Shown here: piece by piece, positions 1-64,000 of the stretch
How positions within the stretch are numbered: the stretch's first letter is position 1
How the letters are laid out: the number at the start of each line of letters is the position of its first letter
Origin: a virus
Taxonomy: Duplodnaviria; Caudoviricetes
Direction: 5' to 3' (one strand)
Virus record (IMG/VR): IMGVR_UViG_2840904412_000002
Location: 1 to 64,000 of that record
DNA: 64,000 nucleotides
The notes under the pieces: generated by a model
Database searches by the model: none
What the model saw: the letters and a program-made list of their open reading frames with translations, nothing else
What the model was told of the DNA's origin: nothing
Position numbers and translations under genes: made by a program

Positions 1-2
1 AT

Positions 3-107
3 AAATGTTCTTGCGGAAATAATCTCGATAGAGATTATAACGCTAGTCTTAACTTGAAAAACTATAGGTACTCCAAATGGTATCAAAATAATATAATTTC
101 ACAATAA
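3..107 (+). CDS. tnpB: C-terminus of TnpB RNA-guided nuclease (gene starts upstream of window)
   Basis: Frame 3 reads KCSCGNNLDRDYNASLNLKNYRYSKWYQNNIISQ*: end of Zn ribbon plus RuvC-III DRD-N-A-NL motif. Confidence 0.85.
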   Translation, partial: KCSCGNNLDRDYNASLNLKNYRYSKWYQNNIISQ

Positions 108-265
108 AGAAATATATTATATGTAGGGTTCCGTAAACCCGAATTTAAGCCTTTGGAGTATCGTACAAACCTTAGTAGAGTAAATGAATATAGTAATTTA
201 CTCAAAAAGGGATACGTTGAAAAAGGAATAAAATTTTATAATTATTTATAAGTTTTAACTTACGG
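108..265 (+). mobile_element. Right end / omegaRNA scaffold of IS607-like tnpB element
   Basis: GTAGGGTTCCGTAAACCCGAATTTAAGCCTTTGGAG...TGAAAAAGGAA...AGTTTTAACTTACGG parallels 8661-8784 of the second element; ends in GG. Confidence 0.7.
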
Positions 266-389
266 CTGAGCAACGATTAACTAATAAGAATAAAGACATT
301 ACAAATCCATATTCTTATTAAAAAAAGTATTGACAATACAAGTACAATATGGTAGAATAAAAAAGAATTAAAATTTAAGGAGAGATTAT

Positions 390-1472
390 ATGTCATTTGC
401 AGATTTTTTAAGTCAAGAACAAAAGAAACAAGAAGGTTTTAATAACGATAATGTAGAACGTTACACACCTAAACAATCGGTATTACGTTTAGGTAAGCAA
501 AAAGATGGTTCACAAAAAGAGCAAGTATTAGTACGTATTTTACCTGCAACAGATGGAGGGTTTGCTTTTGCTAAAGCATTCCGTACTACTTTCATTAATT
601 ATACTAAAAAGAATGGGGAGCAAACAGGTTCTGGGTTAACACTACCTGCTGATAATGGTTCATCAGTACTAGACCCATTCATTAATGACTGGATTGCTAA
701 AAAGGTACAATTTAGTCGATTTCCTAATAAACCCTCATTACGCTACTTTATTCATGTTATTGAGTACGTAAATAATGGTGGTCAATTACAACCGATGAAG
801 GATGAACAGGGAAACTTAAAAGTACAACCTATGGAGATTTCAGGTACTGCATACACTAACATTATTAATGCTCTAGGTGACCCTATGTTAGCACCTAAGA
901 CTAACACAGACTTAAGATTTATTGCTCCTGATAATGCATTTATTGTCAATATTCGTAAAGCTAAAAAAGGTGAAATGCAATGGGGCGTTACTGTATACCC
1001 TACGGTAGAACTAGGAGCTTTACCTAATAACTGGAAAGACTTAACAAGTGACTTAGATAAGTTAGCTACACCAACAGAAGAACAAAACCCTAACTTTGTT
1101 AACTTCTTAATTAATAACGTAAATAACACTGAATTATCCACAGACAACTTCAAGTTTAATCGTGATACAAATAAGTTGGGGGAAGAACCTACACCTAAAC
1201 AAGAACCAACACAAGCACCAAGTGATAATGATATTGATAATATGATGCCTAGTAACTTAGGAGGTAATGAACCATACCAACCATCATCTAATCCTTTTGA
1301 TGTAGGTGATTTATCAGAACCTGAGCCATACGAAATGCCACAAAAACCAGTACAGCAACAAGAGCAACCTAAACAACAAGAACAGTATAAGCAAGCACCT
1401 ACTCAACAAAATAACCAAAGTATGCCACAAGATATTAATTCTATCTTAGGTGACTTAGATATTGACATTTAA
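390..1472 (+). CDS. Putative ssDNA-binding protein (gp32-like) upstream of recombinase
   Basis: VRILP motif, low-complexity Q/P linker, acidic tip (LGDLDIDI); sigmaA promoter TTGACA at 330; position before recA. Confidence 0.6.
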   Translation: MSFADFLSQEQKKQEGFNNDNVERYTPKQSVLRLGKQKDGSQKEQVLVRILPATDGGFAFAKAFRTTFINYTKKNGEQTGSGLTLPADNGSSVLDPFINDWIAKKVQFSRFPNKPSLRYFIHVIEYVNNGGQLQPMKDEQGNLKVQPMEISGTAYTNIINALGDPMLAPKTNTDLRFIAPDNAFIVNIRKAKKGEMQWGVTVYPTVELGALPNNWKDLTSDLDKLATPTEEQNPNFVNFLINNVNNTELSTDNFKFNRDTNKLGEEPTPKQEPTQAPSDNDIDNMMPSNLGGNEPYQPSSNPFDVGDLSEPEPYEMPQKPVQQQEQPKQQEQYKQAPTQQNNQSMPQDINSILGDLDIDI

Positions 1473-1474
1473 TC

Positions 1475-1496
1475 AAAAGGGCTATAAAGCCCTTTT
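1475..1496 (+). terminator. Intrinsic terminator
   Basis: AAAAGGGC-TATAAA-GCCCTTTT. Confidence 0.7.
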
Positions 1497-1544
1497 ATTA
1501 TACAATCATAAGATTTTAAGTTAGAAATAAAAGGAGAGATTTTA

Positions 1545-2768
1545 TTGGCTAGAGCTAAAAAAGGACAAGAAGTAGATTTATCACAATTAAATACAATTGA
1601 TTTAGGTAAGGAAATGGGATTAACATTACTTTCCGATACAAATAAAGCGGATATTAAAAACATTTTACCTACAATGGTTCCACAATATGATAGAATCTTA
1701 GGTGGTGGTATTCCTTTAGGACGACTTACCGAGGTTTACGGTTTAAATGCTAGTGGAAAGTCAACATTTGCCGTACACTTATCTCGTATTACTACACAGC
1801 TAGGTGTAATTACAGTATGGATTGACATTGAAGGTACTGCCGATAATAGACGTATGGAGCAGTTGGGGGTAGACGTGTCTAAACTATTCTCTATTCAAGC
1901 AGGAGAAGGTAGACTTAAAAATACAGTAGAATTATCTATTGAAACCGTAGGTAAGGAGTTAGAATACTGGATTGATACCTTTAATGAAAAATTACCAGGT
2001 GTACCGATTCTATTTATTTGGGATTCTTTAGGTGGAACACGTACAGATGAAGAAATTAAAGGAGGCATTGATACTAAGAAGATTGGTGTTAGGGCTTCTA
2101 GTGCACAAAAAGTAATCAATGCTATTACACCTAAATTAAATGAAACAAATACAGGTGTTCTTATTATTAACCAAGCTCGTGACAACTTAAATATGTCTAA
2201 TCCATATGATGACCCTATTAAGTCCACTGGTGGTAGAGCATTTGAACATGCGGCAAGTTTACGTATTAAAGTAAACAAAGGAGCTCAAATTAAACAATCA
2301 AAAGCTAGTGGTAAAGACGAGTACTCAGGTCATATTATGCGTATTGAAACTAAAAAGTCTAAACTATCAAGACCTAACCAAAAAGCAGAAGCTCAACTAC
2401 TATCCGAATGGGAATTAACTGATGGGACATTAATTAATGGTTTAGACCCACAAAATGTTGTATATCAAGAAGCAGTAGAAAAGGGCTTGATTACTAAAGG
2501 TGCTTGGAGAAATTATATTACACTTAATGGTGAAGAAATTAAGTTACGTGATGTAGAGTGGGTTCCTAGACTAAAAGAGGATTACGACCTATATTTAGAA
2601 TTATTTAAGCGTACTTATGTAGAAAATTTCCCTAATGGATACGCACCTCTAGAAAATAAAACAGTAAATGTTACACAACTAGATGAATATCAAGTATTAG
2701 AAGATTATTATAACGAGCTAAAAGAAAGTAATGAGGAACAAGCAGTAGAGGAAGATAATAATGAATAA
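1545..2768 (+). CDS. recA: RecA/UvsX-like recombinase
   Basis: GGGIPLGRLTEVYG, Walker A GLNASGKS, WIDIEG, IWDS, IINQAR, TGGRA. Confidence 0.95.
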   Translation: MARAKKGQEVDLSQLNTIDLGKEMGLTLLSDTNKADIKNILPTMVPQYDRILGGGIPLGRLTEVYGLNASGKSTFAVHLSRITTQLGVITVWIDIEGTADNRRMEQLGVDVSKLFSIQAGEGRLKNTVELSIETVGKELEYWIDTFNEKLPGVPILFIWDSLGGTRTDEEIKGGIDTKKIGVRASSAQKVINAITPKLNETNTGVLIINQARDNLNMSNPYDDPIKSTGGRAFEHAASLRIKVNKGAQIKQSKASGKDEYSGHIMRIETKKSKLSRPNQKAEAQLLSEWELTDGTLINGLDPQNVVYQEAVEKGLITKGAWRNYITLNGEEIKLRDVEWVPRLKEDYDLYLELFKRTYVENFPNGYAPLENKTVNVTQLDEYQVLEDYYNELKESNEEQAVEEDNNE

Positions 2769-3108
2769 CTTAATCGATGATAACATTAAGAAAGTTAAAA
2801 GGGCGTTAGTTGATACTAACTCCCTTGATATTGTACCAGAGCCATACCTTGCTATTGCTAGTAAGTTTAGAAAAGTAAAGGAAAAAGGTGAGCCTGTTAT
2901 TCTAGAAGATGCAGGATTCCCCCATACGAATTCTACTATTATGTATATTGACTATGTTTCTGATAGATGGGTTTTAGGTTACTCTTATACAAAAACAGAA
3001 AGACAAAATGTAAAAATACCTCGGACTATTCATTATTCAGACCTCTATGTTACGGATAAGTCTCACAAAGTTAATGTTATTTTTGAAGGAGATAATCCTT
3101 ATGAATAG
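2761..3108 (+). CDS. Conserved hypothetical protein
   Basis: ORF overlapping recA stop and sigma start. Confidence 0.75.
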   Translation: MNNLIDDNIKKVKRALVDTNSLDIVPEPYLAIASKFRKVKEKGEPVILEDAGFPHTNSTIMYIDYVSDRWVLGYSYTKTERQNVKIPRTIHYSDLYVTDKSHKVNVIFEGDNPYE

Positions 3109-3736
3109 ATACGTGGTAGACCCTACTATAACAGATTTAGAAAGAGATGTAGATACATTACTAGAAAAGTACAAAAATTTACGGTGGGCATTATATCACC
3201 GGTATGCAAGAGCACTATCTAATGGGGCTGAAAGACAGGAACTACAAGAATACATAGATGAGCAATTTATTAAGTTAGTTAAAGAATATAATATTAGAAG
3301 TGGCGTAGATTTTCCAGGATACATTAAATCTAAACTTACGTTGAGAGTTAGAAACAGCTATGTAAAGAAAAATAAAAAATATAAAAAAACTGAACTTTTA
3401 GGTAATAAAGATAATACAGTAGAGATGCTATCAGAACAGCTAGTTAGTGGTGTTAATGAATCTGATGTGATTAGCTATGTGTTTGAGGGTGTAGACTTTA
3501 ATGATACACAAAAGCTCTTACTTCACTATTTATTAGATGATGGATTTTATGAAGATTCATCTATAATTAGGTTAGTTTCTGAAGAGCTAGCAGTCCAAAG
3601 AAAAGATGTATCTAAAGAGCTAGAGGAACTTAGAACCTATATTAAGTTTAAAATTGATGCGTATCATGAAAACTTTACTAAGAACTTAATGGAGCATGGT
3701 AAAGTAAACACAGAAAATACAACATGGGAACTATAA
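3101..3736 (+). CDS. Phage RNA polymerase sigma factor (late)
   Basis: Region-2-like ELQEYIDEQFIKLVKEYN..DFPGYIK; position after recA typical of Twort-like phages. Confidence 0.8.
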   Translation: MNRYVVDPTITDLERDVDTLLEKYKNLRWALYHRYARALSNGAERQELQEYIDEQFIKLVKEYNIRSGVDFPGYIKSKLTLRVRNSYVKKNKKYKKTELLGNKDNTVEMLSEQLVSGVNESDVISYVFEGVDFNDTQKLLLHYLLDDGFYEDSSIIRLVSEELAVQRKDVSKELEELRTYIKFKIDAYHENFTKNLMEHGKVNTENTTWEL

Positions 3737-3769
3737 AAGGGTACTTTAAGTACCCTTTTTGTTATATTA
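3735..3769 (+). promoter_or_regulatory. Terminator followed by late promoter TGTTATATTA
   Basis: AAAAGGGTAC-TTTAA-GTACCCTTTTT then TGTTATATTA (3760-3769) before virion genes. Confidence 0.7.
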
Positions 3770-3806
3770 AAATTGAATTTATAAAGAAGAAAAAGGAGCT
3801 TAAACT

Positions 3807-4445
3807 ATGGCTAAAAAGAATGTAAATGAGCTACTTAAACAAGAAACTGTAGAAGTAGCAAATAAATATTTACAAGTAGTAACACATAGAGATGGTTACA
3901 CACGTACACATGAAGGAAAATACTCATACAAAGTAGTAGATAAGTCTGGAGAATTATTTATTTTTCCAGTTCAAACAGATGGTTATGGTAAACTACAAGT
4001 GATGGTAGAATCACCAATTGCTTACACAGACGGTAATAACATCCACTTTGTAGTGAACACATTGACAGACCCCTACACACAAGCATTTATTCGTACCGAA
4101 GAGATTAGTGGCTTAAATAAAGGTAAACAACTTATTCAAGCATTTTTAGCTTTTATTGAGGACCGTTTCCGCTTTGGTATTTATAATATCTTTGTTGTGG
4201 ATAAAGAAGATGCTAAAGTATTAGCCGATGTTGCGGACACAGATGCAGACGAGGTGGAAGAAGTTAAAGGTCGTGCTTTTGAAGATGTAATCACTAATTA
4301 TCCAACAGGTAATGCTCGTGAGGACGTACGTCACGCAGACCAAAGCGATGGTATGGGAGATACTTCAGAACCCTCAGCACCTAAAAGTCCTACTGAGGTA
4401 CAAGTAGAACCTGGTGAAACTTCAGCAGACATTTCAGTAGAATAG
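3807..4445 (+). CDS. Putative virion structural protein
   Basis: Late promoter, strong RBS, acidic/Pro C-terminus (PKSPTEVQVEPGETSADIS). Confidence 0.6.
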   Translation: MAKKNVNELLKQETVEVANKYLQVVTHRDGYTRTHEGKYSYKVVDKSGELFIFPVQTDGYGKLQVMVESPIAYTDGNNIHFVVNTLTDPYTQAFIRTEEISGLNKGKQLIQAFLAFIEDRFRFGIYNIFVVDKEDAKVLADVADTDADEVEEVKGRAFEDVITNYPTGNAREDVRHADQSDGMGDTSEPSAPKSPTEVQVEPGETSADISVE

Positions 4446-4456
4446 GAGAGTAAGTA

Positions 4457-4672
4457 ATGGCTAAAACATTAAAAGTTTACAAAAAAGATAATGGTGAGGT
4501 AGTAGGACAAAAAGAAGTAACTGAAGGTACTACTACAGTCACAATTACAGGTCTTGAGGAAGGTACTACGTATGAGGAAGGAACTTTCCAAGTAGCTTTC
4601 TCTAATGAGTCTGGAGAGTCTCAAAAAGTAGATGTTCCAGAATTTACTACAACCAACTCAGACACTATATAA
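4457..4672 (+). CDS. Small FN3/Ig-like tail-associated protein
   Basis: VTITGLEEGTTY...ESQKVDVPEFTT FN3-like signature. Confidence 0.7.
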   Translation: MAKTLKVYKKDNGEVVGQKEVTEGTTTVTITGLEEGTTYEEGTFQVAFSNESGESQKVDVPEFTTTNSDTI

Positions 4673-4678
4673 AAAGTT

Positions 4679-4708
4679 AGACTAGGATTAATTTCCTAGT
4701 CTTTTTTT
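4679..4708 (+). terminator. Intrinsic terminator
   Basis: AGACTAGGA-TTAATT-TCCTAGTCT-TTTTTT. Confidence 0.8.
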
Positions 4709-4768
4709 ATTGACAACGTTTTATCTTTGTGTTATGATTGTTTATGAAATTAAGAAAGGAGATTTTCT

Positions 4769-5011
4769 ATGGAACTTATTTTATTAAGAGGAGCATATGA
4801 CTATTTAAAGGTTAAGTATGCCATGGAGAACAAAGAAAAGTATGTTGCGGTGGCTTTTGACGATACTTCTGTAGAAACATTAAATGTAATGAGTATGATG
4901 AATGTCATTCAAGACTATCTACACATGTATGGTTATAGAGTATCAGAGTACGGTAAAATGAATACTGATGAAGATGTTAAAGGTTACTTATACGAAAGGA
5001 TTGAGGACTAA
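4769..5011 (+). CDS. Hypothetical protein
   Basis: ORF with RBS and sigmaA promoter. Confidence 0.7.
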   Translation: MELILLRGAYDYLKVKYAMENKEKYVAVAFDDTSVETLNVMSMMNVIQDYLHMYGYRVSEYGKMNTDEDVKGYLYERIED

Positions 5012-5745
5012 TGCTTATTATCTATAATAAAAATCATATACAGTCACCAGAAGTTTACAAACACTTAGGGTACGTTGTAGACGGAGACGAATGTACTGTA
5101 AAAGATAATCAAGATGCAATTAAAGTAATTAAAGAAGCACAAGATAGGGATATTATGTTAGTAGGGTTTATTTACACAAAAGACCTTGAGTGCTTAACAG
5201 AACTAGGTAAAAATATTTATTGGGTATCTAATGTGGGTACTGTACCTACATTATTTAAGCACGTAAACAACAGTAAAACAAAATCTTTGTTAGAGCAAAC
5301 AGTAGAGTTATTACCAGAAGAGTATAATGTTTTTGATTATACTAAAGAATATATGAAGAAAGCAACTGACTACTATAACTTTAAGAATGATGAATACTTA
5401 GAAGAATTAGACATTGATAAAGACCTTATTGACATGTTAGCTAAAAAGTGCTATACTAATGGGGACTTGTATTTTATTTATGAGTTAGACCCTAAACTTA
5501 AATTACCTATTGCATATAATATTGCAAGAGATAAAGACAAAGCTATTGTAGTTATAGGGTCACAAACAGCTAGTGATAATGACATGCTCTCTTTCTATGT
5601 AAAAGGGTATTATGTAGGTGAAGTAGCAAGTATGTTTAATGCAGAGTATGAGATTGGTAGTAACACCTTTACTGCATTTATCCCTAGTCATATTAATGTA
5701 GTAGGTAAAAGCCTAAAAAAATATATGGAGGAATCCGATGTATAA
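5011..5745 (+). CDS. Hypothetical protein
   Basis: 244-aa coupled ORF. Confidence 0.75.
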   Translation: MLIIYNKNHIQSPEVYKHLGYVVDGDECTVKDNQDAIKVIKEAQDRDIMLVGFIYTKDLECLTELGKNIYWVSNVGTVPTLFKHVNNSKTKSLLEQTVELLPEEYNVFDYTKEYMKKATDYYNFKNDEYLEELDIDKDLIDMLAKKCYTNGDLYFIYELDPKLKLPIAYNIARDKDKAIVVIGSQTASDNDMLSFYVKGYYVGEVASMFNAEYEIGSNTFTAFIPSHINVVGKSLKKYMEESDV

Positions 5746-6973
5746 GTCAGTAGAAGAAGTTTATGCAATTGTCTTTGGTGTTTTAGCTAAAGATGAGGGT
5801 AAGATTGTTAGTAGTAAATTTAATAAAATTCTAAATGAAATCGGTATTGATAGAGTTTCAGTTAATGACTTAAAAGATATTTCTGAGATGATTCATGAAG
5901 ATGGTTATTTAAACGGGTTGAAAAATGATGCTATTTTAGGTAAAGTATCATTAAAAGACCTTGAGAGCGTAGAAGGAAAAAAAGTATTTAAAGATAATAA
6001 CTATTTAGATACAGTTTCTACTTATATAGTAGAGAATGAGAAACGATTATCTAATTTACGTGAATTACGTAAGCACCAAAAAAGTGGTGCTTACATGGAA
6101 ATGCTTATGGAAGGTCTTAAACAAGATTTAGTTAGAGAACTTAAAGACCCTATTATTGAAGAGCGTGATATTGTATTAGGACATACTGATAAAGAGTTAG
6201 TACTACTATTATCAGATTTTCATGTAGGATTCACTTCAAGAGATTTAGATAATAAATATAACTTTGAAGTTCTATCTAACCGGTTAAAGAAATATCTTGA
6301 CGAAGTACAGACAATTATTTTTGATGCCGATATTGATGATGTAAGTATCTTTTTCGTGGGAGACTTAGTAGAGCACACTAACATGCGTGATGTTAACCAA
6401 GCATTTGACACAGAGTTTACTATGAGTGAGCAGATTGCTAAAGGTACTAGACTTTTATTAGATATTATTAAAAATGTATCTGATATGGTAGATGGTACTG
6501 TTACGTTTGGTATCGTTGCAGGTAATCATGATAGGTTACAAGGAAATAAAAACCATAAAATCTATAATGATAGTGTAGCATATATTGTTTTAGATTCTCT
6601 GCTATGTATGCAAGAGAATGGAGTTATTAATGATGTCAATATTATTGATAATAGGGAAGATATTTATAAGTTCTACCACAAAGTAAAAAACACTAATATC
6701 TGTGTAACACATGGAGACTCCTTAAAAGGTAAGGGTAATAATATCAATAAAGTAGAAGTTAAAGAGAACGTAGATGTATTAGTAACAGGTCATGTACATC
6801 ACTTTAATGCTACACAAGAAGATTTCCATAAAACTCATGTTGTGGCAAGTAGTCCTATTGGATTCAATAATTACTCTAAAGAATTAAACCTATCTAGAAC
6901 TTCACCTAGCCAACAAATGCTTTTAGTAGATAGTAGTAAAAACTTAACAATTAAAACAGTATTTTTAGATTAG
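5738..6973 (+). CDS. Calcineurin-like metallophosphoesterase
   Basis: SDFH, GDL, GNHD, HGD, GHVH motifs. Confidence 0.9.
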   Translation: MYKSVEEVYAIVFGVLAKDEGKIVSSKFNKILNEIGIDRVSVNDLKDISEMIHEDGYLNGLKNDAILGKVSLKDLESVEGKKVFKDNNYLDTVSTYIVENEKRLSNLRELRKHQKSGAYMEMLMEGLKQDLVRELKDPIIEERDIVLGHTDKELVLLLSDFHVGFTSRDLDNKYNFEVLSNRLKKYLDEVQTIIFDADIDDVSIFFVGDLVEHTNMRDVNQAFDTEFTMSEQIAKGTRLLLDIIKNVSDMVDGTVTFGIVAGNHDRLQGNKNHKIYNDSVAYIVLDSLLCMQENGVINDVNIIDNREDIYKFYHKVKNTNICVTHGDSLKGKGNNINKVEVKENVDVLVTGHVHHFNATQEDFHKTHVVASSPIGFNNYSKELNLSRTSPSQQMLLVDSSKNLTIKTVFLD

Positions 6974-6982
6974 AGGGATTCT

Positions 6983-7348
6983 ATGAGTAATTTATTAATA
7001 ATTTGTATAGTATATGCTGTAGTGGTAACAATTAATGTAATCACTAAAGTTTTAGAAATATGGTCTTTTGAGAAGCGTAGTGTTGCTATGGGTAAAAGCG
7101 CATTTAGTAATTTTGTTTACTATTATGAAATTATCCCGTACACAGTAGGATTGATTACTCTTGTAATCATTTCTTACTATAGTTATATATTACCTAACCC
7201 TAATACAGTAGTTCATATTGTTGTATTTACAGGATTAGTAGCTTTTTTCTACTTTTTAGTAGGCGTTATTGCAGTATTTATTATATCAGTAGTAGAGGCA
7301 AATATTGTACGTAAGAGAACTAAAGAAAATGAGAGTCAAGACGAATAA
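6983..7348 (+). CDS. Membrane protein
   Basis: Three hydrophobic segments. Confidence 0.7.
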   Translation: MSNLLIICIVYAVVVTINVITKVLEIWSFEKRSVAMGKSAFSNFVYYYEIIPYTVGLITLVIISYYSYILPNPNTVVHIVVFTGLVAFFYFLVGVIAVFIISVVEANIVRKRTKENESQDE

Positions 7349-7470
7349 GTCTTGACTTTTTTTATTGTGTATGCTAAATTAATAAAGAGAAGTTTAACTG
7401 CTATTAAATTCATATACAAATATTGACATAAATGTGTAAATGTGTTGTTTTAGAAGTGCGGTGATAAACA

Positions 7471-7500
7471 ATGATTAAGTATAAGGATGATGAATTATGA
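7471..7500 (+). pseudogene. Possible remnant of deleted tnpA (MIKYKDDEL*)
   Basis: RBS GCGGTGAT, 9-codon ORF whose stop overlaps tnpB start as ATGA, the usual tnpA-tnpB coupling. Confidence 0.45.
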
Positions 7501-8603
7501 TAAGTTATAGAGCAGAAATAAAACCAAATAAGCAACAGACAGATGAAATTAATAAAACTATTGATGCATGTAGGAGTGTATACAACAAATTCATTGAAGT
7601 TAATAAATTTCGTTATGATAATGGTTTAAAGTTTTTAAACCATAAAAAGTTTAGTGTTTGGTATAACAATGAATTCATTCCAAATAATAAAGACAAGAAA
7701 TGGACTAAAGAAGTCAATACTAAAGCTACTAAGCAAGCTATGGCAAATGCAGAAAATGCTTATGTCAGATTTTGGAAGTATAATAATGGGTATCCGAACT
7801 TTAAGAAAAAACAAAGCAATGGTGCTTATTATTTAATAGGAACAATTAAAGTAGAAAGACACAGAATACAACTACCTAATTTAAAGTGGGTTAAGTTGAA
7901 AGAGAAAGGATATATACCAAAAAGTAATGTGAAATCAGCTACTGTAATTAAAGAAAGTAATAGATATTTTGTATCAGTATTAGTTGATGAAGAACCTAAA
8001 CCTATATTAAAGAAATACCAAACTGAGGGTATTGGAATAGACTTAGGATTAAAAGATACTTTATTTACACCTAAAGGTGTTCATATTACTGATTTAAGGA
8101 AAAATAAAAGACTTATTAAGTTAAATAAGTCCTTAAAGCGACAGCAAAGAAATTTATCAAGAAAACAAAAGAAGTCTAATAACTGGCTTAGACAACTGTT
8201 AAAAGTACGGAGATTATATAGAAAAATAGCTAATATTAAGAAAGATATTAAACAAAAGAAAGTTTTAGAAATAGTAAGAGAAAACCCGCAGTTTATCACA
8301 ATTGAAAATTTAAATATTAAAGGGATGATGAAAAATAGAAAACTCTCTAACAGTTTCCAACAAATAGGTTTAGGTTACATTATTGAGTGGCTTAAGTGGA
8401 AATGCTATCAGTATGGTATAGAATTAAGACAAGTAGATAGATTTTACCCTTCTAGCCAAATATGTAACTGTTGTGGTCATAAACAAAAAATGCCTTTAAA
8501 TAAAAGAATTTACAAATGTGAAAATTGTGGTATGATAGAAGATAGAGATATAAATGCAAGTATTAATTTAAAACAAGCAAAAGATTATACCGTTATTGTA
8601 TAA
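7497..8603 (+). CDS. tnpB: TnpB RNA-guided endonuclease
   Basis: N-terminal HTH, RuvC-I GIDLG, RuvC-II IENL, Zn finger CNCC..CENC, RuvC-III DRDINAS; D-E-D triad intact. Confidence 0.95.
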   Translation: MISYRAEIKPNKQQTDEINKTIDACRSVYNKFIEVNKFRYDNGLKFLNHKKFSVWYNNEFIPNNKDKKWTKEVNTKATKQAMANAENAYVRFWKYNNGYPNFKKKQSNGAYYLIGTIKVERHRIQLPNLKWVKLKEKGYIPKSNVKSATVIKESNRYFVSVLVDEEPKPILKKYQTEGIGIDLGLKDTLFTPKGVHITDLRKNKRLIKLNKSLKRQQRNLSRKQKKSNNWLRQLLKVRRLYRKIANIKKDIKQKKVLEIVRENPQFITIENLNIKGMMKNRKLSNSFQQIGLGYIIEWLKWKCYQYGIELRQVDRFYPSSQICNCCGHKQKMPLNKRIYKCENCGMIEDRDINASINLKQAKDYTVIV

Positions 8604-8800
8604 TAAACTAAGAAAGGAAAACTACTAAAAGATAATAACACATATTAAATGTTATATAAATATACGGTGGGCTACATCGGAATTAACGCTCTGGGAGTGG
8701 TTTTTAGACCTAGTTGTAGATACAACTAACCACAGTGAAAGGAGAAACTTTCTAAACACATTTAAGTATGTTTTTAGTAGCAGGTGATTTTTTTTATGGA
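8604..8800 (+). ncRNA. Predicted omegaRNA (right-end RNA); guide read from flank after ~8784
   Basis: TACGGTGGGCTACATCGGAATTAACGCTCTGGGAG..GTGAAAGGAGAA scaffold downstream of tnpB. Confidence 0.65.
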
Positions 8801-9332
8801 TTTTTCATTTACAGGCTTTGAAGATGAGAACATTACAATGCGTATATCGGAAGGCGTATATTATTTTAAAGATGAGCCTATATACTGGGTAGAGCACATC
8901 GAAGAGAATTCTGATGAGTACGTTTTTGTATATGACATACATGATAAGAAAGAAGAAAAACCACAAAAAGCATATAGAGTAGAAGAAATATCTAAAACTT
9001 TAAAAGGTGGAACTTACTTAAGTAATCGAATAAAAAGCCTTATTCCTATCAAGAAGCAATATAAAAAAGTATATAAAGAACCCTTATTTGTTGCTAATGT
9101 TATTCCTAGTGGAATAGGTATAGATACTATTACTGGTAGGAGCGGTAAAGGGTTTTTTGAACGACAACGAGAAGAACGTATTGCAACATCTAAAGGAATA
9201 AGTGTAAAAGGCGGGGACTATACAGGAGTGTTTATTACACTAGAAAACGTAAAGTGGAATAAATCGTATATTCCTCTAGAAAGTGTCATAGAGTATTATA
9301 AGCAAACTAAAGAAGGTAGGATTAATGTCTGA
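8796..9332 (+). CDS. Conserved hypothetical protein
   Basis: ORF; RBS AGGTGA formed at the IS right junction. Confidence 0.75.
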   Translation: MDFSFTGFEDENITMRISEGVYYFKDEPIYWVEHIEENSDEYVFVYDIHDKKEEKPQKAYRVEEISKTLKGGTYLSNRIKSLIPIKKQYKKVYKEPLFVANVIPSGIGIDTITGRSGKGFFERQREERIATSKGISVKGGDYTGVFITLENVKWNKSYIPLESVIEYYKQTKEGRINV

Positions 9333-10077
9333 GATGTTTTATGAACAAGATATTAAAGATTTAATTAGAACTAAGAAACACTTATTCCTTGATGATGAAA
9401 TTACGAGTAATATAGACGATATTAAGATATTTAATGAGAAAGTAATATGCCAAGGGAAATGTAGAACAGATTGCTTAGTACTAGACCGTAATGGTACAGT
9501 TATGGGGATAGAGATAAAAACAGAAAGAGACTCTACACAAAGATTAAATAAACAACTGTATTACTATAGTCTAGTCTGTAAATATGTTTATGTATTTTGC
9601 CATGACAAACATGTACCTAAGGTAGAAAAGATACTCAAAGAACATAAACATGACCATGTAGGAATCATTAGTTATATCAACTTCAGGAACAAACCTACAG
9701 TAGGTAAGTACAAACAAGCAACACCATCACCTTTCAGAAGCCCTTACCATACTTTAAATATATTATGGAAGTACTCTTTACTAACTATGTTAAGAATCAT
9801 TAGAGACTACCCTAAATATTATAATAAAAATGCAATACATACATTTAATAAAAATGGACATCAAAATGAGTTAGCTACTAAGGGTACACAGTCTTTAAGA
9901 ATGAAGAAGCCTGCTATCATTAATCAAATTATTGGTTTTATAGGAGTAGAAAAAACATATCAGTTATTTTGTAGATGTGTGATATATGGGTATGATAATA
10001 GATGGCAACTTATTGATGAATCGTTTTTTGATGTAGTTAAGAATGGGGTGATTGGTATATATGAAGAAGAAAGATAA
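9325..10077 (+). CDS. PD-(D/E)xK nuclease-fold protein (sce7726-like)
   Basis: E..RTD...GIEIKTERD...RL..Q...Y pattern. Confidence 0.65.
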   Translation: MSEMFYEQDIKDLIRTKKHLFLDDEITSNIDDIKIFNEKVICQGKCRTDCLVLDRNGTVMGIEIKTERDSTQRLNKQLYYYSLVCKYVYVFCHDKHVPKVEKILKEHKHDHVGIISYINFRNKPTVGKYKQATPSPFRSPYHTLNILWKYSLLTMLRIIRDYPKYYNKNAIHTFNKNGHQNELATKGTQSLRMKKPAIINQIIGFIGVEKTYQLFCRCVIYGYDNRWQLIDESFFDVVKNGVIGIYEEER

Positions 10078-10483
10078 ACCAAAAAGAATATGGCACCAAC
10101 CTGTTAACTTTGCTCCTACAAACAACCTAGCAGGAGCAAACCCTACATTTTTTCCTAAAAAGAGACAACGAGCTAAAGAGACAAAAGGTTATGAGTACCG
10201 TATTCAGCTTATTAAAAAGTTTGAGAATGTCTCAAATTCAGATGTTAGTATGCAAAAAAAATATATATTAAATCTTATTAGTCGAGACTTGCATTTACCT
10301 GAAAAATATATTACACTAAAACAGAAAGGTACTAAAAAAGAAACCATAATGTGTACAGATAGAGTATATTATGTGTACCGTTCTAAAAAATTAATTGGTA
10401 AGTGCTCAATTAGAGAGCAAAGAACATTTAAAAATACTCATTTAATTTTTATATTTAAACTAAGGAAAAGGAAGATAAACTAA
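10061..10483 (+). CDS. Basic hypothetical protein
   Basis: K/R-rich ORF. Confidence 0.7.
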   Translation: MKKKDKPKRIWHQPVNFAPTNNLAGANPTFFPKKRQRAKETKGYEYRIQLIKKFENVSNSDVSMQKKYILNLISRDLHLPEKYITLKQKGTKKETIMCTDRVYYVYRSKKLIGKCSIREQRTFKNTHLIFIFKLRKRKIN

Positions 10484-11275
10484 ATGGAAATGATTAATAA
10501 AGAAACCGCTATTAGTATGTCTACATTACTTAAAAAATTAAAAAAAGGACCTACTATTGTAGGTGCAGGATATGGCTCCGAGCTATTCCCTTATCAGCTA
10601 TTAGTAGAGCCTTATATAGAGGTAGAGGAATCTGAGGATGGGTTTTTGAAAGTGTACAATAAAGTATTTGTTCCTTCTCATAAAGTAACAGAGTTTAATA
10701 ATTTCAGTATTGTATTGGAAAATGCTATGTTAGGCTACACTACTAAATTACAAAAGCAAAATAAAAATACTTTTGATATTATGACTTCTTATAAGGAAGA
10801 TAAAGATATTCACGAGTATGCTATTTCTAGTGTATTTGACAGTCCTACTATTACTAAGTCTTCTTTTACAATTAGTAAAAAGAAGTTTACTGTGTATAAA
10901 CTTACAGAAACACAAGTTACATCCTTAGACTTTAAAGACTTTACACATACACTATATTTAGTAGTACCGGAAGATGATGGCTTTCCTAAAGGTAGACTAA
11001 GTAAGACAGAAACACAACACTTTCTTAATCTATTCTCAGATACTAAAGTGATACCAGAAACAATTAACGCTGTATCTTCTTCAAGAAGTAATGTAAGTTT
11101 TGATATGTACGAACCTAATGGATTTATTCTTATTTTCAAAGCTAACATTTATGAATTAGGCTCTAAAAACCACAATGTCTCTTTTCACAAAGACCTTATT
11201 AAAGGTAGTACTCTAGGTAATAACACTATTACAATACATTTGAAGAATTCACATGAATTACAGTTATTTTGGTAA
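10484..11275 (+). CDS. Hypothetical protein
   Basis: 263-aa ORF. Confidence 0.75.
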   Translation: MEMINKETAISMSTLLKKLKKGPTIVGAGYGSELFPYQLLVEPYIEVEESEDGFLKVYNKVFVPSHKVTEFNNFSIVLENAMLGYTTKLQKQNKNTFDIMTSYKEDKDIHEYAISSVFDSPTITKSSFTISKKKFTVYKLTETQVTSLDFKDFTHTLYLVVPEDDGFPKGRLSKTETQHFLNLFSDTKVIPETINAVSSSRSNVSFDMYEPNGFILIFKANIYELGSKNHNVSFHKDLIKGSTLGNNTITIHLKNSHELQLFW

Positions 11276-11604
11276 TATTTAGTCCAGTTCTATTATTTTT
11301 ATATATAACAAAATAGTTAATAAAAATAATGACAAGTAGTGTAGTATAAAAAAGTAACAGTAAAATATTGAAAAATATTTTTATAATTTATATTCATTTT
11401 GAAAATAATTACCATAGAAATTTACTACTAGATAGTTAATAGTTTATTTCTATGGTTTTTTAAAAATAAAATTTAGGAAAAATAGTGATATATTAAGTAT
11501 GAAATACCCTTTGAAACCTTATTCTAAAAGGGTTATAGTAGTTTAATATAAAGTGTTTCAATATTAGTTTAACTTATTATATTAATAAAGGAAGATACAT
11601 AAAT

Positions 11605-12333
11605 ATGGCTAGAAAAAAGATGAGAAATAAAAACGATAAGACTCTAAAAGTTGTACCCGAGAAGAAAAGTATTCTTGTAGAGTTATACGAGAATAAACTT
11701 CTACGTACAAAAGTAGATAATGCAATTGATGAGGACCTAGGTTATGACTACATCATAGAACTATGTAAAGAGTATGGGTTAGAATTATCTAAGTCTGCTA
11801 TTAGTAGATATAAAACTAAACGTAGAGAAGCTATTCAAAATGGTTGGGACTTAGGGGAATATATTGATGGAAGAAAGAAAAATAATGTTTCTTCTATTGA
11901 AGATAAAGAAGTAGATGTATCTAGTAAAGTAAACCCTTCACATCCATTTGAAGTAGCTAAGAAAAAAACACAAGATATTTATGATGATATTGAGGTTCTT
12001 GATAATATTATCCAAGCAGGTGCTTTAGGATTACAATACGTAGATACTGTAGACCCTGCTCTAGCTATTAAGGCTATGGAAACTAAACATAAAATTACAA
12101 ATGGACAGTTACAAGGAATGAGCCTTATTGGTATGCGTGAGCTTTTAGTTAAACAAAACGCCCGAGATACCGCAATAACTCAAGTTATTCTAGAGTACAT
12201 CCCAGAAGAAAAACATGAGGAAGTTATGGAGCGTTTAGAAGAAACAGAAAAAGAATTCTATGAAAACTTAGACCTAGATGAAGAAGATATGAAGTTAAAA
12301 CAAGCATTGGATAGAGTAGGATACTCTATTTAG
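11605..12333 (+). CDS. Conserved hypothetical protein (HTH-like N-terminus)
   Basis: ELSKSAISRYK; late-type TATTATATTA at 11575-11584. Confidence 0.7.
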   Translation: MARKKMRNKNDKTLKVVPEKKSILVELYENKLLRTKVDNAIDEDLGYDYIIELCKEYGLELSKSAISRYKTKRREAIQNGWDLGEYIDGRKKNNVSSIEDKEVDVSSKVNPSHPFEVAKKKTQDIYDDIEVLDNIIQAGALGLQYVDTVDPALAIKAMETKHKITNGQLQGMSLIGMRELLVKQNARDTAITQVILEYIPEEKHEEVMERLEETEKEFYENLDLDEEDMKLKQALDRVGYSI

Positions 12334-12347
12334 AATAGGAGAAGTAT

Positions 12348-12812
12348 ATGGTAGAAGAAATAGTATTTAAACAGTTAGAAGAGGCACAACCTATTAAAGA
12401 ATTAAGTACAATTATTAGATATTTAGAAGAAGGTAAAGTTCTATTGGTTAAACAAGAAAACCAAGGAGATATTATTGTAAAACTTACAAGTAACAGTACA
12501 AATGGACATAAAATGACTTATATTAGCAGAGATATTAAAGAAGAGTCGAGCTACTATAAAAGACATTGGGCGCCTTTTGATATTAGTATTAATGCTTTTA
12601 TTGCTTTTGATGTTTACTTAGCAGAAGATGTTAATAAGTATAATTATAATAATAAGTTTAATATTAAGGATATTGTAGAATTTGTAGCAGGAGATAGTAA
12701 GGACATTGCTTATGTGCATGATGTATTTACTGATGGCAGTAAGTTTCTATACAGCTTAACAGGGGAAGAAAGATTATTTGAAGAATATGAATTACGTAAA
12801 GTTAATCGTTGA
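12348..12812 (+). CDS. Hypothetical protein
   Basis: ORF with RBS. Confidence 0.75.
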   Translation: MVEEIVFKQLEEAQPIKELSTIIRYLEEGKVLLVKQENQGDIIVKLTSNSTNGHKMTYISRDIKEESSYYKRHWAPFDISINAFIAFDVYLAEDVNKYNYNNKFNIKDIVEFVAGDSKDIAYVHDVFTDGSKFLYSLTGEERLFEEYELRKVNR

Positions 12813-12867
12813 CAAAGTATATGAGTTATGGTAAAGTATGTATATACTTATTAAAGGAGAGATTATA

Positions 12868-13299
12868 ATGATTATTTACTTAAATGAGGAAGAGAAAAAT
12901 TTAGTAGGAGGTAAAAAGTATACTCCCCTAGAAGCTAAATTTAGAACTAAGAAAGAAAAAGATATTGTAGAGATGTATCGTAAAGGGCATCCTGTTACTG
13001 ATATTTGCAATGTACATAATATTAGTATGGGATTACTATATACTGTAATTAACAACCATAAATTAGGTAAACGCAATATTACGAAAAACCTACAAAAGAA
13101 AATTTCACATGTTTTAAATAATAAAGAAAAACTAGAAAACTTGTTGAATGATTATGGTAAGTTAACAAATAAAGATATTTACCATAAGTACCAAATTCAT
13201 AAAAACGGACTATATTATATCTTAGATTTATATAATATTGATAGAAAACAAGGTACTAAAGAAGAGGTATTATCAGATAGTATTGTAATTGAAGAGTAA
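12868..13299 (+). CDS. Tandem HTH DNA-binding protein
   Basis: Two HTH-like repeats (DICNVHNISMGLLY; DIYHKYQIHKNGLY). Confidence 0.65.
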   Translation: MIIYLNEEEKNLVGGKKYTPLEAKFRTKKEKDIVEMYRKGHPVTDICNVHNISMGLLYTVINNHKLGKRNITKNLQKKISHVLNNKEKLENLLNDYGKLTNKDIYHKYQIHKNGLYYILDLYNIDRKQGTKEEVLSDSIVIEE

Positions 13300-13311
13300 G
13301 GTGCTGATAGT

Positions 13312-13980
13312 ATGAATTATCAAGAAAGACTACGAGAAATTAGAAAAAATAGTACACAAAAAAAAGCTAGGACTAGCAAAAACTACACTTTAAGTGAGCT
13401 AGAAGTATCCCTATTTGATAAAGATAGTGATGTTATTAGTCCTTTTACAAGTGTAACTAAAGATGATATTATTAAAGGTAATGAATTATTTATTGCTTCT
13501 TTACCTAATGATATAACACTTGAAGATGGGACTACTTTAGAGAAAGGACAATATATTGGTAATAGTATAGGTAGACTAGCAGATATGGAGAAACTAGAGG
13601 ACTCAGGTATATATTCTAAAAGTCTTTATGAAAACGGACATAGAATTAACTTACTTGCAGTTATCAAAAATCCTAAGTCTGTATATACACAAAAAGATTT
13701 AGTATTAGATGTTAAAAATAAAACTGAGGTTAAAGATATAACAACTAAAAGTGCTTTTGTAATATCTAAACAAAAGGTAGATTACCTAGAGCTTGTAGAT
13801 ACCTACTATTTTGATAAGCTCATAGATGATGTCCTTAAAAATTATAATAACTTATCTAATCCTAATAACTTACTTAAGAGATATATTAAAAATAAAAAAA
13901 CTTTAAGTGAGGGTAAAAGAATGATTTATTGTCCTTTACTAGATGAATGTTTAGCTATAGTAGGTGACTCTAATGAGTAG
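13312..13980 (+). CDS. Hypothetical protein
   Basis: 222-aa ORF. Confidence 0.75.
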   Translation: MNYQERLREIRKNSTQKKARTSKNYTLSELEVSLFDKDSDVISPFTSVTKDDIIKGNELFIASLPNDITLEDGTTLEKGQYIGNSIGRLADMEKLEDSGIYSKSLYENGHRINLLAVIKNPKSVYTQKDLVLDVKNKTEVKDITTKSAFVISKQKVDYLELVDTYYFDKLIDDVLKNYNNLSNPNNLLKRYIKNKKTLSEGKRMIYCPLLDECLAIVGDSNE

Positions 13981-14368
13981 TAAGAAGTGGTTATTTTATA
14001 TCATAGTATTAGCTGTGTTAACAAGTGCTGTGTTTGCATACTCGTGGACTTCTATATACTATGAGAAAAACACGTATGAATCTGGTGTAGTACAAGACAG
14101 TGAAGTAAATAACACAAAGAATAATGGTGACGTAGAGTATGTTACAACAGTAACACTAAAAAAAGATACGGATAAAAAAGCTACCTTTATGAATGATTTA
14201 CCTAACTTCTTACCTGGTAGGATAGATAATAAAACAATAGATAAGAGTTTCTATAAATCTAGTGATTTTCGTGAAGGAGAGAGATTCAAGCTCTACAGAA
14301 TATACACAAAAGATAGCAATGGTGAAGTAATTCATAAATACCGTTTTGAAAAGGAAGTAGATAAATAG
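13973..14368 (+). CDS. Membrane-anchored protein
   Basis: N-terminal TM helix. Confidence 0.7.
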   Translation: MSSKKWLFYIIVLAVLTSAVFAYSWTSIYYEKNTYESGVVQDSEVNNTKNNGDVEYVTTVTLKKDTDKKATFMNDLPNFLPGRIDNKTIDKSFYKSSDFREGERFKLYRIYTKDSNGEVIHKYRFEKEVDK

Positions 14369-14498
14369 TGGCTCCGCTAACTATATCAATTGTAGTAGGT
14401 ATCTGTATTGTATACTATTTATTGGAGAAAGATTAGGTCAAGAAAACACTTGACCTTTTTTATTTGTCTATATATAATAATGAGTAGAGGTGATAGAT

Positions 14499-14738
14499 GT
14501 GGGAAATTTAAAAACATTTTATGAGGAAGTCAGACATTTGGAAAATAGAAATATTGCTAAAGACCAAGTAATATTAGAGGCAATGGAGACATATAGTAGA
14601 TTAAGAGGAACATTAACAAATAGGCAATTAAGTATTGACATCTTTTTAAATTATGGTATAGTAGAATATATGAAGTATAAAAAACATTTACGTAGGTTAC
14701 AAAAGTGTGTTTTAAATACATATACGGAAGGAGAATAA
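14499..14738 (+). CDS. Hypothetical protein
   Basis: ORF after sigmaA promoter. Confidence 0.6.
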   Translation: MGNLKTFYEEVRHLENRNIAKDQVILEAMETYSRLRGTLTNRQLSIDIFLNYGIVEYMKYKKHLRRLQKCVLNTYTEGE

Positions 14739-14740
14739 CT

Positions 14741-14962
14741 ATGATTAAAGAAAAGTTTTATAATGAATTGAGTTACTACAGAGATGGACATAAAGATTTG
14801 GAAAGTATGTTTGAGTTAGCATTAGAGTATATTAACAAGTTAGAAGAAGAGGAACAAGCAATAGCTGAGTATGAAGAGACTATCGATGAGAATTTAGAAG
14901 ATGCTATTGATACAATTGAAAGCCAGTTAGAGATTATCAAAGATTTGGTTAAATGGACGTAA
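14741..14962 (+). CDS. Acidic hypothetical protein
   Basis: RBS AAGGAG. Confidence 0.7.
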   Translation: MIKEKFYNELSYYRDGHKDLESMFELALEYINKLEEEEQAIAEYEETIDENLEDAIDTIESQLEIIKDLVKWT

Positions 14963-14966
14963 TTTG

Positions 14967-15134
14967 ATGAGTAGTTTTGATGAATTCCTCAAGAAAGAGA
15001 TTAAAAAAGTTAAAAAACCGTATAGTAAACAAAAGAAGAAAGTAGAAACACCTATAGAAGAAGTACAAGAAAAGTTAGCTAAAATTAGAAGTAAATCAAA
15101 TTATATGGACTTAGGTAGGAGGTATAATAAATGA
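14967..15134 (+). CDS. Small basic hypothetical protein (55 aa, not in ORF track)
   Basis: MSSFDEFLKKEIKK...; stop overlaps next start (ATGA). Confidence 0.55.
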   Translation: MSSFDEFLKKEIKKVKKPYSKQKKKVETPIEEVQEKLAKIRSKSNYMDLGRRYNK

Positions 15135-15337
15135 AATCATACACAAGCAAAAGAGTATCTGCTAGTATTGAGGAAATGAAGCAACACAAAGACTTTAGAT
15201 TATTATTTGGGTTTGATGATGTAACTTTGTATCTACTTAGTGAACAAGAAAATGCTAAAACATTCCCAATGGATAAGAAAGAACTAGATAAAGTAGAGAA
15301 GAAATATTCTAAAGAGAAGTTCTTCACATACTTATAA
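15131..15337 (+). CDS. Hypothetical protein
   Basis: RBS AGGAGG. Confidence 0.7.
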   Translation: MKSYTSKRVSASIEEMKQHKDFRLLFGFDDVTLYLLSEQENAKTFPMDKKELDKVEKKYSKEKFFTYL

Positions 15338-15349
15338 AGAGGTGAATTT

Positions 15350-15550
15350 ATGTTAGTAGCGTTAGTAGGTATTTGGTCTTTACTATTTATATGTGTAGTA
15401 TTAAATATCAAATTAAATAATATTTTCGTTATAGGAGATTACGTAGAGTTTAAGGACAGGGTTGTAGCAACAGTATTTTTCTTATTCTTAAGTTTAACTA
15501 TGGTTATTGGATTATTAATTATATTCAAAGGAGTATATGGACAATGGTAA
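15350..15550 (+). CDS. Small membrane protein
   Basis: Two TM segments. Confidence 0.65.
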   Translation: MLVALVGIWSLLFICVVLNIKLNNIFVIGDYVEFKDRVVATVFFLFLSLTMVIGLLIIFKGVYGQW

Positions 15551-15822
15551 AAGAGAATATTAAAGAACTTTTAGGATGTATCTGTAATTGTGTAGATTCC
15601 TTTATGCCAACAGGAAAAAGTTACGTAATTTATACTGATAATAAAGTGATTGTTAAGCACAAGGGTAGTATTGTTGTAATTATTGAAGATGATGTAGTAT
15701 ATGGTAATGTCTCTCAACTAAAAACTGGTACTATAGAGAAGCAAACATTATACACTTTAGTTAAAGCACTTCAATATTTAGTAAGTTTAGATTATCGTGA
15801 AAGAGAAGATGTAAATATTTAA
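15544..15822 (+). CDS. Hypothetical protein
   Basis: ORF with RBS. Confidence 0.65.
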   Translation: MVKENIKELLGCICNCVDSFMPTGKSYVIYTDNKVIVKHKGSIVVIIEDDVVYGNVSQLKTGTIEKQTLYTLVKALQYLVSLDYREREDVNI

Positions 15823-15900
15823 AAAAGTTTAGGGAATCTGTTGACATTCAGATTCCCTTTTGTTATACTTTAATTAAGATAAGAAAAGGAGTTGTTTATT

Positions 15901-16485
15901 ATGAAAAAAGTATTTATTGCAGGAAGTTTAGGTTTAATGCTATTCGTGGGTGGTTGTGGTAATCAGCCAACACACCATCAAGAAGTAACTTTAGAAGACA
16001 GAGACACACAAACTGAAGAAGTAAAAGCACAAGATAATAATAGTAATCAAACAGCAGAGTTTAATGGAGAAGTTAATCCAAATGGTAACGGAGCTCCACA
16101 ACATGTTACGAATACACCTAGTGGAGATAAAGAAGTAACAGAGTTATTTGAGAAAGATTTTCAAGATATTGCAGACCAAACTGCTACCCTAAGAGGCTCT
16201 ATTGATGGGTTTATAAGCTCTGAAACAAATATTAAAGCAGGAACTTCTGTGTTAAAGGCAAATAGAATTGTAGACCATGTAGATGCACTTTATGACACTA
16301 CAGAAGACGAGACAATTATTAAAGGACAACTACAACAAATGGCTGACTTATATAAGAAATCAGCGGACAACCTTGAGAGATATGAAGACACTTTAGATGA
16401 GCAATACTTAAATAGAGGTAAAGAACAATATCAACAAGCATATGATTTAGAAATTCAAGCTAAGCAAGGTACTAATATAATTTAG
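15901..16485 (+). CDS. Lipoprotein
   Basis: MKK + hydrophobic stretch + lipobox VGGC. Confidence 0.75.
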   Translation: MKKVFIAGSLGLMLFVGGCGNQPTHHQEVTLEDRDTQTEEVKAQDNNSNQTAEFNGEVNPNGNGAPQHVTNTPSGDKEVTELFEKDFQDIADQTATLRGSIDGFISSETNIKAGTSVLKANRIVDHVDALYDTTEDETIIKGQLQQMADLYKKSADNLERYEDTLDEQYLNRGKEQYQQAYDLEIQAKQGTNII

Positions 16486-16497
16486 GGGGAATAAACA

Positions 16498-18387
16498 ATG
16501 AAATTTAAAAAATTACAAAAATCACCAGAAGAACTAATTATAAATTCTAAAGCTGTGACAGGCTCAACATTAGTATATGGGGATAAGATTTACTATAAAT
16601 CAAAGAAAGACAAAGTAGATGTACTAGCACCCTTAGATATGTTTTATGATATAAAATATGTGCTTAATAATACTACTGCATCTATTATTTTATTTAGAGC
16701 TTTATGTGGACACCCTAAATTAACAAAATTTAAAGGAGACTACAAAGAAGTATTATATAAAATTAATGAAGAAAAAGTAAAATTCAATAACTTAGATTAT
16801 GAGTACTTTTACAATGACCAAGTAAAACTTGATTCACAAGAAGAACAAGAAAAACTAACCAACTTTCTTTCACTTCCTTTAAATGAGAAAATCCAGTACA
16901 AATCAGTAAGACGCAGAGAGCACGTACGAGACTCACATAGCTATCAAAATATGTATTCTTATCCTTGGGTTGTTAATAGGTACTCTACTGAAGAGAAAGC
17001 TAAACTCAAAGAACTATATACTAGTGTAGGGTCTACTCTATCTGATATTGTATTTGATAATTTATATTCTAATGGTAAAGGTCATATGTATGATAAAGAT
17101 AATATGACATTATTAAAGTTAATAGGAATGTTTGAACCTCAATCATACAATGGTAATAGTTATTATGTTAAAGTAAAATATTTTAGAGACTTAGAAGATA
17201 TTCTGCCAGAAACTAAAATTAAAGAATCACACCTAAATACTAAGACTGGAGACTTATATATTAAAGTAGATGGTGCTTACTCATACAGCTTCTCTATGAA
17301 CATATATAAAGAAGAGTATACCAAGGAATACTATAAACAAGGCTTAACTTTTAAAACATTAGTAGAGGCAATAAAGATACACTATATTAAATATAGTTCT
17401 ATGACAAACAATGTATTATCACAACTTAACAATGACATAGTAAAAAGCGTTTTAGTATTAGATAGAATTATTAATTCTCCTTATACTGAGCTATTTGACA
17501 ATGTGTCTAACTATATAACTATACCTAAAACAAAAAAGTGGAAACTACAAGATTTATTAGGTATTTCTAAACAACAGCTAGAAAAATTAAATGAGTACAA
17601 TAAGCATGAACAACGCAATTATATTATGATGGTAGATATATTAAAAACATATTATAAAGCACTTTACACAGAAGAAAACTTAAATAAGTTAAATGATACC
17701 ACATTTTTAATGTTAAACCATAATCACTCTATCGTATATGTACTTAGAGAATTGAGCAAATACTATAGTATTAGTTTCTCACAATTAAAAAAGATAGTAG
17801 AATACGTGGATGTAGATGCTCATGAAAGACAATGTATTGGGAATGTTAAATATACTTATATTGATTATATAAGAATCTATCAAAGGCTAGTTAGTGCGGG
17901 ATACAGAACTTTAGACAGTATTAATTTCACACCATTTTCTTTAAAGTTAGAACATGATATTATATCTCATGAATATGTAATGTTGAAAGACGATGTTGAT
18001 GACTCGATATTAGAAAGTAAATATGACTCAACTTATGATGTCATCACAAAGAAAAAATATAAGTACAATGGTGAGAATATTGTATTCCTTCCTGCAGACT
18101 CTAAAGATAAACTAAAGGATGAGGGTAAGAGTTTATCTCATTGCGTTGGTGGATATACATCTAGAATTATAGAAGGTAAATGCGTAATATTCCTTGCTCG
18201 TAAAGAAAAAAATATTGATGAGTCATGGTTTACAGTTGAAATTAGAAAGACTGTTAATGGTTTAGTCTTAGGGCAACAACAGTCTATTAATAAATATAAG
18301 TTGCCACCTGAATTAAAAGAACAACTAGAAAAAGATATTAGAAAGATTAATGCAAAGCATCAAGATGAATTACAGAAAGCCTCTTGA
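16498..18387 (+). CDS. PcfJ-domain protein
   Basis: C-terminal LKDEGKSLSHCVGGY..IFLAR...FTVEI signature. Confidence 0.75.
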   Translation: MKFKKLQKSPEELIINSKAVTGSTLVYGDKIYYKSKKDKVDVLAPLDMFYDIKYVLNNTTASIILFRALCGHPKLTKFKGDYKEVLYKINEEKVKFNNLDYEYFYNDQVKLDSQEEQEKLTNFLSLPLNEKIQYKSVRRREHVRDSHSYQNMYSYPWVVNRYSTEEKAKLKELYTSVGSTLSDIVFDNLYSNGKGHMYDKDNMTLLKLIGMFEPQSYNGNSYYVKVKYFRDLEDILPETKIKESHLNTKTGDLYIKVDGAYSYSFSMNIYKEEYTKEYYKQGLTFKTLVEAIKIHYIKYSSMTNNVLSQLNNDIVKSVLVLDRIINSPYTELFDNVSNYITIPKTKKWKLQDLLGISKQQLEKLNEYNKHEQRNYIMMVDILKTYYKALYTEENLNKLNDTTFLMLNHNHSIVYVLRELSKYYSISFSQLKKIVEYVDVDAHERQCIGNVKYTYIDYIRIYQRLVSAGYRTLDSINFTPFSLKLEHDIISHEYVMLKDDVDDSILESKYDSTYDVITKKKYKYNGENIVFLPADSKDKLKDEGKSLSHCVGGYTSRIIEGKCVIFLARKEKNIDESWFTVEIRKTVNGLVLGQQQSINKYKLPPELKEQLEKDIRKINAKHQDELQKAS

Positions 18388-18425
18388 CAGAGGTTCTTCT
18401 GTAGTATATAATAAGGGGGAATTAT

Positions 18426-18743
18426 ATGAGGTCTAGGGAGTATTATGAAAATAAAGCTAAAAAGAAGATTACTAGGATTTTCAAAAAGCAAATAAAAAGA
18501 AAATACAAGGAAGAAACTAAAAAAGGTAAATTTACAACATTTACTTACAAAGAAATTGAAATAGAAAGCGCATATGGAAATTTGTATTTATTTAGTATTC
18601 ATAGAGAATTATTACTAGATTGTTTTATTAAAGCATTGGAAGAGCTGAACACCAAGTATAACATATCTTATAATACCGATACATGGTATTTTACAATAAA
18701 AAGTAAAAAGATTAATAAAAAATATAAGGAGTGTGTATCTTAA
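18426..18743 (+). CDS. Hypothetical protein
   Basis: ORF with promoter and RBS. Confidence 0.65.
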   Translation: MRSREYYENKAKKKITRIFKKQIKRKYKEETKKGKFTTFTYKEIEIESAYGNLYLFSIHRELLLDCFIKALEELNTKYNISYNTDTWYFTIKSKKINKKYKECVS

Positions 18744-18946
18744 TGAAACACGTAGAATTAAGAGAAGATGAATTAGGAAATCAATATATTTTCTTCCATA
18801 AGAGTGATGTAGAACCAAAATATGCTGTTCCATGCTTAGACTTAAATAAAGGGACTTTAGGTATGGTAGAAAAGATAGATATTGCAGAAGTATTTCCATT
18901 GTTAGTAGGACACATTGACACAAATGATTTGAAAAAATATATTTAG
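18743..18946 (+). CDS. Hypothetical protein
   Basis: ORF with RBS AAGGAG. Confidence 0.6.
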   Translation: MKHVELREDELGNQYIFFHKSDVEPKYAVPCLDLNKGTLGMVEKIDIAEVFPLLVGHIDTNDLKKYI

Positions 18947-18967
18947 GGAAGAATTTTATAAGTAATC

Positions 18968-19038
18968 TAGACTTAGGTGTTGACATTAACCTAAGTCTTT
19001 TGTATAATTAAGATATAGATAAGGAGGAATTAATTATG
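18968..19038 (+). repeat. Terminator-promoter-RBS cassette, copy 1 (copy 2 at ~20874-20944)
   Basis: TAGACTTAGGT..ATTAACCTAAGTCTTTTGTATAATTAA..TATAGATAAGGAGGAATTAATTATG shared. Confidence 0.85.
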
Positions 19039-19383
19039 AATAAGAATCTAAAGGTAGTACTAGGAGTTGTTATTTTATTGTTTGTCTTGGTGAGTTGTGT
19101 TAGAACACTATCTACTCCCGATTATGTAGGAGAATGGGAATCTATAGAAGACGGATATGCACATGAATGGGTTGAGTTTACCAAAGATAAAATGATAGTT
19201 AGTGGTAAAGAATATGACATTGAAGCGGAAGAAAAGGGAGAGTCCTCACGCATTAAAGTAAAAGATGTTAACGGAGATGTGCAAATTGACCTTATTATTG
19301 CTTTTAAAGATAAGGATAATGCAACTGTGTATGCGGAAAGTACATTTAGTGATGCACAGGTATTTGACATCGTAAGAAAGTAG
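19036..19383 (+). CDS. Membrane-anchored protein / possible lipoprotein
   Basis: Signal-like N-terminus ending LVSC. Confidence 0.65.
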   Translation: MNKNLKVVLGVVILLFVLVSCVRTLSTPDYVGEWESIEDGYAHEWVEFTKDKMIVSGKEYDIEAEEKGESSRIKVKDVNGDVQIDLIIAFKDKDNATVYAESTFSDAQVFDIVRK

Positions 19384-19391
19384 GTTATGTT

Positions 19392-19946
19392 ATGGACTAT
19401 GTAAACCAGAAAGGAATTGTAAAAGAGAGTCAAGTCAATTTAACTAAACATGCTTTTGAAAGATACCAACTTAGATTCGGTAAACATACTAGAGAACAAG
19501 CTATAAGTTGGATTACAATGGCTTTAAATAACGCTACTTACTTATCTAATGCTAATGGTAGGTCTACTTATGAGTATGATAATGCTAGAATAGTTGTAGA
19601 TAAACATATGAATGTTATTACTATTATGAAAGAAGAGCTTGACTGGAACTCTATTAAAGATACAAGAAGTGATATAGAAGAGTTTATTATAAAGAAGCTA
19701 AGAAAAGAAGTAAAACCTTTTTTAAGGGTAGATAAAGAGTTACAAATCTCTATCTATGAAAAAGAAATTAATAAGTTAAAGACTAATAATCCTACAACTA
19801 AAGAATATATTCAAAAAGATATTGACGAACTACTCAATAACAAGGAAAATAACATTACTAAGATTCAAGGAATTATTAGAACTGCTAAAAAGTATTACGT
19901 AAAACCAAATGATATAGTAAAAAACTTAGAAAGCTATGAGGTGTAG
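19392..19946 (+). CDS. Hypothetical protein
   Basis: LTKHAFERY..R N-terminal motif. Confidence 0.7.
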   Translation: MDYVNQKGIVKESQVNLTKHAFERYQLRFGKHTREQAISWITMALNNATYLSNANGRSTYEYDNARIVVDKHMNVITIMKEELDWNSIKDTRSDIEEFIIKKLRKEVKPFLRVDKELQISIYEKEINKLKTNNPTTKEYIQKDIDELLNNKENNITKIQGIIRTAKKYYVKPNDIVKNLESYEV

Positions 19947-19949
19947 GTT

Positions 19950-20594
19950 ATGGAAATTAAATTGAATAAAGAAGAAAAGGGTTTGTTAGGTATTAAAACT
20001 AGAAATCATTTAGATAGTAGTAAACAACCTAAGAATGGTTGGAGAACAATTCCATTCAATGGATATTATGAGGCTCATCCTAGTGGGTTAATTAGAAATA
20101 AGTATAGTAAGAAACTTATTAAAGGTACTCAAACACGTAAATATAATAAGTTTACTAGCCAAGAGATTGTATATCTATTAGTTCCTAAAAAAACAACTTA
20201 TTCTAGAGCTAAAATTATTGCAAGTACCTTTCCAGAAAAGATTAGTCAGTCTAAAGGAGATTTAAGCAATGGTTATGTTTGTTTTAAAGATGGGGATAGA
20301 ACTAATTGTAATGTAAAAAACTTATTTATTGGTAAAGGGAAATTACGAAATGCTGTATATAAGGTAAATAACTCCTTTATGACAAATAAGGACATTGTTA
20401 ACTTCGTAAACAGTTTAACTAATGATAGTATTGGTAATAGTTTTAAACATATATTAGACAAAACTGAGTGTATTAGGGAAAGTAAAGACTATACTATTAT
20501 TAAAAAAGGTAAAAGAATTAGTATTCTTAAGTCAGATAGCAGTTTATTTAGTTTTGTAGTAGAAAGAAAACCAATTGAAAGAGGTAGAGTATAA
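19950..20594 (+). CDS. NUMOD4/HNH-like protein (degenerate HNH)
   Basis: WRTIPFNGYYEAHPSGLIRN (NUMOD4-like); FKDGDRTNCNVKNL. Confidence 0.55.
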   Translation: MEIKLNKEEKGLLGIKTRNHLDSSKQPKNGWRTIPFNGYYEAHPSGLIRNKYSKKLIKGTQTRKYNKFTSQEIVYLLVPKKTTYSRAKIIASTFPEKISQSKGDLSNGYVCFKDGDRTNCNVKNLFIGKGKLRNAVYKVNNSFMTNKDIVNFVNSLTNDSIGNSFKHILDKTECIRESKDYTIIKKGKRISILKSDSSLFSFVVERKPIERGRV

Positions 20595-20836
20595 TGGGAA
20601 CTTTAATTTTAATTTTACAATGGATTGGTCTAATATTATTATTAGGAGTACTACAAATTTTTTCTATTAAGAGCGTGAATCGTATTGATGATATAAAATA
20701 CTACTTATTATCTTGTTTTACATTCATTGTAATTTTCTTCCTAGTAGAAAGTATGGCAGGGTACACAGAATATTTAATGTTTGTTATTTTATTTATCATT
20801 CTTATTAATACAATCCAAAGTAAGAAAGTAAAGTAA
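20594..20836 (+). CDS. Membrane protein
   Basis: Three TM segments. Confidence 0.65.
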   Translation: MGTLILILQWIGLILLLGVLQIFSIKSVNRIDDIKYYLLSCFTFIVIFFLVESMAGYTEYLMFVILFIILINTIQSKKVK

Positions 20837-20941
20837 GGATAGGTAAATGTAAAAAAGGTAAATAAAAAAAACTTAGACTTAGGTACTTATATTAACCTAA
20901 GTCTTTTGTATAATTAAAGTATAGATAAGGAGGAATTAATT

Positions 20942-21370
20942 ATGTATGAACAAATCATTAATAAGTGGTTTAGGTTACTAGTTGATGGTATTCATAGATA
21001 TGATGATACAATCCGTATTGAAGATATTTATAAGTTAGTAGAGGATATGGATTCTATGGATATAGTTAATGCTTACTACATGAAAGGCAATACAGAGTAT
21101 TGGGTAGCAGATTGGGCAGATAGTAAGAGTGAAACTAGCATTGAAAATATCTTAAAAAATAGAGGACTAGAGTATTCTTTTAAATCAGAACCAGAGTATA
21201 ATGCTTACTTAGTTACCTTAAATAAAAACATAGTTAGAATAAAGGAATACTATGATATAATTATTTTAGAAATTCTAAAGGATAATAACATAGTAGAAAC
21301 GATTACTATGAATGATTATAATAGAGTTTCTTTATACTTAGATACATTAATAAAGGAAAAGAAGAAGTAG
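20942..21370 (+). CDS. Hypothetical protein
   Basis: ORF with RBS AAGGAGG. Confidence 0.75.
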   Translation: MYEQIINKWFRLLVDGIHRYDDTIRIEDIYKLVEDMDSMDIVNAYYMKGNTEYWVADWADSKSETSIENILKNRGLEYSFKSEPEYNAYLVTLNKNIVRIKEYYDIIILEILKDNNIVETITMNDYNRVSLYLDTLIKEKKK

Positions 21371-22023
21371 AAAGATAGCTATAAGAATAGAATTTAGAAC
21401 TATTGTAAAGAAAGTAATTAGAAATAAATAAGTGAATACATAGAGGTATAAGAGGGAGTAGAGAAGAAGTAAATATAGATACCTTATAAGCAATGTAAAT
21501 AACTATACAATAGGTAATAGGTAATGTAATAGACAATAAGAACTATTAGGTAATATAAATAAGAAACAAAGAGAACTAATAGTAAATAACGTAAATAAGT
21601 ATACAGTAGACAGTAACAATAAATAAGAAATAAGTAACAGTAAATAACAATGCAATAGACAAAGAAACGGATAATATAAACCCCAGAACTTTTTCGTCCC
21701 TCTGCCTCGTCCTACTTAATGTAGTATCCGGTAATATTATATTTGAAATATAGATATTTATTATATTTTAACTACTATATAATGATTACTATTCTAGACT
21801 TAATATATAGTAATATACTAGTTATCTACCTTAATGTATTAGTTATTTATACTAATCGGGTACTATCAATGATTTACCCTACATTTATATAGTATTACTT
21901 ATATATCTACTCTTATATGATTTCAGCTTCTTCAGTTTCAGTTCAATTTATTTACTCAAAGGTATTGCTATTTAATGCTGTACATGTTATACTTTATATA
22001 TACTAATAAAGGAAGTGGTAATT

Positions 22024-22389
22024 ATGATTACAATTAAAGATATTATTGAGTTTGTTGAAGAGAACGGGGAGTATGAAAAATTGGAGTTCTTAACTGATAT
22101 TTATAAGCATACTTATACCTATACTGTAGATAACTATACTGTTTATTATGTAACGATTGATAAGGTTTTTTCCTCTAACTTAGTCCTATATAAGAATGAT
22201 GTAATGGTAAATAACTCCTATATCCATAGCAGAGCTTTCTGTGCTGACGTTGAGTTAGATAAGCTACTTAATAAGTCTAATAGTGTACTTGAGGTTATTG
22301 ACTACTATTATAATAAGCGTATGAAAGAAGTTTCTAAAGAGAATGAGAAGAAGCGGTTTTTAAATAAATTCATGAGTAGAGATAATTAA
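22024..22389 (+). CDS. Hypothetical protein (distant paralog of next gene)
   Basis: Shares EVID(Y/F)Y..KFM C-terminus with 22408..22746. Confidence 0.7.
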   Translation: MITIKDIIEFVEENGEYEKLEFLTDIYKHTYTYTVDNYTVYYVTIDKVFSSNLVLYKNDVMVNNSYIHSRAFCADVELDKLLNKSNSVLEVIDYYYNKRMKEVSKENEKKRFLNKFMSRDN

Positions 22390-22407
22390 TAAGGAGGATA
22401 ATAAGTT

Positions 22408-22746
22408 ATGGTTAGTATTAGAGCTGTTATAAACTACATTGTAGCAAATGGAGTAGAAAGAGTTGAAGAATCTAAGGTATCTCATATACTAGACTTGGGT
22501 AATGGTTATAGTATCGAATACATTATTCCCATTAGAATGGTCTATCATGAGGGTATTACTATACGTAAAAGAGGCTTTATTCAAGAGTTTAAAGGGGATG
22601 CTATTGATTATTTAAATGCTCAATTGAAGAAAGAAAATAACATTTACGAAGTCATTGACTTTTATGAGTCAGAGTCTATTAGAAAGGAATTTAATAGACA
22701 GTTAGAATTAGAGGAAGTAGAAAAATTTATGGGTAGACGAGAATAA
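22408..22746 (+). CDS. Hypothetical protein
   Basis: RBS AAGGAGG. Confidence 0.7.
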   Translation: MVSIRAVINYIVANGVERVEESKVSHILDLGNGYSIEYIIPIRMVYHEGITIRKRGFIQEFKGDAIDYLNAQLKKENNIYEVIDFYESESIRKEFNRQLELEEVEKFMGRRE

Positions 22747-22902
22747 AGTATTGTAACTATATTTACTCAAAGGTATTGCTATTTAATACCGTGCATGCTA
22801 TAATGTATATAGTAGTAATGTTGGTATATATCTATGAGATATTGAAAGATGATATTGACAATCACATTATTAATTATAGATAGTATAAAGGAGGAATTAT
22901 AA

Positions 22903-23127
22903 ATGAATTATAAAGAAGTATTAGAGGTTATTAAAAATAATAAACCATGTAAGGTTAGATTTACTGGTAGTACTTTGTTCCTTGCTAATAAGGAATTTAA
23001 TGTAGATACTGATAAAGGTATATTACAGATTGGTGTATCTAGTATTAATACAGACGACTATATTAAATTACAGCGGTATTGTTTAGAAAGAGATGAGTAT
23101 ACCGTAGAAGGTGCTATTTTATTTTAA
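22903..23127 (+). CDS. Hypothetical protein
   Basis: RBS AAGGAGG. Confidence 0.7.
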   Translation: MNYKEVLEVIKNNKPCKVRFTGSTLFLANKEFNVDTDKGILQIGVSSINTDDYIKLQRYCLERDEYTVEGAILF

Positions 23128-23139
23128 GGAGGTATATGT

Positions 23140-23340
23140 ATGGATTATAGAGATTTTATTACTGATTGTATTAGTGGTGGTTATAGTGTGTATATTAAAG
23201 TTACTGATAATAGAGTTCATGTTATTTCAGAAATGGAATCAGTATCCTATCCAAAGAAAGAAATTAATTTATATAACTTAAAATCTTACGTTTATTATAT
23301 GAGTAACTTTGGAAGTCCTATTACAATGGAGGGATTATAA
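23140..23340 (+). CDS. Hypothetical protein
   Basis: RBS AAGGAGG. Confidence 0.7.
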   Translation: MDYRDFITDCISGGYSVYIKVTDNRVHVISEMESVSYPKKEINLYNLKSYVYYMSNFGSPITMEGL

Positions 23341-23726
23341 TGAATAGGGTTAAACTATTAAAATTAATAGAGAATATGGCAGATATAAATAATATTGAAA
23401 TTACAAGTGTAAACTTTTATCCAGAAGCACTAGATATTAACAATAAAGCTAAGATTTGTATGGGTAGTAATTATGTAGTTCATAAAGTAAATGAGGGCGG
23501 TGGTAAAAGATGCTTTACTGTAGGTGAGATGTTAGATGAAGTTTTAGAGTTACTTAAACCTTCTTTTAGCAAGGGTGATTATATCACTAAAGGGGCACAA
23601 TCCGGATTACTTATTAAGATAGGAGTAGATTCTTACAATATTCTAAATGATGACAATGAAACTATCTATTATTATCCCATCTCGTTAAAAGAGTTAGAAT
23701 ATATGGGATGGAGAAAGAGGGATTAG
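23340..23726 (+). CDS. Hypothetical protein
   Basis: Coupled ORF. Confidence 0.7.
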   Translation: MNRVKLLKLIENMADINNIEITSVNFYPEALDINNKAKICMGSNYVVHKVNEGGGKRCFTVGEMLDEVLELLKPSFSKGDYITKGAQSGLLIKIGVDSYNILNDDNETIYYYPISLKELEYMGWRKRD

Positions 23727-23728
23727 CT

Positions 23729-24043
23729 ATGATAAGTTCAAGTCATGCTAAGTACCTATCAGAGATGTATAAAAATAGTGTACATCATGAAACTATAGAT
23801 AGTATTGTAGAAGATGTATTAGATAATATTAATGATGGTATTATTGAAGAAGCTATGAGAGGGAATACAAGTTATCAATATGTTCTTAGGGATTTAAGAG
23901 TAGATAATGAAGTAGAAGATAGAGTTATAGAAGAACTTACTATCTCAGGGTATAGTGTAAACTATGTTAGTAATAGCACAGAGTATCCTTTTATATCCAT
24001 AGATAATTTAGCAGGACTAGATTACTTAGAGATTAAATGGTAA
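23729..24043 (+). CDS. Hypothetical protein
   Basis: ORF with RBS. Confidence 0.7.
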   Translation: MISSSHAKYLSEMYKNSVHHETIDSIVEDVLDNINDGIIEEAMRGNTSYQYVLRDLRVDNEVEDRVIEELTISGYSVNYVSNSTEYPFISIDNLAGLDYLEIKW

Positions 24044-24365
24044 AATAAAGGGTTACTCTATGGTGTTACATTAGAATGATTCTAATCTAGGATTTTAATC
24101 TTTAAACCCTAGGAAAAGTAGTACTAAAATATAGAATCCCTTAGGTATGGGATTCTTATTTTCAAATTTATGAAAAAGTATATAGTATCTCCTAGAGGAA
24201 AGTTTTAATGTACTTAAAATAGCCAATTACTTATTATCATTTAGGGGTATCTAATTGATAATATTGAAAGATACCCGCTTCTAGTACAAATATACGAACA
24301 ATAAATAAATTTACTATATACAGTATTTGATACACTTAATATGTACTTATAAGGAGGTGGGTATT

Positions 24366-24761
24366 ATGCTTACTAGAAGAAGGGTAAAAGATATTCAAAA
24401 TAATATTAAAGAAAAAATAAACGTAGGACATAGTATAGAGTTAAAGGAAGAACAAGAACATTATAGAAGATTGAATACTGATACTTATACCATACATGAA
24501 TTAGATAAGATTATAGAAGAGCATTTAAATAATCTAGAAGATATATCTGTAAATGATTTGAGGATAGATTCTATTTGGTTAGGTACTATTGGTATATACT
24601 ATTACCCAATCGGTCAAAGTATGCAAGAGCAGATATATAGTATAAGAGAACTTAAATATATGAAAAAAAAATTTAAGAAACTAGGATTTAAAGCACAAAT
24701 ATCAAATAGCGATGTGGGATTCACACCTTACATTTATTTAAGATTAATATGGTATATATAA
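24366..24761 (+). CDS. Hypothetical protein
   Basis: RBS AAGGAGGTG. Confidence 0.7.
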   Translation: MLTRRRVKDIQNNIKEKINVGHSIELKEEQEHYRRLNTDTYTIHELDKIIEEHLNNLEDISVNDLRIDSIWLGTIGIYYYPIGQSMQEQIYSIRELKYMKKKFKKLGFKAQISNSDVGFTPYIYLRLIWYI

Positions 24762-25342
24762 GGAGGTATATTAGGAGTCTATATAAATAGGTGTAGGAAG
24801 CGGGTATTTCCTATTTTTTCCTTGACATTCATTATGGTTTATTATATATTAGTATATAAGGAGGAATTAATTATGAAATTAAAAAAAGAACCACAAAATA
24901 TAGATAGATAAGTAGACTTATAACCGCTTCTGTTGTTGAAGCGGTTTTATTATACTCTATTATAGTCTAATTCTTTCATATTTAACGTATACAGGGTTTT
25001 AAATGTATCTAGGTATATTTATACCAAAAAGTACTATCGTTTGTTATACGCCGTCTATGAAGCATATAGAGGGTATTATATTTCATTAAGTGTAGTGTCA
25101 GCTTTCAGGATAATTTTCTTTTCTAGGTAGGTTTATACCTAAAAAGTATTCTTGTTGGGTGACTTATTTATACATATAGTATATATACTATATGTATACT
25201 TTTATAATTTTTTTATTCCATGTAACTCCTATTAGTTACAGAGTTGTAGAGTAAATAATTGAAAATAGTGATTGACATTATATAAGGTATGGTCTATAAT
25301 CAGTAATAGTAGTTATTACTGTATAATATTGGAGTGTTGGTT

Positions 25343-25531
25343 ATGGTTAGTAGTATTATAGGACTTATTTTAGTAGGGATAATTAGCGTAGGTTTAGTAA
25401 GTGTGCTACTGTTTATGTGGTATGTAGCAATTTATACTAAAGATAAAGTATTACTTTCGGTTGCTATATTACTAACAGTTATTCTTGGATTAATTGGTAT
25501 AGGTTCTGTACTCAATTACTTTGGATTATAG
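25343..25531 (+). CDS. Small membrane protein
   Basis: Two TM segments; promoter TTGACA..TATAAT upstream. Confidence 0.65.
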   Translation: MVSSIIGLILVGIISVGLVSVLLFMWYVAIYTKDKVLLSVAILLTVILGLIGIGSVLNYFGL

Positions 25532-25542
25532 GAGGTGAGACT

Positions 25543-25776
25543 GTGGTTATATTTATATTGCATATTATTACGATTATTATCCTAGTAGTATGTTTTTGGG
25601 TACTTCTTTCTTCTAGTAGTCCTTTACATTTCTTAGCATCTGTATTTGTGTATATTACTATTATCAATATAGTAGGTATGTTAGATATAAGTAAGTATAT
25701 TTTAAATGTAATAGGATTCTTCATAATGGCTGTTGGGTTATTGATTCTTTTAATGAGAACAAGGATATATAGGTAG
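25543..25776 (+). CDS. Small membrane protein
   Basis: Hydrophobic; RBS AGGAGGTG. Confidence 0.65.
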   Translation: MVIFILHIITIIILVVCFWVLLSSSSPLHFLASVFVYITIINIVGMLDISKYILNVIGFFIMAVGLLILLMRTRIYR

Positions 25777-25925
25777 TATTTATCCTAGAAAGTAGAATGA
25801 GTGTCAGAAGCGGAGTTTATAAGAGCTGAGGAGGTATGTAAGTAGGAAGCGGTTAAGTATTTCCGCTTCTTTTTTGTTGACAGAGGTTAGGGTAAGTAGT
25901 ATAATGTATGTAGAGGTGATAAGGT

Positions 25926-26162
25926 ATGAAAGTAATAATTAAAGATGTAGAGCTAAGTGAAAATTGTATTGTGTTTAATTCTGTTATTGATGACTTTGGT
26001 ATCATAATTAACCATGATTATGGGTATAATGTACTATGCATTAATAGAGATGAGTCATCGTATGATGATGTAGGAGAAAACTACCTTGTGTATAGTAACC
26101 CACTAACTATTGGTGAACTCAATCGTGATAATAAATCAGTACCTAGTATTTCAATAGTATAA
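25926..26162 (+). CDS. Hypothetical protein
   Basis: Promoter and RBS GAGGTGA. Confidence 0.65.
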   Translation: MKVIIKDVELSENCIVFNSVIDDFGIIINHDYGYNVLCINRDESSYDDVGENYLVYSNPLTIGELNRDNKSVPSISIV

Positions 26163-26240
26163 GAAAAATTTATCACTTATTATAAGAAATAACTATCACA
26201 TTAACTTGACATATGAGTAAAAGTATGTTACATTATATAT

Positions 26241-26645
26241 GTAAGGAAAATAGAATAAAGACCTGAAGAGGATATGTGCAGTCAGTAGCATATCGGAATA
26301 GGGACAATTGATGAGGTGGTAGTGAGCCTCGAGCAACTGACATGAAACTCACAGGGCGGGTATAAGATTGCAATGCTTATACTTTGTAGTAATAGATACA
26401 CTATTACTTCTACCATAGTTGGTGATGGCTACCAGTGCAACAAAGGTCAGGGTGGACTCATAGATTCTTAGAATCGGGGTAGCATTTACCTATTAAGTTA
26501 GGTTACACGGATATGAGTGTGTGTAAAGATGTTAACAAAATGATACTAAACCAAGCCTATACTGAAAAAGTATAGATTAAATTCTCTAGTATTAATAGTA
26601 TACTTGTTATACTAGGGGGTTTAATCTACCCAGAACCTTCCTGAA
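26241..26645 (+). ncRNA. Candidate ~400-nt structured non-coding RNA
   Basis: TTGACA(26206)-17-TACATT promoter with TG; no ORF; GC-enriched; multiple hairpins. Confidence 0.55.
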
Positions 26646-26912
26646 ATATACTATATACTATTATTAATAATAAACTTCTTTATAATACTACTAATTACTT
26701 CTCACTTATATATATATATATATTACTTACCTTTATATACTTCTTATACAACTTCTTTATAATAACTTATTTCTTATACAATACCAACCATACTATACAG
26801 AATTACTTATAACTATACACTATACTATTATACTTAAGGATAAGTATATACTTTTTTAAGCATAATAAATACCGCTTCTAGTAATTAACTATTGAAGCGG
26901 TTAATGAGACTT

Positions 26913-27638
26913 CTATTCTATTTCATAATAATAGTAATATAAAGAATAGCAAAATTGTCCTTTATGGTTACCTAGTACTACTATAAGTTTTTTATCTACA
27001 TTAATTTCACGTAGTAAGTATGACTCTATTCCTGCAGATATGCTATCTACATCTTCAGAGAAACCTTCCATAATAATAAACTCATCAGCACGTATTCCTC
27101 CTAAATATCCGTCTTTCTTTTTTATAGTAAAATTATTCATAGGATGAAAATCTAATAGTACATCTAAATCTTTTAGGTTATTGCGCATTGTGTATTCATA
27201 ACTTTTAGATAATACTTCTTCAATATTGTTCTCATTAAGTTCTACATTTAGTATATTAATAGATTCTTTATTTAATCTATCAATAAATGTAAGTTTACCT
27301 TGTTCTATTAAAGGCATATATAGTTTGTTATTCCTAATAGAATGTAAGCTGAACCTATTCATAGCATCCATAGGTATATCTGTTGTAACAAATACATCAT
27401 TGTATACGTGACTTTTTACTGCACTTTCATATATAAATTGGTCTCTGGTACCACTATATTTATCTGGTGATTCATTACCTACGTGTAAATACATTTTATA
27501 CTGTGGTAAATGAAAACTAGGACTAGAATAATAAGACTTTCCATTTATTTTTACTTGCTTCCTTCTGGGATATTGATAAACGATATTCTTAGCTTCAAAA
27601 AACTTTTCCCATTCTAATTCTTTCTCTTTTTTATTCAT
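26913..27638 (-). CDS. Hypothetical protein with degenerate PD-(D/E)xK-like N-terminus
   Basis: WEKFF...YQY...YSSPSFHLPQYKMYLHV; RBS AAGGAG. Confidence 0.65.
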   Translation of the reverse strand: MNKKEKELEWEKFFEAKNIVYQYPRRKQVKINGKSYYSSPSFHLPQYKMYLHVGNESPDKYSGTRDQFIYESAVKSHVYNDVFVTTDIPMDAMNRFSLHSIRNNKLYMPLIEQGKLTFIDRLNKESINILNVELNENNIEEVLSKSYEYTMRNNLKDLDVLLDFHPMNNFTIKKKDGYLGGIRADEFIIMEGFSEDVDSISAGIESYLLREINVDKKLIVVLGNHKGQFCYSLYYYYYEIE

Positions 27639-27797
27639 AAAACTACTCCTTTCTAATAGAAGTGTACCAAACAATAAGATATTTGTCAATACTCTTTCCC
27701 GCTTCTATATAATTATTGAAGGCTATGTCACGAAACTAGACTTTCCTATACAGTTATAGTATACTAGTAATAGGTAATTAATAGGAAGGAGAGGGTT

Positions 27798-28067
27798 ATT
27801 ATCATAATAGATAGTAGTCATTTATCAGATGTACATTTTATAGTTAAAGGTAATACAATAAAAACTAAAGCACTAATTACAGATAATCATGTTTCTTATG
27901 CTTTAGTAGAAGATACAAATCATTTTGATACTGATATGTTCAAGTATGTATTTACATTAGAAGAACCTGAATCAACGATTGTATATCTCAATAACCAGAA
28001 GATAGGGCATACAAAAGAAGATTTATTCAAATTTTCTTATGATTATCTTAAACAATACTTGTTATAA
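27798..28067 (+). CDS. Probable 89-aa ORF with non-AUG start (not in ORF track)
   Basis: Stop-free frame after GGAAGGAGAGG RBS and TAGACT-17-TATACT promoter. Confidence 0.45.
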   Translation: MIIIDSSHLSDVHFIVKGNTIKTKALITDNHVSYALVEDTNHFDTDMFKYVFTLEEPESTIVYLNNQKIGHTKEDLFKFSYDYLKQYLL

Positions 28068-28298
28068 CTATTGACAAAACTTTTCCTGATACACAATTGA
28101 GAATAGAATGATAATACGTTTCGGACGACAGGTATATAATACATTGTAGATTACTTCTGTCGTCCGAAAGCCAAAAAGGAGTAAAATTAGTGTATGTCAC
28201 GAAAAAACGATTTTCAATTAATTACTCTTTATCTATTGACACTCATTCCTTTATACCTTATAATTAAACTATAATCAAATAAAGGGAGAAGATAACTT

Positions 28299-28595
28299 AT
28301 GGAATTATTAAATAGAATTGAACAAGAAGGTTTTGAAATTGAACATATTGAAGACGGGGAATATCTTATTAAAGATATTAATGGTAAGGAAGCGGTACTT
28401 ACGATGGCAGATGGATATGCTATTGTCACCAATAACGAGGGGCTAGAAACTCATATCTATGATAGTAAACCTTCATTAATTATCAGTGAGTTATTAGATG
28501 CTATGAACTATGACTTTGAAAAAGAACAGAAGAAAAAACAATTAGCCAAAGCAAGAAAAAATAAGTTTGATGATTTATTAGAACACTTTGATTAA
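28299..28595 (+). CDS. Terminal-repeat-type early protein
   Basis: Consensus TTGACA..TATAAT promoter, RBS. Confidence 0.7.
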   Translation: MELLNRIEQEGFEIEHIEDGEYLIKDINGKEAVLTMADGYAIVTNNEGLETHIYDSKPSLIISELLDAMNYDFEKEQKKKQLAKARKNKFDDLLEHFD

Positions 28596-28792
28596 TAGAA
28601 TCAATTTTAAACATATCAGTTAAGATAGGCTCTTGAGCTGACGCTAAGGAATTTTTCTCTAAGGGGTTTTATCCTAAAACACATTAAGTTGTAGAAACTC
28701 TAAGTAGACAAGTATAAATTTGGTATAAGAAGCGGAATGTATTTAGGGTAAAACTATAAGTTCCGCTTCTACTATAAAAAGGAGATGTTATA

Positions 28793-28996
28793 ATGAATAT
28801 TCAAGAGGCAAAGGATAAGTTATTTGAATTATTTTTATTAGACTTAAAGGATTATGATAATAATTTACTTGAGGACGATTTATGTAAGTTAGTTGATGAT
28901 ATGGAAGGATTGTTTGATACACAAAACCTTAGATATACTGATAGACATGGAACCGTTTTGTTTATTGAGGACTGGTTAGAGGGTGTAGAACCATAG
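28793..28996 (+). CDS. Early hypothetical protein
   Basis: N-terminus similar to 29117 gene. Confidence 0.7.
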   Translation: MNIQEAKDKLFELFLLDLKDYDNNLLEDDLCKLVDDMEGLFDTQNLRYTDRHGTVLFIEDWLEGVEP

Positions 28997-29116
28997 GATA
29001 AATCATTTACGATAACTTACCTTGAGATAAGTTGAGATACAGTAGGATGCAATAGCTTAGGATGTTAAGATACCTAAGTATAAGTTTAATACTATTATTG
29101 AAAAGGAGGTTTCTAC

Positions 29117-29536
29117 ATGAATAAAGAGCAAGCAAAGAATAAGTTATACGATGAGTTACTTTATACAGTACGTGAGTATGGAGGTACAGAAGCGGATTTA
29201 TTAGAGCTTATTGATAGTTTTAGTTATTTAGACGGGTGGGCTCCGATATTCACGAGTCCAGAAAGAGAACAACACTATTCAATTGAACAATTTCTTAAGG
29301 AACAAAAGCCTGTTTTAGAGAAATACTTAGATAATTTAGATATAGTATATAGTAAAGAAGTAATCAATGGTTATGTAATGTATAGGTTATTCAATGATGC
29401 CCTTATTATAAAACCAGATGAGGATAAGTATAATGTAAATATTAAAGTGGGGAATAGGGAGTTTATTACACTTTCCTTATTATCCTTTACGGATATAACA
29501 GATATTATTATAGGTAATAAAGATAAATTTCAGTAA
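29117..29536 (+). CDS. Early hypothetical protein
   Basis: RBS AAGGAGG. Confidence 0.7.
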   Translation: MNKEQAKNKLYDELLYTVREYGGTEADLLELIDSFSYLDGWAPIFTSPEREQHYSIEQFLKEQKPVLEKYLDNLDIVYSKEVINGYVMYRLFNDALIIKPDEDKYNVNIKVGNREFITLSLLSFTDITDIIIGNKDKFQ

Positions 29537-29728
29537 GTATAATTTAAATCCCTAGAGTGAAATACCTCTAGGGTTATTTTTATTATTTGACTAAGTATAA
29601 ACTAGCTTTCAGAAGTGAAAATAACTAAATACCAAAATGAGTAAGTAGCAGTTTTTGATTAAACCCAAAAATGAGTAAGTAGAGATTAACCTTTCTACCC
29701 GAAAAAGATATTAGGTAATAGATTCCTA

Positions 29729-29743
29729 AATATTCTGACAATT
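29729..29743. promoter_or_regulatory. CodY-box-like site
   Basis: AATATTCTGACAATT, 2 mismatches to AATTTTCWGAAAATT. Confidence 0.45.
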
Positions 29744-29781
29744 TAGACAAAAGGGAGAGCGGTCACAATGACCGCTTACAA

Positions 29782-29997
29782 TTAATTAATTTTTTTATAT
29801 AACTCTGATAATTCTTTTTCTAATTTTTCAATTAGTTTTGTGTCATTATTTTCTTTTGCTCTTCTTAACTTCATTTCACGGATTTTAATGCATCCGCTTC
29901 CTGAAGTCAATTTTCTTTCTAGCTTGTTGTCGTTCAAGTGGTCTAGTTTGCTTTTGCGTCCGTCTAATGTTACCCCAAAGTTTTTTTCATTTTTCAT
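29782..29997 (-). CDS. Basic hypothetical protein
   Basis: RBS GAGG; divergent from 30400 gene. Confidence 0.65.
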   Translation of the reverse strand: MKNEKNFGVTLDGRKSKLDHLNDNKLERKLTSGSGCIKIREMKLRRAKENNDTKLIEKLEKELSELYKKIN

Positions 29998-30153
29998 AAT
30001 TAATCAACCTCTTTTATATATTTTTTGTAGTGGTTTATTATCTCTTCTACACTTATAATGATAAAGCATAACGGCAAAAAAGTAAAGCATTTTTTGGGTA
30101 AAATTTTACACTTTTAAATAGTCGGAATTGTTTTCATATTTAGAACAATTCAG

Positions 30154-30168
30154 AATTGTCTGAAAATT
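30154..30168. promoter_or_regulatory. CodY-box-like site
   Basis: AATTGTCTGAAAATT, 1 mismatch. Confidence 0.55.
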
Positions 30169-30304
30169 TAAACAACTTAAAAAGGTCATCAGTTCCATTA
30201 TATAATAAGAATAAACCTATTGCAACACTTAATTTATTTAACATGTTGTGTATTATGTATTTAATAGTTCGGGTCGTGTTTTTTCTATATAATAGAAAGA
30301 AAGA

Positions 30305-30402
30305 AAAAAGAAATTTAAAAAAGTTAGTCAAAAGGGTTTACAAACTTTAGGGTCTATGTTATTATAACTATAGAAAGTTAATCAAAGGAGGAAAACACTA
30401 TG
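30305..30402 (+). repeat. Early promoter-RBS cassette (copies at ~31062 and ~32411)
   Basis: AAAAGAAATTTAAAAAAG..AAAAGGGTTTACAAA..ATGTTATTATAACTATAGAAAGTTAATCAAAGGAGGAAAACA. Confidence 0.85.
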
Positions 30403-30603
30403 AAACAAGCACAAGCAATTAAAAAATTCATTGAATTAAGAAAAGAACTAAAAGAACAAGGTTATATTATTTCTAAGAAACAGTTACTATCAAATATGGA
30501 AATTTGGTACTTAGATTTAAAAATTGCTTCCCAAATCGAATGGTTCATTAAAACACCTAACGATATTATCATTAAAGATATGAAAGAATTCGGGGACTTA
30601 TAA
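30400..30603 (+). CDS. Early hypothetical protein
   Basis: Promoter cassette plus RBS. Confidence 0.7.
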   Translation: MKQAQAIKKFIELRKELKEQGYIISKKQLLSNMEIWYLDLKIASQIEWFIKTPNDIIIKDMKEFGDL

Positions 30604-30772
30604 TATGATTAAAATTAAGATAGGCAAAAAGAAAATCAAAAGCACCGAAAAAACTGATAACATTTTAATTAGTATTGGGGCTTGCACACTTACAGCAATT
30701 ATGATAAAGTTAATACAACTACAATTTACATTACCACTTGAAACGTGGTTACGATAAGAAAGGAATGATTTT

Positions 30773-31075
30773 ATGACAAAGAAAATAGCACACGATATAA
30801 TGAAAGCATACGACTTTGATGCTTTCAGTGATAACGTGTTTATGCAATATAAGAACAAATTGAATGATACAAACTATCATTTAGAATTTAACGTATTTAG
30901 TGAAGATTGGCTTAACGGGTCAATCGAATTTTATAAGAAAAACAATTTCTTCAAAAAGAATAGAAACTTAAAAACGGGTTGGGCAACATTTAAAAATGGT
31001 TGTACAATCTTAAAGGTAGATAGTACATGCTATGTTATCTTAAATGGTGTACTTATTCACCAAAAAGAAATTTAA
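30773..31075 (+). CDS. Early hypothetical protein
   Basis: RBS AAAGGA. Confidence 0.7.
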   Translation: MTKKIAHDIMKAYDFDAFSDNVFMQYKNKLNDTNYHLEFNVFSEDWLNGSIEFYKKNNFFKKNRNLKTGWATFKNGCTILKVDSTCYVILNGVLIHQKEI

Positions 31076-31271
31076 AAAAATAACAAAAAGGGGTTTACAA
31101 AAACCCCTAGGCATGTTATTATTAATATAGAAGTTAAGGGAATGACACAAACAGAAAAAAACTTAAAAAAGTTTTTGAAAAGTGTTGACAACATAAAAAC
31201 TTCATGGTAATATAAAGATACAAGGTAACCAAAGCACACGGAAAAATTAAAATGTAAGGGAATTGATTAGA

Positions 31272-31559
31272 ATGAAAAAAAATTATTTATACGTAGAAAC
31301 GCACACAGTACAAGGTAAAGAGATTGAAGTGTTTAGAATTCCAAATGACACAAACGGAAACCCACGTTATGTAGTGCATTTTAAAGACCTTGGCGTTAGC
31401 CTTTGGGACTATGACAATATCAATAAACTATTCGGCTTTAAGAAATACACGGCAAAATGGTTTGGTGGCGGTGTAGTATTCCAAAGTTTCAACATAGCTG
31501 AGACTTTAGAACACGCATTAAGTGAAGTTAATGAAGCGGTAAACTTGAAGCAGAAGTGA
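31272..31559 (+). CDS. Early hypothetical protein
   Basis: NDTNGNPRYVVHF..GGGVVFQSFN; own promoter. Confidence 0.7.
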   Translation: MKKNYLYVETHTVQGKEIEVFRIPNDTNGNPRYVVHFKDLGVSLWDYDNINKLFGFKKYTAKWFGGGVVFQSFNIAETLEHALSEVNEAVNLKQK

Positions 31560-31632
31560 AAAGCCTTAAACAGAAAATTTACGAACTTCAAAACCCCAAT
31601 GAAGTCGAATTTAATATCGAGGAGGATTAATC

Positions 31633-31812
31633 ATGAAATTAGTAACTATAGATTATTTAGAATTCAAAAGATTAGTAGGGCAAGAGATTCGTTTGAAAGA
31701 GAGAATTGAAGAATTAGAGGACGAAATTGAAGGCTTAGAATACGAAAACCATCGATTAAAGAAGGTACTATTAGAAGAAAGAAATCAGTGTAACAACCGC
31801 TTCTCACATTAA
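31633..31812 (+). CDS. Small coiled-coil protein (59 aa, not in ORF track)
   Basis: RBS GAGGAGG; MKLVTIDYLEFKRL... Confidence 0.65.
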   Translation: MKLVTIDYLEFKRLVGQEIRLKERIEELEDEIEGLEYENHRLKKVLLEERNQCNNRFSH

Positions 31813-31836
31813 ATAAATTAATTGGAGTTGATTATT

Positions 31837-32190
31837 ATGTTACGTAAGGAACTTTTAGATATGTTAGAAGTCAATTGTGATAGCTATCTATCACAATATA
31901 CAATAAGAAAAGAACTAAATTTAAATGAGGAATTTTATGATTCTACTGATTTAAATAAATTATATATAGAAACTAGAATTAAATCTATCGAGAAATACCT
32001 TAAAATTAAATCAATAGATTATGAAACAGAATTATATTTAAATCGTTATTGTTATGATAGTGATAAAATCTATTTAGTGATTAATCACGAGGGAAGATTG
32101 ATTAACATTACAATAAATAGGGAACAATTCATCAATGATGAGATAGAATTCATTTTTGATTTAGTTGATGAAGAGATTAATTTAGACTAG
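31837..32190 (+). CDS. Early hypothetical protein
   Basis: ORF followed by terminator. Confidence 0.7.
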   Translation: MLRKELLDMLEVNCDSYLSQYTIRKELNLNEEFYDSTDLNKLYIETRIKSIEKYLKIKSIDYETELYLNRYCYDSDKIYLVINHEGRLINITINREQFINDEIEFIFDLVDEEINLD

Positions 32191-32223
32191 AATGTATTTT
32201 CTAGTCTTTTTCTTATTATTTTA

Positions 32224-32238
32224 AATTTTCAGAAAATT
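32224..32238. promoter_or_regulatory. Perfect CodY consensus box
   Basis: AATTTTCAGAAAATT. Confidence 0.6.
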
Positions 32239-32504
32239 CATAATTGTTTCTACAAAACGAGCCTCTCCACTTCCTATTATACGGGAAAGCTCCCCGATTG
32301 TCAATACTTTTCTTCAAAATAATTTATTTAAAAAGTTTCATAAATCTATTGACTTTTATATCACTATACTGTAATATATAAAGTGTAATAAGGAAGCGGA
32401 ACACTTAAAAAAAAGAAATTTAAAAAAGTTAGTTAAAAGGGTTTACAAATAAGAATATACATGTTATTATAACTATAGAAAGTTAATCAAAGGAGGAAAA
32501 CAAT

Positions 32505-32642
32505 ATGAGATACGAGATTGGAGCATTAGTTAATGGAGAATTGTTCATGTTTTCTACATTCAAGAAAGAAGAGGCAGAAAAGCAGTACCAAGAATGGTGC
32601 GAACGCTTTGGAAAAGAAAACGTAACTATGGAGGTGTCTTAA
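32505..32642 (+). CDS. Small early protein (45 aa, not in ORF track)
   Basis: Promoter cassette plus AAGGAGG; MRYEIGALVNGELF... Confidence 0.65.
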   Translation: MRYEIGALVNGELFMFSTFKKEEAEKQYQEWCERFGKENVTMEVS

Positions 32643-32809
32643 ATGTTCAACCTCTTACACAAACAAACTAAAAAAGAAATTAAGCAAATGAAGCGGGCTC
32701 AAAAAAGAGCCCAAAAAGAATTAAAAAAAATTGTAGAAAAGTGTTGACATTCTACAATATACATGGTATTATTAAGGTAACAAATAAATCAATAAAGGAA
32801 ATGATAAAA

Positions 32810-32941
32810 ATGAAAAAAATCACAACAACCTTAAACTTAATCGGTATGAAAAATAATGAAAGGTTTACAGAAGAGTTAAAAAACTACCGTCAAGATGTTA
32901 CTTTCTTGAAAGCAAATAAAATTGTAAAATATTCAAAATAA
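32810..32941 (+). CDS. Small early protein
   Basis: Own TTGACA promoter and RBS. Confidence 0.6.
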   Translation: MKKITTTLNLIGMKNNERFTEELKNYRQDVTFLKANKIVKYSK

Positions 32942-33012
32942 GGCTTGACAACTTAAACACTACATGATATTATTAAGATAACAAAAAACAAACAGAAAAG
33001 GAATTGATAAAA

Positions 33013-33294
33013 ATGAAAAACACATTAAACAACGTAATTGAAATACTAGAAAGCAAAGGGTACGACTTTGAATATGATGAAACTATAACAGTATTAGAAA
33101 TTACAAGCCCTAGTGGTGCTTATGAGGATATTACACCTAGGTTTATACGTGACGGAAGAGTCGAGAGTACCTTTATTATTCCAGACTTTTTAGATGAGGA
33201 CTTAGGGAACGTATGTGTAGACTTTTACAGCTACACTTTAAACTTCCCTAGTAATAAAGAACTACTGAAAGAAATTGAAAATATTTTTAAATAA
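33013..33294 (+). CDS. Acidic early protein
   Basis: Own promoter and RBS. Confidence 0.7.
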   Translation: MKNTLNNVIEILESKGYDFEYDETITVLEITSPSGAYEDITPRFIRDGRVESTFIIPDFLDEDLGNVCVDFYSYTLNFPSNKELLKEIENIFK

Positions 33295-33456
33295 GTGTTG
33301 ACAATCACTTGAAACCATGATATTATAAAGATACAAGGTAAGGGAAGCGGTCAACCGCTTCCAACCTAGTAAAAAAGTTTTAAAAAGGTATTGACAACCT
33401 ATAATCTATATGGTATTATAATTATAGAAAGAAAAAAAAACAAATAAGAAAAGGAT

Positions 33457-33795
33457 ATGATGAAAATGTTAGAAAATTACACAGTACAAGAGTTAAGAGA
33501 AATCGTAGCAGAGGTTAACGGATATGATGGCAGTTTAGAAGAGCTTGACTATATGGATATTGGAACACTTGATGAAATCCTTAGCGGTGTGGAACCTACA
33601 GAGGTTTTAAGAATGGCACACTTTGGAGAATTTGATTGGTCAGACGATTATGTTAAAATAGACGTATACGGAAATTTAGAAAGCGTTAGTAACTTTGAAT
33701 TTGAAAAACTTGTAAAAGATAGCCATGATGAAATTGTAGAACGCTACAATGAACTTGTGGAAGACGGGGATATTGAACCAATCGAATTTATTTAA
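33457..33795 (+). CDS. Acidic early protein
   Basis: D/E-rich; own promoter. Confidence 0.7.
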   Translation: MMKMLENYTVQELREIVAEVNGYDGSLEELDYMDIGTLDEILSGVEPTEVLRMAHFGEFDWSDDYVKIDVYGNLESVSNFEFEKLVKDSHDEIVERYNELVEDGDIEPIEFI

Positions 33796-33933
33796 TCATT
33801 GTTAAGATATCCACCGCTTAGGTGGTGGGTATCTCATAGAGTGATTAAATTTAAAAAAAGTATTGACACTCTAGAAAATAGATGGTAATATAAGAGTATA
33901 GAAAAAATAAAAAAAGAAAAGGAATTGATTATT

Positions 33934-34284
33934 ATGAACAACACATTAAACACTATCGAAATGAACGTCGAATACTTAGGCACTAAGTGGGTAAATGGTT
34001 GGGAACACAACGCCTATAATGTAGCACTAACACATAATGGTGTTACAGAGGAGTTTATCTGGAAGCAAGGACTAGGGATTCATAAGGAACCCTCTCTTGA
34101 AAGGGTTTTAGAACACCTTATTAAAGAGTCATATTATTATGAAGAGGACATTTACGATATGTATGATGACCCTGAAATAGCAGAAAAAGTTATAGAGCAA
34201 TTAAAAGAAGAAGAGGAAAAGTTAAATAATTTATTTTCTGAATATGAATTAGAAGAGTTCTACTCCTTTTACTTTGAAGATTAG
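33934..34284 (+). CDS. Acidic early protein
   Basis: E-rich C-terminus; own promoter. Confidence 0.7.
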   Translation: MNNTLNTIEMNVEYLGTKWVNGWEHNAYNVALTHNGVTEEFIWKQGLGIHKEPSLERVLEHLIKESYYYEEDIYDMYDDPEIAEKVIEQLKEEEEKLNNLFSEYELEEFYSFYFED

Positions 34285-34364
34285 AATTCATAGAAGCGGT
34301 TGACAAACTAACCGCTTCATGTTATTATAAAGGTAACAAAAAAACAAAATAGGAGTTGTTTATT

Positions 34365-34967
34365 ATGAAAAAAACACTAGAAAAAGCAATCGATGCCTTA
34401 ATAGGCGCATCAGCAGATACAATTGAAAAGGACGTCTTATACTGGTTAACTGGTGAGGACGTTGATACGCTAGATGAGGCTATTAACCTCCTTGAGAATG
34501 TCTCATGTGAAGCGGGAGACGTAAACCACCTTGTATACACATCTGATTGTATTAATTGGGTGTTAGAACACGAGGAGGCTATTATAGACTTTCTCAATGC
34601 TAATATTGATGACGAGGTAGACTCGTTAGACGATATTTCTTGGGAGCAACACAACCAAATAAATTCTATTATTACTGGTTGGGAGTCTGGGGACGATAGA
34701 GTAAGTCGTTTCAATAGTGATAATTGGGACGAGGCAGAAGATTCCGCTATTGAGAGTATCGGTCAGGAGGAATGGAATTCTCTTGACGAAATGGAAAGAG
34801 ACGATGTGATTCAGGGGCAGTTGAACTTCATGCTCTATACGGAAGCACCGCTAGACATAGACAAACACGACTATGTAGAGTTAGCACACAGTACATTCGA
34901 GTATTATGCTCATGTACTGTTAGCCGGTCAGTTAGAGGGCATTAAAGAAGTGATTGAGGAGGAGTGA
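34365..34967 (+). CDS. Highly acidic early protein
   Basis: D/E-rich, GC higher than flanks. Confidence 0.75.
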   Translation: MKKTLEKAIDALIGASADTIEKDVLYWLTGEDVDTLDEAINLLENVSCEAGDVNHLVYTSDCINWVLEHEEAIIDFLNANIDDEVDSLDDISWEQHNQINSIITGWESGDDRVSRFNSDNWDEAEDSAIESIGQEEWNSLDEMERDDVIQGQLNFMLYTEAPLDIDKHDYVELAHSTFEYYAHVLLAGQLEGIKEVIEEE

Positions 34968-34988
34968 ACCTCCTCTTTTTTTACAGGG

Positions 34989-35012
34989 AATTGTCTAAAT
35001 ATTCTGAAAACT
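34989..35012. promoter_or_regulatory. Two CodY-like boxes overlapping by 6 bp
   Basis: AATTGTCTAAATATT + AATATTCTGAAAACT upstream of TTGCAA promoter at 35051. Confidence 0.5.
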
Positions 35013-35131
35013 TAAACTTTTAAAGAATGTGGATTTTTTGTAAAAAACTATTGCAATTCTAAACGTAATATAGTAATATAATAGATGTAGAGGAGATACC
35101 TCACAAAATAAAATTTTAGGAGTTGGTAATT

Positions 35132-35431
35132 ATGAAACAATTTATAATGGCGGTTGAATATGAAGACGGACGTTTAGGTTACGTCCGCATGTACTTCGAG
35201 GGCTACGAGCTCTTAGAGGTGCAGGAGGTTGTTTTAGGTCACGAGGACATGCCTCCACGCTTTGAGGTTGAGGTGGACGAGATAGCGGACTATCTCGGAT
35301 TTGCCTACCTCGAGGAAGAAGACCAATTTGGGCGCTTCTTCGGTGAGTGGTTGGCTCTTGGTGAATCTTGTGACGTGCCTAGTGATTTCCTCGAGGACGA
35401 GGACGGATATTTAGTAGAGGAGGTGGAGTAA
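35132..35431 (+). CDS. Highly acidic early protein
   Basis: E/D-rich, GC-rich codons. Confidence 0.7.
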   Translation: MKQFIMAVEYEDGRLGYVRMYFEGYELLEVQEVVLGHEDMPPRFEVEVDEIADYLGFAYLEEEDQFGRFFGEWLALGESCDVPSDFLEDEDGYLVEEVE

Positions 35432-35635
35432 ATGACAGAGGGCAAAGCAAGAGAATACGCTGAACGTCTTATAAACGCTAGTTATTATCTGTGCCCTCAC
35501 GACCTAGTTGGAATGGCTAGTAAGTGGGACGGCATAGCAGACGACATTAGAATAATCGGCGTTGAGTGTTTCAAAAAAGAGTACTTAAAGGGTCTAGAGG
35601 TTGAAACCTTAGAGGTACTCAACAGATACGAGTAA
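35432..35635 (+). CDS. Early hypothetical protein
   Basis: Coupled ORF then terminator AGGCGGTC-AATA-GACCGTCTTTTTT. Confidence 0.65.
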   Translation: MTEGKAREYAERLINASYYLCPHDLVGMASKWDGIADDIRIIGVECFKKEYLKGLEVETLEVLNRYE

Positions 35636-36176
35636 GGCGGTCAATAGACCGTCTTTTTTATTTGCCTTTATATAGCTTGTATTTAGCCCATATAAGCACG
35701 CTAACCGCTTCTGTATGCTCGGTAATGTTATTGTACCTAGATAGATAAACGTTTGTTAGAGCGTCTATATGAGCTGTATATGACATGTAGAATAGTTTGG
35801 TTCGTTGATTGATACAGTAAAGATTGAATGAATCAATAATATAAATTGAAAGAGGTTAATTAATATATAGTTTTTATTTAGATAAAGGTAGATTATATAA
35901 AAAATATAATTAATAAAATACGGGGGTCGGTAGGAAGCAACATAATCCGTGGCACATTCACCTAGATACACCCCCCACTTAGGGTACTATAGATTTGGCA
36001 TATTTATAACATTTTAATTACAGAAGTCAACATACACTATTTAGGTAGTTACCTCTATAAAGTCAACATTACAAATCTACCCTGTGGGTTAGAAATGTAT
36101 AGTATAAATAGATAGTCCTTAAATATAAAGTCAACATACCTAAAATAAAAAAGAGGTAAATTAAATCCCTCTTCTC

Positions 36177-36410
36177 TTAGGTATTATTAACAACCTCTAA
36201 TTCATGTATAGTAATCATATCCATCCTATAGAAATCTCTTAGGTCTCCTTTAATAAACTTTTGCCCCTTATGGTTTGTTTCCTCTTTATAACCTTCTTCT
36301 TTAATACGTTTAATTAAGTTCTCCTTATCTGTGTATATCTTATCTTCTCTAAAATGAAAGTTATCTTCATAAGGTTCACAATTATCATGTTCTACTTGGT
36401 ATAGTTTCAC
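36177..36410 (-). CDS. Hypothetical protein
   Basis: ORF with RBS GAGGAG. Confidence 0.7.
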   Translation of the reverse strand: MKLYQVEHDNCEPYEDNFHFREDKIYTDKENLIKRIKEEGYKEETNHKGQKFIKGDLRDFYRMDMITIHELEVVNNT

Positions 36411-36489
36411 TAGTCATTTTACTCCTCTTCATAAGACCATTCACCATATTCTACATTATAGTGTGATATATCTACTAATTTTCTATTTA

Positions 36490-37650
36490 TTATTCTATTT
36501 TTGATACATTTAAATAAGTTTCAATTAGAGGTAAGACTTGTGATAGGTATTGCTCTTCAGTTAAATCTAAACTATTTTCAGACCAAATAACAAAAGAAGT
36601 ACCCCTAACTGCTAAAGGACTATCTACATCAACAAATTCACTACCTTCTACATCGTCCTCTAATTCACAGAAAGTATCAGTATTAAACTGACGTTTTATA
36701 TAATCTTGTTGCCATTCTATATCTTCTTGACTAAATTTAGATTCAGGTAAGAAAGTCGTTGAATAGAAATTACAATTTGTTAAGTCTCTATTATCATTAG
36801 CAAAATCTTTAGCTGATAAACCACCTTCAGATTTTTTCCAGTAATAAACTTCAATACCTCTATCTAATCGTTTTAATCCATTAGTATATATACTATCGTT
36901 CCATACAATAGGAGTAACGTTTTTATCAAATAAGTGTTCAGCTATTGTATTAATAAAGTCTATATAAGCAGGTTGATTATTACTTGCACCTGCTGACTCA
37001 TCAGCACCAATATTAAATCTCATTTTATCTTGTTTAAATAGTGAGATAATTTCACTAACTAAGGTCTTAACAGCAGTATAAGTATCATCATTATACCAAT
37101 AATCAGCTAAAGTATCATCAAAGTCTGATTGAATGTTTTTATCAGGATACAGCTCTTTTACAATACTTAACCATTTACCTGAATGACCTGGGACGGAGAA
37201 ACATGGTGTGATTTGTACATCTTTATCTTTTGCATAATTAACAATATCTTCAATTTCATCTTTAGTTAAGTAATCTTTATTCTGAGTGGTTTGGGTTTGA
37301 TTTAGATATTCAGAGTAAATACCATATCTATTGTTATCTGAAATATAGAGTTGTAAGTGTTTTCCATCATTATCATGAATAGTATCAATAACTTTTTTAA
37401 TACTATCTTTAGATAGGTATCTTCTAGCAATATCTAATAGAACCTCACGTCTATGCTTAGTCTTAAAGCTAGGTACAGGCGTTTTACTCGAATCTTTTGT
37501 GTAAGATAGGGTGTAATTATCATACCATACATTAGGTTGTAGGTTTCTAAGTTTGATACTAATATTACTAGTACCTTGTTTAAGCTCGTACTCAGACCCT
37601 TGTACAAGTTTATCATTTAAAAATAAATATAAGGTCTTATTTTGGTTCAT
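36490..37650 (-). CDS. GH20 beta-N-acetylglucosaminidase (dispersin B-like) with N-terminal FN3-like domain
   Basis: LLDIARRY, LQLYISDN, VPGHS, FNIGADE (catalytic DE), IVWND, VYYW, IWSE; N-terminal LRNLQPNVWY..KTPVPSFKT. Confidence 0.85.
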   Translation of the reverse strand: MNQNKTLYLFLNDKLVQGSEYELKQGTSNISIKLRNLQPNVWYDNYTLSYTKDSSKTPVPSFKTKHRREVLLDIARRYLSKDSIKKVIDTIHDNDGKHLQLYISDNNRYGIYSEYLNQTQTTQNKDYLTKDEIEDIVNYAKDKDVQITPCFSVPGHSGKWLSIVKELYPDKNIQSDFDDTLADYWYNDDTYTAVKTLVSEIISLFKQDKMRFNIGADESAGASNNQPAYIDFINTIAEHLFDKNVTPIVWNDSIYTNGLKRLDRGIEVYYWKKSEGGLSAKDFANDNRDLTNCNFYSTTFLPESKFSQEDIEWQQDYIKRQFNTDTFCELEDDVEGSEFVDVDSPLAVRGTSFVIWSENSLDLTEEQYLSQVLPLIETYLNVSKIE

Positions 37651-37684
37651 ATTAACATCTAGCTCCTTTAGTATTTAGTAATTT

Positions 37685-37694
37685 TAATATAACA
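37685..37694 (-). promoter_or_regulatory. Late promoter TGTTATATTA
   Basis: Identical to motif upstream of virion and holin genes. Confidence 0.7.
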
Positions 37695-37987
37695 ACATTA
37701 GTATTACTTAATGTGAAATGTAGATTTTAATAGTATCTAACCTAGTCTAGTTTATCCTCAGATAATAATTTCACCATTTTGGTTATTATGCTTTACAAAA
37801 ATAAGACTCATGGTGTTAAAGTCTTACAAGGGTTCACTTTTACAATGGCTAAATCGGTCAAAGGTTTGTAAATCTTCTGTGTCTACAACAAACTGATTTC
37901 CTTTCTTATAGATGCTAACCTTTTCTCGTATTTGTCCATGAGTACTTGTAATTTGTAACCTTTTTTCAATCACATAGATAGTTTTCA

Positions 37988-38314
37988 TTATTTAAACTCT
38001 GTTCCAGCCTTAGCCCATTGCATAGGCGTAATGATTTCTAGCTTATACCCTTTTAAATCTTGTTCTATAATATTTAGATTTTCCCATACCTCAATCCAAT
38101 GGACTCTAGAATCATCATTATAAATATGGAAGTCTTGAGGGTTTTCTAGGTATTGTTCTAGCTCTTCATAGTATAGAACTTCAAAAGCGGTATCGTCAAT
38201 TCCCATTAATAATCTTAATCTTTCCTTATACCCTATTTTAGCATTATAATAAATATTTTCTAATTGTCTTTCTACCCTATTAAATAGTGTTTGAACACCT
38301 TGTAATTCATGCAT
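37988..38314 (-). CDS. Hypothetical protein
   Basis: Promoter and RBS. Confidence 0.7.
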   Translation of the reverse strand: MHELQGVQTLFNRVERQLENIYYNAKIGYKERLRLLMGIDDTAFEVLYYEELEQYLENPQDFHIYNDDSRVHWIEVWENLNIIEQDLKGYKLEIITPMQWAKAGTEFK

Positions 38315-38377
38315 AACACACTGCCTCCTAATTAATTATATAATTAGTATAAAGGATAATAATTAGAATGTCAATAA

Positions 38378-38980
38378 TTATTCTAAAGTTTCTTCTATGA
38401 TTTGTTTTAATGTATAGCATTCAATTTCATCTAATTCTTCAAGATACTGTAATTGATAGTAGAAGTTATCTACAATTTTATCAAAGGCTTTTGCTTTCTT
38501 TTCTTGTAAAGATAGTTGTTCTTTTGTCGTAATTTCATTATCCGCTTCATTATTAGTTTCTTCTAAGGATTCTTTGGCGTTATCTTTATTTACTGTTACT
38601 TTTAGCTTGTTATCATAGTAACTGTTCTTTTGGTTTAAGTTGTAGTTATCGTTGTAATCATTCCAATCTACATAGATACATTCATGTGTTTCATCCTCAT
38701 AGATAATATCTATAGCTGCGATGTCATGGCAACTTTCTAACCTTTCATATGCCGTAGTTTCTCCGTCTAAGCTGTCGAAAATTAAGTCTTTCGGGTTATT
38801 AATAAGAAGTGCTAAGTGGCTACAATGTTTTGTTTTATTTATGTGAAAATCTTCTTTTAAAGTGCGCTGAGAGACATAGGCTTCCGTAATTCCTCCGATA
38901 TAGAATAAGCCAATATCCTTAGGTTCTAAACGAATAACATCACAATTCTCTAATACTAAATCTACATATTTTGTATTCAT
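38378..38980 (-). CDS. Hypothetical protein
   Basis: 200-aa ORF; KAKAFD motif seen in staphylococcal siphovirus proteins. Confidence 0.7.
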   Translation of the reverse strand: MNTKYVDLVLENCDVIRLEPKDIGLFYIGGITEAYVSQRTLKEDFHINKTKHCSHLALLINNPKDLIFDSLDGETTAYERLESCHDIAAIDIIYEDETHECIYVDWNDYNDNYNLNQKNSYYDNKLKVTVNKDNAKESLEETNNEADNEITTKEQLSLQEKKAKAFDKIVDNFYYQLQYLEELDEIECYTLKQIIEETLE

Positions 38981-39037
38981 AGTTATTACTTCTCCTTTAT
39001 ATTAATTATTATATATTCAATGAAATAAAAAAGTACC

Positions 39038-39409
39038 TTACTTAATATCTTTAATTAACTCTTTAATGAGTTGTAATGTAGGTTCTTGGTCTACATCTAC
39101 AACTAATGTATCTAACTTTTCTAGTGCTTTTTCTTTTATATATTTATTTTCTTTTGAGGGCTCTACAAGCTCTATAATCTTATCTAACTTATCTGATAAA
39201 ATATGGTTATTTTGATTTGTTATTTCACAAAAATCACCTAAGATAAATCTATTTACATAATCAGTCTCTTTACTAACACCATAGATATAGCCTAACATTC
39301 TACTATTATCATTAGTTGTTCTTCTAGTAGATTCTAAAGATGTGTATAATTCTTTAACTTTGTAAAATGTGTCGAATATATATTTAGCATATGTTTCGTT
39401 AAACTTCAT
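39038..39409 (-). CDS. Hypothetical protein
   Basis: ORF with RBS. Confidence 0.7.
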   Translation of the reverse strand: MKFNETYAKYIFDTFYKVKELYTSLESTRRTTNDNSRMLGYIYGVSKETDYVNRFILGDFCEITNQNNHILSDKLDKIIELVEPSKENKYIKEKALEKLDTLVVDVDQEPTLQLIKELIKDIK

Positions 39410-39481
39410 ATAAAAATTCCTTTCTTGGTACTATAATATTAACTCTATCCCCTGATACTGAATCAATATACTTAATATTTT

Positions 39482-39664
39482 TCACTCTAGCTCCTCCAGT
39501 TTTTCCATCAATGTCCTATTCCAACCTATCAATCTTTTATTTTGTTCTTCTAATAACTTCATTTTTTTAATGTTACTATTTAATAAAAATTGTTTATTTT
39601 TATAAAGTAACTCGATTAACTTTAATTCTTTGAGTCTTTCTTCCTCTATATACACTTTTCCCAT
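39482..39664 (-). CDS. Small coiled-coil protein
   Basis: ORF. Confidence 0.55.
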   Translation of the reverse strand: MGKVYIEEERLKELKLIELLYKNKQFLLNSNIKKMKLLEEQNKRLIGWNRTLMEKLEELE

Positions 39665-39671
39665 ATTATCC

Positions 39672-40229
39672 CTACTTTAGTTTCTTTATAGTATCTATTA
39701 CTTTCCTTGTACTTCTAACATCAGCATTCTTTAAATTATTTAATAGAAAATTTAATTTATTTACATAGCTGTCTACTGTAGAAATAAAAACATCTTCCGT
39801 ATCATTATACTCTGAACGCATTTCTAAGAATATAGTTATAGTGTTTTTATCTGAGCTGTGAACGTCAGTTATAATAGTATCTAAAGGGTAAGAATTTTTG
39901 TCTACACTGAATACTTCGTATGGCTCATTGTTTATTAGATTATTATAGACAAAATGTCCGTTATTCCTTTTAATTTCTATCCAAGAACTGTATTTGATGT
40001 ATCTTTGCTCTTTAATAAAATCTTCTTTAGTTATTTCATTAATCTCCCAAATGAACAATTCGTCATATACTTCTAAATCATAGTTTGATTGTATATATTC
40101 TAATTCTTCTAGGTTAGTAGAATATCCAAGTATTTCAGTATTACTTGTGGTATAGTCTATATACTCATCCCAACCACAATGTGTAGTTGTACACTCCGTT
40201 TGCTTTATTAGTGCATATAGTTTTGTCAT
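39672..40229 (-). CDS. Hypothetical protein
   Basis: RBS AAGGAGGAGG. Confidence 0.7.
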   Translation of the reverse strand: MTKLYALIKQTECTTTHCGWDEYIDYTTSNTEILGYSTNLEELEYIQSNYDLEVYDELFIWEINEITKEDFIKEQRYIKYSSWIEIKRNNGHFVYNNLINNEPYEVFSVDKNSYPLDTIITDVHSSDKNTITIFLEMRSEYNDTEDVFISTVDSYVNKLNFLLNNLKNADVRSTRKVIDTIKKLK

Positions 40230-40567
40230 AATAACCTCCTCCTTAAACATATTATACAATAAAAAAGAACCTGTGTCAACAAGTTCTTTAAGATTAATCC
40301 TATTAACTTTTTTACTAAATTGATTATATACTCAGTATATCCGATTACTTCTTATTTTCTTTTTCAATCATTTCCATTCTGTCATGCAACATTCTGAAAA
40401 ACTGGTATCTGTATCTGTCCGTTAAAGCATATTTATCCATGCGTTCCAATACCTCACGATACAATTGTTTCCACATATTTTCATATCCCATTATTTTCAC
40501 ATCCTATTATTTGTATTGCCTACATACTTTGGGTACACATCAATAATTATACCCATATATTTACCTA

Positions 40568-40783
40568 CTAAAGCTCAACATAAGGTGTCAACATTTTAAT
40601 AGTGGCTACTACCTTATCTACGTCATCACTAAAAATATACTGGTCATCTTCATAATGTTTGTACCCTTCTTTTAACAAAGAATACTCTGCTTCGTTTAGG
40701 GTGTGAAAAAATGAGTCATCTGTCGTAAAATCTTTCTCACCACCCCAGTCATAAATTCTATACTCAATAATATAAAATCTCAT
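40568..40783 (-). CDS. Hypothetical protein
   Basis: RBS AAAGGA. Confidence 0.65.
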   Translation of the reverse strand: MRFYIIEYRIYDWGGEKDFTTDDSFFHTLNEAEYSLLKEGYKHYEDDQYIFSDDVDKVVATIKMLTPYVEL

Positions 40784-41061
40784 AATATTCTGTCCTTTCT
40801 TGTTACAACTAACTAACCGGAATTTTCGGAAGGTTTTTTAGTAATTTTCTAGTAGGCTTTCGAGCTTTCGAGTAACTTATTACACCAATAGTAAATTTTA
40901 AATTAACTGCAAGTTTAAATAAAAAATATTATTTATATTATAATCGTTAGCAAAAGCAACATCACCGTTGTAAACTGGTCTGTTTTGACATTTTTCTTTA
41001 CCTTTAAAATAATCTTCTTCTTATATCCTCACGGTCTCTATGATAGAGCCTTTATCTACTT

Positions 41062-41547
41062 TTACAATTCCGTTATATTCTGTGTATAAATAGAACTCAT
41101 GTCCAATTCCATCTTCTTTTTGTATGCTGTAATTAGTTGGTCGATAGTGTAGTATTGTTCTGCAATATCAAAAGTTATCGGAATCTGATTGTTATAATAA
41201 TCAATACTAGCCAAATTATCTAAAATACTTCCTGCACTTAATTCAGTGAATGAGCCGTTAAAACTACCTATTTTGTCTACCAATACCCATTCGTCAATAC
41301 CCTTTTGATTCGCAATACTCAGTCCAAACGCTAACAAGTCTGCTAGTTCATCTAACTGAACCTCTAACGGTTTACCTCGTTTCTTTTTCCAATTTTTAAA
41401 CGTTTCTAATGTGTTGAACCATTCGAAAAACTTCACCACGTAAGAAATTCTGCTATCTTGTAAATTAAGTGTCGGAATTCTATCATCAAATTCCTTTTGC
41501 ATTTTTAGTAACTCTTGTAATTGTTCTACTGTTAGTTTATTAGTCAT
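41062..41547 (-). CDS. dut: Dimeric (all-alpha) dUTPase, staphylococcal siphovirus type, possibly degenerate
   Basis: QKEFDDRI, FKNWKK, QLDELAD; C-terminus lacks the usual N..RQ motif. Confidence 0.75.
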   Translation of the reverse strand: MTNKLTVEQLQELLKMQKEFDDRIPTLNLQDSRISYVVKFFEWFNTLETFKNWKKKRGKPLEVQLDELADLLAFGLSIANQKGIDEWVLVDKIGSFNGSFTELSAGSILDNLASIDYYNNQIPITFDIAEQYYTIDQLITAYKKKMELDMSSIYTQNITEL

Positions 41548-41565
41548 TGTTTGCGTCCTCCTGTT

Positions 41566-41937
41566 TTAATTGTTAATTAATCCAAATAATCTATTAATAT
41601 CTTCATGAGTATGCCCGTCCCATTTTGGTGCTTTTTCTACTTCCTTAACATTGTAAATATCCCAATACTCTAAATCATAGTGGTATGTGTAATGTCCTTG
41701 TGGAGTTGTAATACCAACAATAAACATTCCGTCAAACATTGTTCCATCATCATGTTGTTTAGATTTCCATGCTTTTTCCTTATGTGTATTTAAAATTACT
41801 GCGAACAACACAGCTCTATCATGATAGAGTTGACCAAAAGTGTGGTGACCGTCTGAAATTTCCTCTGTGCTGATTATATTTTTTTCCTTTAATTGTTGAA
41901 TTTGAATGTTTAAATTATTAATAGTAAAATCCTTCAT
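41566..41937 (-). CDS. WDGH-motif protein
   Basis: SDGHHTF..LY..R, AWKSKQH, WDGHT. Confidence 0.7.
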   Translation of the reverse strand: MKDFTINNLNIQIQQLKEKNIISTEEISDGHHTFGQLYHDRAVLFAVILNTHKEKAWKSKQHDDGTMFDGMFIVGITTPQGHYTYHYDLEYWDIYNVKEVEKAPKWDGHTHEDINRLFGLINN

Positions 41938-42149
41938 CTACTCGTCCCCCTCTTTATTTATAAGCCAATACGTATAATCTAATCCGTAATGTTTTGCAAC
42001 ATACTCAGACAGGACAGCAACGTTACGTCTTAATTTAGTGTTCTGTTTGCGTATCCTTATATAATCTGAAATAATAGCTCCACTTAAAAGAAGTGCTAAC
42101 ACATATAAAACTGTCATTTACTCGTCCTCCTCAAACTTTTCTTTTAATT

Positions 42150-42455
42150 TTAAATATGTTTTGTACTCTTGTTCTTTCCGGTATTTTTGAGACTTGTTGT
42201 TGTTTTTTCAATAATATTATGTTCAACTAATTTGTCCATAACATATAATAAGCTATCATATTCTTTTTTTGCTTCTTCATACCTCATAGAATTCATTGTT
42301 GCTACTCTGTCTATACCAGAAATACTATACTCGTCCCAACGCTGTAAAACGTCAATTAAAAACGAAGCAAGTTTTTCAATCTCATCAAAAATACAGTCAT
42401 CATTTTCTTTGATACCATATTTACTATTCATTAAGTCTGAATTTATTTCACTCAT
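42150..42455 (-). CDS. Hypothetical protein
   Basis: ORF. Confidence 0.6.
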   Translation of the reverse strand: MSEINSDLMNSKYGIKENDDCIFDEIEKLASFLIDVLQRWDEYSISGIDRVATMNSMRYEEAKKEYDSLLYVMDKLVEHNIIEKTTTSLKNTGKNKSTKHI

Positions 42456-42702
42456 AATAGTCACATTCCTTCATTTTTCTAATTAATTCTTCTGTGTTAC
42501 TATTACCATCATATCTTTCATACGCATAATGACTAAATTGTGACACAAAAACTTTCATATGATGCTTACACAAGTCGATAGGACAATACATCTCTGCATA
42601 TACTTCACCATTTAAATATGTTACTTCGTAAAACTCTCCATCTGCTTTGTTACCGCAAATATCACATACTACCTCTTGTACTTCTTTGGTTACCTGTGCC
42701 AT
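42448..42702 (-). CDS. Zn-binding hypothetical protein
   Basis: CDIC..LCKHH. Confidence 0.65.
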   Translation of the reverse strand: MAQVTKEVQEVVCDICGNKADGEFYEVTYLNGEVYAEMYCPIDLCKHHMKVFVSQFSHYAYERYDGNSNTEELIRKMKECDYYE

Positions 42703-42758
42703 AAGAGCCCTCCTATAAAAATTTTATTTAATTTATTTTTTTAATTTAATAAAATAAC

Positions 42759-43163
42759 TTACTTAATCAACTCCCCGTTTTTCCAAATTAACGTTAGCGT
42801 CCCATCATCATTTATAAGGTATAATGTTTTAGTAGTAATATTTTCTTCAAGGTCAGATTTTCCTAGTAGGCTTTTTATAGTACTTCTCTTTTGAGGTAAA
42901 AAAACTAATTCTCCCTCAAACTCATACACTTCTAATAACAAAGGAATAACCGTTCTCTCCGTGATTTCTTCTTCCGCTTCGACGGTGAAAGTGTCCCAAT
43001 GAAAGATGGGTACCATGGTGTTGAACGAGACGTCGCTATAAAACTTCACTGCCCTTCCATAATTTGATGTGAAAGTTTCACCTTTCACATTATTCTCTCG
43101 AGCCCATTGAATTAACTGATGTAGGTTCATTTCCTTCTTAACTTTAATTTTCAATATAAACAC
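42759..43163 (-). CDS. Siphovirus-type hypothetical protein (paralog of 44201..44596)
   Basis: KKEM.L.QLI.W..N.VK, TFTVE.EE.ITE.T.IP, LIW..GE shared. Confidence 0.7.
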   Translation of the reverse strand: MFILKIKVKKEMNLHQLIQWARENNVKGETFTSNYGRAVKFYSDVSFNTMVPIFHWDTFTVEAEEEITERTVIPLLLEVYEFEGELVFLPQKRSTIKSLLGKSDLEENITTKTLYLINDDGTLTLIWKNGELIK

Positions 43164-43174
43164 TCCTTAAGTAG

Positions 43175-43498
43175 TTATTTCTTCTTACGTTTTTTAATAC
43201 TATATTTTATGTTTAATGTCTTATTAACTTGCTTAAGTTGAAGATATACTTCTTTCCAGTTTACTAAGTATTGATAAGACATATCTTCGTCAATCATAAA
43301 TGATACAGGGTCTTTAAAATAGTCATCTAGTTCATTACTCTCTAATACACTAAATGGGACATCTTCTAAACCCATTTTTCTTTGTAAAAACTTGAAGTAA
43401 TTTTCAAAATAGTCTTTCTTTTTAAGTTCATATTTATCAATTTTTTTCTTCACTTTTGTAAATAGTTTTTGTAATTTTTTACGTTCTTCTTTCTTCAT
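43175..43498 (-). CDS. Basic hypothetical protein
   Basis: RBS AGGAGG, promoter. Confidence 0.7.
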   Translation of the reverse strand: MKKEERKKLQKLFTKVKKKIDKYELKKKDYFENYFKFLQRKMGLEDVPFSVLESNELDDYFKDPVSFMIDEDMSYQYLVNWKEVYLQLKQVNKTLNIKYSIKKRKKK

Positions 43499-43641
43499 TT
43501 TTTTAAACCTCCTATTTGTTTATACATTAAGTATAGCAGGTAAGAATGTATAAGTCAACACACAAGAGGAACTTTTTTTAATATTTTATGTTTTTAAATG
43601 CTTCTTTAAGTTCTACGAATCCGTCTTAACTTTAATTTTCA

Positions 43642-43857
43642 TCATCGTTCCTCCTCATATTCAATCTTTGATGGTACCGCATTGTTAAAATGTATAATGT
43701 TTCCATTCTCCAACTTAATATCTATTCCATTGTTTTCGTGGAGCTCAATACCTACTACTTTTTCATTATTGGTGTAATGACCATACGGTGATAACCCCAC
43801 TTCGTAAACTTCGTCTTTGTAAGGTAATTGTACTGAGTACGATATAATCTTCATCAT
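43642..43857 (-). CDS. Hypothetical protein
   Basis: Coupled to YopX stop. Confidence 0.6.
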   Translation of the reverse strand: MMKIISYSVQLPYKDEVYEVGLSPYGHYTNNEKVVGIELHENNGIDIKLENGNIIHFNNAVPSKIEYEEER

Positions 43858-44204
43858 CGTTCCCCCTCTAACAATTCTTTGGTTTCGTAAATATTCCCAA
43901 CAACCTCTAAAAGTTCTATTCTCTCGAATAAATCTTCCACATAGATATCCCACTCAATAATTGTTTTAGCTTCTTCAATTCGAACTACACCATATTCTTC
44001 ATCCATGTCGTCCCACACAATATCACCTTGATACACATCGACAATATGCTTGTCAGTCAATCCTGTTGACTGCATTAAAGCAACCTCATCAAAACCTCTA
44101 AATGCACCACTTTCTAGCTCTACATATTTATCAAAAAAGCTGATTTCACGAACATCTGACATTAGATTCTCAGTTTTATCCCATGCTCTAAATTTGGGTA
44201 TCAT
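43854..44204 (-). CDS. YopX family protein
   Basis: MIPKFRAWDK, MQSTGLTDK..YQGDIV, EVVGNIYE. Confidence 0.9.
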   Translation of the reverse strand: MIPKFRAWDKTENLMSDVREISFFDKYVELESGAFRGFDEVALMQSTGLTDKHIVDVYQGDIVWDDMDEEYGVVRIEEAKTIIEWDIYVEDLFERIELLEVVGNIYETKELLEGER

Positions 44205-44596
44205 TCCACCATCTCCCCATCTTCCCAAATAAGCGCCATTGTGTAGTCGTCGTTTAATATATAAAAGGCTTTTGGTAACGTATCTACGCCTTTTACAACT
44301 TCTCCTATAGCCTCTCTTATCGACGTTTTATAGTGCGTGTGTATAATTTGCCCGTAACCACTTACAAACAACTCAATAAGGGTTGGTATTTTTGTATCCT
44401 CTGTAATTTTTTCCTCGACCTCTACTGTGAAAGTTTCGTCGGGTTCTATTAAGTCAGAGTGGCAGAATCCGTCACGGTCAAAATCCACTTCTCCACCGCA
44501 AGTCCCTGTAAAACTTCTATTCTTAACATCGTTATCCCACACCCACTCAATTAACTGTGGTAACGTCATTTCCTTTTTAACTGTAATATACGGCAT
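44201..44596 (-). CDS. Siphovirus-type hypothetical protein
   Basis: Paralog of 42759..43163. Confidence 0.7.
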   Translation of the reverse strand: MPYITVKKEMTLPQLIEWVWDNDVKNRSFTGTCGGEVDFDRDGFCHSDLIEPDETFTVEVEEKITEDTKIPTLIELFVSGYGQIIHTHYKTSIREAIGEVVKGVDTLPKAFYILNDDYTMALIWEDGEMVE

Positions 44597-44620
44597 AATT
44601 ACCCCTCCTTACATGTATAA

Positions 44621-45355
44621 TTATTTATTGTAAAAGTCTACAAGAAATTTTACCGTTTTATTTTTTAAGGTCTTTTCTACTACTTCCATAGTTTCTTTAC
44701 TAATTTTAATACTATCCTCATTAGATTTAATTTTATCTTTTATTTCTTGTATTAAAGGCTCTACTTTATTAACTAAATATTTTTTACTTTCTATACTTAC
44801 ATCTCTTCTTTTATGGTTTATTATCTCTTTTGGTATATACTTGACTTTTGCAAAGTCTGTATGACTTACCTTTACACTATCTAAGTCATCTAATAGACAA
44901 TTATAATATTCTAAATGACTATAAAATGTGTAAAACCTAACAAGGTCTTTCCCAGACAGATTTTCTTTTTTTAATACGTTATTGATATTACCTATAACAG
45001 AATAAGCTATAGTTTTAAAGTTAGCCTTAATGTAAGATGTAAATATAACATCATCATAAAATAAACTTAATACCTGCGTGTTAAATGCAGTGTTTTTAGC
45101 TTGTTCTAGTTGAGCGCATAGATTAAGAACATTATCAAAACCACTCTTTAATATCAAAGAAATAAATCTTTCCACCGCATAATACCTTGATTCTTCCGTA
45201 TGTTTACTTGCTTTTTCATTGTTCCTAAAAATAGTATCAGATAAAGGCTGTACTACTAAACTCATATAGTCTTTGTCCGAATACTCGTCAGATGTTCCTT
45301 GGTAAGTACTTCCGAATTCTATTGTAGATAGTACAAAACTTCTTTCTAGGTTCAT
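44621..45355 (-). CDS. Pol-beta superfamily nucleotidyltransferase
   Basis: FGSTYQGT...SDKDY (hGS-x10-DxD motif). Confidence 0.75.
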   Translation of the reverse strand: MNLERSFVLSTIEFGSTYQGTSDEYSDKDYMSLVVQPLSDTIFRNNEKASKHTEESRYYAVERFISLILKSGFDNVLNLCAQLEQAKNTAFNTQVLSLFYDDVIFTSYIKANFKTIAYSVIGNINNVLKKENLSGKDLVRFYTFYSHLEYYNCLLDDLDSVKVSHTDFAKVKYIPKEIINHKRRDVSIESKKYLVNKVEPLIQEIKDKIKSNEDSIKISKETMEVVEKTLKNKTVKFLVDFYNK

Positions 45356-45486
45356 TATATCACCTTACCTTATTTGTTAGTATAATCTTATCTTACTACA
45401 CAAATTTATTAATGTCAACATCTAATTTATAACATGTTGTGTTATTACTGCAATCAGTATACACTACCTTTTCTATTTTGTCAACA

Positions 45487-45830
45487 AAAAAAGTACCTAC
45501 AAATTAATGTAGATACTTATACTATAATTATAGATTTTAAGGCGTGTACATGAAGGGTAACTCATGTAGGGTTTAGTAGTAAGATATAAAGCGCCTACCA
45601 CGCAACATACAACGCCTCTTGTATGTTATTATATACGTACTGGAAGAAGTTACCAGTAGGAACCTACAGGCATATACAAAGCCTATGCCAGGCAATATAC
45701 GGTATATCTCGTATATCAGGTATAATACCTTATAGTTATTATCTTGTAACCTATAACTTCCGATAATTAGGGTTTTATAATAACTACTGTATAAGTAACT
45801 ATAACCTATAAGTTTTTTGTATACTAGGGA
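45487..45830 (-). ncRNA. Candidate structured RNA co-transcribed downstream of tRNA
   Basis: No ORF; about six hairpins with complementary loops; ends at terminator AGTATCTAC..GTAGGTACTTTTTTT. Confidence 0.5.
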
Positions 45831-45836
45831 CTATAA

Positions 45837-45908
45837 TGGACTCTGTAGGATTCGAACCTACACTCCAACGCTTATGAGGCGTTTGCTTTACCATTAAGCT
45901 AAGAGTCC
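45837..45908 (-). tRNA. tRNA with CAT anticodon (elongator Met or Ile2); CCA not encoded
   Basis: GGACTCT/AGAGTCC acceptor, AACGC-CTCATAA-GCGTT anticodon arm, GTAGG-TTCGAAT-CCTAC T arm. Confidence 0.92.
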
Positions 45909-46006
45909 ATAAATTATCATGAGATAGGGCTTGAACCTTTAAGTAATTACTTTCAACACTTAACTATATATAATGTAACATATTTTTAATAATAAGTCAA
46001 GTTATG

Positions 46007-46219
46007 TTAATAACTATAATATTTATCCATTTCTTCTTTATACATTTCTTGTAGTCCTCTAGTTATATGCTGTTTAGCTTCTTCTTTAGTTAAACAGCTT
46101 TTATCACTTACTTCTTTTAAATAATTATCTTTTTCTAACGTTAATATAACCTTTAATTGTTCATTAGTGGCTTTGTTAAGTTTTTGTTTTTCTGTATATA
46201 GCCAATTGTTAAAATTCAT
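46007..46219 (-). CDS. Hypothetical protein
   Basis: ORF. Confidence 0.65.
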   Translation of the reverse strand: MNFNNWLYTEKQKLNKATNEQLKVILTLEKDNYLKEVSDKSCLTKEEAKQHITRGLQEMYKEEMDKYYSY

Positions 46220-46539
46220 AGAGTATCTTCCTCCAATTGAGCATTTGAATAATGATATAGGTCTTTACAAATACTTTTTGCATAACAACGAATAGCATAA
46301 TTACTGTCATCAATGTCTTGTAGGTACAGACTATGGACTAAATCATAAGCATAAAACAGTAAATGTTGTGTTTTTTTCTTACCATCTCTAACTTCAAAAA
46401 TAATTGTGTCTAGGTTTTTAAGGTCTAGTATTTTAAATTCCTTAGTTGTATTCAGGTTTTTAGGGAATTTCATCCACCCATGCTCATACATGATTTCCAC
46501 CGCATTACTGAATTGTCTTTTAGCTGTGTCTTTATTCAT
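46216..46539 (-). CDS. Hypothetical protein
   Basis: ORF with promoter. Confidence 0.65.
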   Translation of the reverse strand: MNKDTAKRQFSNAVEIMYEHGWMKFPKNLNTTKEFKILDLKNLDTIIFEVRDGKKKTQHLLFYAYDLVHSLYLQDIDDSNYAIRCYAKSICKDLYHYSNAQLEEDTL

Positions 46540-46702
46540 AATAATCAATCCCTTTCTTAATTTCTATACTAAGTATACCAAATAAGAAAGGGATTGTCAA
46601 CAATAATATTAAATTAATTAGGGTGTTTCTTTATACTATTTTAATAATAAGCTATACACTCTAATTCGTACCCTTTAGTTGCGGAAGTATCTAAAAATAC
46701 CT

Positions 46703-46996
46703 CTATAAAAATTTTTCTATAAATGTATCTATATCCTCTTTTGTAATGTCTTGTTGATGAAGTAAAGTTGTATTTACTTTTGTAAGTATCATGTCATACA
46801 TATCCACTAAAGAATTATACTTTTTAAACTCTTCATAAGGTATAATAACGACATTAGTCTCTTTTATAACTCTGGCTATATAGTAGTACTCTAATTTATC
46901 TTCCGAAGCATGAACTGTACTATTGTGGTCTATTACACCGTGAATAAGCTCACTAAATACCCTATTACAAAAGTAGGTAATTAAATCATTATTCAT
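46703..46996 (-). CDS. Hypothetical protein
   Basis: ORF. Confidence 0.65.
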   Translation of the reverse strand: MNNDLITYFCNRVFSELIHGVIDHNSTVHASEDKLEYYYIARVIKETNVVIIPYEEFKKYNSLVDMYDMILTKVNTTLLHQQDITKEDIDTFIEKFL

Positions 46997-47390
46997 TGAT
47001 TAGCTCTTCTTTAATTAAGTGTTGTTTAAGACGTTCTACATAGTTACAAATCTTTTCTACTTCTTTATCTTCATCATCTTTACGACCTAAGCGTACTACG
47101 TATTTAATGATGTTAAATAACAAAGCATCTTTAAATCCTTCTAAATGTTCTTCTGTAAAACTAATAACATCTACTTTTGAATTATTAGAATAGTGTTCTG
47201 GTACTGTAATACTTGGTTCAATATTATATAATTCTACAAGTTCTTTGACATGTTGTTCTAGACTTTTAAAATGTCTTTCATGTTGAGATACATTAGAACA
47301 ATCCTCCACTATTAATGTTTTTAATTGTAGTAGTTCTTTACTATCTTTACCCGTAGATTGATACTTTTCAATAAATTCTTTTGATTCCAT
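46989..47390 (-). CDS. DUF3310-like protein
   Basis: PEHY...DVI...NIIKYVVRLGRK. Confidence 0.65.
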   Translation of the reverse strand: MESKEFIEKYQSTGKDSKELLQLKTLIVEDCSNVSQHERHFKSLEQHVKELVELYNIEPSITVPEHYSNNSKVDVISFTEEHLEGFKDALLFNIIKYVVRLGRKDDEDKEVEKICNYVERLKQHLIKEELINE

Positions 47391-47540
47391 TTCATACCGT
47401 CCTCTCAAAATAAGTTACTTTATTTTACCATATATAATAAATAATGTCAAATAAAAAATGAGGAGCTACAAGAGCCCCTCACCAAAGGAAAGATTATGAT
47501 GTTATGGAATGTATCTAGTTGATACATTTATAATATAACA

Positions 47541-48062
47541 TTAATCTAATCCGGTAGAACCGAAGCCTCCACGGTCACTGTGATTTTCAAATTTATCTAC
47601 TACTACTGGTTCGGGATACACTACGGGAGCAATTACTAATTGAGCAATCTTTTTACCTTTTTCAATTTTTTGCTTAGTGCTTCCGATATTATCTACCATA
47701 ACTTTAATTTCTGAATTATATCCGAAATCTACAGTTCCAAACTGAACTCGTAAGTCTGTCTTTGCTGTAATACCTGACTTAGGTCGTACTTGAGCTTCAT
47801 AACCTATAGGTAAATTAATTGCAATACCTGTAGGAACTAATGCTCTACTACCTTCAAAGACACATGTTTGTGTGGTGTTATTGTCTTTTTTCTTACATAA
47901 AGCTCTACCAATACGTTGTAATACTTGTCTTAGAGATTTTCTACAAGGATTTAATTCAATATCCTCTACTGCATATAGGTCTAACCCGCTATCATAAATG
48001 TTAGCACGTACTGGTATTTTTGCATCATTATGTAACAATTTAATTTCTAATTTTTCCATCAT
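47541..48062 (-). CDS. dut: Trimeric dUTPase
   Basis: Motifs DSGLDL, RPKSG, GTVDFGY, IAQL, RGGFGSTG; extra insert after motif I. Confidence 0.92.
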   Translation of the reverse strand: MMEKLEIKLLHNDAKIPVRANIYDSGLDLYAVEDIELNPCRKSLRQVLQRIGRALCKKKDNNTTQTCVFEGSRALVPTGIAINLPIGYEAQVRPKSGITAKTDLRVQFGTVDFGYNSEIKVMVDNIGSTKQKIEKGKKIAQLVIAPVVYPEPVVVDKFENHSDRGGFGSTGLD

Positions 48063-48427
48063 AAGTCTCCTTAAGTAAAGTCTTTAATGTCATAATCAAC
48101 TAGTACTACATCTTCAAAATAGTCGGAGTGCAATACTAAAGAGTTTTCTAATTTGTCTCTAATCTCTTGTGTTTCATCTCCATTTTCTAAGTTTACTCTT
48201 ACTTTTGCTTTAATTGTGACAATGTAAGTCTCTTCCATTATTTAATTATTCCTTTCAATAAATAATATCTCTCTAGTATCTCCTTATATAGTTTAAGCAT
48301 ATCATTATCTAAATTTTTATCTTCTAAATATATAATAAGTTTTTCCACTTCATCTTCACTTAGTACGACTACCTTTTCCATAACACCCCTCCTTACTTAG
48401 TTATCATAACATAAAAAAAGAACGCTG

Positions 48428-48679
48428 TCAAGCGTCCTCTTCATGTACTTCATATATAGTTTTTTTAATTATACTTATAGGTTTATACCCCTTATATACT
48501 AATGATAGTACACGTTTACTATTCCTAAAGTTAATAGTATTTGGGAACGATAAAGCAGATGTCACATCAGAAGTATAATCCATAGGATTTCCTAAATAGT
48601 CTGTTGCTTTAATATACATACTTCCATCTTTAAATACTATAACTTTTTCGTTTTCTACTTCTGTTCTTTTAATAATCAT
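48428..48679 (-). CDS. Hypothetical protein
   Basis: ORF. Confidence 0.65.
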   Translation of the reverse strand: MIIKRTEVENEKVIVFKDGSMYIKATDYLGNPMDYTSDVTSALSFPNTINFRNSKRVLSLVYKGYKPISIIKKTIYEVHEEDA

Positions 48680-48687
48680 AAAATCAC

Positions 48688-49005
48688 CTAATAACCTACT
48701 ATTAGTTTACTGCCTACTGTTAGATTAATTTCTTTATTTAATTCTTCTATTTCTTTAACAGTAGTATTATAGTCCTTTGCAATAGCTTTTAAGGTGTCCC
48801 CATGTTCAACTATATGTACAATAGGGTACCTATAAATAAGACAGTAGTCAATGCTAGTTAATGATACTGATTTAATATTGTTAAGTTCTTGAAGTCTATC
48901 AATACATACACCATATTTCTTACTTAAAGTCCATAATGTTTCCCCTGGCTTTACTTTGTGATAAAATTTATTATCAACTCTTTTTAAATCCTTTATTAAA
49001 TCCAT
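48688..49005 (-). CDS. Tandem LysM-domain protein
   Basis: HKVKPGETLWTLSKKYG and HIVEHGDTLKAIAKDY repeats. Confidence 0.9.
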   Translation of the reverse strand: MDLIKDLKRVDNKFYHKVKPGETLWTLSKKYGVCIDRLQELNNIKSVSLTSIDYCLIYRYPIVHIVEHGDTLKAIAKDYNTTVKEIEELNKEINLTVGSKLIVGY

Positions 49006-49591
49006 TACTACGACTCCTTTTTTCGTAAAAGTCGGCTTGGAAGTAACAAATTAGTATTAATAACATATTAACCAGTTCAGTAATAACAATATGTGGTGTC
49101 GTATTAGTTAATACCATACTAACCGATAGTAAACCAATGGCAAACCCTATAATAAGATATAACCATTTGTTAGTTCCATCAGACTGTTTAGTTTTATAGA
49201 ACTGTATAATCTGGCTTATGTAAGCTAGTATAATAGATAGTGTTGCTACTGTTTGTGTTAATTCTACATAGGTACCAAAAATATATAGAAATAAAGAAAA
49301 GATAATTAAAAATAAAAATATAAACCAATCTTTCTTTCTATACACTACTACAAGTAAACAAACAAGTCCTAAAAATAAGTTAACACCTACAGAAATAATT
49401 TGGAATAATGTTGATTCTGTATGTAGTAAGTTATAAAAACTAATACCTACGGTGGTTATAATAAGGTACCAAAACCACCTAGATACACCATTAATATTAC
49501 CATCTTTTACTAGAGACTTTAAGCCAGGAATATACCCAATCGTAATTAATATAGCATACATGGAACTTAAAATTAAAGGTAAATTACTCAT
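48974..49591 (-). CDS. PQ-loop/SemiSWEET-like multi-pass membrane protein
   Basis: Two 3-TM repeats (YIPGL..; YISQI..KTKQSDG). Confidence 0.6.
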   Translation of the reverse strand: MSNLPLILSSMYAILITIGYIPGLKSLVKDGNINGVSRWFWYLIITTVGISFYNLLHTESTLFQIISVGVNLFLGLVCLLVVVYRKKDWFIFLFLIIFSLFLYIFGTYVELTQTVATLSIILAYISQIIQFYKTKQSDGTNKWLYLIIGFAIGLLSVSMVLTNTTPHIVITELVNMLLILICYFQADFYEKRSRSNGFNKGFKKS

Positions 49592-50195
49592 TATTTGAAG
49601 CACCTAGTTTCTCTAATTCCTCTAATACCTCTTCCCAAGAGATAATACCTTTACCCTTAGTTAAATCAAGAGCAACACCATAAACATAAGCATTAAAGGA
49701 ATACGGCACTCTATCCATATGGTCATTCATATCAGTAGTAGACCATCTAATATCAGATGAATAAATTAAAACTTTTTTATTTAGTTTTTCTGTTTCTTCA
49801 TTTATAATATCTTGAAGTTCTTGGTATATACTAGTGGTATTCTTATATTTACTTTGGATTTCTTTTAACCTATTAACAGTTTCTTTAGCTTCACGTTTCA
49901 TTTGGAATATTTGTGAAGTTTCCATAGTTGTACCTAAACCACCATTACCACTGATAGGTAAGTCAATAATATAAATGTCTGAATCCTCAATAGCTTCTGT
50001 ATCAGAATTTACAATGCGTTCTGATAACTTAAAACTACTTGTTTCTTTTTTGTTGTTGAATGGTTGTGAACTAGGGTCAAAAACTTTAATACCTTTAATA
50101 TTTTCCATTTCTTTTTTTTGTTTAATTCTGTATTCTTTTAAACCTTGCATCAACATATCAGATGCATGATACACTTGTTTATGTCTTTTACTCAT
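49584..50195 (-). CDS. Nucleoside 2-deoxyribosyltransferase family protein
   Basis: VY.AS, FDP, D.EAIEDSDI, GTTME, SFNAYVYG. Confidence 0.8.
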   Translation of the reverse strand: MSKRHKQVYHASDMLMQGLKEYRIKQKKEMENIKGIKVFDPSSQPFNNKKETSSFKLSERIVNSDTEAIEDSDIYIIDLPISGNGGLGTTMETSQIFQMKREAKETVNRLKEIQSKYKNTTSIYQELQDIINEETEKLNKKVLIYSSDIRWSTTDMNDHMDRVPYSFNAYVYGVALDLTKGKGIISWEEVLEELEKLGASNNE

Positions 50196-50209
50196 TGTTT
50201 ATTCCTCTC

Positions 50210-50464
50210 TTATTTAATATATTTTTTAATAAATTCTGGGTGTTCTTTTCTGTCTGGATACTTAATAATTAATAAACCCATAACACCTAAACTAACAAAA
50301 GGTAATATAGTTACTAAGCCTATAAAACCAACTGTAGTGTTTAGAAAGAAAATAAGTGCATCTACCGTTACATATGTAAGGGCAATAACAAATGATAGAA
50401 CTATAAAAATAAAAAATTTAGTTAACCAATCTCCCCGTTGTACCTTTTTAGACAATTTTTTCAT
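50210..50464 (-). CDS. Membrane protein
   Basis: Two TM segments. Confidence 0.65.
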   Translation of the reverse strand: MKKLSKKVQRGDWLTKFFIFIVLSFVIALTYVTVDALIFFLNTTVGFIGLVTILPFVSLGVMGLLIIKYPDRKEHPEFIKKYIK

Positions 50465-50618
50465 ATAAAAACCCTCCTTGATAATAATATACACCAAGGA
50501 GGTTATAGTTGTCAAGAATTATTTTAATTTTATTACCACTTAAAATCGTCAGCGTAGTTGTGCTAATTATAAAGATAATTTAATTTTTCCTTAAGGAGGA
50601 GAGATGTATAAATAGTTT

Positions 50619-51698
50619 TTAAAACCATCTTTCTTCTTTTGTAAAATCTAAAAAATCTATTAAATCATCTCTATTAAATCCTTGGGTGTTGTAAATACTG
50701 TGAAAAGTGCGGTGGCAAAAATCACATAATGTAATACCATTATTCAATTCAGTTCTTAATTCTGGATATGCCCTATAAGGCATTATATGATGTGCATTTA
50801 GTTTTCCTCCATGTTGCCAACAAGATTGACATGTGTAATTGTCTCTCTCAAACACATTTCTTACCCATTCTTTATAAGAATAATATTTTCTTCTCAATTG
50901 TCTCTCTTCTAAAGAAATGCTATGGTCATACTTTGGGTGTTCAGTTCCTTTCTTGTACTCACACCCGCACTTCCCGCCTTTTCTAAGATAACTAATATAC
51001 CCTTCCGCAATGTTACCACAAGTACATTTAAAAGTAAATTTTAAATCTGCGTTTTTATAACCGCCTATATATTCCATTCCGTAACCTTCTAGCTCTTTGG
51101 AAACTTCTTTTTCTGTTTTTCTTAGTTTATCAGAACCTCTTTGGATAGAGCATTTTTTACAACCGTTACCATTTTTATATGAGGTAAACTCTTTATTATT
51201 AATATGTCCGTTTTTACATTTATAGACAACACATGTTCTTTTATTAAAGTATATTTTTTGTAGCGTATCTGTACTATTTTCAAAAGTTTTTCTTATTTCA
51301 TCTTCAGGTGTTCTAGTTTTTTCATGCATACTTTTCTTACCACATTCAGCACATCTTCTACCTTTTTTAAAATCATCTGGGTAAATAGAATGTCTATTAC
51401 CACATTGACATATAAATCTCCATTTAGATTTAGCTGGTTTATAAGATGTTTCTAAACAAACACAACCATTATCTTCAAATAGTTTTTTAATTTTATTAAA
51501 ATATGCTTTATGTTTAGGGTTTAAACAACCACAGGAAAGGTCTGCTTTGGTTTTTAAATTCCTTGATGTTAGATTGAGTGTATTACCACAGACACATTTA
51601 CATATCCATTTTACATTGCCAGAAGTTGTCCTTTCTCCACTATCTCCCACTATAGCTAAGTTTCCATAGGTGGTTCTAGTTAAATCATTTATTTTCAT
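50619..51698 (-). CDS. Free-standing HNH endonuclease with Zn-ribbon repeats
   Basis: VFERDNYTCQSC..LNAHHI...NGITLCDFCHRTFH; repeated CxCG units. Confidence 0.85.
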   Translation of the reverse strand: MKINDLTRTTYGNLAIVGDSGERTTSGNVKWICKCVCGNTLNLTSRNLKTKADLSCGCLNPKHKAYFNKIKKLFEDNGCVCLETSYKPAKSKWRFICQCGNRHSIYPDDFKKGRRCAECGKKSMHEKTRTPEDEIRKTFENSTDTLQKIYFNKRTCVVYKCKNGHINNKEFTSYKNGNGCKKCSIQRGSDKLRKTEKEVSKELEGYGMEYIGGYKNADLKFTFKCTCGNIAEGYISYLRKGGKCGCEYKKGTEHPKYDHSISLEERQLRRKYYSYKEWVRNVFERDNYTCQSCWQHGGKLNAHHIMPYRAYPELRTELNNGITLCDFCHRTFHSIYNTQGFNRDDLIDFLDFTKEERWF

Positions 51699-51714
51699 AA
51701 AATACCACTTCTTT

Positions 51715-52452
51715 TTAAAATTTTAATGAGTCACTTACTCTGCTAATAATTCCCCTAAAATTATGTGTGAATTCATGATGTTTAGCAAAATCTTGTTTTT
51801 TAAATAATTCTATATAGGGTTCAAATCCAGATTTACTTCTTTTAATATCAGATTGCTCTGGCTGACCTTCTATAATAACAGTACATGTATCATGCATGCG
51901 TGTTAACGTTTTCTTAAGTTCTCCTCGAGTAAAATTCTGTGTTTCAGAAATTATAACAGTTTTCCCTTGTATATTACTACCTCTAAGGAATGTGTGTAAT
52001 GTTTGTGTAACAAAGGCTTGTTCTATTTTCTCTTTATCTATGTTGGGGTCTAATTCTAATAATGTTTTAATTACTTGCATAGGGTTTAAATTTAATTCAA
52101 TAAGGGCATCATGCAATGGAGAGAAATAATCCATAGCCTTTGTATTTAGGTCACCAGGGCGATGACCTACCGAGTTTTCCTCCGCAGGACTCATAATAAA
52201 CATAATCTCTTTACCCTTATTTAAGTAGTCTGCATAGGCACACACAATACTTGTATAAGTTTTAGCGCTACCACTTCTTGATGAGTTTGTTAAGACTAGG
52301 ACATCATCATTGAAAAAATCTTCACAGAAATTTAATTGTTCATATGTGGCTTTTTCCAAAAAATCGTGGAACACGCTATGTTGTAACATGTTATACTTTA
52401 CGTTGGGATAATCTCTTAACTTATATTCTAACTCTTTAGTCGTTTTTGCCAT
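51715..52452 (-). CDS. phoH: PhoH-like protein
   Basis: P-loop SGSAKT, GHRPG, FLRGSN, ETQN, TRM, GQPEQSD. Confidence 0.88.
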   Translation of the reverse strand: MAKTTKELEYKLRDYPNVKYNMLQHSVFHDFLEKATYEQLNFCEDFFNDDVLVLTNSSRSGSAKTYTSIVCAYADYLNKGKEIMFIMSPAEENSVGHRPGDLNTKAMDYFSPLHDALIELNLNPMQVIKTLLELDPNIDKEKIEQAFVTQTLHTFLRGSNIQGKTVIISETQNFTRGELKKTLTRMHDTCTVIIEGQPEQSDIKRSKSGFEPYIELFKKQDFAKHHEFTHNFRGIISRVSDSLKF

Positions 52453-52580
52453 AGATACACTTACCAACTTTCACAGATTTTATAGTATTTCACCTATTAA
52501 TATAATATTTACTTTAGTATACCATATATCAAGTATTAGTGCAACAAAAAAACTACCTAAATTAATAGGTAGTTAGTATA

Positions 52581-53240
52581 TTACATCCCCCAAGCACTTA
52601 ATCCTTGAGCTTGATAGGCTCTTACAGCACTATCAATTTGTCCTTGTACGGTTGAAGTATCTCCCCAACCTGGCATTGTTTGGAATAATCCACTAGCACC
52701 ACTTGGATTTTGAGCATTTACTTGTCCGTTAGATTCTAGAGCAATGATATGTTCCCAAGTAGATGCGGGTACTCCTGTTCTAGCTTCCATTTCTTTTGAA
52801 GCAGATAAACCAGTTGCACCTGCTGTATTTCCGTTACTTAGTTTTACTGTACCTGCTTGAGTAACGTTATCTTGGGACGTGTGTGCGGTAATTAGTTGTG
52901 TATTATTTTCATTAGTATACTCTACATTATTAGTTGTGTTATCTTGTTCTAAAGATGCTAATTGAGAACTTGTATTATTTACTTGACCCTCTGTTCCGTA
53001 ATGGTAATCATAACCAAAATACCCGTTATAACTATAGAAATGATAAGTAAACCCATCTAATACAAACGAGAAGTCATAGTTACCTTCTTGAATAGGTGTA
53101 GTTACTAAGTCCTCGGAATTAGTTTGAGCCTTATTTGCTAGGGTTACATAATCAATTTCATCAGCACTAGCTTTATCAGAGATACCTCCAAACGTTAAAG
53201 TTGCTCCTAAAACTAATGATGCTAAAATTGTTTTCTTCAA
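52581..53240 (-). CDS. IsaA-like secreted lytic transglycosylase
   Basis: Signal peptide, WEHIIALESNG, ASGLFQTMPGWG, QGLSAWG. Confidence 0.85.
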   Translation of the reverse strand: MKKTILASLVLGATLTFGGISDKASADEIDYVTLANKAQTNSEDLVTTPIQEGNYDFSFVLDGFTYHFYSYNGYFGYDYHYGTEGQVNNTSSQLASLEQDNTTNNVEYTNENNTQLITAHTSQDNVTQAGTVKLSNGNTAGATGLSASKEMEARTGVPASTWEHIIALESNGQVNAQNPSGASGLFQTMPGWGDTSTVQGQIDSAVRAYQAQGLSAWGM

Positions 53241-53349
53241 AATTAAAACTCCTTTATTTTTAGTTACATATATAGTAACATTTTTTTATTTCACAAGAAT
53301 AATGTAGCATACTTTAGTTACAAACTAATTACTTAATTATTACATATTA

Positions 53350-53886
53350 TTACACTAAACTATCTTTAGCTAGAATACTAATAGTATCATGGATAAAATC
53401 AACTTCCATATGTTCTTTAAACCCTCTAGATATACCTGTATAAATAACTTTATCTACTTTTGTGTAGTCATTATCTAAGACATATCTAACATGATTAATA
53501 AAACTATCCAAAGGTAATCTTACTGTACCATCTTTCATAAATACAATAAGGTCACCCATAGGTAAATTCTCTGTTAGTAGATTTAGTTTTACCATATCTT
53601 TAATAGAGAATTCTACTCCATCTAGCTCACTAATGCTAGATACATGTCGTAAGTTATATGTTTTATTGTTGTTTGAGACATTTTTAGTAAAAAACCCAAC
53701 AGCACCTTTTTCTTCATAGTAAACTGCCATATAGTTGCCACAATTAGATTCTAGGTATACATCTAATTCTTCTGGTTTATAATCGGAAGTAACACTTAAT
53801 TTTTCACTTTCGTTCTTTAAATATTCTGAAATTTGTTTTACATTAATAGTAATAACTTCTTTTGTATCATAAATATAAGGTTTCAT
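53350..53886 (-). CDS. Hypothetical protein
   Basis: ORF. Confidence 0.7.
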   Translation of the reverse strand: MKPYIYDTKEVITINVKQISEYLKNESEKLSVTSDYKPEELDVYLESNCGNYMAVYYEEKGAVGFFTKNVSNNNKTYNLRHVSSISELDGVEFSIKDMVKLNLLTENLPMGDLIVFMKDGTVRLPLDSFINHVRYVLDNDYTKVDKVIYTGISRGFKEHMEVDFIHDTISILAKDSLV

Positions 53887-53891
53887 AACAA

Positions 53892-54317
53892 TCATCCTTT
53901 TCCTATTGATTTTTTAGCAAGCTCATCAGCTAAATCATTAAATTTATCATTACTATGAGCTTTAACTTTTTTAAATTCTATTTGAGTATATTTAGAGTAT
54001 TCTCTTATTCTTTCTACATATAATTGACTTAACCAATTCCTAGCAACCCAAGAACCTTCATACCAGTTAATGAGTCCTATATAGTCTATATGGATAATAG
54101 AAATTTTATACCCTAATTGTATAGCCTCTTCTATTGCATAACATACAGCTAAAATTTCTCCTGCTACATTATTAAACTTTGCTAGTTTTTCATTAGATAC
54201 ATTGTTAGAAATTGTGTGTATGATTTTATTATCATCTATTAACACTGCTCCACAACCTACCTGTTTTTTCTTATAATCACTACTGCCATCGGTGTATATT
54301 AGTACAGTATTGCTCAT
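53892..54317 (-). CDS. rnhA: Ribonuclease HI
   Basis: IYTDGS, NVAGEI, HIDY, KVKAHS..NDLADELAK. Confidence 0.92.
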   Translation of the reverse strand: MSNTVLIYTDGSSDYKKKQVGCGAVLIDDNKIIHTISNNVSNEKLAKFNNVAGEILAVCYAIEEAIQLGYKISIIHIDYIGLINWYEGSWVARNWLSQLYVERIREYSKYTQIEFKKVKAHSNDKFNDLADELAKKSIGKG

Positions 54318-54319
54318 AT

Positions 54320-54499
54320 CTACTTACCTTTACCTGGGAAGTAAGGATATGTACATGCACAGTAGACATTTTCTATAAACTTAACGACAGCTTTGTTAAA
54401 GTCAAAACACTTATAGCAAAATTCAAGAGCTTCATCTTCACTATCAGCCACAACTTTTACAATAAAATCATCTAACTTAATTTCAAATAGATTTTTCAT
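54320..54499 (-). CDS. Small hypothetical protein (59 aa, not in ORF track)
   Basis: MKNLFEIKLDDFIVKVVADSEDEA...; fills operon gap. Confidence 0.6.
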   Translation of the reverse strand: MKNLFEIKLDDFIVKVVADSEDEALEFCYKCFDFNKAVVKFIENVYCACTYPYFPGKGK

Positions 54500-54510
54500 T
54501 AAATAACCCC

Positions 54511-55083
54511 TTATCTTAGAATAAATTTAATAACTTCTAATGGTGTTTCTAGTGTTTCTAATATAGTATAATCTGTATTCTCTAACGTCTCTATAAACTC
54601 CTCGATGTTTATATCTACTTCTTGTAAATATTTTATAATTTCTTCATCTTCTTTGTGTGTTGTATTCATAAAGTTTCCATATGATAAATCAAAAAGATTA
54701 GCTAAATTAACTAAATTAAATGCAATTTTAACATTATCTAAGTCATCTAAATGTGGGTTGCTTTCTATAAAGTTATATAAGCAGTCCTTAGCTTTTTCCG
54801 ATAGCATTAAGTCTAATAACTCACTTTTTTCATCTCTAGTTGTCTTTTTACGAGTTAAAAACACCTCGTCAAATTCCACTAACCCATTTTTATTTGTATT
54901 TAGTAACTTATCTAAAGCACCAAACATGACAATCCTGTCATCAATATCATCTAATTTATTAATAATAGAAAGTATGTCAAAGAAGTTATCTTCTCCTAGT
55001 ACTTTATAAATATCTTGTAGTTCAAAGGTATCAATTAGTTCTAATAGTTCTTCTAAATCACTTGGTGATAAATATTTACTCAT
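54511..55083 (-). CDS. Acidic hypothetical protein
   Basis: ORF. Confidence 0.7.
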   Translation of the reverse strand: MSKYLSPSDLEELLELIDTFELQDIYKVLGEDNFFDILSIINKLDDIDDRIVMFGALDKLLNTNKNGLVEFDEVFLTRKKTTRDEKSELLDLMLSEKAKDCLYNFIESNPHLDDLDNVKIAFNLVNLANLFDLSYGNFMNTTHKEDEEIIKYLQEVDINIEEFIETLENTDYTILETLETPLEVIKFILR

Positions 55084-55273
55084 TATCATCAACCTCAAAT
55101 AAAATGTGACTTGGTGTTTCTAATATTTTTTCAAGATTAATTTTATTACCACTTCTAGGGGTTTTAATACCTTGCTCCCAATAACTAATAGTAGAATAAT
55201 TTACTCCTAATTCTTTAGCAAGACTTCTTAAAGTATATCCTTTTTCAATTCTGATTCTTTGTAATTTTAACAT
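55076..55273 (-). CDS. XRE-family HTH regulator
   Basis: LRSLAKELGVNYSTISYWEQG..TP. Confidence 0.9.
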   Translation of the reverse strand: MLKLQRIRIEKGYTLRSLAKELGVNYSTISYWEQGIKTPRSGNKINLEKILETPSHILFEVDDNE

Positions 55274-55339
55274 TACTATAGCCTTCCTTTCTTTCTTAGT
55301 ATAATTATAGTATACCGTATTATATGTTCAATGTCAACA

Positions 55340-55564
55340 TTATTCTTCTCTTATGTTTACAAATTTGATGTTATCCTTATAGGCAATTTTAGACATAACT
55401 AAATCATCGGCTTTATATTTAGCCTTAACTGTGTTACTTTCAATTACCCTAATAACTAAATCTTCTTCTCTACCTGATTGTGTAGTGTATTTATATGTGA
55501 CTTTATATACAGAATTAATATTACCTAGTATCTTTTTATTGAACCACTTTTTAAATTTATTCAT
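55340..55564 (-). CDS. Hypothetical protein
   Basis: ORF with promoter. Confidence 0.65.
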   Translation of the reverse strand: MNKFKKWFNKKILGNINSVYKVTYKYTTQSGREEDLVIRVIESNTVKAKYKADDLVMSKIAYKDNIKFVNIREE

Positions 55565-55635
55565 AGTTACCATTTCCTTTCTAAAAATAAGTATAACATA
55601 AAAAATAAGAGAGTGTCAAGCACTCTCTTAAATAG

Positions 55636-56734
55636 TTATTTCCATCTAACTCTACCCCAATATTTTTCTTTAACGATACGCTCTTTTTTATCTGTAATTT
55701 TACAGATAGCCATATAGAAGTATCCTGCACTAGGGTTAGTAGGGTATTTTAGCTTAATCCACCAATAGCCATCTTTCTTAGTGACGCTATAAAATGGTAC
55801 CCACTGATTAGCATAAATCCAAGAACCACTTTCTACTACTTTACCATCTAAGCCTGGTGAGCGTCTAACTTTAATAGTCCTATCTGCAGTAAAAGTGCCT
55901 CCCATATTCCAAGTAATTTTTGGTTTTGGTTTTTCTGCTTTGAAGTTTGGTCTAATAAAAATCATATTAGGGTCATAAGGATGTACTCGAATAGTAGCGG
56001 GTTCCCAACCTTTACCACCTTGGGCATTACCATATGTCCATCCCCCACCTAACCAATTGTTTTCAATCACAACAATTTGGTTAAGGGTAGCACTTAACAC
56101 CCATGCTACATGACCATGCCCATTACCATAAGCTCCTGGAAATAATACCATATCTCCACCTTTAGCTAAGAAGCTAGGTGTGTTTTTATATATTTTTGCT
56201 TTATCCTTAAGTAAACTAGCGTTATCACTAGCAATATTTTTTGCACTTGCTCCTTGTAAAGAGTATCCAGGGAATAATTTATTAAAACCATAGTTTGCTA
56301 AATCATAACATTGCATTATGTTGCGTTATTGCCTTTCCATTAGAATATTTCTACTCTAATTTGTATAACATAACTCTTACACTTTCATGTAAAGTTCAGA
56401 CTATATCTTTACTCGATTATTTAAAAGTCAAGCACTCACCACTGTCTATCAATTGATAGCACTTAGTCGTTGAACCTTTCTCTACTGTTACCATAGAGAC
56501 TTGGATGCGGATTTCCCAATCTTTATCTTTTTTACTATACCAAACACATTACTGTCTGCCCCTAACTATGTCACCATGCTAGGTTAGTAGATAAAGCTCT
56601 GAGGGGGTTCCCGTCAATTCAATGAGTTAGGATACCATTTATTAATATCCGTACCAACCATCGTAATCAATATATTTCCCTGCGGTACCTCTTAAAAAGG
56701 AGACAAATTGACTTCGTGTCATCTTTGCTAACAT
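55636..56734 (-). CDS. CHAP + SH3b endolysin, spliced (exon1 56734-56645, exon2 56313-55636)
   Basis: Joined read ..IDYDGWYGY|QCYDLAN (catalytic Cys), GHVAWV, IENNW; SH3b C-terminus; RBS GGAGG before 56734. Confidence 0.88.
56314..56644 (-). ncRNA. Group I intron (331 nt, no ORF) in CHAP endolysin
   Basis: P1 GGAUAU/GUAUCC with U.G at splice site; P AATTGACGGGAA, Q AATCCGCATC, R TTCAACGACTAA, S AAGATATAGTCT; terminal G. Confidence 0.9.
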
Positions 56735-56747
56735 TTAATCAATCCTC

Positions 56748-57653
56748 CTAATTCCACTTAATTTGACCCCAATATTTTTCTTTAATAATACGCTCTTTTT
56801 TATCTGTAATTTTACATACTGCACAATAGTAATAGTCTTTACTAGAGCCTGGTTGTTGATACTTAAATCTAACCCACCAAAATCCATCCTTCTTAATAAC
56901 TTTATCAAACGGTACCCAGTCATTTTTTGTATATAACCATGAATTTTTATCAACAATTGCACCTTTTAATCCTGGTGATTTACGTACTTTAATAGTTGTG
57001 TTAGGGTAGAAAGTACCACTTAAATTCCAAGCTGTTTTAGGGTCTGTATGTTTTACCTTTGGAGTTACTGAACCAGACTTAACTGATTTACTACCTTTAA
57101 TATATTTTGCTACAATTTTATCTAAGTTACTTGTATCCCTACCATATCCTGCTTGTTGTAATAAATTTCCTGGGTCTTGCTTATCTGATTGAATATCTTG
57201 ATGTCCTGGCATTCTTGTTTTGTAATCTATTTTCCAGTAATCACAAAGATATGCTAATACACGAGCAAAGTTATCTAATGATTTTTTAGTTCTTTCTTTA
57301 TCTGAAAAGTAACAACCTTCTACACCAATCGCAGCATCGTTAGCATCTAAATTATACCATAAATTATCAGTAGGTGCGTTATACATTACGTGGTAGGCAA
57401 TCTCAGTCGTAGGTATACAAATAATTGCCTCTTTATCATCAACAAATATATGAGCACTTGCTACATAATCCCAACCGATGTTGTATGTATTTCTATAGTA
57501 ATCTACATTGTTTTGTGCAGTAGAGTTTAAATTTCCTGTATCATGTGCAACAATAAATTTAGGGACGCCAGTAGTCATATTTTTACCTGGTCGTCTAGTT
57601 GCAACTGGTAATAGTTGGAACTTTACTGTTACACCATTCCAATTTTCAGCCAT
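56748..57653 (-). CDS. N-acetylmuramoyl-L-alanine amidase (Amidase_2) + SH3b endolysin
   Basis: IVAHDTGN, SAHIFVD, AIGVE, GHQD..DPG; SH3b. Confidence 0.9.
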   Translation of the reverse strand: MAENWNGVTVKFQLLPVATRRPGKNMTTGVPKFIVAHDTGNLNSTAQNNVDYYRNTYNIGWDYVASAHIFVDDKEAIICIPTTEIAYHVMYNAPTDNLWYNLDANDAAIGVEGCYFSDKERTKKSLDNFARVLAYLCDYWKIDYKTRMPGHQDIQSDKQDPGNLLQQAGYGRDTSNLDKIVAKYIKGSKSVKSGSVTPKVKHTDPKTAWNLSGTFYPNTTIKVRKSPGLKGAIVDKNSWLYTKNDWVPFDKVIKKDGFWWVRFKYQQPGSSKDYYYCAVCKITDKKERIIKEKYWGQIKWN

Positions 57654-57664
57654 TTATCTTCCTC

Positions 57665-58159
57665 CTAGCCTTTTGGTGAGCTTGTTTTATGTTCATCTGG
57701 GACATCATCAATAGGTGTTTCAGAATCTAGTTTTTCCATAGGTTCTGCAATTGCTAAAATATCTTCATGTTCTAATTCACCAACTACATCTGGAGCCATA
57801 GGATGACTACCTCCGTCTACAATACTATTAACTTTATTATTCTCCCAAGTTAATGATTGTTCTGGGTCTTTAGAATCACGTGGTTCATGGTAATCTGTTT
57901 GAACAATAATACTATCTTTAATACCTTTAGTATTGTTATCTACTAAAATACCTAAACCTGCAAGCAATGTTAATATAGAGCCAATAATATTAACACCTTG
58001 CTCTACTTGACTAGAATAATCTAAGCCAAAAGCACCTGTTAATTGATTGATAAATACTGCTAAGGCAGATACACTAGCTACCCAAAACGTTTTACTTTTA
58101 AAACGGGTACTTAAGTTAATACCACCAACAACTGTAGGTGTCTTATCTTTTTTAGTCAA
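57665..58159 (-). CDS. Holin (phi LC3-like)
   Basis: GINLSTRFKSKTFW, two TM segments, VDNNTKGIKDS; late promoter at 58200-58209. Confidence 0.88.
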   Translation of the reverse strand: MTKKDKTPTVVGGINLSTRFKSKTFWVASVSALAVFINQLTGAFGLDYSSQVEQGVNIIGSILTLLAGLGILVDNNTKGIKDSIIVQTDYHEPRDSKDPEQSLTWENNKVNSIVDGGSHPMAPDVVGELEHEDILAIAEPMEKLDSETPIDDVPDEHKTSSPKG

Positions 58160-58233
58160 AATAAAAAACGCCCTTTCTTGTTATATTTTTTTACATTACT
58201 AATATAACAAGATTAGACGTTTAAGGTATATTT

Positions 58234-58413
58234 TTATAGTTCTTTTAATGTACTAATAACTTGAGACATTTGTTTATTATCTAGGTCCTCTAGATTTGTC
58301 TCTGGTAATAATTCTAACTTTTCCCAAAGTTCATTTTTATTATTAATTTTATCTTCTAGCAATGCTTTACCTACTAAACTTTGAGTAAAATAAATTTGTT
58401 TTTGACTAGCCAT
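58234..58413 (-). CDS. Conserved small hypothetical protein
   Basis: MASQKQIYF... Confidence 0.7.
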   Translation of the reverse strand: MASQKQIYFTQSLVGKALLEDKINNKNELWEKLELLPETNLEDLDNKQMSQVISTLKEL

Positions 58414-58532
58414 AATAATCATTTCCTTTTATTAAAATCTAGCCATTGTGTACTGAAAATCAGGAGAGTAATTGAAAGAAAGGAGAAATGTATGAAAACC
58501 AATTCCACAATGGCTATAATATTGTATATTAC

Positions 58533-59072
58533 TACAATTAAATATCATAACATAGCCGTTCTCACACGGAACTATGTATAAAGAAATATTGTTAGGTTAC
58601 CTAGTTCTAGTAAGTTCTATACGGGAGCGACCTCGTAGTCCACTTATAGAAGCATAAGCAGTATAGGGATAGGGTCTATTACCTACCAACTTTCACACGG
58701 TATGAAGAATTATTGTAAAGTATGCAAGTATTTGTTAGCGTTATTACTTTTCTTTTATTGTAGATTTGTGCTACTTGTACTGGTATCATTCATTATCAAA
58801 CATGTTTCCATGCTCCAACTACAAAAGTGCTTTATTAGTGTAATTATATAGGAGACCACCAAGTTCCTATATAATGATTGCACCTGACAGATACCATACC
58901 TTATATCCCTTTATACATAGAGCTGAACAATCCACCTCGTATTCAATAATACTCAAAGGGTATTTCCTAAGTTCTCACGTAGGTTTAACACCCTGTGACA
59001 TTTTCACACCTTACAGCCACCACACTGTTAAATTTCAGTCACTATGTTATGATATTTAATTGTATTAAGTTG
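58533..59072 (-). ncRNA. Large (~530 nt) structured ncRNA, ROOL-like
   Basis: TTGACT-17-TATATT promoter (59108-59080); perfect 23-bp terminal inverted repeat 58533-58555/59042-59064; no sense ORF; family assignment from recalled motifs only. Confidence 0.6.
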
Positions 59073-59231
59073 TAAATATAATATAACACACTTTTAAAAT
59101 TCAGTCAAGTAAATTTAAAAACTTTTTATAGTTTTTTTATACTAGGGTAAAAAAGTAGTAAAAAGACCTAGTTGTGTAAGGGGTCATTTATTTATATATA
59201 AAGTATAGCATAAATAAAAAACCGTGTCAAG

Positions 59232-60053
59232 TTAATTTAGTAAATTTTTTGAATTTATTAATTTTTGTTTTTCTAGTTCTAGATTTGATAGTTGTTTATT
59301 TAATACAATTTTAAAATTAGTATTGTCAGTTTCTTCTACGCAGTAAGAGTACTTGCCTGCCATTTCAAATACAATCCTAGAACTTTCTTCTAGTAATGTT
59401 TTATCTTGAGATACTAATCTAGTAAGACCAAATTTATTGGACTCTGTTTTACTAATACCATTCTTTAACATTCTTTTTCTAGTTCTTGTTATTCTAGATT
59501 CAATGTTGATACCTAGGTTAGAGTTTAAGTTCTTCGATAACTCTGACCAACAGTATGATATTGACTTACCATACATAATACGTTCTTTTTTGCATCTATT
59601 AGTAGCAATACCTCTTATCATAGAAACTAGCTCTTTTCTCCATTCTTCCGTATCTACATTTAGGTTGTAGATTACGTTATTGTTTACTGAGTAAGAACCC
59701 GTTTTTCTGATAGAAGGTAAAACTTCTTTTCTAATCCACCTTTTAAATTCTTTTGCTGATTCTAATTTACTACCAAAAATTAAACTGTATATACCAGGCT
59801 CATTGATAATTGTTTTATTAGAGAAGTCATTGTTACTCCATAAGGCGCTTTTAATAGCTTCCGTTAATTCTACGGAAGCCTTATATGACAAGACTTTCTT
59901 ATCATCTTCCTCTACATGTACACGAACTGCTTGGTCTAAGTCTGTGTACCCTAACACGCATGCTACATCTGTTCCTAATGCATAAAATTCATTATTAATA
60001 TTGAAACTTCTAATTTTTTGTCCTTCATAGTTTAAATTTAATAAATTTTCCAT
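59232..60053 (-). CDS. BRO-N domain (antirepressor-like) protein
   Basis: DVACVLGY..A...HV, INEPGIYSLIFGSKL..AKEFKRWI..EVLPSIRKTGSY. Confidence 0.9.
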   Translation of the reverse strand: MENLLNLNYEGQKIRSFNINNEFYALGTDVACVLGYTDLDQAVRVHVEEDDKKVLSYKASVELTEAIKSALWSNNDFSNKTIINEPGIYSLIFGSKLESAKEFKRWIRKEVLPSIRKTGSYSVNNNVIYNLNVDTEEWRKELVSMIRGIATNRCKKERIMYGKSISYCWSELSKNLNSNLGINIESRITRTRKRMLKNGISKTESNKFGLTRLVSQDKTLLEESSRIVFEMAGKYSYCVEETDNTNFKIVLNKQLSNLELEKQKLINSKNLLN

Positions 60054-60124
60054 AGTTATCATTTCCTTATCATTTATTTTATACTTCTATTCTACTACAA
60101 CATTAAAGTAAAGTCAACACTTTT

Positions 60125-60340
60125 TTACTTACTTTGTAATTCTTCTTGAAGAGAATCCCAATATTTTTCTGCTTGACTTCTATTATCTTCCACATGAGCA
60201 GTGACTTTATTACATTTGACACAATGCATATGTTTAATATGTCCTTCTTCTCTTCTTTTTGCTCTTTTTCTTGGTAATTTAAAACTTGAACCACACTCTT
60301 CACATACTAAATTTGAGATTACATAAACTTGCTTTTTCAT
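60125..60340 (-). CDS. Zn-ribbon protein (bL33-like spacing)
   Basis: CEECG...HIKHMHCVKCNKVTAHVE. Confidence 0.7.
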   Translation of the reverse strand: MKKQVYVISNLVCEECGSSFKLPRKRAKRREEGHIKHMHCVKCNKVTAHVEDNRSQAEKYWDSLQEELQSK

Positions 60341-60400
60341 TTTTATCAATTCCTTTTCTATTTATTTGTTTTATATTTATATTATAATAGGTGTTGAGTA

Positions 60401-60606
60401 TTAAGTCAACACCTTTATTTTTTGACCTGCGTAGTTAATTTGGACACGTAGTTTATCTTCTTCGTCAACTTTTTTGTTGGTAGCACCCCTATAGTCTTCA
60501 TAACCCAAAATTTTGGCTATATCGTTACCTACAAAGTAAGTTTGATTGTCTTTAACTACTGTTCTTACTGATTCTCCTTCAAAATTAAACATTAATTGGT
60601 TTTCAT
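60401..60606 (-). pseudogene. Truncated/frameshifted BRO-N gene
   Basis: FNFEGESVRTV..YFVGNDIAKILGY; ends at half domain; RBS-proximal ATG (60606) is out of frame. Confidence 0.6.
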
Positions 60607-60708
60607 GTTACATCAGTCCTTTTCTTTTATTCGATACTCTTATTCTAACTTAGGACTGAATAAATGTCAACACTTTTTGTTAAATTTTATGTAATTATTC
60701 TGAAGAAT

Positions 60709-60889
60709 CCTTTAGTATCAAGGGTTACAAGAAGAAAAAAACATGTTTGGAAAATTAGCACCCCTCTTAATATATATATATAATACTAATAATACTAATA
60801 ATACTAATAATACTAATATATATATATATAAGGGGGACCTTAATTTTCCAAACATGTTAAAAAATAGCTGTAACCCTTGATACTAAAGG
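60709..60889. repeat. 181-bp interrupted palindrome with central (TAATACTAA)x4
   Basis: 21-bp outer arms CCTTTAGTATCAAGGGTTACA, 18-bp inner arms AACATGTTTGGAAAATTA. Confidence 0.9.
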
Positions 60890-60935
60890 GTTTAGTAAAA
60901 ATTGTATATAAAAAAGACCAACTTTTCAGCTAGTC

Positions 60936-61139
60936 TTAATAAAACAATTTGAAACTTTCAATTCTATTTGGATTAATGTAAATTTTCTCAGATGTTAAAC
61001 TATTCTCAGTATAAACTTTCAGTAATCTTGCACTAGCCATAAAAGCACTCAAATCTGTATCATAAACCGGACTATCTTCAGTACCAATTAAAAAATACTT
61101 ATTACCACTTGCCATTGTTATTTCAACATATTTAATCAA
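60936..61139 (-). CDS. Hypothetical protein
   Basis: RBS GGAGG. Confidence 0.65.
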   Translation of the reverse strand: MIKYVEITMASGNKYFLIGTEDSPVYDTDLSAFMASARLLKVYTENSLTSEKIYINPNRIESFKLFY

Positions 61140-61151
61140 AACTTCTTCCTC

Positions 61152-61484
61152 CTAAGTAAACTTATTGAATACAAAAGATACAATAGCACCAAGCACTAAT
61201 AATAAGACTTTCTCAACTCTTTCACTTTTTTTATCATCTTTATCTTTTGTACTTTCAGCCAATTCTTTCACTTTCTCATCTAATGACTCTAATTGTATAT
61301 AGATAGGTGTTTGTCTTTCAACATTAACTGCTAATTCTTTATCTAAAGTAGTTACGATACTCTTTAGTTCATCAACTTCATTTTCCAGTTTCTTAAATGT
61401 ATCACTGTCAATATACCCTTTTTCTTGTATAGTATTACTTATTGATTCAACTTTTTTAAATAGTTCATCTACATTATTCGTCAA
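61152..61484 (-). CDS. Coiled-coil protein with C-terminal TM
   Basis: Heptad pattern, hydrophobic tail. Confidence 0.7.
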   Translation of the reverse strand: MTNNVDELFKKVESISNTIQEKGYIDSDTFKKLENEVDELKSIVTTLDKELAVNVERQTPIYIQLESLDEKVKELAESTKDKDDKKSERVEKVLLLVLGAIVSFVFNKFT

Positions 61485-61497
61485 TGTAAATCACCAC

Positions 61498-61818
61498 TTA
61501 ATGATAAACCGATTCAGAGTATACATCAAAGTTATCTATAAACTTATCAATAATCTGGGCATAATTTTTAGTAATAATTTTTCCATAAGAAGTTTTTATA
61601 TCAATTTCAAAATCTATAACACCAAACTCTTGAAGGTCTATACGGCACTTAACTTTATCAGGGTTGTTGCAAGGTAAGTAAAAGTAATCAAAAGATATAA
61701 TAGAGCCGTTAGTCAAAAGTCTGTTTATTCTATACATGTGAAAAATATCCCTATCTCTTTTAAAATGAGTTAAGGCATCTTTAAATTCAACTTTTAGAAT
61801 ATCTTTATGCTTAGTCAA
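61498..61818 (-). CDS. Conserved hypothetical protein
   Basis: RBS AAGGAGG. Confidence 0.7.
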   Translation of the reverse strand: MTKHKDILKVEFKDALTHFKRDRDIFHMYRINRLLTNGSIISFDYFYLPCNNPDKVKCRIDLQEFGVIDFEIDIKTSYGKIITKNYAQIIDKFIDNFDVYSESVYH

Positions 61819-61884
61819 TTTTATACCGAACCTCCTTTATTTTTTAATAAAAAAAACTTGCATAAATTAAGGATTTATGGTATA

Positions 61885-62136
61885 CTAATTAGAGAGTAAG
61901 GTAGCCACCACTATTATGAAAGTATAAAGAAAAACACCCATAAAATTCCCTAGATATAGGATGTATATACCTAATAATAAAACACAGTACATAATAAAAA
62001 TAATAAGTACTTGATACATAATATTTAAACCATATATACTATTATTAGTTAACTGACGTGTAACTATATTTACTCCTGTTAGTATGATAATGAAAGCCAC
62101 TAATACAATACATACTTCAATTATAGTCACCAACAT
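61885..62136 (-). CDS. Membrane protein
   Basis: Hydrophobic; late promoter 62174-62183. Confidence 0.6.
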   Translation of the reverse strand: MLVTIIEVCIVLVAFIIILTGVNIVTRQLTNNSIYGLNIMYQVLIIFIMYCVLLLGIYILYLGNFMGVFLYTFIIVVATLLSN

Positions 62137-62173
62137 ATTGTCACCTATTATTTCTCGAATATCATTCAAAACT

Positions 62174-62209
62174 TAATATAACATAGAATGACAACATTGT
62201 ATTATATTA
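62174..62209. promoter_or_regulatory. Back-to-back late promoters at the strand switch
   Basis: TGTTATATTA on - (62183-62174), TATTATATTA on + (62200-62209). Confidence 0.65.
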
Positions 62210-62254
62210 ATATAGTGAACAACTATGCCTTAGAGCAAGGGGTGGAATAAGAGT

Positions 62255-62629
62255 TTGAAACGGAAACTAGAAAAAATAGATAGTATTGTAAAAAGGATAT
62301 TAATACTAGTTATATCAACTTTAGTCATACTATCAATAGTCAATGCACTGTCACTAATATTTGAAATGAGACCTAATGTTGTAATGATTTATTTTATGTT
62401 TGGTGCTATGACATCTTATGTAGTTTTAGTGTATTATGATAAATTTATACAAAGAAAAGATGACCCATTACCTGACTATATTTTAAAAGAAGTACAAGTA
62501 ATTAAAAACGAAGTAGATGTTCTACAAGAAATGTTATCAGAAGAACAAGGTACCACAAAAGAAGAGATTAAAGTGAGAGCAAAAGCAAGACGAAAGGTAG
62601 ACCATGAAAAAACACGAAGTAAAAGATAA
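62255..62629 (+). CDS. Membrane protein
   Basis: Two TM segments. Confidence 0.7.
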   Translation: MKRKLEKIDSIVKRILILVISTLVILSIVNALSLIFEMRPNVVMIYFMFGAMTSYVVLVYYDKFIQRKDDPLPDYILKEVQVIKNEVDVLQEMLSEEQGTTKEEIKVRAKARRKVDHEKTRSKR

Positions 62630-62882
62630 GCGTAGACTTATTAAAAAAAATGGAACTAAAGTAACTCTTGTTAAAAAAAACGACAAAAGAATTACAAGCC
62701 CTAGTCGTATTTGTTGTATATGTGGGGAACAATTATCAAAAGTAAATTATAGCAATGGGAAAGTTCTTGCAAAAAAAGACCATATCCATGTTCAGTATAG
62801 TAGTCTTTTGTATTTAGATATGTGTAAGGATGTGACTAACTGCTATAAGAACCTTAAAGAAAGAGGTGAGCTTAGTGAGTAG
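62604..62882 (+). CDS. Cys-rich hypothetical protein
   Basis: CCICG..C....C. Confidence 0.65.
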   Translation: MKKHEVKDKRRLIKKNGTKVTLVKKNDKRITSPSRICCICGEQLSKVNYSNGKVLAKKDHIHVQYSSLLYLDMCKDVTNCYKNLKERGELSE

Positions 62883-63288
62883 AACAGGACGACTTCGTAG
62901 AAAAATGGAAAAAAAGAAAATTGAACAAGAAGATAAAACTAAGTATATTCAAGATGGTTTTATGAGTAGTATCCAAACTTTAATGTTCGATTTTCAAAAC
63001 AAAGTTAATGCAGGGCAAGTAGAAGTAAAAGACCCTAATGATTTATATAAACTATTTGTTATTTATTCTCAAATGCAACAACTCATAGGTGATGATACTG
63101 AAGGTGGCGGTGTTTTACCACAACTATCAGGAAAGCAACAAAAAGTTTTCGATGAAATAATCACTGAAAATAGTGAAGATGGAGAAATAGACATGAAAAA
63201 ACTATCTGAGTTATCAGAAGATGACATTACTAATATGATTGCGGATAAAGAAAAGGCAATGAATAACGATAATTCAGAGACATTTTAG
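62875..63288 (+). CDS. terS: Putative terminase small subunit
   Basis: Immediately upstream of terL, size and position typical of Twort-like phages. Confidence 0.6.
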   Translation: MSRTGRLRRKMEKKKIEQEDKTKYIQDGFMSSIQTLMFDFQNKVNAGQVEVKDPNDLYKLFVIYSQMQQLIGDDTEGGGVLPQLSGKQQKVFDEIITENSEDGEIDMKKLSELSEDDITNMIADKEKAMNNDNSETF

Positions 63289-63302
63289 AAGGAGTGATAT
63301 GT

Positions 63303-64000
63303 TTGGATGGTAAAGAGTTATTAAAGATTACTCAAGAAACATTTCAAACGGAACAAGTAACAAAAGAGCAGGTTGACCATATTTTAAATATGCTTAACCC
63401 TAGTACTTATATGCTTAAGTATCATACGCTAAGGGGGCATCCTATAACGTTTAGTATTCCAAATAGGGATAGAAGTAGGGCACAAGCGCATAGACCTTGG
63501 CAAGTCCGTAAACTACATATGCGGACTATAAACCTTTTCTAAACTTGGAAACTCCTAACGTAAAGACGAGGACAATCAAGTGCTAAATTCAGTTTAATAC
63601 TGATAAACGCCTAACGACTAAATTTACTGGTAAGCAATTAAATGGAATTGTGTAGAACAGTATAAGAGGGAAACCGTAACGAAAAGGGCTTTTACACCAA
63701 GAAGTAAAAGTATGAGATAGTCTAGTCCCCTAATAAATATCGGGAAACCGAGGGTAAAAAACGATAGTAAATGATACCCACCCTAACAAAGCAGTAATTA
63801 AATCGAGACAATTAGGGCTATCGGAGATGTCAGTAATGGAGATGGTACATTTTGCGGATTTACATAGCTATGCCTCTGTAAAGTGTATGTACACATTTCA
63901 TACCCAAGACCAAGTTAAGAAATTTGTACAATCAAGGTTAAATCCAGTATTACAAAAACCTTATTTTAACTCTATTGTAGATTGGGAACAAGATTCACAA
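63303..64000 (+). CDS. terL: Terminase large subunit, 5' part, spliced (exon1 63303-63509, exon2 63764 to beyond window end)
   Basis: Joined read HRPWQVR|IVNDTHPNKAVIKSRQLGLSE (Walker A-like KSRQLG). Confidence 0.92.
63510..63763 (+). ncRNA. Group I intron (254 nt, no ORF) in terL
   Basis: P1 GUCCGU/GCGGAC with U.G; R CTAACGACTAA, S GAGATAGTCTAG; terminal G restores frame. Confidence 0.9.

What the first reader, a model, noticed from the sequence alone, without database searches (positions are those of the whole stretch)
24275..35711. Putative terminal/early region is packed with host Chi sites (GAAGCGG): a cis-encoded shield against AddAB?
Seen: 25 exact GAAGCGG/CCGCTTC copies in 11.4 kb (14 on +, 11 on -), versus 4 in the other ~52 kb (19222, 22350, 38542, 42974; manual count). 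At roughly 28% GC fewer than one copy is expected in 11.4 kb. Six pairs form inverted hairpins (24924/24938, 25846/25863, 26872/26894, 28729/28763, 33344/33355, 34293/34312), some doubling as terminators, and others lie inside ORFs. Established: GAAGCGG is the S. aureus Chi that attenuates AddAB(RexAB) end resection and limits CRISPR spacer acquisition from free DNA ends; Twort-like phages have long terminal repeats carrying early genes. Inference: the phage loads both physical ends with Chi in both orientations, since a terminal repeat is entered from opposite sides at the two ends. This would blunt degradation, limit spacer uptake, and feed RecA-type recombination of the repeats. I do not know whether this has been described.
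Basis: partly seen in the sequence, partly recalled or inferred. Interest (0 to 1): 0.9.

Follow-up and report, generated by a model that had tools for sequence, protein, structure and literature searches.

The report
Host Chi array in phage terminal repeat
A large Staphylococcus-killing phage packs its repeated genome ends with the short DNA word that tells the host's DNA-end-chewing enzyme to stop and start repair, most likely to protect and rejoin those ends.

Summary
GAAGCGG occurs 29 times in the window against 0.63 expected, and 25 copies lie in 24275-35711. The window is a Twort-like Staphylococcus myovirus, closest to vB_SpsM-DH2. By homology to DH2's 14,855-bp identical ends, window 21685-~35980 is the long terminal repeat (LTR) and holds 26 of the 29 copies. 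The exact heptamer is the top LTR-enriched word. One-mismatch variants are not enriched. In Twort and A5W, 30 of 30 and 38 of 38 copies lie in the annotated LTRs. Five other staphylococcal Twortvirinae records behave alike, although their LTR DNA is mostly unalignable. The heptamers are better conserved than other aligned 7-mers. Two Bacillus subtilis relatives, SPO1 and Goe3, instead enrich (G)AGCGG, which contains the B. subtilis Chi. My best reading (about 0.68) is a cis Chi array read by host RexAB/AddAB. It would stop resection inside the redundant ends and prime LTR-LTR recombination. The closest published analogue is the terminally clustered Chi of lambdoid phages (Zheng 2025). I found no description for Herelleviridae. 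This scan has noted the same pattern before on other phage DNA.

The parts
21685..35980 (.). Long terminal repeat (LTR) equivalent, collapsed to one copy in this assembly. It holds 26 of the 29 Chi heptamers (15 on +, 11 on -).
   Evidence: window 21685 aligns to base 1 of DH2, and window ~35980 aligns to the last base of the DH2 record. The DH2 ends are 100% identical over 14,855 bp; parts of the region match the annotated L-LTR of Twort and of kayviruses (Tre genes).
22350..22356 (+). Single Chi heptamer.
   Evidence: It is homologous to DH2 site 666.
24275..24281 (-). Single Chi heptamer. It is the first site in the orientation active for entry from the left end.
   Evidence: It is homologous to DH2 site 2592.
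24797..24803 (+). Single Chi heptamer, intergenic, 25 bp upstream of a promoter-like site at 24822.
24922..24946 (.). Hairpin whose two arms are Chi in both orientations (24924 on -, 24938 on +). Terminator-like.
   Evidence: -13.8 kcal/mol, z -4.6.
25807..25813 (+). Single Chi heptamer, intergenic.
25845..25876 (.). Chi/Chi hairpin (25846 on +, 25863 on -) followed by a T6 run. A likely terminator just before the promoter-like site at 25877.
   Evidence: -13.3 kcal/mol.
26871..26901 (.). Chi/Chi hairpin (26872 on -, 26894 on +).
   Evidence: -13.8 kcal/mol, z -3.9.
27699..27705 (-). Single Chi heptamer, just upstream of the minus-strand promoter-like site at 27689.
28389..28395 (+). Single Chi heptamer inside ORF 28299-28595, sense strand, frame 0.
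28728..28770 (.). Chi/Chi hairpin (28729 on +, 28763 on -).
   Evidence: -18.6 kcal/mol, z -4.8.
29189..29195 (+). Single Chi heptamer inside ORF 29117-29536, sense strand, frame 0.
29894..29900 (-). Single Chi heptamer inside minus-strand ORF 29782-29997, sense strand.
31533..31539 (+). Single Chi heptamer, at the end of ORF 31263-31559 in the mechanical ORF list.
31797..31803 (-). Single Chi heptamer inside ORF 31633-31812, antisense.
32393..32399 (+). Single Chi heptamer, intergenic.
32690..32696 (+). Single Chi heptamer, intergenic.
33343..33362 (.). Chi/Chi hairpin (33344 on +, 33355 on -), lying between two promoter-like sites.
   Evidence: -18.1 kcal/mol, z -4.9.
34293..34318 (.). Chi/Chi hairpin (34293 on +, 34312 on -) that encloses a TTGACA -35 hexamer. 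Terminator-like.
   Evidence: -15.9 kcal/mol, z -5.9.
34509..34515 (+). Single Chi heptamer inside ORF 34365-34967, sense strand, frame 0. It is the last site in the orientation active for entry from the right end, about 1.47 kb from the LTR's right boundary.
35705..35711 (-). Single Chi heptamer, about 270 bp inside the LTR's right boundary.
   Evidence: It is homologous to DH2 site 14579.
1602..2402 (+). RecA-family recombinase gene of the phage (the Pfam match lies within a 418-aa open frame). It is a possible partner for the 3' tails made at Chi.
   Evidence: PF00154, E 1.6e-29, over the curated cut-off. The same family is found in A5W, Twort and DH2.
19222..19228 (+). Chi heptamer outside the LTR-equivalent, compatible with chance. 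The sites at 38542 (-) and 42974 (-) are in the same class.
   Evidence: That gives 3 sites in about 58.8 kb outside the LTR, against about 0.6 expected from the shuffles.

Best explanation
Window 21685-~35980 is the long terminal repeat of a Twort-like staphylococcal myovirus. In the virion the repeat sits at both ends of the linear genome, and it carries the early host-takeover genes. Selection keeps it loaded with exact copies of the staphylococcal Chi heptamer: 26 here, about one per 550 bp, in both orientations.

The mechanism below is inferred, not shown. When the linear DNA enters the cell, the host helicase-nuclease RexAB (AddAB) loads on the free ends. From the left end it meets the minus-strand copies in the active orientation. 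From the right end it meets the plus-strand copies. Recognition at any one Chi is only probabilistic (recalled, not from a call), so many copies would make a stop inside the repeat nearly certain. Nuclease action on the 3' strand is then attenuated. A 3' tail made of LTR sequence is left. RecA, either the host's or the phage's own RecA-family protein, pairs that tail with the other LTR copy.

The proposed result has three parts. The early genes survive. Whatever is nibbled from one end is restored from the redundant copy. Circles or concatemers for replication and packaging are primed.

Putting Chi on both arms of intergenic hairpins, some of which are terminators, gives both orientations in one small non-coding element. 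A likely side effect is that CRISPR spacer capture from the free ends is confined to the outermost DNA.
For: Shown by computation.

1. Enrichment. There are 29 copies against 0.63 expected. GAAGCGG is the top LTR-enriched 7-mer at 26 vs 3. One-mismatch variants are flat at 12 vs 37.
2. Location. The cluster maps onto the 14,855-bp identical ends of DH2 and onto annotated LTRs.
3. Generality across staphylococcal Twortvirinae.
   - Twort: 30 of 30 copies lie in the two LTRs, and 0 in the 121-kb unique part.
   - A5W: 38 of 38 copies lie in the two LTRs, and 0 in the 129-kb unique part.
   - DH2: 54 of 55.
   - YCP: 50 of 52.
   - Twillingate: 14 of 15 lie in the first 13.7 kb.
   - Remus: 10 of 11 lie within 8 kb.
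   - phiIPLA-C1C: 14 of 14 lie within 13 kb.
4. Independent maintenance. The LTRs of Twort, A5W and Remus share 0-2% alignable DNA, yet each has 10-19 copies. Eight of this window's sites lie in DNA that does not align to DH2.
5. Purifying selection. Chi heptamers are kept more often than other aligned 7-mers.
   - Window vs Twort: 8 of 8 against a 39% background, P 6e-4.
   - Window vs DH2: 17 of 18 against 69%, P 0.012.
   - DH2 vs A5W: 5 of 5 against 32%, P 0.0035.
6. Host tracking.
   - In staphylococcal LTRs, 73-94% of AGCGG copies carry the GA prefix that completes the S. aureus heptamer. In the SPO1 terminal redundancy only 7 of 46 do.
   - AGCGG is the top 5-mer of the SPO1 redundancy (46 vs 97 in 119 kb).
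   - GAGCGG is the top 6-mer in SPO1 (24 vs 14) and in the distantly related B. subtilis phage Goe3 (13 vs 39).
   - Listeria phage A511 has no GAAGCGG in its LTR.
7. Host genomes. GAAGCGG exceeds its reversed control in 21 of 21 Staphylococcus species genomes. Even the densest host, at about one per 2.6 kb, is about 5-fold sparser than the LTR.
8. Position at the left end. A correctly oriented site lies between the physical left end and the first annotated gene in each of three annotated records.
   - Twort: site at 247, first gene at 346.
   - A5W: site at 403, first gene at 486.
   - YCP: site at 401, first gene at 485.

From papers.

- GAAGCGG protects rolling-circle plasmid DNA in S. aureus (Halpern 2007, as described in passages of bioRxiv 10.1101/2021.07.08.451572).
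- AddAB-dependent spacer-acquisition hotspots in S. aureus stop at chi sites (passages of PMC8860600).
- Lambdoid phages LLS and MD8 carry terminally clustered, correctly oriented Chi, and RecBCD helps their growth (PMC12315714, abstract and sections 6 and 18).
Against: - No experiment links these sites to RexAB/AddAB. The same preprint notes that direct interaction of S. aureus AddAB with GAAGCGG, and hotspot activity, had not been demonstrated.
- This phage's physical ends are inferred from a relative whose record is marked UNVERIFIED.
- The phage has its own RecA-family gene. In lambdoid phages, high Chi density goes with having no recombination module.
- About 10 of the 14 sites outside hairpins are co-oriented with the local gene, by my rough gene calls. 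Six of the 11 minus-strand sites come from hairpins, so an RNA-level or transcription-linked role is not excluded.
- There is no left-right polarity of the two orientations within the LTR.
- In this phage the leftmost 2.6 kb of the LTR has no correctly oriented site. The place homologous to DH2 site 240 reads CAGCTTC.
- The staphylococcal and Bacillus Chi share the core AGCGG, so host tracking rests on the 5' extension only.
- Not every pairwise conservation test was significant. A5W vs C1C gave 2 of 4, DH2 vs C1C gave 2 of 4, and Twort vs window gave 7 of 9.
Confidence: 0.68

Rival explanations
1. The heptamer is the binding site of a sequence-specific protein other than RexAB/AddAB. Candidates are a conserved early phage protein, or a host factor used for early transcription, DNA entry arrest or replication initiation. 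On this reading its identity with Chi is coincidental.
For: The sites are mostly intergenic, with only about 5-8 of 26 in ORFs. Several lie within 60 bp upstream of strong promoter-like sites, and one hairpin encloses a -35 hexamer. Single sites are mostly co-oriented with genes. The LTR is the early host-takeover region, where phage-specific control elements are expected (passages of PMC6445280).
Against: - The word is exactly the published S. aureus Chi, and one-mismatch variants are not enriched.
- There is no fixed spacing to promoters; the distances are 7, 14, 25, 36 and 54 bp.
- Both strands are used, and sites also lie inside ORFs.
- The 5' extension changes with the host. It is GA-AGCGG in 8 Staphylococcus phages, and G-AGCGG in two B. 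subtilis phages of different subfamilies.
- The flanks differ between phages. T follows the word in A5W, and A follows it in Twort.
Confidence: 0.14
2. The array's main selective benefit is to limit CRISPR adaptation, not end protection or recombination. Chi close to the entering ends would shrink the stretch from which AddAB-generated fragments feed Cas1-Cas2.
For: In S. aureus, spacer-acquisition hotspots at free ends are AddAB-dependent and stop at chi sites (passages of PMC8860600). Correctly oriented sites lie 240-403 bp from the left end in DH2, Twort, A5W and YCP.
Against: - This reading needs the same RexAB-Chi interaction as the best explanation, so it is a sub-case rather than an alternative.
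- One or two sites per end would be enough for this purpose, yet 10-27 are kept across 8-15 kb.
- B. subtilis phages show the same pattern.
- That many staphylococci lack CRISPR is recalled, not tested here.
Confidence: 0.08
3. The enrichment is a by-product. A family of related terminator or hairpin cassettes spread through the mosaic LTR, and the heptamer itself has no function.
For: Twelve of the 26 sites form six hairpins. Opposite-strand pairs within 60 bp number 7, against about 1.4 expected from random placement (my arithmetic on the coordinates; hairpins shown). Two or three of the hairpins look like terminators.
Against: - Fourteen of the 26 sites are not in hairpins, and some lie in ORFs.
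- Loops and flanks share no sequence beyond about 9 bases.
- The 121-129-kb unique parts of Twort and A5W contain 0 copies, although kayvirus unit genomes have about 30 predicted terminators.
- The heptamers are conserved above background in diverged alignments.
Confidence: 0.05

Closest known systems
Terminally clustered Chi sites of lambdoid phages without a recombination module (E. coli phage LLS, P. aeruginosa phage MD8; Zheng et al., Genome Res 2025, PMC12315714; abstract and sections 6 and 18 read)
   Same: A phage genome carries the host's own Chi word far above chance. The copies are concentrated next to a physical DNA end and oriented to act on the host helicase-nuclease entering there. 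This was interpreted as using that enzyme for recombination-dependent growth.
   Different: Those phages are temperate-type cos phages of Gram-negative hosts, and the enzyme is RecBCD. Their Chi is almost all in one orientation near one end (20 vs 3; 32 vs 0), and they lack their own recombination genes. Here the phage is a virulent myovirus of Firmicutes and the enzyme would be RexAB/AddAB. The array is confined to a long terminal repeat present at both ends, both orientations are kept (15 vs 11), and the phage has a RecA-family gene.
Phage P1 terminal-repeat recombination by host RecA and RecBCD (as summarised in the introduction of PMC12315714). That P1 is Chi-rich is partly recalled.
   Same: Linear DNA with direct terminal repeats of several kb is injected. 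Host recombination between the repeats circularises it.
   Different: P1's terminal redundancy is permuted (headful packaging), so no fixed sequence is terminal. Here the ends are fixed and the Chi array sits exactly in them.
Chromosomal Chi of Staphylococcus aureus (5'-GAAGCGG-3') and Bacillus subtilis (5'-AGCGG-3'), acting on RexAB/AddAB (Halpern 2007 and Chedin 1998, as cited in passages of bioRxiv 10.1101/2021.07.08.451572)
   Same: The sequence is identical. Copies are exact, and near-variants are not enriched.
   Different: The chromosome has about one per 8.4 kb (335 in 2.82 Mb), 90% co-oriented with replication and mostly in ORFs. The LTR has about one per 0.55 kb, in both orientations, mostly intergenic and often paired in hairpins.
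Long terminal repeats carrying early host-takeover genes in SPO1, kayviruses and T5 (annotation of MT151386, EU418428 and NC_005859; PMC6445280 passages)
   Same: The genome architecture is the same: a fixed repeat of 8-15 kb at both ends, with small early genes, sigma-A-type promoters and terminators.
   Different: In the papers and passages I saw, no Chi content is mentioned for these repeats. T5 has only 2 E. coli Chi per 10.2-kb repeat, and 8 in the genome, so a dense array is not a general property of LTR phages.

Membership tests
Chi site of AddAB/RexAB-type helicase-nucleases | Sequence identical to the host's Chi word | tested here: met
   There are 29 exact GAAGCGG copies. The word is given as the S. 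aureus Chi in passages of bioRxiv 10.1101/2021.07.08.451572. The host of this particular phage is not known; the closest relative infects S. pseudintermedius.
Chi site of AddAB/RexAB-type helicase-nucleases | The word is over-represented in the host genus | tested here: met
   In 21 of 21 Staphylococcus species genomes there are 198-1032 copies, always more than the reversed control word, at ratios of about 1.3 to 3.7. Strand skew by replichore was not properly tested.
Chi site of AddAB/RexAB-type helicase-nucleases | Orientation-dependent recognition by the translocating enzyme, with attenuation of 3'-strand degradation | not testable with these tools
   This needs biochemistry or infection of rexAB mutants.
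Phage terminal Chi clusters (LLS/MD8 type, Zheng 2025) | Chi density far above chance and concentrated at a physical genome end | tested here: met
   There are 26 copies in 14.3 kb against about 0.14 expected. All or nearly all copies lie in the LTR in 7 related public records. The ends of this phage itself are inferred by homology only.
Phage terminal Chi clusters (LLS/MD8 type, Zheng 2025) | Copies predominantly in the single orientation active for entry from that end | tested here: not met
   Both orientations are present: 15 on + and 11 on - here, 9/6 in Twort, 12/7 in A5W and 15/12 in DH2. This fits a repeat that is entered from opposite sides at the two ends, but it is not the LLS pattern.
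Phage terminal Chi clusters (LLS/MD8 type, Zheng 2025) | Phage lacks its own recombination module | tested here: not met
   A RecA-family gene lies at window 1602-2402, and the same family is found in A5W, Twort and DH2.
Herelleviridae (Twortvirinae) long terminal repeat | Homology to mapped or annotated LTRs, with small early Tre-type genes and sigma-A-like promoters | tested here: met
   Ten LTR ORFs were tested; 8 match PHROGs of unknown function and 2 match none. Several 11-12 of 12 promoter-like sites are present.
Herelleviridae (Twortvirinae) long terminal repeat | Physical duplication at both ends of virion DNA (doubled read depth, fixed termini) | not testable with these tools
   All 19 runs found are kept as contigs, not raw reads.

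The most novel reading that the evidence does not exclude
Across Herelleviridae, the long terminal repeat may be a dedicated 'self-repairing end' module. Redundant DNA would be loaded with a bidirectional array of the host's own Chi word. This would hijack AddAB/RexAB to stop inside the repeat and to splice the two ends together. Because the array tracks the host (GAAGCGG in Staphylococcus phages, GAGCGG in B. subtilis phages), the LTR-enriched word of such a phage could be used to read out the still unknown Chi of other Firmicutes hosts.
Probability: 0.5. Interest if true: 0.82.

Novelty: new variant of a known kind. Interest (0 to 1): 0.72.

Why it matters
Kayviruses and their relatives are the main candidates for phage therapy against staphylococci. 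Yet the first minutes of infection, when naked linear DNA meets host nucleases, are poorly understood.

A cis-acting Chi array in the terminal repeat would be a new counter-defence and recombination element for virulent Gram-positive phages. It would explain why the early genes sit in redundant DNA. It predicts that phage fitness depends on rexAB, and that CRISPR spacer capture has a boundary at the first Chi. It would also guide which non-coding LTR bases should be left alone when such phages are engineered.

The idea extends the 2025 finding of terminal Chi clusters in lambdoid phages to another enzyme family and another genome architecture. The host-specific shift of the word offers a simple way to propose Chi sequences for Firmicutes in which none is known.

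Tried and rejected
- **Read mapping for termini.** The look-up of sequencing runs listed 19 runs, all kept as contigs.
- **Compositional artefact.** Rejected. The shuffles, the k-mer contrast and the flat one-mismatch variants all speak against it.
- **Fixed promoter element.** Rejected, because the distances to promoter-like sites vary.
- **Left-right polarity of the two orientations within the LTR.** None was seen in the coordinates.
- **Other phages with repeats.**
  - The Staphylococcus siphovirus PMBT8 shares one module with the window but has only 4 copies and no array.
  - T5 has 8 E. coli Chi, 2 per LTR.
  - Listeria A511 has 5 scattered GAAGCGG and none in its LTR. It shows only a weak, post hoc enrichment of AGCGG(G) in its 3.1-kb LTR, 6 vs 2.2 expected and 4 vs 0.4 expected. 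I treat this as suggestive only.
- **Unsupervised cluster scan.** On Enterococcus phage EF24C it found promoter-like octamers and some G-rich words clustered at 94-106 kb, but no clear Chi candidate. On SPO1 at k=6 it did not recover GAGCGG. On Remus it did recover GAAGCGG as the top word.
- **Host replichore skew.** One search lists only the first places of a genome, so I make no claim about skew.
- **Prior description.** Searches returned no paper describing Chi in Herelleviridae terminal repeats, judged from listings, abstracts and the passages read. In PMC6445280 the only 'chi' match falls in the reference list, apparently the word 'China'. The Lobocka 2012 review of Twort-like phages is not held. 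A description in either cannot be excluded.
- **Recalled only.** Modell 2017 and Bobay 2013 were recalled and not seen.

Full report
**Observation.** GAAGCGG/CCGCTTC occurs 29 times in the window. In 100 dinucleotide-preserving shuffles the mean was 0.63 and the largest value was 3. Twenty-five copies lie in 24275-35711 (14 on +, 11 on -). The full 73,070-bp record adds none, and the reversed control word is absent.

The contexts of the sites share nothing beyond the heptamer, apart from a mild preference for A/G before it and T after it. I contrasted the LTR-equivalent with the rest of the record over all words of 5-9 bases. GAAGCGG is the best 7-mer (26 vs 3), and every leading word at the other lengths is a piece or an extension of it. 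The score peaks at length 7. The 21 one-mismatch variants are not enriched (12 vs 37, with about 9 expected). So the signal is the exact heptamer, not GC-richness.

The terminator scan flags two of them, and a third is followed by a run of six T. By my rough gene calls only about 5-8 of the 26 sites lie in ORFs.

**What the region is.** All 215 matching phage records are Staphylococcus phages. The best is vB_SpsM-DH2 (host S. pseudintermedius). Parts of the region match the annotated left LTR of Twort and the Tre genes of kayviruses. The DH2 record has ends that are 100% identical over 14,855 bp. Window 21685 aligns to DH2 base 1, and window ~35980 aligns to the last base of the record. Window DNA to the left aligns to the right unique end of DH2, and window DNA to the right aligns to its left unique arm.

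So 21685-~35980 is the LTR, collapsed to one copy in this assembly. It holds 26 of the 29 copies, about one per 550 bp. Ten LTR ORFs were tested; 8 match PHROGs of unknown function and 2 match none. The region carries many strong sigma-70-type promoter-like sites, as expected for the early host-takeover region (passages of PMC6445280).

The physical ends of this phage itself could not be checked.

**Relatives.** The pattern holds across the staphylococcal Twortvirinae I examined.
- Twort: 30 of 30 copies lie in the two annotated 9,201-bp LTRs, and none in 121 kb of unique DNA.
- A5W (Kayvirus): 38 of 38 copies lie in the two 8,455-bp LTRs, and none in 129 kb.
- DH2: 54 of 55.
- vB_ScoM-YCP: 50 of 52.
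- Twillingate (Sepunavirus): 14 of 15 in the first 13.7 kb.
- Remus (Silviavirus): 10 of 11 within 8 kb.
- phiIPLA-C1C: 14 of 14 within 13 kb.

These LTRs are largely unrelated in sequence. Twort and A5W align over 0% of their LTRs, and Remus aligns to the others over at most 2%. Eight of this window's sites lie in segments that do not align to DH2.

Where LTRs do align, the heptamers are kept more often than other aligned 7-mers. Window vs Twort gave 8 of 8 against a 39% background (P 6e-4). Window vs DH2 gave 17 of 18 against 69% (P 0.012). DH2 vs A5W gave 5 of 5 against 32% (P 0.0035). GC-matched controls gave the same picture. Weaker or non-significant pairs were A5W vs C1C (2 of 4), DH2 vs C1C (2 of 4) and Twort vs window (7 of 9). 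These comparisons overlap and are not independent of each other.

Together this shows selection for the word itself and for its number, not inheritance of one repeated element.

**Does the word follow the host?** GAAGCGG is the word reported to protect rolling-circle plasmid DNA in S. aureus, and it is generally taken as that species' Chi. It occurs 335 times in 2.82 Mb. The same source cautions that direct action on AddAB had not been shown (passages). In 21 of 21 Staphylococcus species genomes it exceeds its reversed control. The densest genome has about one per 2.6 kb.

In SPO1, AGCGG is the top LTR-enriched 5-mer (46 in the first 13.2 kb vs 97 in 119 kb), with a sharp drop after 12.8 kb. 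GAGCGG is the top 6-mer (24 vs 14). In Goe3, a B. subtilis phage of another subfamily with a 4,955-bp exact repeat, GAGCGG is again the top 6-mer (13 vs 39).

The 5' context separates the hosts. In staphylococcal LTRs the share of AGCGG copies preceded by GA is 26 of 34 (window), 27 of 35 (DH2), 15 of 16 (Twort) and 19 of 26 (A5W). In SPO1 it is 7 of 46.

Listeria phage A511 has no GAAGCGG in its LTR and only a weak AGCGG(G) excess. T5 has 2 E. coli Chi per LTR. The staphylococcal siphovirus PMBT8 has no array. The dense array is therefore not a general feature of phages with repeats, or of staphylococcal phages.

**Orientation.** By the rule stated for RecBCD, a top-strand Chi acts on enzyme entering from the right. 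I apply it to AddAB by analogy. Plus-strand copies would then serve the right end of the right LTR, and minus-strand copies the left end of the left LTR. Both orientations are always present, at 15/11 here, 9/6 in Twort, 12/7 in A5W and 15/12 in DH2.

A correctly oriented site lies 240-403 bp from the left end in DH2, Twort, A5W and YCP. In the three annotated records it precedes the first gene. This window has CAGCTTC at that place, so its first active site from the left is 2.6 kb in. From the right, the first active site is 0.56-1.9 kb in.

**Mechanism and its rivals.** The best-supported reading is a cis Chi array that makes host RexAB/AddAB stop inside the redundant ends. This would leave an LTR-sequence 3' tail for RecA-type pairing with the other copy. 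That protects the early genes, allows nibbled ends to be restored from the redundant copy, and primes circles or concatemers.

Every step after 'the word is the host Chi and is under selection in the LTR' is inference. Points against, or at least complicating:
- The phage has its own RecA-family gene, unlike the Chi-rich lambdoid phages.
- Single sites are mostly co-oriented with genes.
- More than half of the minus-strand sites come from hairpins.

The rivals are a site for another protein, a mainly anti-CRISPR-adaptation role, and a by-product of hairpin cassettes. They are weighed in their own sections.

**Comparison with what is known.** The concept of a phage enriching the host's Chi near a DNA end was published for lambdoid phages LLS and MD8, and is linked to P1 (PMC12315714). 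The present case differs in five ways: the enzyme family, the host phylum, the lifestyle, confinement to a long terminal repeat with both orientations, and the presence of a phage recombinase.

Seven literature searches found no description for Herelleviridae. The main review of Twort-like genomes is not held, and supplements are closed. I rate it a new variant of a known kind. Earlier notes of this scan report the same pattern in other staphylococcal myovirus windows. I used them as leads only and re-derived the pattern on public records myself.

Noticed in passing
window 36490-37650 (-): The first large gene to the right of the LTR encodes a 386-aa GH20 protein. It is most like solved dispersins (8qb6 'Dispersin', E 1.5e-54; DspB 1yht, E 1.7e-23), which are enzymes that cut the PNAG biofilm polysaccharide. 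It is conserved in DH2 (the block aligns at 96.8%). A biofilm-matrix hydrolase in a staphylococcal myovirus may deserve its own look.
   Followed up: partly
G000:C1 1-400 and 72954-73070 (window 1-400): The 73,070-bp record has a 117-bp direct repeat at its ends and is rated 50% complete. Its first ~269 bases match DH2 near 53.8-54.05 kb, and the sequence from 265 on matches DH2 near 115.5 kb. The 'circle' therefore lacks about 61 kb, the block between about 54 and 115.5 kb of DH2. This is either a misassembly or a deletion derivative.
   Followed up: partly
window 21924-21930: Where DH2 has its leftmost correctly oriented Chi (CCGCTTC, 240 bp from the end), this phage reads CAGCTTC, a single-base difference.
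   Followed up: yes
L019 (SPO1 1-20000) and L074 (Goe3 1-20000): In two B. subtilis phages of different subfamilies, the LTR-enriched word is the hexamer GAGCGG rather than the bare pentamer AGCGG. A G before the pentamer may matter in vivo. The word contains no T, so SPO1's hydroxymethyluracil substitution (recalled) would leave it unchanged on that strand.
   Followed up: partly
L082-L089 (Enterococcus phage EF24C), about 94-106 kb: Promoter-like octamers (CTATTGAC, 24 of 33 copies within 11.8 kb) and G-rich words (AACGGGG, 7 of 9 within 8.5 kb; GAGGGGA, 10 of 14 within 16.8 kb) cluster in one region, probably the early or terminal region. No clear Chi candidate emerged.
   Followed up: no
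window 34001-36000: The GC content is 0.384, against about 0.28-0.30 in neighbouring bins. This is the right end of the LTR, including ORF 34365-34967 (weak match to phrog_2543), and it may be a recent acquisition.
   Followed up: no
window 56748-57653 (-): An endolysin-like ORF has Amidase_2 and SH3b_P2 domains but no CHAP domain within the 301-aa frame. An HNH endonuclease ORF lies at 50619-51698. I did not check whether the lysin gene is split by an intron, as it is in some kayviruses.
   Followed up: no
L071 record (T5, NC_005859): T5 has 8 E. coli Chi octamers, 7 of them on the top strand. Two lie in each 10.2-kb terminal repeat (8127 and 8689).
   Followed up: no

Follow-up and report, generated by a model that had tools for sequence, protein, structure and literature searches.

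PNAG/PIA predominates among the polysaccharides of staphylococcal biofilm and slime, and dispersins serve as the benchmark for its enzymatic removal. Anti-staphylococcal phage therapy relies chiefly on Kay-type myophages. DspB of Aggregatibacter actinomycetemcomitans (1YHT) is a GH20 PNAG hydrolase secreted by a Gram-negative bacterium, in which R27, D183, E184, E332 and three tryptophans are critical (PMC11357414). DispTs3 and DispTs2 of Terribacillus saccharophilus (8QAK, 8QB6, 9HTA) are bacterial, secreted enzymes with signal peptides, and both hydrolyse PNAG (PMC11883664). The same paper describes DispCo of Curtobacterium oceanosedimentum, likewise bacterial and secreted, with an FN3-like domain N-terminal to a dispersin-type GH20 domain, the FN3 part being known from the authors' AlphaFold model only.

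On the phage side, Dpo7 of the siphovirus vB_SepiS-phiIPLA7, the one staphylococcal phage EPS depolymerase named in the literature consulted, removes biofilm polysaccharide but is a pre-neck appendage protein outside GH20, which PMC6116285 calls 'non-dispersin B-like' and whose molecular target it gives as not known. DspB has been built into engineered phages for biofilm removal and, as recounted in PMC11357414, the T7-DspB of Lu and Collins (2007) makes the dispersin inside the cell without export, releases it by lysis and clears biofilm. Full-text literature searches found no paper on a natural phage-encoded dispersin. The DNA analysed here, a 64,000-nt stretch from a Twort-like staphylococcal phage (Caudoviricetes; positions 1 to 64,000 of IMGVR_UViG_2840904412_000002; hereafter the window), carries a gene whose predicted product combines an FN3-like module with a dispersin-like GH20 domain, and judged from its sequence the phage looks like a natural biofilm-degrading phage. 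The lysis-release mechanism of T7-DspB is the one proposed for this phage; while T7-DspB is man-made, built on an E. coli phage and uses an unchanged bacterial enzyme, the window would hold a natural counterpart with an adaptor of its own.

The GH20 gene and its dispersin relatives

The gene occupies 36490..37650 on the minus strand, stop included, and encodes 386 aa from an ATG that stands 12 nt behind a ribosome-binding site read from the sequence (AAAGGAG, 37669-37663, minus strand). PDB matches, an AF2 model and Foldseek place a GH20 (beta/alpha)8 catalytic domain of the dispersin clade at residues 66-386 (36490..37455), preceded by a predicted FN3/Ig-like beta-sandwich module at residues 1-65 (37456..37650). 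Pfam PF00728 matched residues 68-363 with 87.1 bits (cut-off 22.3; E = 1.9e-24) and, when searched across the phage's own genome, hit this one place only. An identical protein is on record (P0001), and the copy in phage DH2 shares 383 of its 386 residues, in a locus with 98.8% DNA identity to this one. The original prediction had read dispersin B-like motifs in the gene, and all of them were found: LLDIARRY (71-78), LQLYISD (99-105), IGADE (214-218), WND (250-252), YYW (269-271) and IWSE (355-358). It was also right that a signal peptide is lacking, as far as a hydrophobicity proxy goes, since the best 12-aa Kyte-Doolittle mean in residues 1-40 was 0.51, compared with 1.94-3.60 by the same measure in six bacterial relatives.

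The HMM and structure comparison with DspB that had been proposed as a check was run and returned, besides the Pfam GH20 match, dispersin folds including DspB itself. DispTs3 and DispTs2 were the best PDB sequence matches (8qak 3e-56 and 8qb6 1.5e-54, residues 68-382), followed by 8qce (4e-25) and 1yht (1.7e-23); the dispersins behind these four entries are active on PNAG according to PMC11883664, and the first non-dispersin match came at 8e-11. The AF2 model of the whole protein (pLDDT 86.4, pTM 0.82) exceeded a pLDDT of 90 over most of the GH20 domain, and the best six Foldseek matches were all dispersins (DispTs3/DispTs2, DspB and DispLp; TMt 0.83-0.93), directly followed by StrH, lacto-N-biosidases and others. 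At least 500 PDB folds matched with E <= 0.001, and among the top matches listed all were GH20 enzymes. In the fold search DispTs3/DispTs2 came first (TMt 0.91-0.93), with 34-35% of residues identical after structural alignment; they share with the phage protein a single GH20 barrel, the D-E pair, WND, NxNxY and W...E, but lack the FN3 module. DspB is more distant (23% identity in the fold alignment); its R27, D183, E184, W216, W237, W330 and E332 are matched in the phage protein, whereas its alpha6 extension with D245/E248 is absent.

In a 30-row tree (a quick search with SH-aLRT support only, rooted by choice on two Enterococcus GH20s), seven phage GH20 domains formed one clade with an SH-aLRT of 89. 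This clade lies inside a group bracketed by a Mammaliicoccus fleurettii row and by DspB-, DispLp- and DispTs-type rows (P0033, 9.5e-85 to 1yht; P0028, 2e-129 to 8qce; L036, 7e-166 to 8qak). Its sister group consists of Macrococcus proteins without signal peptides; the nearest cellular relatives, from Macrococcus equipercicus, M. lamae and UBA6286, are 320 aa long and lack signal peptides, and the flanks of one of them (L011) are ordinary chromosomal context. Sequence, fold and tree thus support the assignment of the predicted enzyme to the dispersin clade of GH20.

Insertion site and expression signals

Directly downstream of the gene lies the 3' end of a UboA/gp023-type gene without a start codon (36419..36481, minus strand, ending in ...KLVDISHYNVEYGEWSYEEE*). 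Translations and DNA alignment show this orphan C-terminal fragment to be real, stop codon included, and homologous to the C-termini of phage K gp023 and A3R UboA, with blastn homology to both phages extending up to window position 36473. It is followed by BofL (border ORF L; 36177..36410, minus strand; phrog_2884, 2.1e-43), the last gene before the long terminal repeat, which has ~92% DNA identity to phage K and is annotated bofL in A3R. Compared with phage K, 1.9 kb stand in place of ~130 nt beside BofL. DNA alignment and blastn agree with the earlier suggestion of an insertion over a resident gene, showing an inserted or replaced block over the UboA remnant, and the gene would have entered a variable region at the border of the terminal repeat, displacing most of a UboA-type gene. 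The block, absent here in phage K, also holds two small ORFs of 108 aa (phrog_8073) and 54 aa (no family) at 37824..38314 on the minus strand; in V1SA12, MCE-2014 and PSU6, a homologue of the former is placed beyond BofL. An independent DNA contig from another study spans the whole 2.6-kb stretch at ~97.7% likeness, with 59 other letters and two gaps.

The label 'acquired' holds at this locus but not in the sense of a recent import from a cell, which was ruled out: the gene shows no compositional sign of it, its GC (0.295 vs 0.299 for the window) and GC3 (0.168 vs 0.217 +/- 0.047 in 35 long ORFs) being phage-like, and the phage copies form one clade. Elsewhere in the window, a 629-aa ORF (16498..18387) was tried as an equivalent of the G15 FN3-lipase and rejected as PcfJ-like.

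A pattern search located the box TGTTATATTA at 37685..37694 on the minus strand, 35 nt upstream of the GH20 ATG. The late promoter claimed at this position is an exact match to the published Kayvirus late -10 element, an identity that the sequence supports; PMC7698491 defines this motif by RNA-seq in vB_SauM-515A1 as a long -10 box without a -35 box. The window holds six exact copies compared with 1.63 expected, a number reached in 1 of 100 shuffles, and all six lie in or beside gaps between listed ORFs, each facing the next ORF. The description of the surroundings as an otherwise early-promoter region was partly right, but four more exact late boxes lie on the same minus-strand arm (47531, 58200, 59079 and 62174). 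Boxes with one mismatch, TGATATATTA, stand upstream of the GH20 gene in PSU6 (67 nt from the start), MCE-2014 and PSU5 (34 nt in both).

A weak terminator-like hairpin with a U-run (9 bp, two G-C pairs; 37796..37827, minus strand) overlaps the stop of the 54-aa ORF and may separate an upstream early unit from the late box. Its folding energy of -8.2 kcal/mol (z -2.46) was equalled in 3 of 200 shuffles, and a consensus scan did not list it. A second hairpin with a U-run, after BofL (36141..36176, minus strand; -14.6 kcal/mol, z -2.8, equalled by 3 of 200 shuffles), is the likely end of a GH20-BofL unit. Upstream of the 108-aa ORF, the scan found a sigma-70-type, early-type promoter (TTGACA-17-TATACT, 11 of 12 positions; 38346..38374, minus strand), and no sigma-70-type site overlapped the late box; in the region as a whole such sites were not enriched (26 found vs 25.5 expected).

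Taken on its sequence signals, the GH20 gene is probably expressed late. Against this counts the strong early-type promoter 680 nt upstream, with just one weak hairpin in between. Moreover, the box lacks the TT extension of active late promoters, and perfect-consensus late boxes, and also pL154, are on record without a late step-up in expression, both as given in PMC7698491. In an oligo-dT metatranscriptome, two short contigs overlap the gene, at 36948-37206 and 37639-37843, and as assembled contigs they carry no information on start or timing; the second crosses the late box, as read-through from an upstream promoter or DNA carry-over would make it do.

The N-terminal module and its possible link to the particle

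The reading I favour, which has somewhat better than an even chance, is that of a late-made PNAG depolymerase built as a two-domain phage enzyme. A late-type promoter after a weak hairpin would have it made together with the structural and lysis proteins and, as there is no export signal, it would meet its substrate only at cell lysis, either free or on the particle. Its likely job would be to thin the PNAG layer on neighbouring cells, so that progeny phage could diffuse and reach their wall receptors.

Residues 1-70 matched phrog_341 (2.4e-5) and phrog_4178 (1.2e-4). The module had been likened to a stand-alone 71-aa FN3-like protein of the window (4457..4672, plus strand), which sits in a unit behind an exact late box (3760-3769), after the sigma-factor gene. 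This resemblance stands at the profile level, with both proteins aligning to identical positions of the phrog_341 and phrog_4178 profiles (2.4e-5 vs 8.3e-21) and hhalign relating the two families with a probability of 96.7% (E = 3.6e-10), but not in a pairwise comparison, where BLASTP of the N-terminal 70 aa with the 71-aa ORF was not significant (E = 24). Pfam fn3 scored the 71-aa protein below the cut-off (3.8e-4) and left the N-terminal module unmatched. All 13 aligned rows of the module family keep L37, Y43, P60, F62 and T64.

The N-terminus was poorly modelled in the whole protein (pLDDT 54-66), and a model of residues 1-67 built with the family alignment reached a pLDDT of 84.6. Searched against BFVD, this model matched small Twort-like phage proteins with TM 0.68-0.74, none at E <= 0.001, the best being a 70-aa structural protein of Remus (TM 0.74/0.72, E = 1.8e-3), with an ISP 'major tail protein' and a phiIPLA-C1C tail protein among the others. 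A PDB fold search gave nothing at E <= 0.001; as leads only, it put forward the Tuc2009 baseplate tripod chain 5e7t_B (E = 0.37, TMq 0.66) and then ordinary FN3 domains (TM 0.3-0.5). Structural matches in the Atlas were Ig-like/Big_2 domains, and an Atlas search by features gave no usable match. Profiles and models together support membership of a phage FN3/Ig-like family, whose members, in Twort-like staphylococcal phages, would either stand alone as late proteins or form the opening domain of enzymes and fibres. The label 'virion-type' is an inference from annotation, sister-phage architecture and one mass-spectrometry list, in which TmpH (73 aa), the protein of the Kayvirus fRuSau02 at the position equivalent to the 71-aa ORF, was found by LC-MS/MS of purified particles alongside non-structural proteins such as the sigma factor and ribonucleotide reductase (PMC5618024).

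When sister phages were checked for the gene, six staphylococcal phages among 50,697 phage records were found to carry one. The gene occupies one of three sites and comes in three architectures: FN3-GH20, FN3-collagen-GH20 (MCE-2014, PSU5) and, in P0009, BppU_N-collagen-GH20 (BppU_N, 8.9e-23). The 697-aa 'tail fiber protein' of MCE-2014 (= DRA88) and its homologues in PSU4, PSU5 and Alsa_2 combine the same FN3-like family with a GH20 domain of the same clade, are 38-39% identical to residues 62-383 of the window protein and carry the automatic UniProt name beta-N-acetylhexosaminidase. Their gene also lies beside BofL, but downstream instead of upstream and behind the variant box, and collagen repeats plus a ~140-aa middle part separate the FN3-like and GH20 domains. 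An IMG/VR locus search returned two loci only, both of the P0005 type, a different large phage in which the gene is flanked by an exonuclease gene on one side and by the terminase/portal genes on the other, a setting that weighs neither way on virion association. A word-index search for longer homologues came back blank although forms of ~700 aa exist, a limit of that method.

Attachment to the virion through the FN3-like module is put at slightly under an even chance, and an enzyme acting free at slightly over one. The closest competitor of the favoured reading, quite possible though short of probable, keeps the same enzyme and substrate but makes the protein a free, lysis-released depolymerase and no part of the virion; the module would then serve as a spacer or as an accessory with weak affinity for carbohydrate or surfaces, holding the enzyme near the matrix. 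Such accessory or spacer modules occur in many glycosidases. The combination of anchor domain and oligomerising stalk expected of a virion-borne depolymerase is present in the long sister forms and not in the short form, which has no collagen or other oligomerising stalk and whose gene sits beside the repeat border among small accessory genes, outside the structural module; to extend the GenBank/PHROG name 'tail fiber protein' to it would be premature. The nearest PDB folds of the module, at weak scores, are ordinary FN3 domains, and since the secreted DispCo has its FN3-like and GH20 domains in the same order, by its description in PMC11883664, an FN3 module need not mean virion attachment. 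What speaks for the particle is that, in a fibre that is nearly identical elsewhere, the module family takes the place of the baseplate anchor domain BppU_N, and that the small phage proteins which the module resembles most closely in structure carry structural or tail annotations.

If the favoured depolymerase were indeed mounted on the particle, Twort-like phages might possess a plug-in system in which one FN3-like adaptor docks interchangeable matrix- or wall-degrading enzymes, a proposal that is speculative and rather unlikely. Here the cargo would be the GH20 dispersin; in G15 it would be a lipase/acylhydrolase and in SA11 a right-handed beta-helix protein. The collagen stalk would be optional, and the window protein would represent the minimal adaptor-enzyme form. 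If true, the virion as such would dissolve PNAG and be the natural equivalent of the engineered 'enzymatic phage'. The three architectures also offer a natural experiment on how enzymes are mounted on phage particles.

Catalytic residues and substrate

In the favoured reading, residues 66-386 would act by substrate-assisted catalysis, with D217 orienting the acetamido group and E218 as the acid/base, and would cut the beta-1,6-linked N-acetylglucosamine of PNAG/PIA. The catalytic set of the protein is intact (R76, H156, D217-E218, W250-N-D252, W271, W356 and E358). In an alignment of 77 relatives, and in DspB numbering, R27, H120, D183, E184, W216, N217, D218, Y236, W237, N271, N273, Y275, W330 and E332 are kept; both residues of the Asp-Glu pair are invariant in an 18-row alignment and present in 75 and 77 of the 77 sequences of the wider set. 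PMC11883664 names two dispersin-only conserved regions, W216-D218 and N271-Y275; both are present (WND 250-252 and NCNFY 292-296), as is the counterpart of E332 (E358). Furthermore, D179 aligns with DspB D147, which recognises cationic PNAG (PMC7949127).

The six residues that PMC11883664 gives as conserved in dispersins only (DspB H53, D116, W216, D218, W330 and G331), a signature drawn from a handful of enzymes, are kept at three positions (W250, D252 and W356). At the others the phage protein has Y102, S152 and S357, where DispTs3/DispTs2 have H, D and G; in addition, E stands at the DspB G20 position. Y at the H53 position recurs in 6 of the 77 relatives and S at the G331 position in 18, while S at the D116 position is found in 1 of the 77, which is the window protein itself, and is confined to the window phage and its twin DH2; a PSU6-type homologue has Asp there. 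D116 hydrogen-bonds to the catalytic pair, so this change could lower activity. Because only three of six residues are kept and the signature comes from few enzymes, the protein is termed dispersin-like rather than a proven dispersin.

Judged from these residues and relatives, PNAG is the probable substrate. An active enzyme with another natural substrate is an unlikely alternative, and would have as targets the beta-GlcNAc on wall teichoic acid, trimmed or destroyed as a receptor on lysed or neighbouring cells, or beta-GlcNAc glycans and oligosaccharides. Teichoic acid and its GlcNAc are the receptor of Twort-like phages, and the GH20 family consists of exo-beta-N-acetylhexosaminidases with many substrates, of which StrH, lacto-N-biosidases and others come next in the fold search. 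The three changed signature residues point the same way, as does the sister group of signal-less Macrococcus proteins, whose substrate may be something other than extracellular PNAG. The closest characterised relatives, however, are PNAG-active by a wide margin over the first non-dispersin, the dispersin-distinguishing WND, NxNxY, W330 and E332 are retained, and so is the Asp at the position of D147, all of which argues for PNAG.

That the catalytic domain is crippled by D116S and H53Y, leaving a PNAG- or GlcNAc-binding adhesin or a decaying passenger without a role, is very improbable: S152 does replace an Asp found in 63 of 77 relatives, with Ser there in no other aligned sequence, and the Alsa_2 homologue, matched as three fragments that fall within two annotated genes, hints that such genes do decay, but 14 of the 77 likewise lack this Asp, neither the acid/base pair nor any pocket Trp is altered, and the frame is open, 99% conserved between two phages and held whole in the independent contig.

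If active, the PNAG depolymerase would supply an antibiofilm enzyme already adapted to phages, serve as a marker by which biofilm-active phages could be picked, and allow a test of whether carrying such a gene is worthwhile in nature. MCE-2014/DRA88, which has the long form, is a phage that has been used with phage K against S. aureus biofilms.

A dispersin-like GH20 gene and its catalytic domain

The window comes from a 73,070-base IMG/VR contig of a Twort-like staphylococcal myophage. Among deposited sequences, the Staphylococcus pseudintermedius phage vB_SpsM-DH2 is its nearest relative at this locus, 98.8% identical across 98% of window 36000-38400; this interval has partial matches in 240 phage records and at least 80% coverage by DH2 only. 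The GH20 gene lies at 36490..37650 on the minus strand, encodes 386 aa, contains all of the GH20 motifs quoted in the original prediction, and has a ribosome-binding site (AAAGGAG) 12 nt before its ATG. Its composition equals that of the phage (GC 0.295 vs 0.299, GC3 about 1 SD or less from 35 long ORFs), and it is therefore a long-standing member of the phage gene pool rather than a fresh import.

Residues 68-363 matched Pfam GH20 (1.9e-24, 87.1 bits, cut-off 22.3), and the best four matches among all PDB sequences were the four solved dispersins: DispTs3 (8QAK, 3e-56), DispTs2 (8QB6/9HTA, 1.5e-54), DispLp (8QCE, 4.2e-25), and DspB (1YHT, 1.7e-23). The first non-dispersin was pneumococcal StrH at 8e-11. 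PNAG hydrolysis has been shown for all four enzymes (PMC11883664). An AlphaFold2 model built from an 18-row alignment reached a pLDDT of 86.4 (barrel mostly >90) and a pTM of 0.82, and its six top Foldseek matches were dispersins (TMt 0.83-0.93), followed by StrH, EndoE-GH20, and lacto-N-biosidases. The predicted likeness to DspB was thus borne out by both profile and structure comparison, with the Gram-positive dispersins DispTs2 and DispTs3 being the nearest known likeness in mode of working.

Active-site residues were surveyed in an alignment of 77 relatives, comprising all stored entries of 280-520 aa among P0001-P0156 (the collected protein relatives) minus P0006 and P0008, longer multidomain proteins being excluded. 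In DspB numbering, the window protein retains R27, H120, D183, E184, W216, N217, D218, Y236, W237, N271, N273, Y275, W330, and E332; R27, D183, E184, E332, and the three Trp are named as critical in PMC11357414. Its D179 aligned with DspB D147, which recognises cationic PNAG (PMC7949127). Three of the six residues given as dispersin-only in PMC11883664 differ, namely H53 (Y102, common to 6 of the 77 relatives, with LQLY read here in all four closest phage-type forms), G331 (S357, common to 18), and D116 (S152). The last position is Asp in 63 relatives and another residue in 14, and Ser occurs solely in the window protein in this alignment and is also present in the DH2 copy. G20 is additionally replaced by E, as in 6 of the 77. 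The protein fails the strict published signature and is consequently termed dispersin-like, and I consider PNAG activity rather probable. A literature search for a natural phage dispersin returned no paper describing one, and a DspB review mentions engineered T7 only (PMC11357414); such an enzyme would be of real practical interest for phage therapy aimed at biofilms.

Phage and cellular relatives

Searched exhaustively with HMMER, 1.84 billion representatives yielded 1481 matches at E <= 0.001 but only 13 at <= 1e-30; among 5.8 billion proteins, a word-index search picked out five relatives beyond the window protein itself. The question of presence in sister phages was answered by tblastn, which detected the gene in 9 of 50,697 phage records. 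Seven of these are staphylococcal and represent six phages, MCE-2014 having been entered twice: DH2 (99%), PSU6 (61%), and PSU5, Alsa_2, MCE-2014, and PSU4 (38-39%); two faecal phage contigs matched at 23%. In Alsa_2 (OR354821.1) the homologue consists of three matching pieces across two annotated hypothetical proteins, and its gene is probably interrupted or frameshifted. Scanning prokaryotes at one genome per species gave 121 relatives, and among the best 80 of 121 the closest were from Staphylococcaceae and Terribacillus saccharophilus, the former including Macrococcus lamae and M. equipercicus (39-40% identical), MAG UBA6286, Staphylococcus pasteuri, and Mammaliicoccus fleurettii.

For the phylogeny, 30 rows were used: 7 phage domains, 12 of the 150 representatives, and 11 genome loci. 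The tree was built by a quick search with SH-aLRT support only, on a root chosen by me on two Enterococcus GH20s; it omits P0017 (a truncated sequence), P0008 (almost a copy of P0004), L009, L021, and L065. The phage domains formed a single clade (89), sister (92) to three ~320-aa Macrococcus/UBA6286 proteins; both clades adjoin a secreted DispTs/DispSf-type clade, and DspB-type and DispLp-type rows enclose all three. Such bracketing speaks for an ancestor active on PNAG, tempered by the sister proteins, which may act on something other than extracellular PNAG. These nearest cellular relatives (M. equipercicus L011, M. lamae L012, and UBA6286 L013) lack a signal peptide, and the gene for one of them sits in a plain chromosomal setting, with genes for an ABC permease and for an alpha/beta hydrolase as neighbours. 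Both Macrococcus species have a second, secreted copy of dispersin type (L014, L015). A different large phage (L009/L010, IMG/VR contigs of 128,864 and 98,570 bases) carries a 382-aa FN3-like + GH20 gene, P0005, in the neighbourhood of its own genes for a sigma factor, an exonuclease, the terminase, and the portal protein; P0005 is 38-40% identical to the window protein. At the H53 and D116 positions P0005 reads His and Asp, whereas the window protein differs at both.

Insertion locus and promoters

The gene was predicted to have been inserted over a resident gene that left an orphan C-terminal fragment, and comparison with phage K and A3R agreed. Between the GH20 stop and BofL (36177..36410, minus strand, 77 aa; phrog_2884 at 2.1e-43, annotated bofL in A3R) lies a remnant of 21 codons (36481-36419, minus strand; ...KLVDISHYNVEYGEWSYEEE*) that aligns with the C-termini of phage K gp023 and A3R UboA (...HYNAEYGTWSYEEE...). 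By blastn, K and A3R match the window from the repeat border as far as 36473 and again from 38389 onward, so that 1.9 kb in the window stands in place of ~130 nt in those phages. Further upstream, a 200-aa ORF (38378-38980, minus strand) has a phrog_2349 body and a 3' part resembling the N-terminal (DUF1024-like) half of UboA; the inserted block therefore seems to separate two parts of a UboA-type gene.

The 108-aa ORF of this block (phrog_8073) is found on the opposite side of BofL in V1SA12, MCE-2014, and PSU6. The GH20 gene itself has three alternative positions: it precedes BofL in the window, follows it directly in MCE-2014 and PSU5, and in PSU6 lies ~2.6 kb upstream, beside the phosphatase gene. 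Its behaviour is that of a mobile accessory cassette belonging to the repeat-border region. The entire 2.6-kb arrangement also occurs, at ~97.7% identity, on an independent DNA contig of a separate study. On the repeat side of BofL, window 34001-36000 forms a 38% G+C block in a 29-30% genome, with three plus-strand ORFs (34356..34967, 35123..35431, 35432..35635) that have weak or no PHROG matches; at the DNA level it is common to DH2 only, whose copy is broken up by additional sequence (4.1 kb vs 2.3 kb). Elsewhere, the 629-aa product of 16498-18387 (plus strand) contains a PcfJ-like domain (1.4e-19).

The proposed late promoter proved to be an exact copy of the Kayvirus late -10 box, TGTTATATTA, at 37685-37694 (minus strand); in PMC7698491 these promoters are defined by RNA-seq as a long -10 box without a -35 box. 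The window holds six exact copies against 1.63 +/- 1.44 expected (six were reached in 1 of 100 shuffles), one of them upstream of the Ig-like/FN3 gene pair at 3807-4672. A variant, TGCTATATTA, at 49547-49556 (minus strand) is the one-mismatch box reported in PMC7698491 for pL67, the late promoter of tgl. A scan for sigma-70-type sites found none overlapping the box at 37685-37694. A one-mismatch box, TGATATATTA, precedes the GH20 start by 67 nt in PSU6 and by 34 nt in MCE-2014 and PSU5, which is supportive, albeit not decisive, since such boxes are common (35 in the window, both strands). A strong early-type promoter upstream (TTGACA-17-TATACT, 38374-38346, minus strand) is predicted to drive two ORFs, of 108 and 54 aa. 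The stop codon of the 54-aa ORF is overlapped by a weak hairpin followed by a U-run (-8.2 kcal/mol, z -2.46), and a stronger hairpin follows BofL (-14.6 kcal/mol, z -2.8). Box and hairpins together suggest a likely transcription unit running from the late box through GH20, the UboA remnant, and BofL to the terminator, possibly with some early read-through. PMC7698491 also describes a TT extension on active late promoters, which the box at 37685-37694 lacks, and no late step-up at two consensus sites and pL154.

The N-terminal module and possible virion attachment

Residues 1-65 had no match in a Pfam search. They matched phrog_341 (2.4e-5) and phrog_4178 (1.2e-4), in each case over the profile positions also matched by the 71-aa ORF at 4457..4672 on the plus strand (8.3e-21 and 4.3e-14; Pfam fn3 3.8e-4, below the cut-off). 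The claimed resemblance between the two held at the family level, with a profile-profile comparison of seven sequences on each side giving 96.7% probability (E 3.6e-10) and L37, Y43, P60, F62, and T64 invariant in the joint 13-row alignment, but not in direct pairwise BLASTP (E=24). Matches to the module in the ESM Atlas were Ig-like/Big_2 domains. A second AlphaFold2 model, covering residues 1-67 (pLDDT 84.6), gave only weak FN3-type matches in the PDB. In the viral structure library BFVD no match to this model reached 1e-3; the best (TM 0.68-0.74, E 1.8e-3 to 2e-2) included a Remus 70-aa 'structural protein', an ISP 'major tail protein', and a phiIPLA-C1C 'tail protein', and lower down were a G15 616-aa lipase/acylhydrolase (TMq 0.71, E 0.05), the MCE-2014 GH20 protein (TMq 0.65, E 0.32), and an SA11 1268-aa beta-helix protein (TMq 0.56, E 0.81). 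The fRuSau02 proteomic list (PMC5618024) includes the 73-aa TmpH, whose gene order there (sigma factor, 210-aa protein, TmpH) mirrors that of the window (229, 212, and 71 aa). As such names are annotations and this list also holds clearly non-structural proteins, the label 'virion-type' is weaker than proposed. The predicted lack of a signal peptide was upheld by a Kyte-Doolittle proxy: the maximal 12-aa mean was -0.07 to 0.51 in nine phage forms, none with a hydrophobic N-terminus, vs 1.94-3.60 in six bacterial relatives.

One GH20 clade comes in three architectures. The window, DH2, PSU6, and P0002-P0005 proteins are FN3-like + GH20 (374-386 aa), while those of MCE-2014 and PSU5 insert collagen repeats and a middle part (697-727 aa). 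The 'tail fiber' GH20 proteins of MCE-2014-type phages are the nearest known proteins by relatedness, and databases label this long form beta-N-acetylhexosaminidase (automatically) or 'tail fiber protein'; PSU4 and Alsa_2, which may also be of this form, match in the GH20 part at 38-39%. In the third, P0009 (712 aa), a BppU_N domain (8.9e-23, above the cut-off) replaces the FN3-like module. BppU_N is a baseplate-anchoring domain, going by its Pfam family name and by lactococcal phages. From collagen to GH20, including the middle part, P0009 is nearly identical to the MCE-2014 protein, and by sequence the pair is a clean case of anchor swapping on a single enzyme fibre. That the FN3-like module occupies the position of BppU_N in this fibre is the best, albeit indirect, argument for its docking to the particle. 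The short form, however, lacks a stalk, and the secreted bacterial DispCo is also FN3 + GH20 (PMC11883664), and attachment of the window protein to the virion is consequently put at slightly under an even chance. The original prediction holds as an observation and in part as an interpretation: family, adaptor family, promoter motif, and gene replacement are shown, while PNAG activity, late timing, and virion display are inferred. Immediately upstream of the GH20 gene of PSU6 is a 96-aa 'lipase acylhydrolase domain' fragment (3394-3684 of locus L001).
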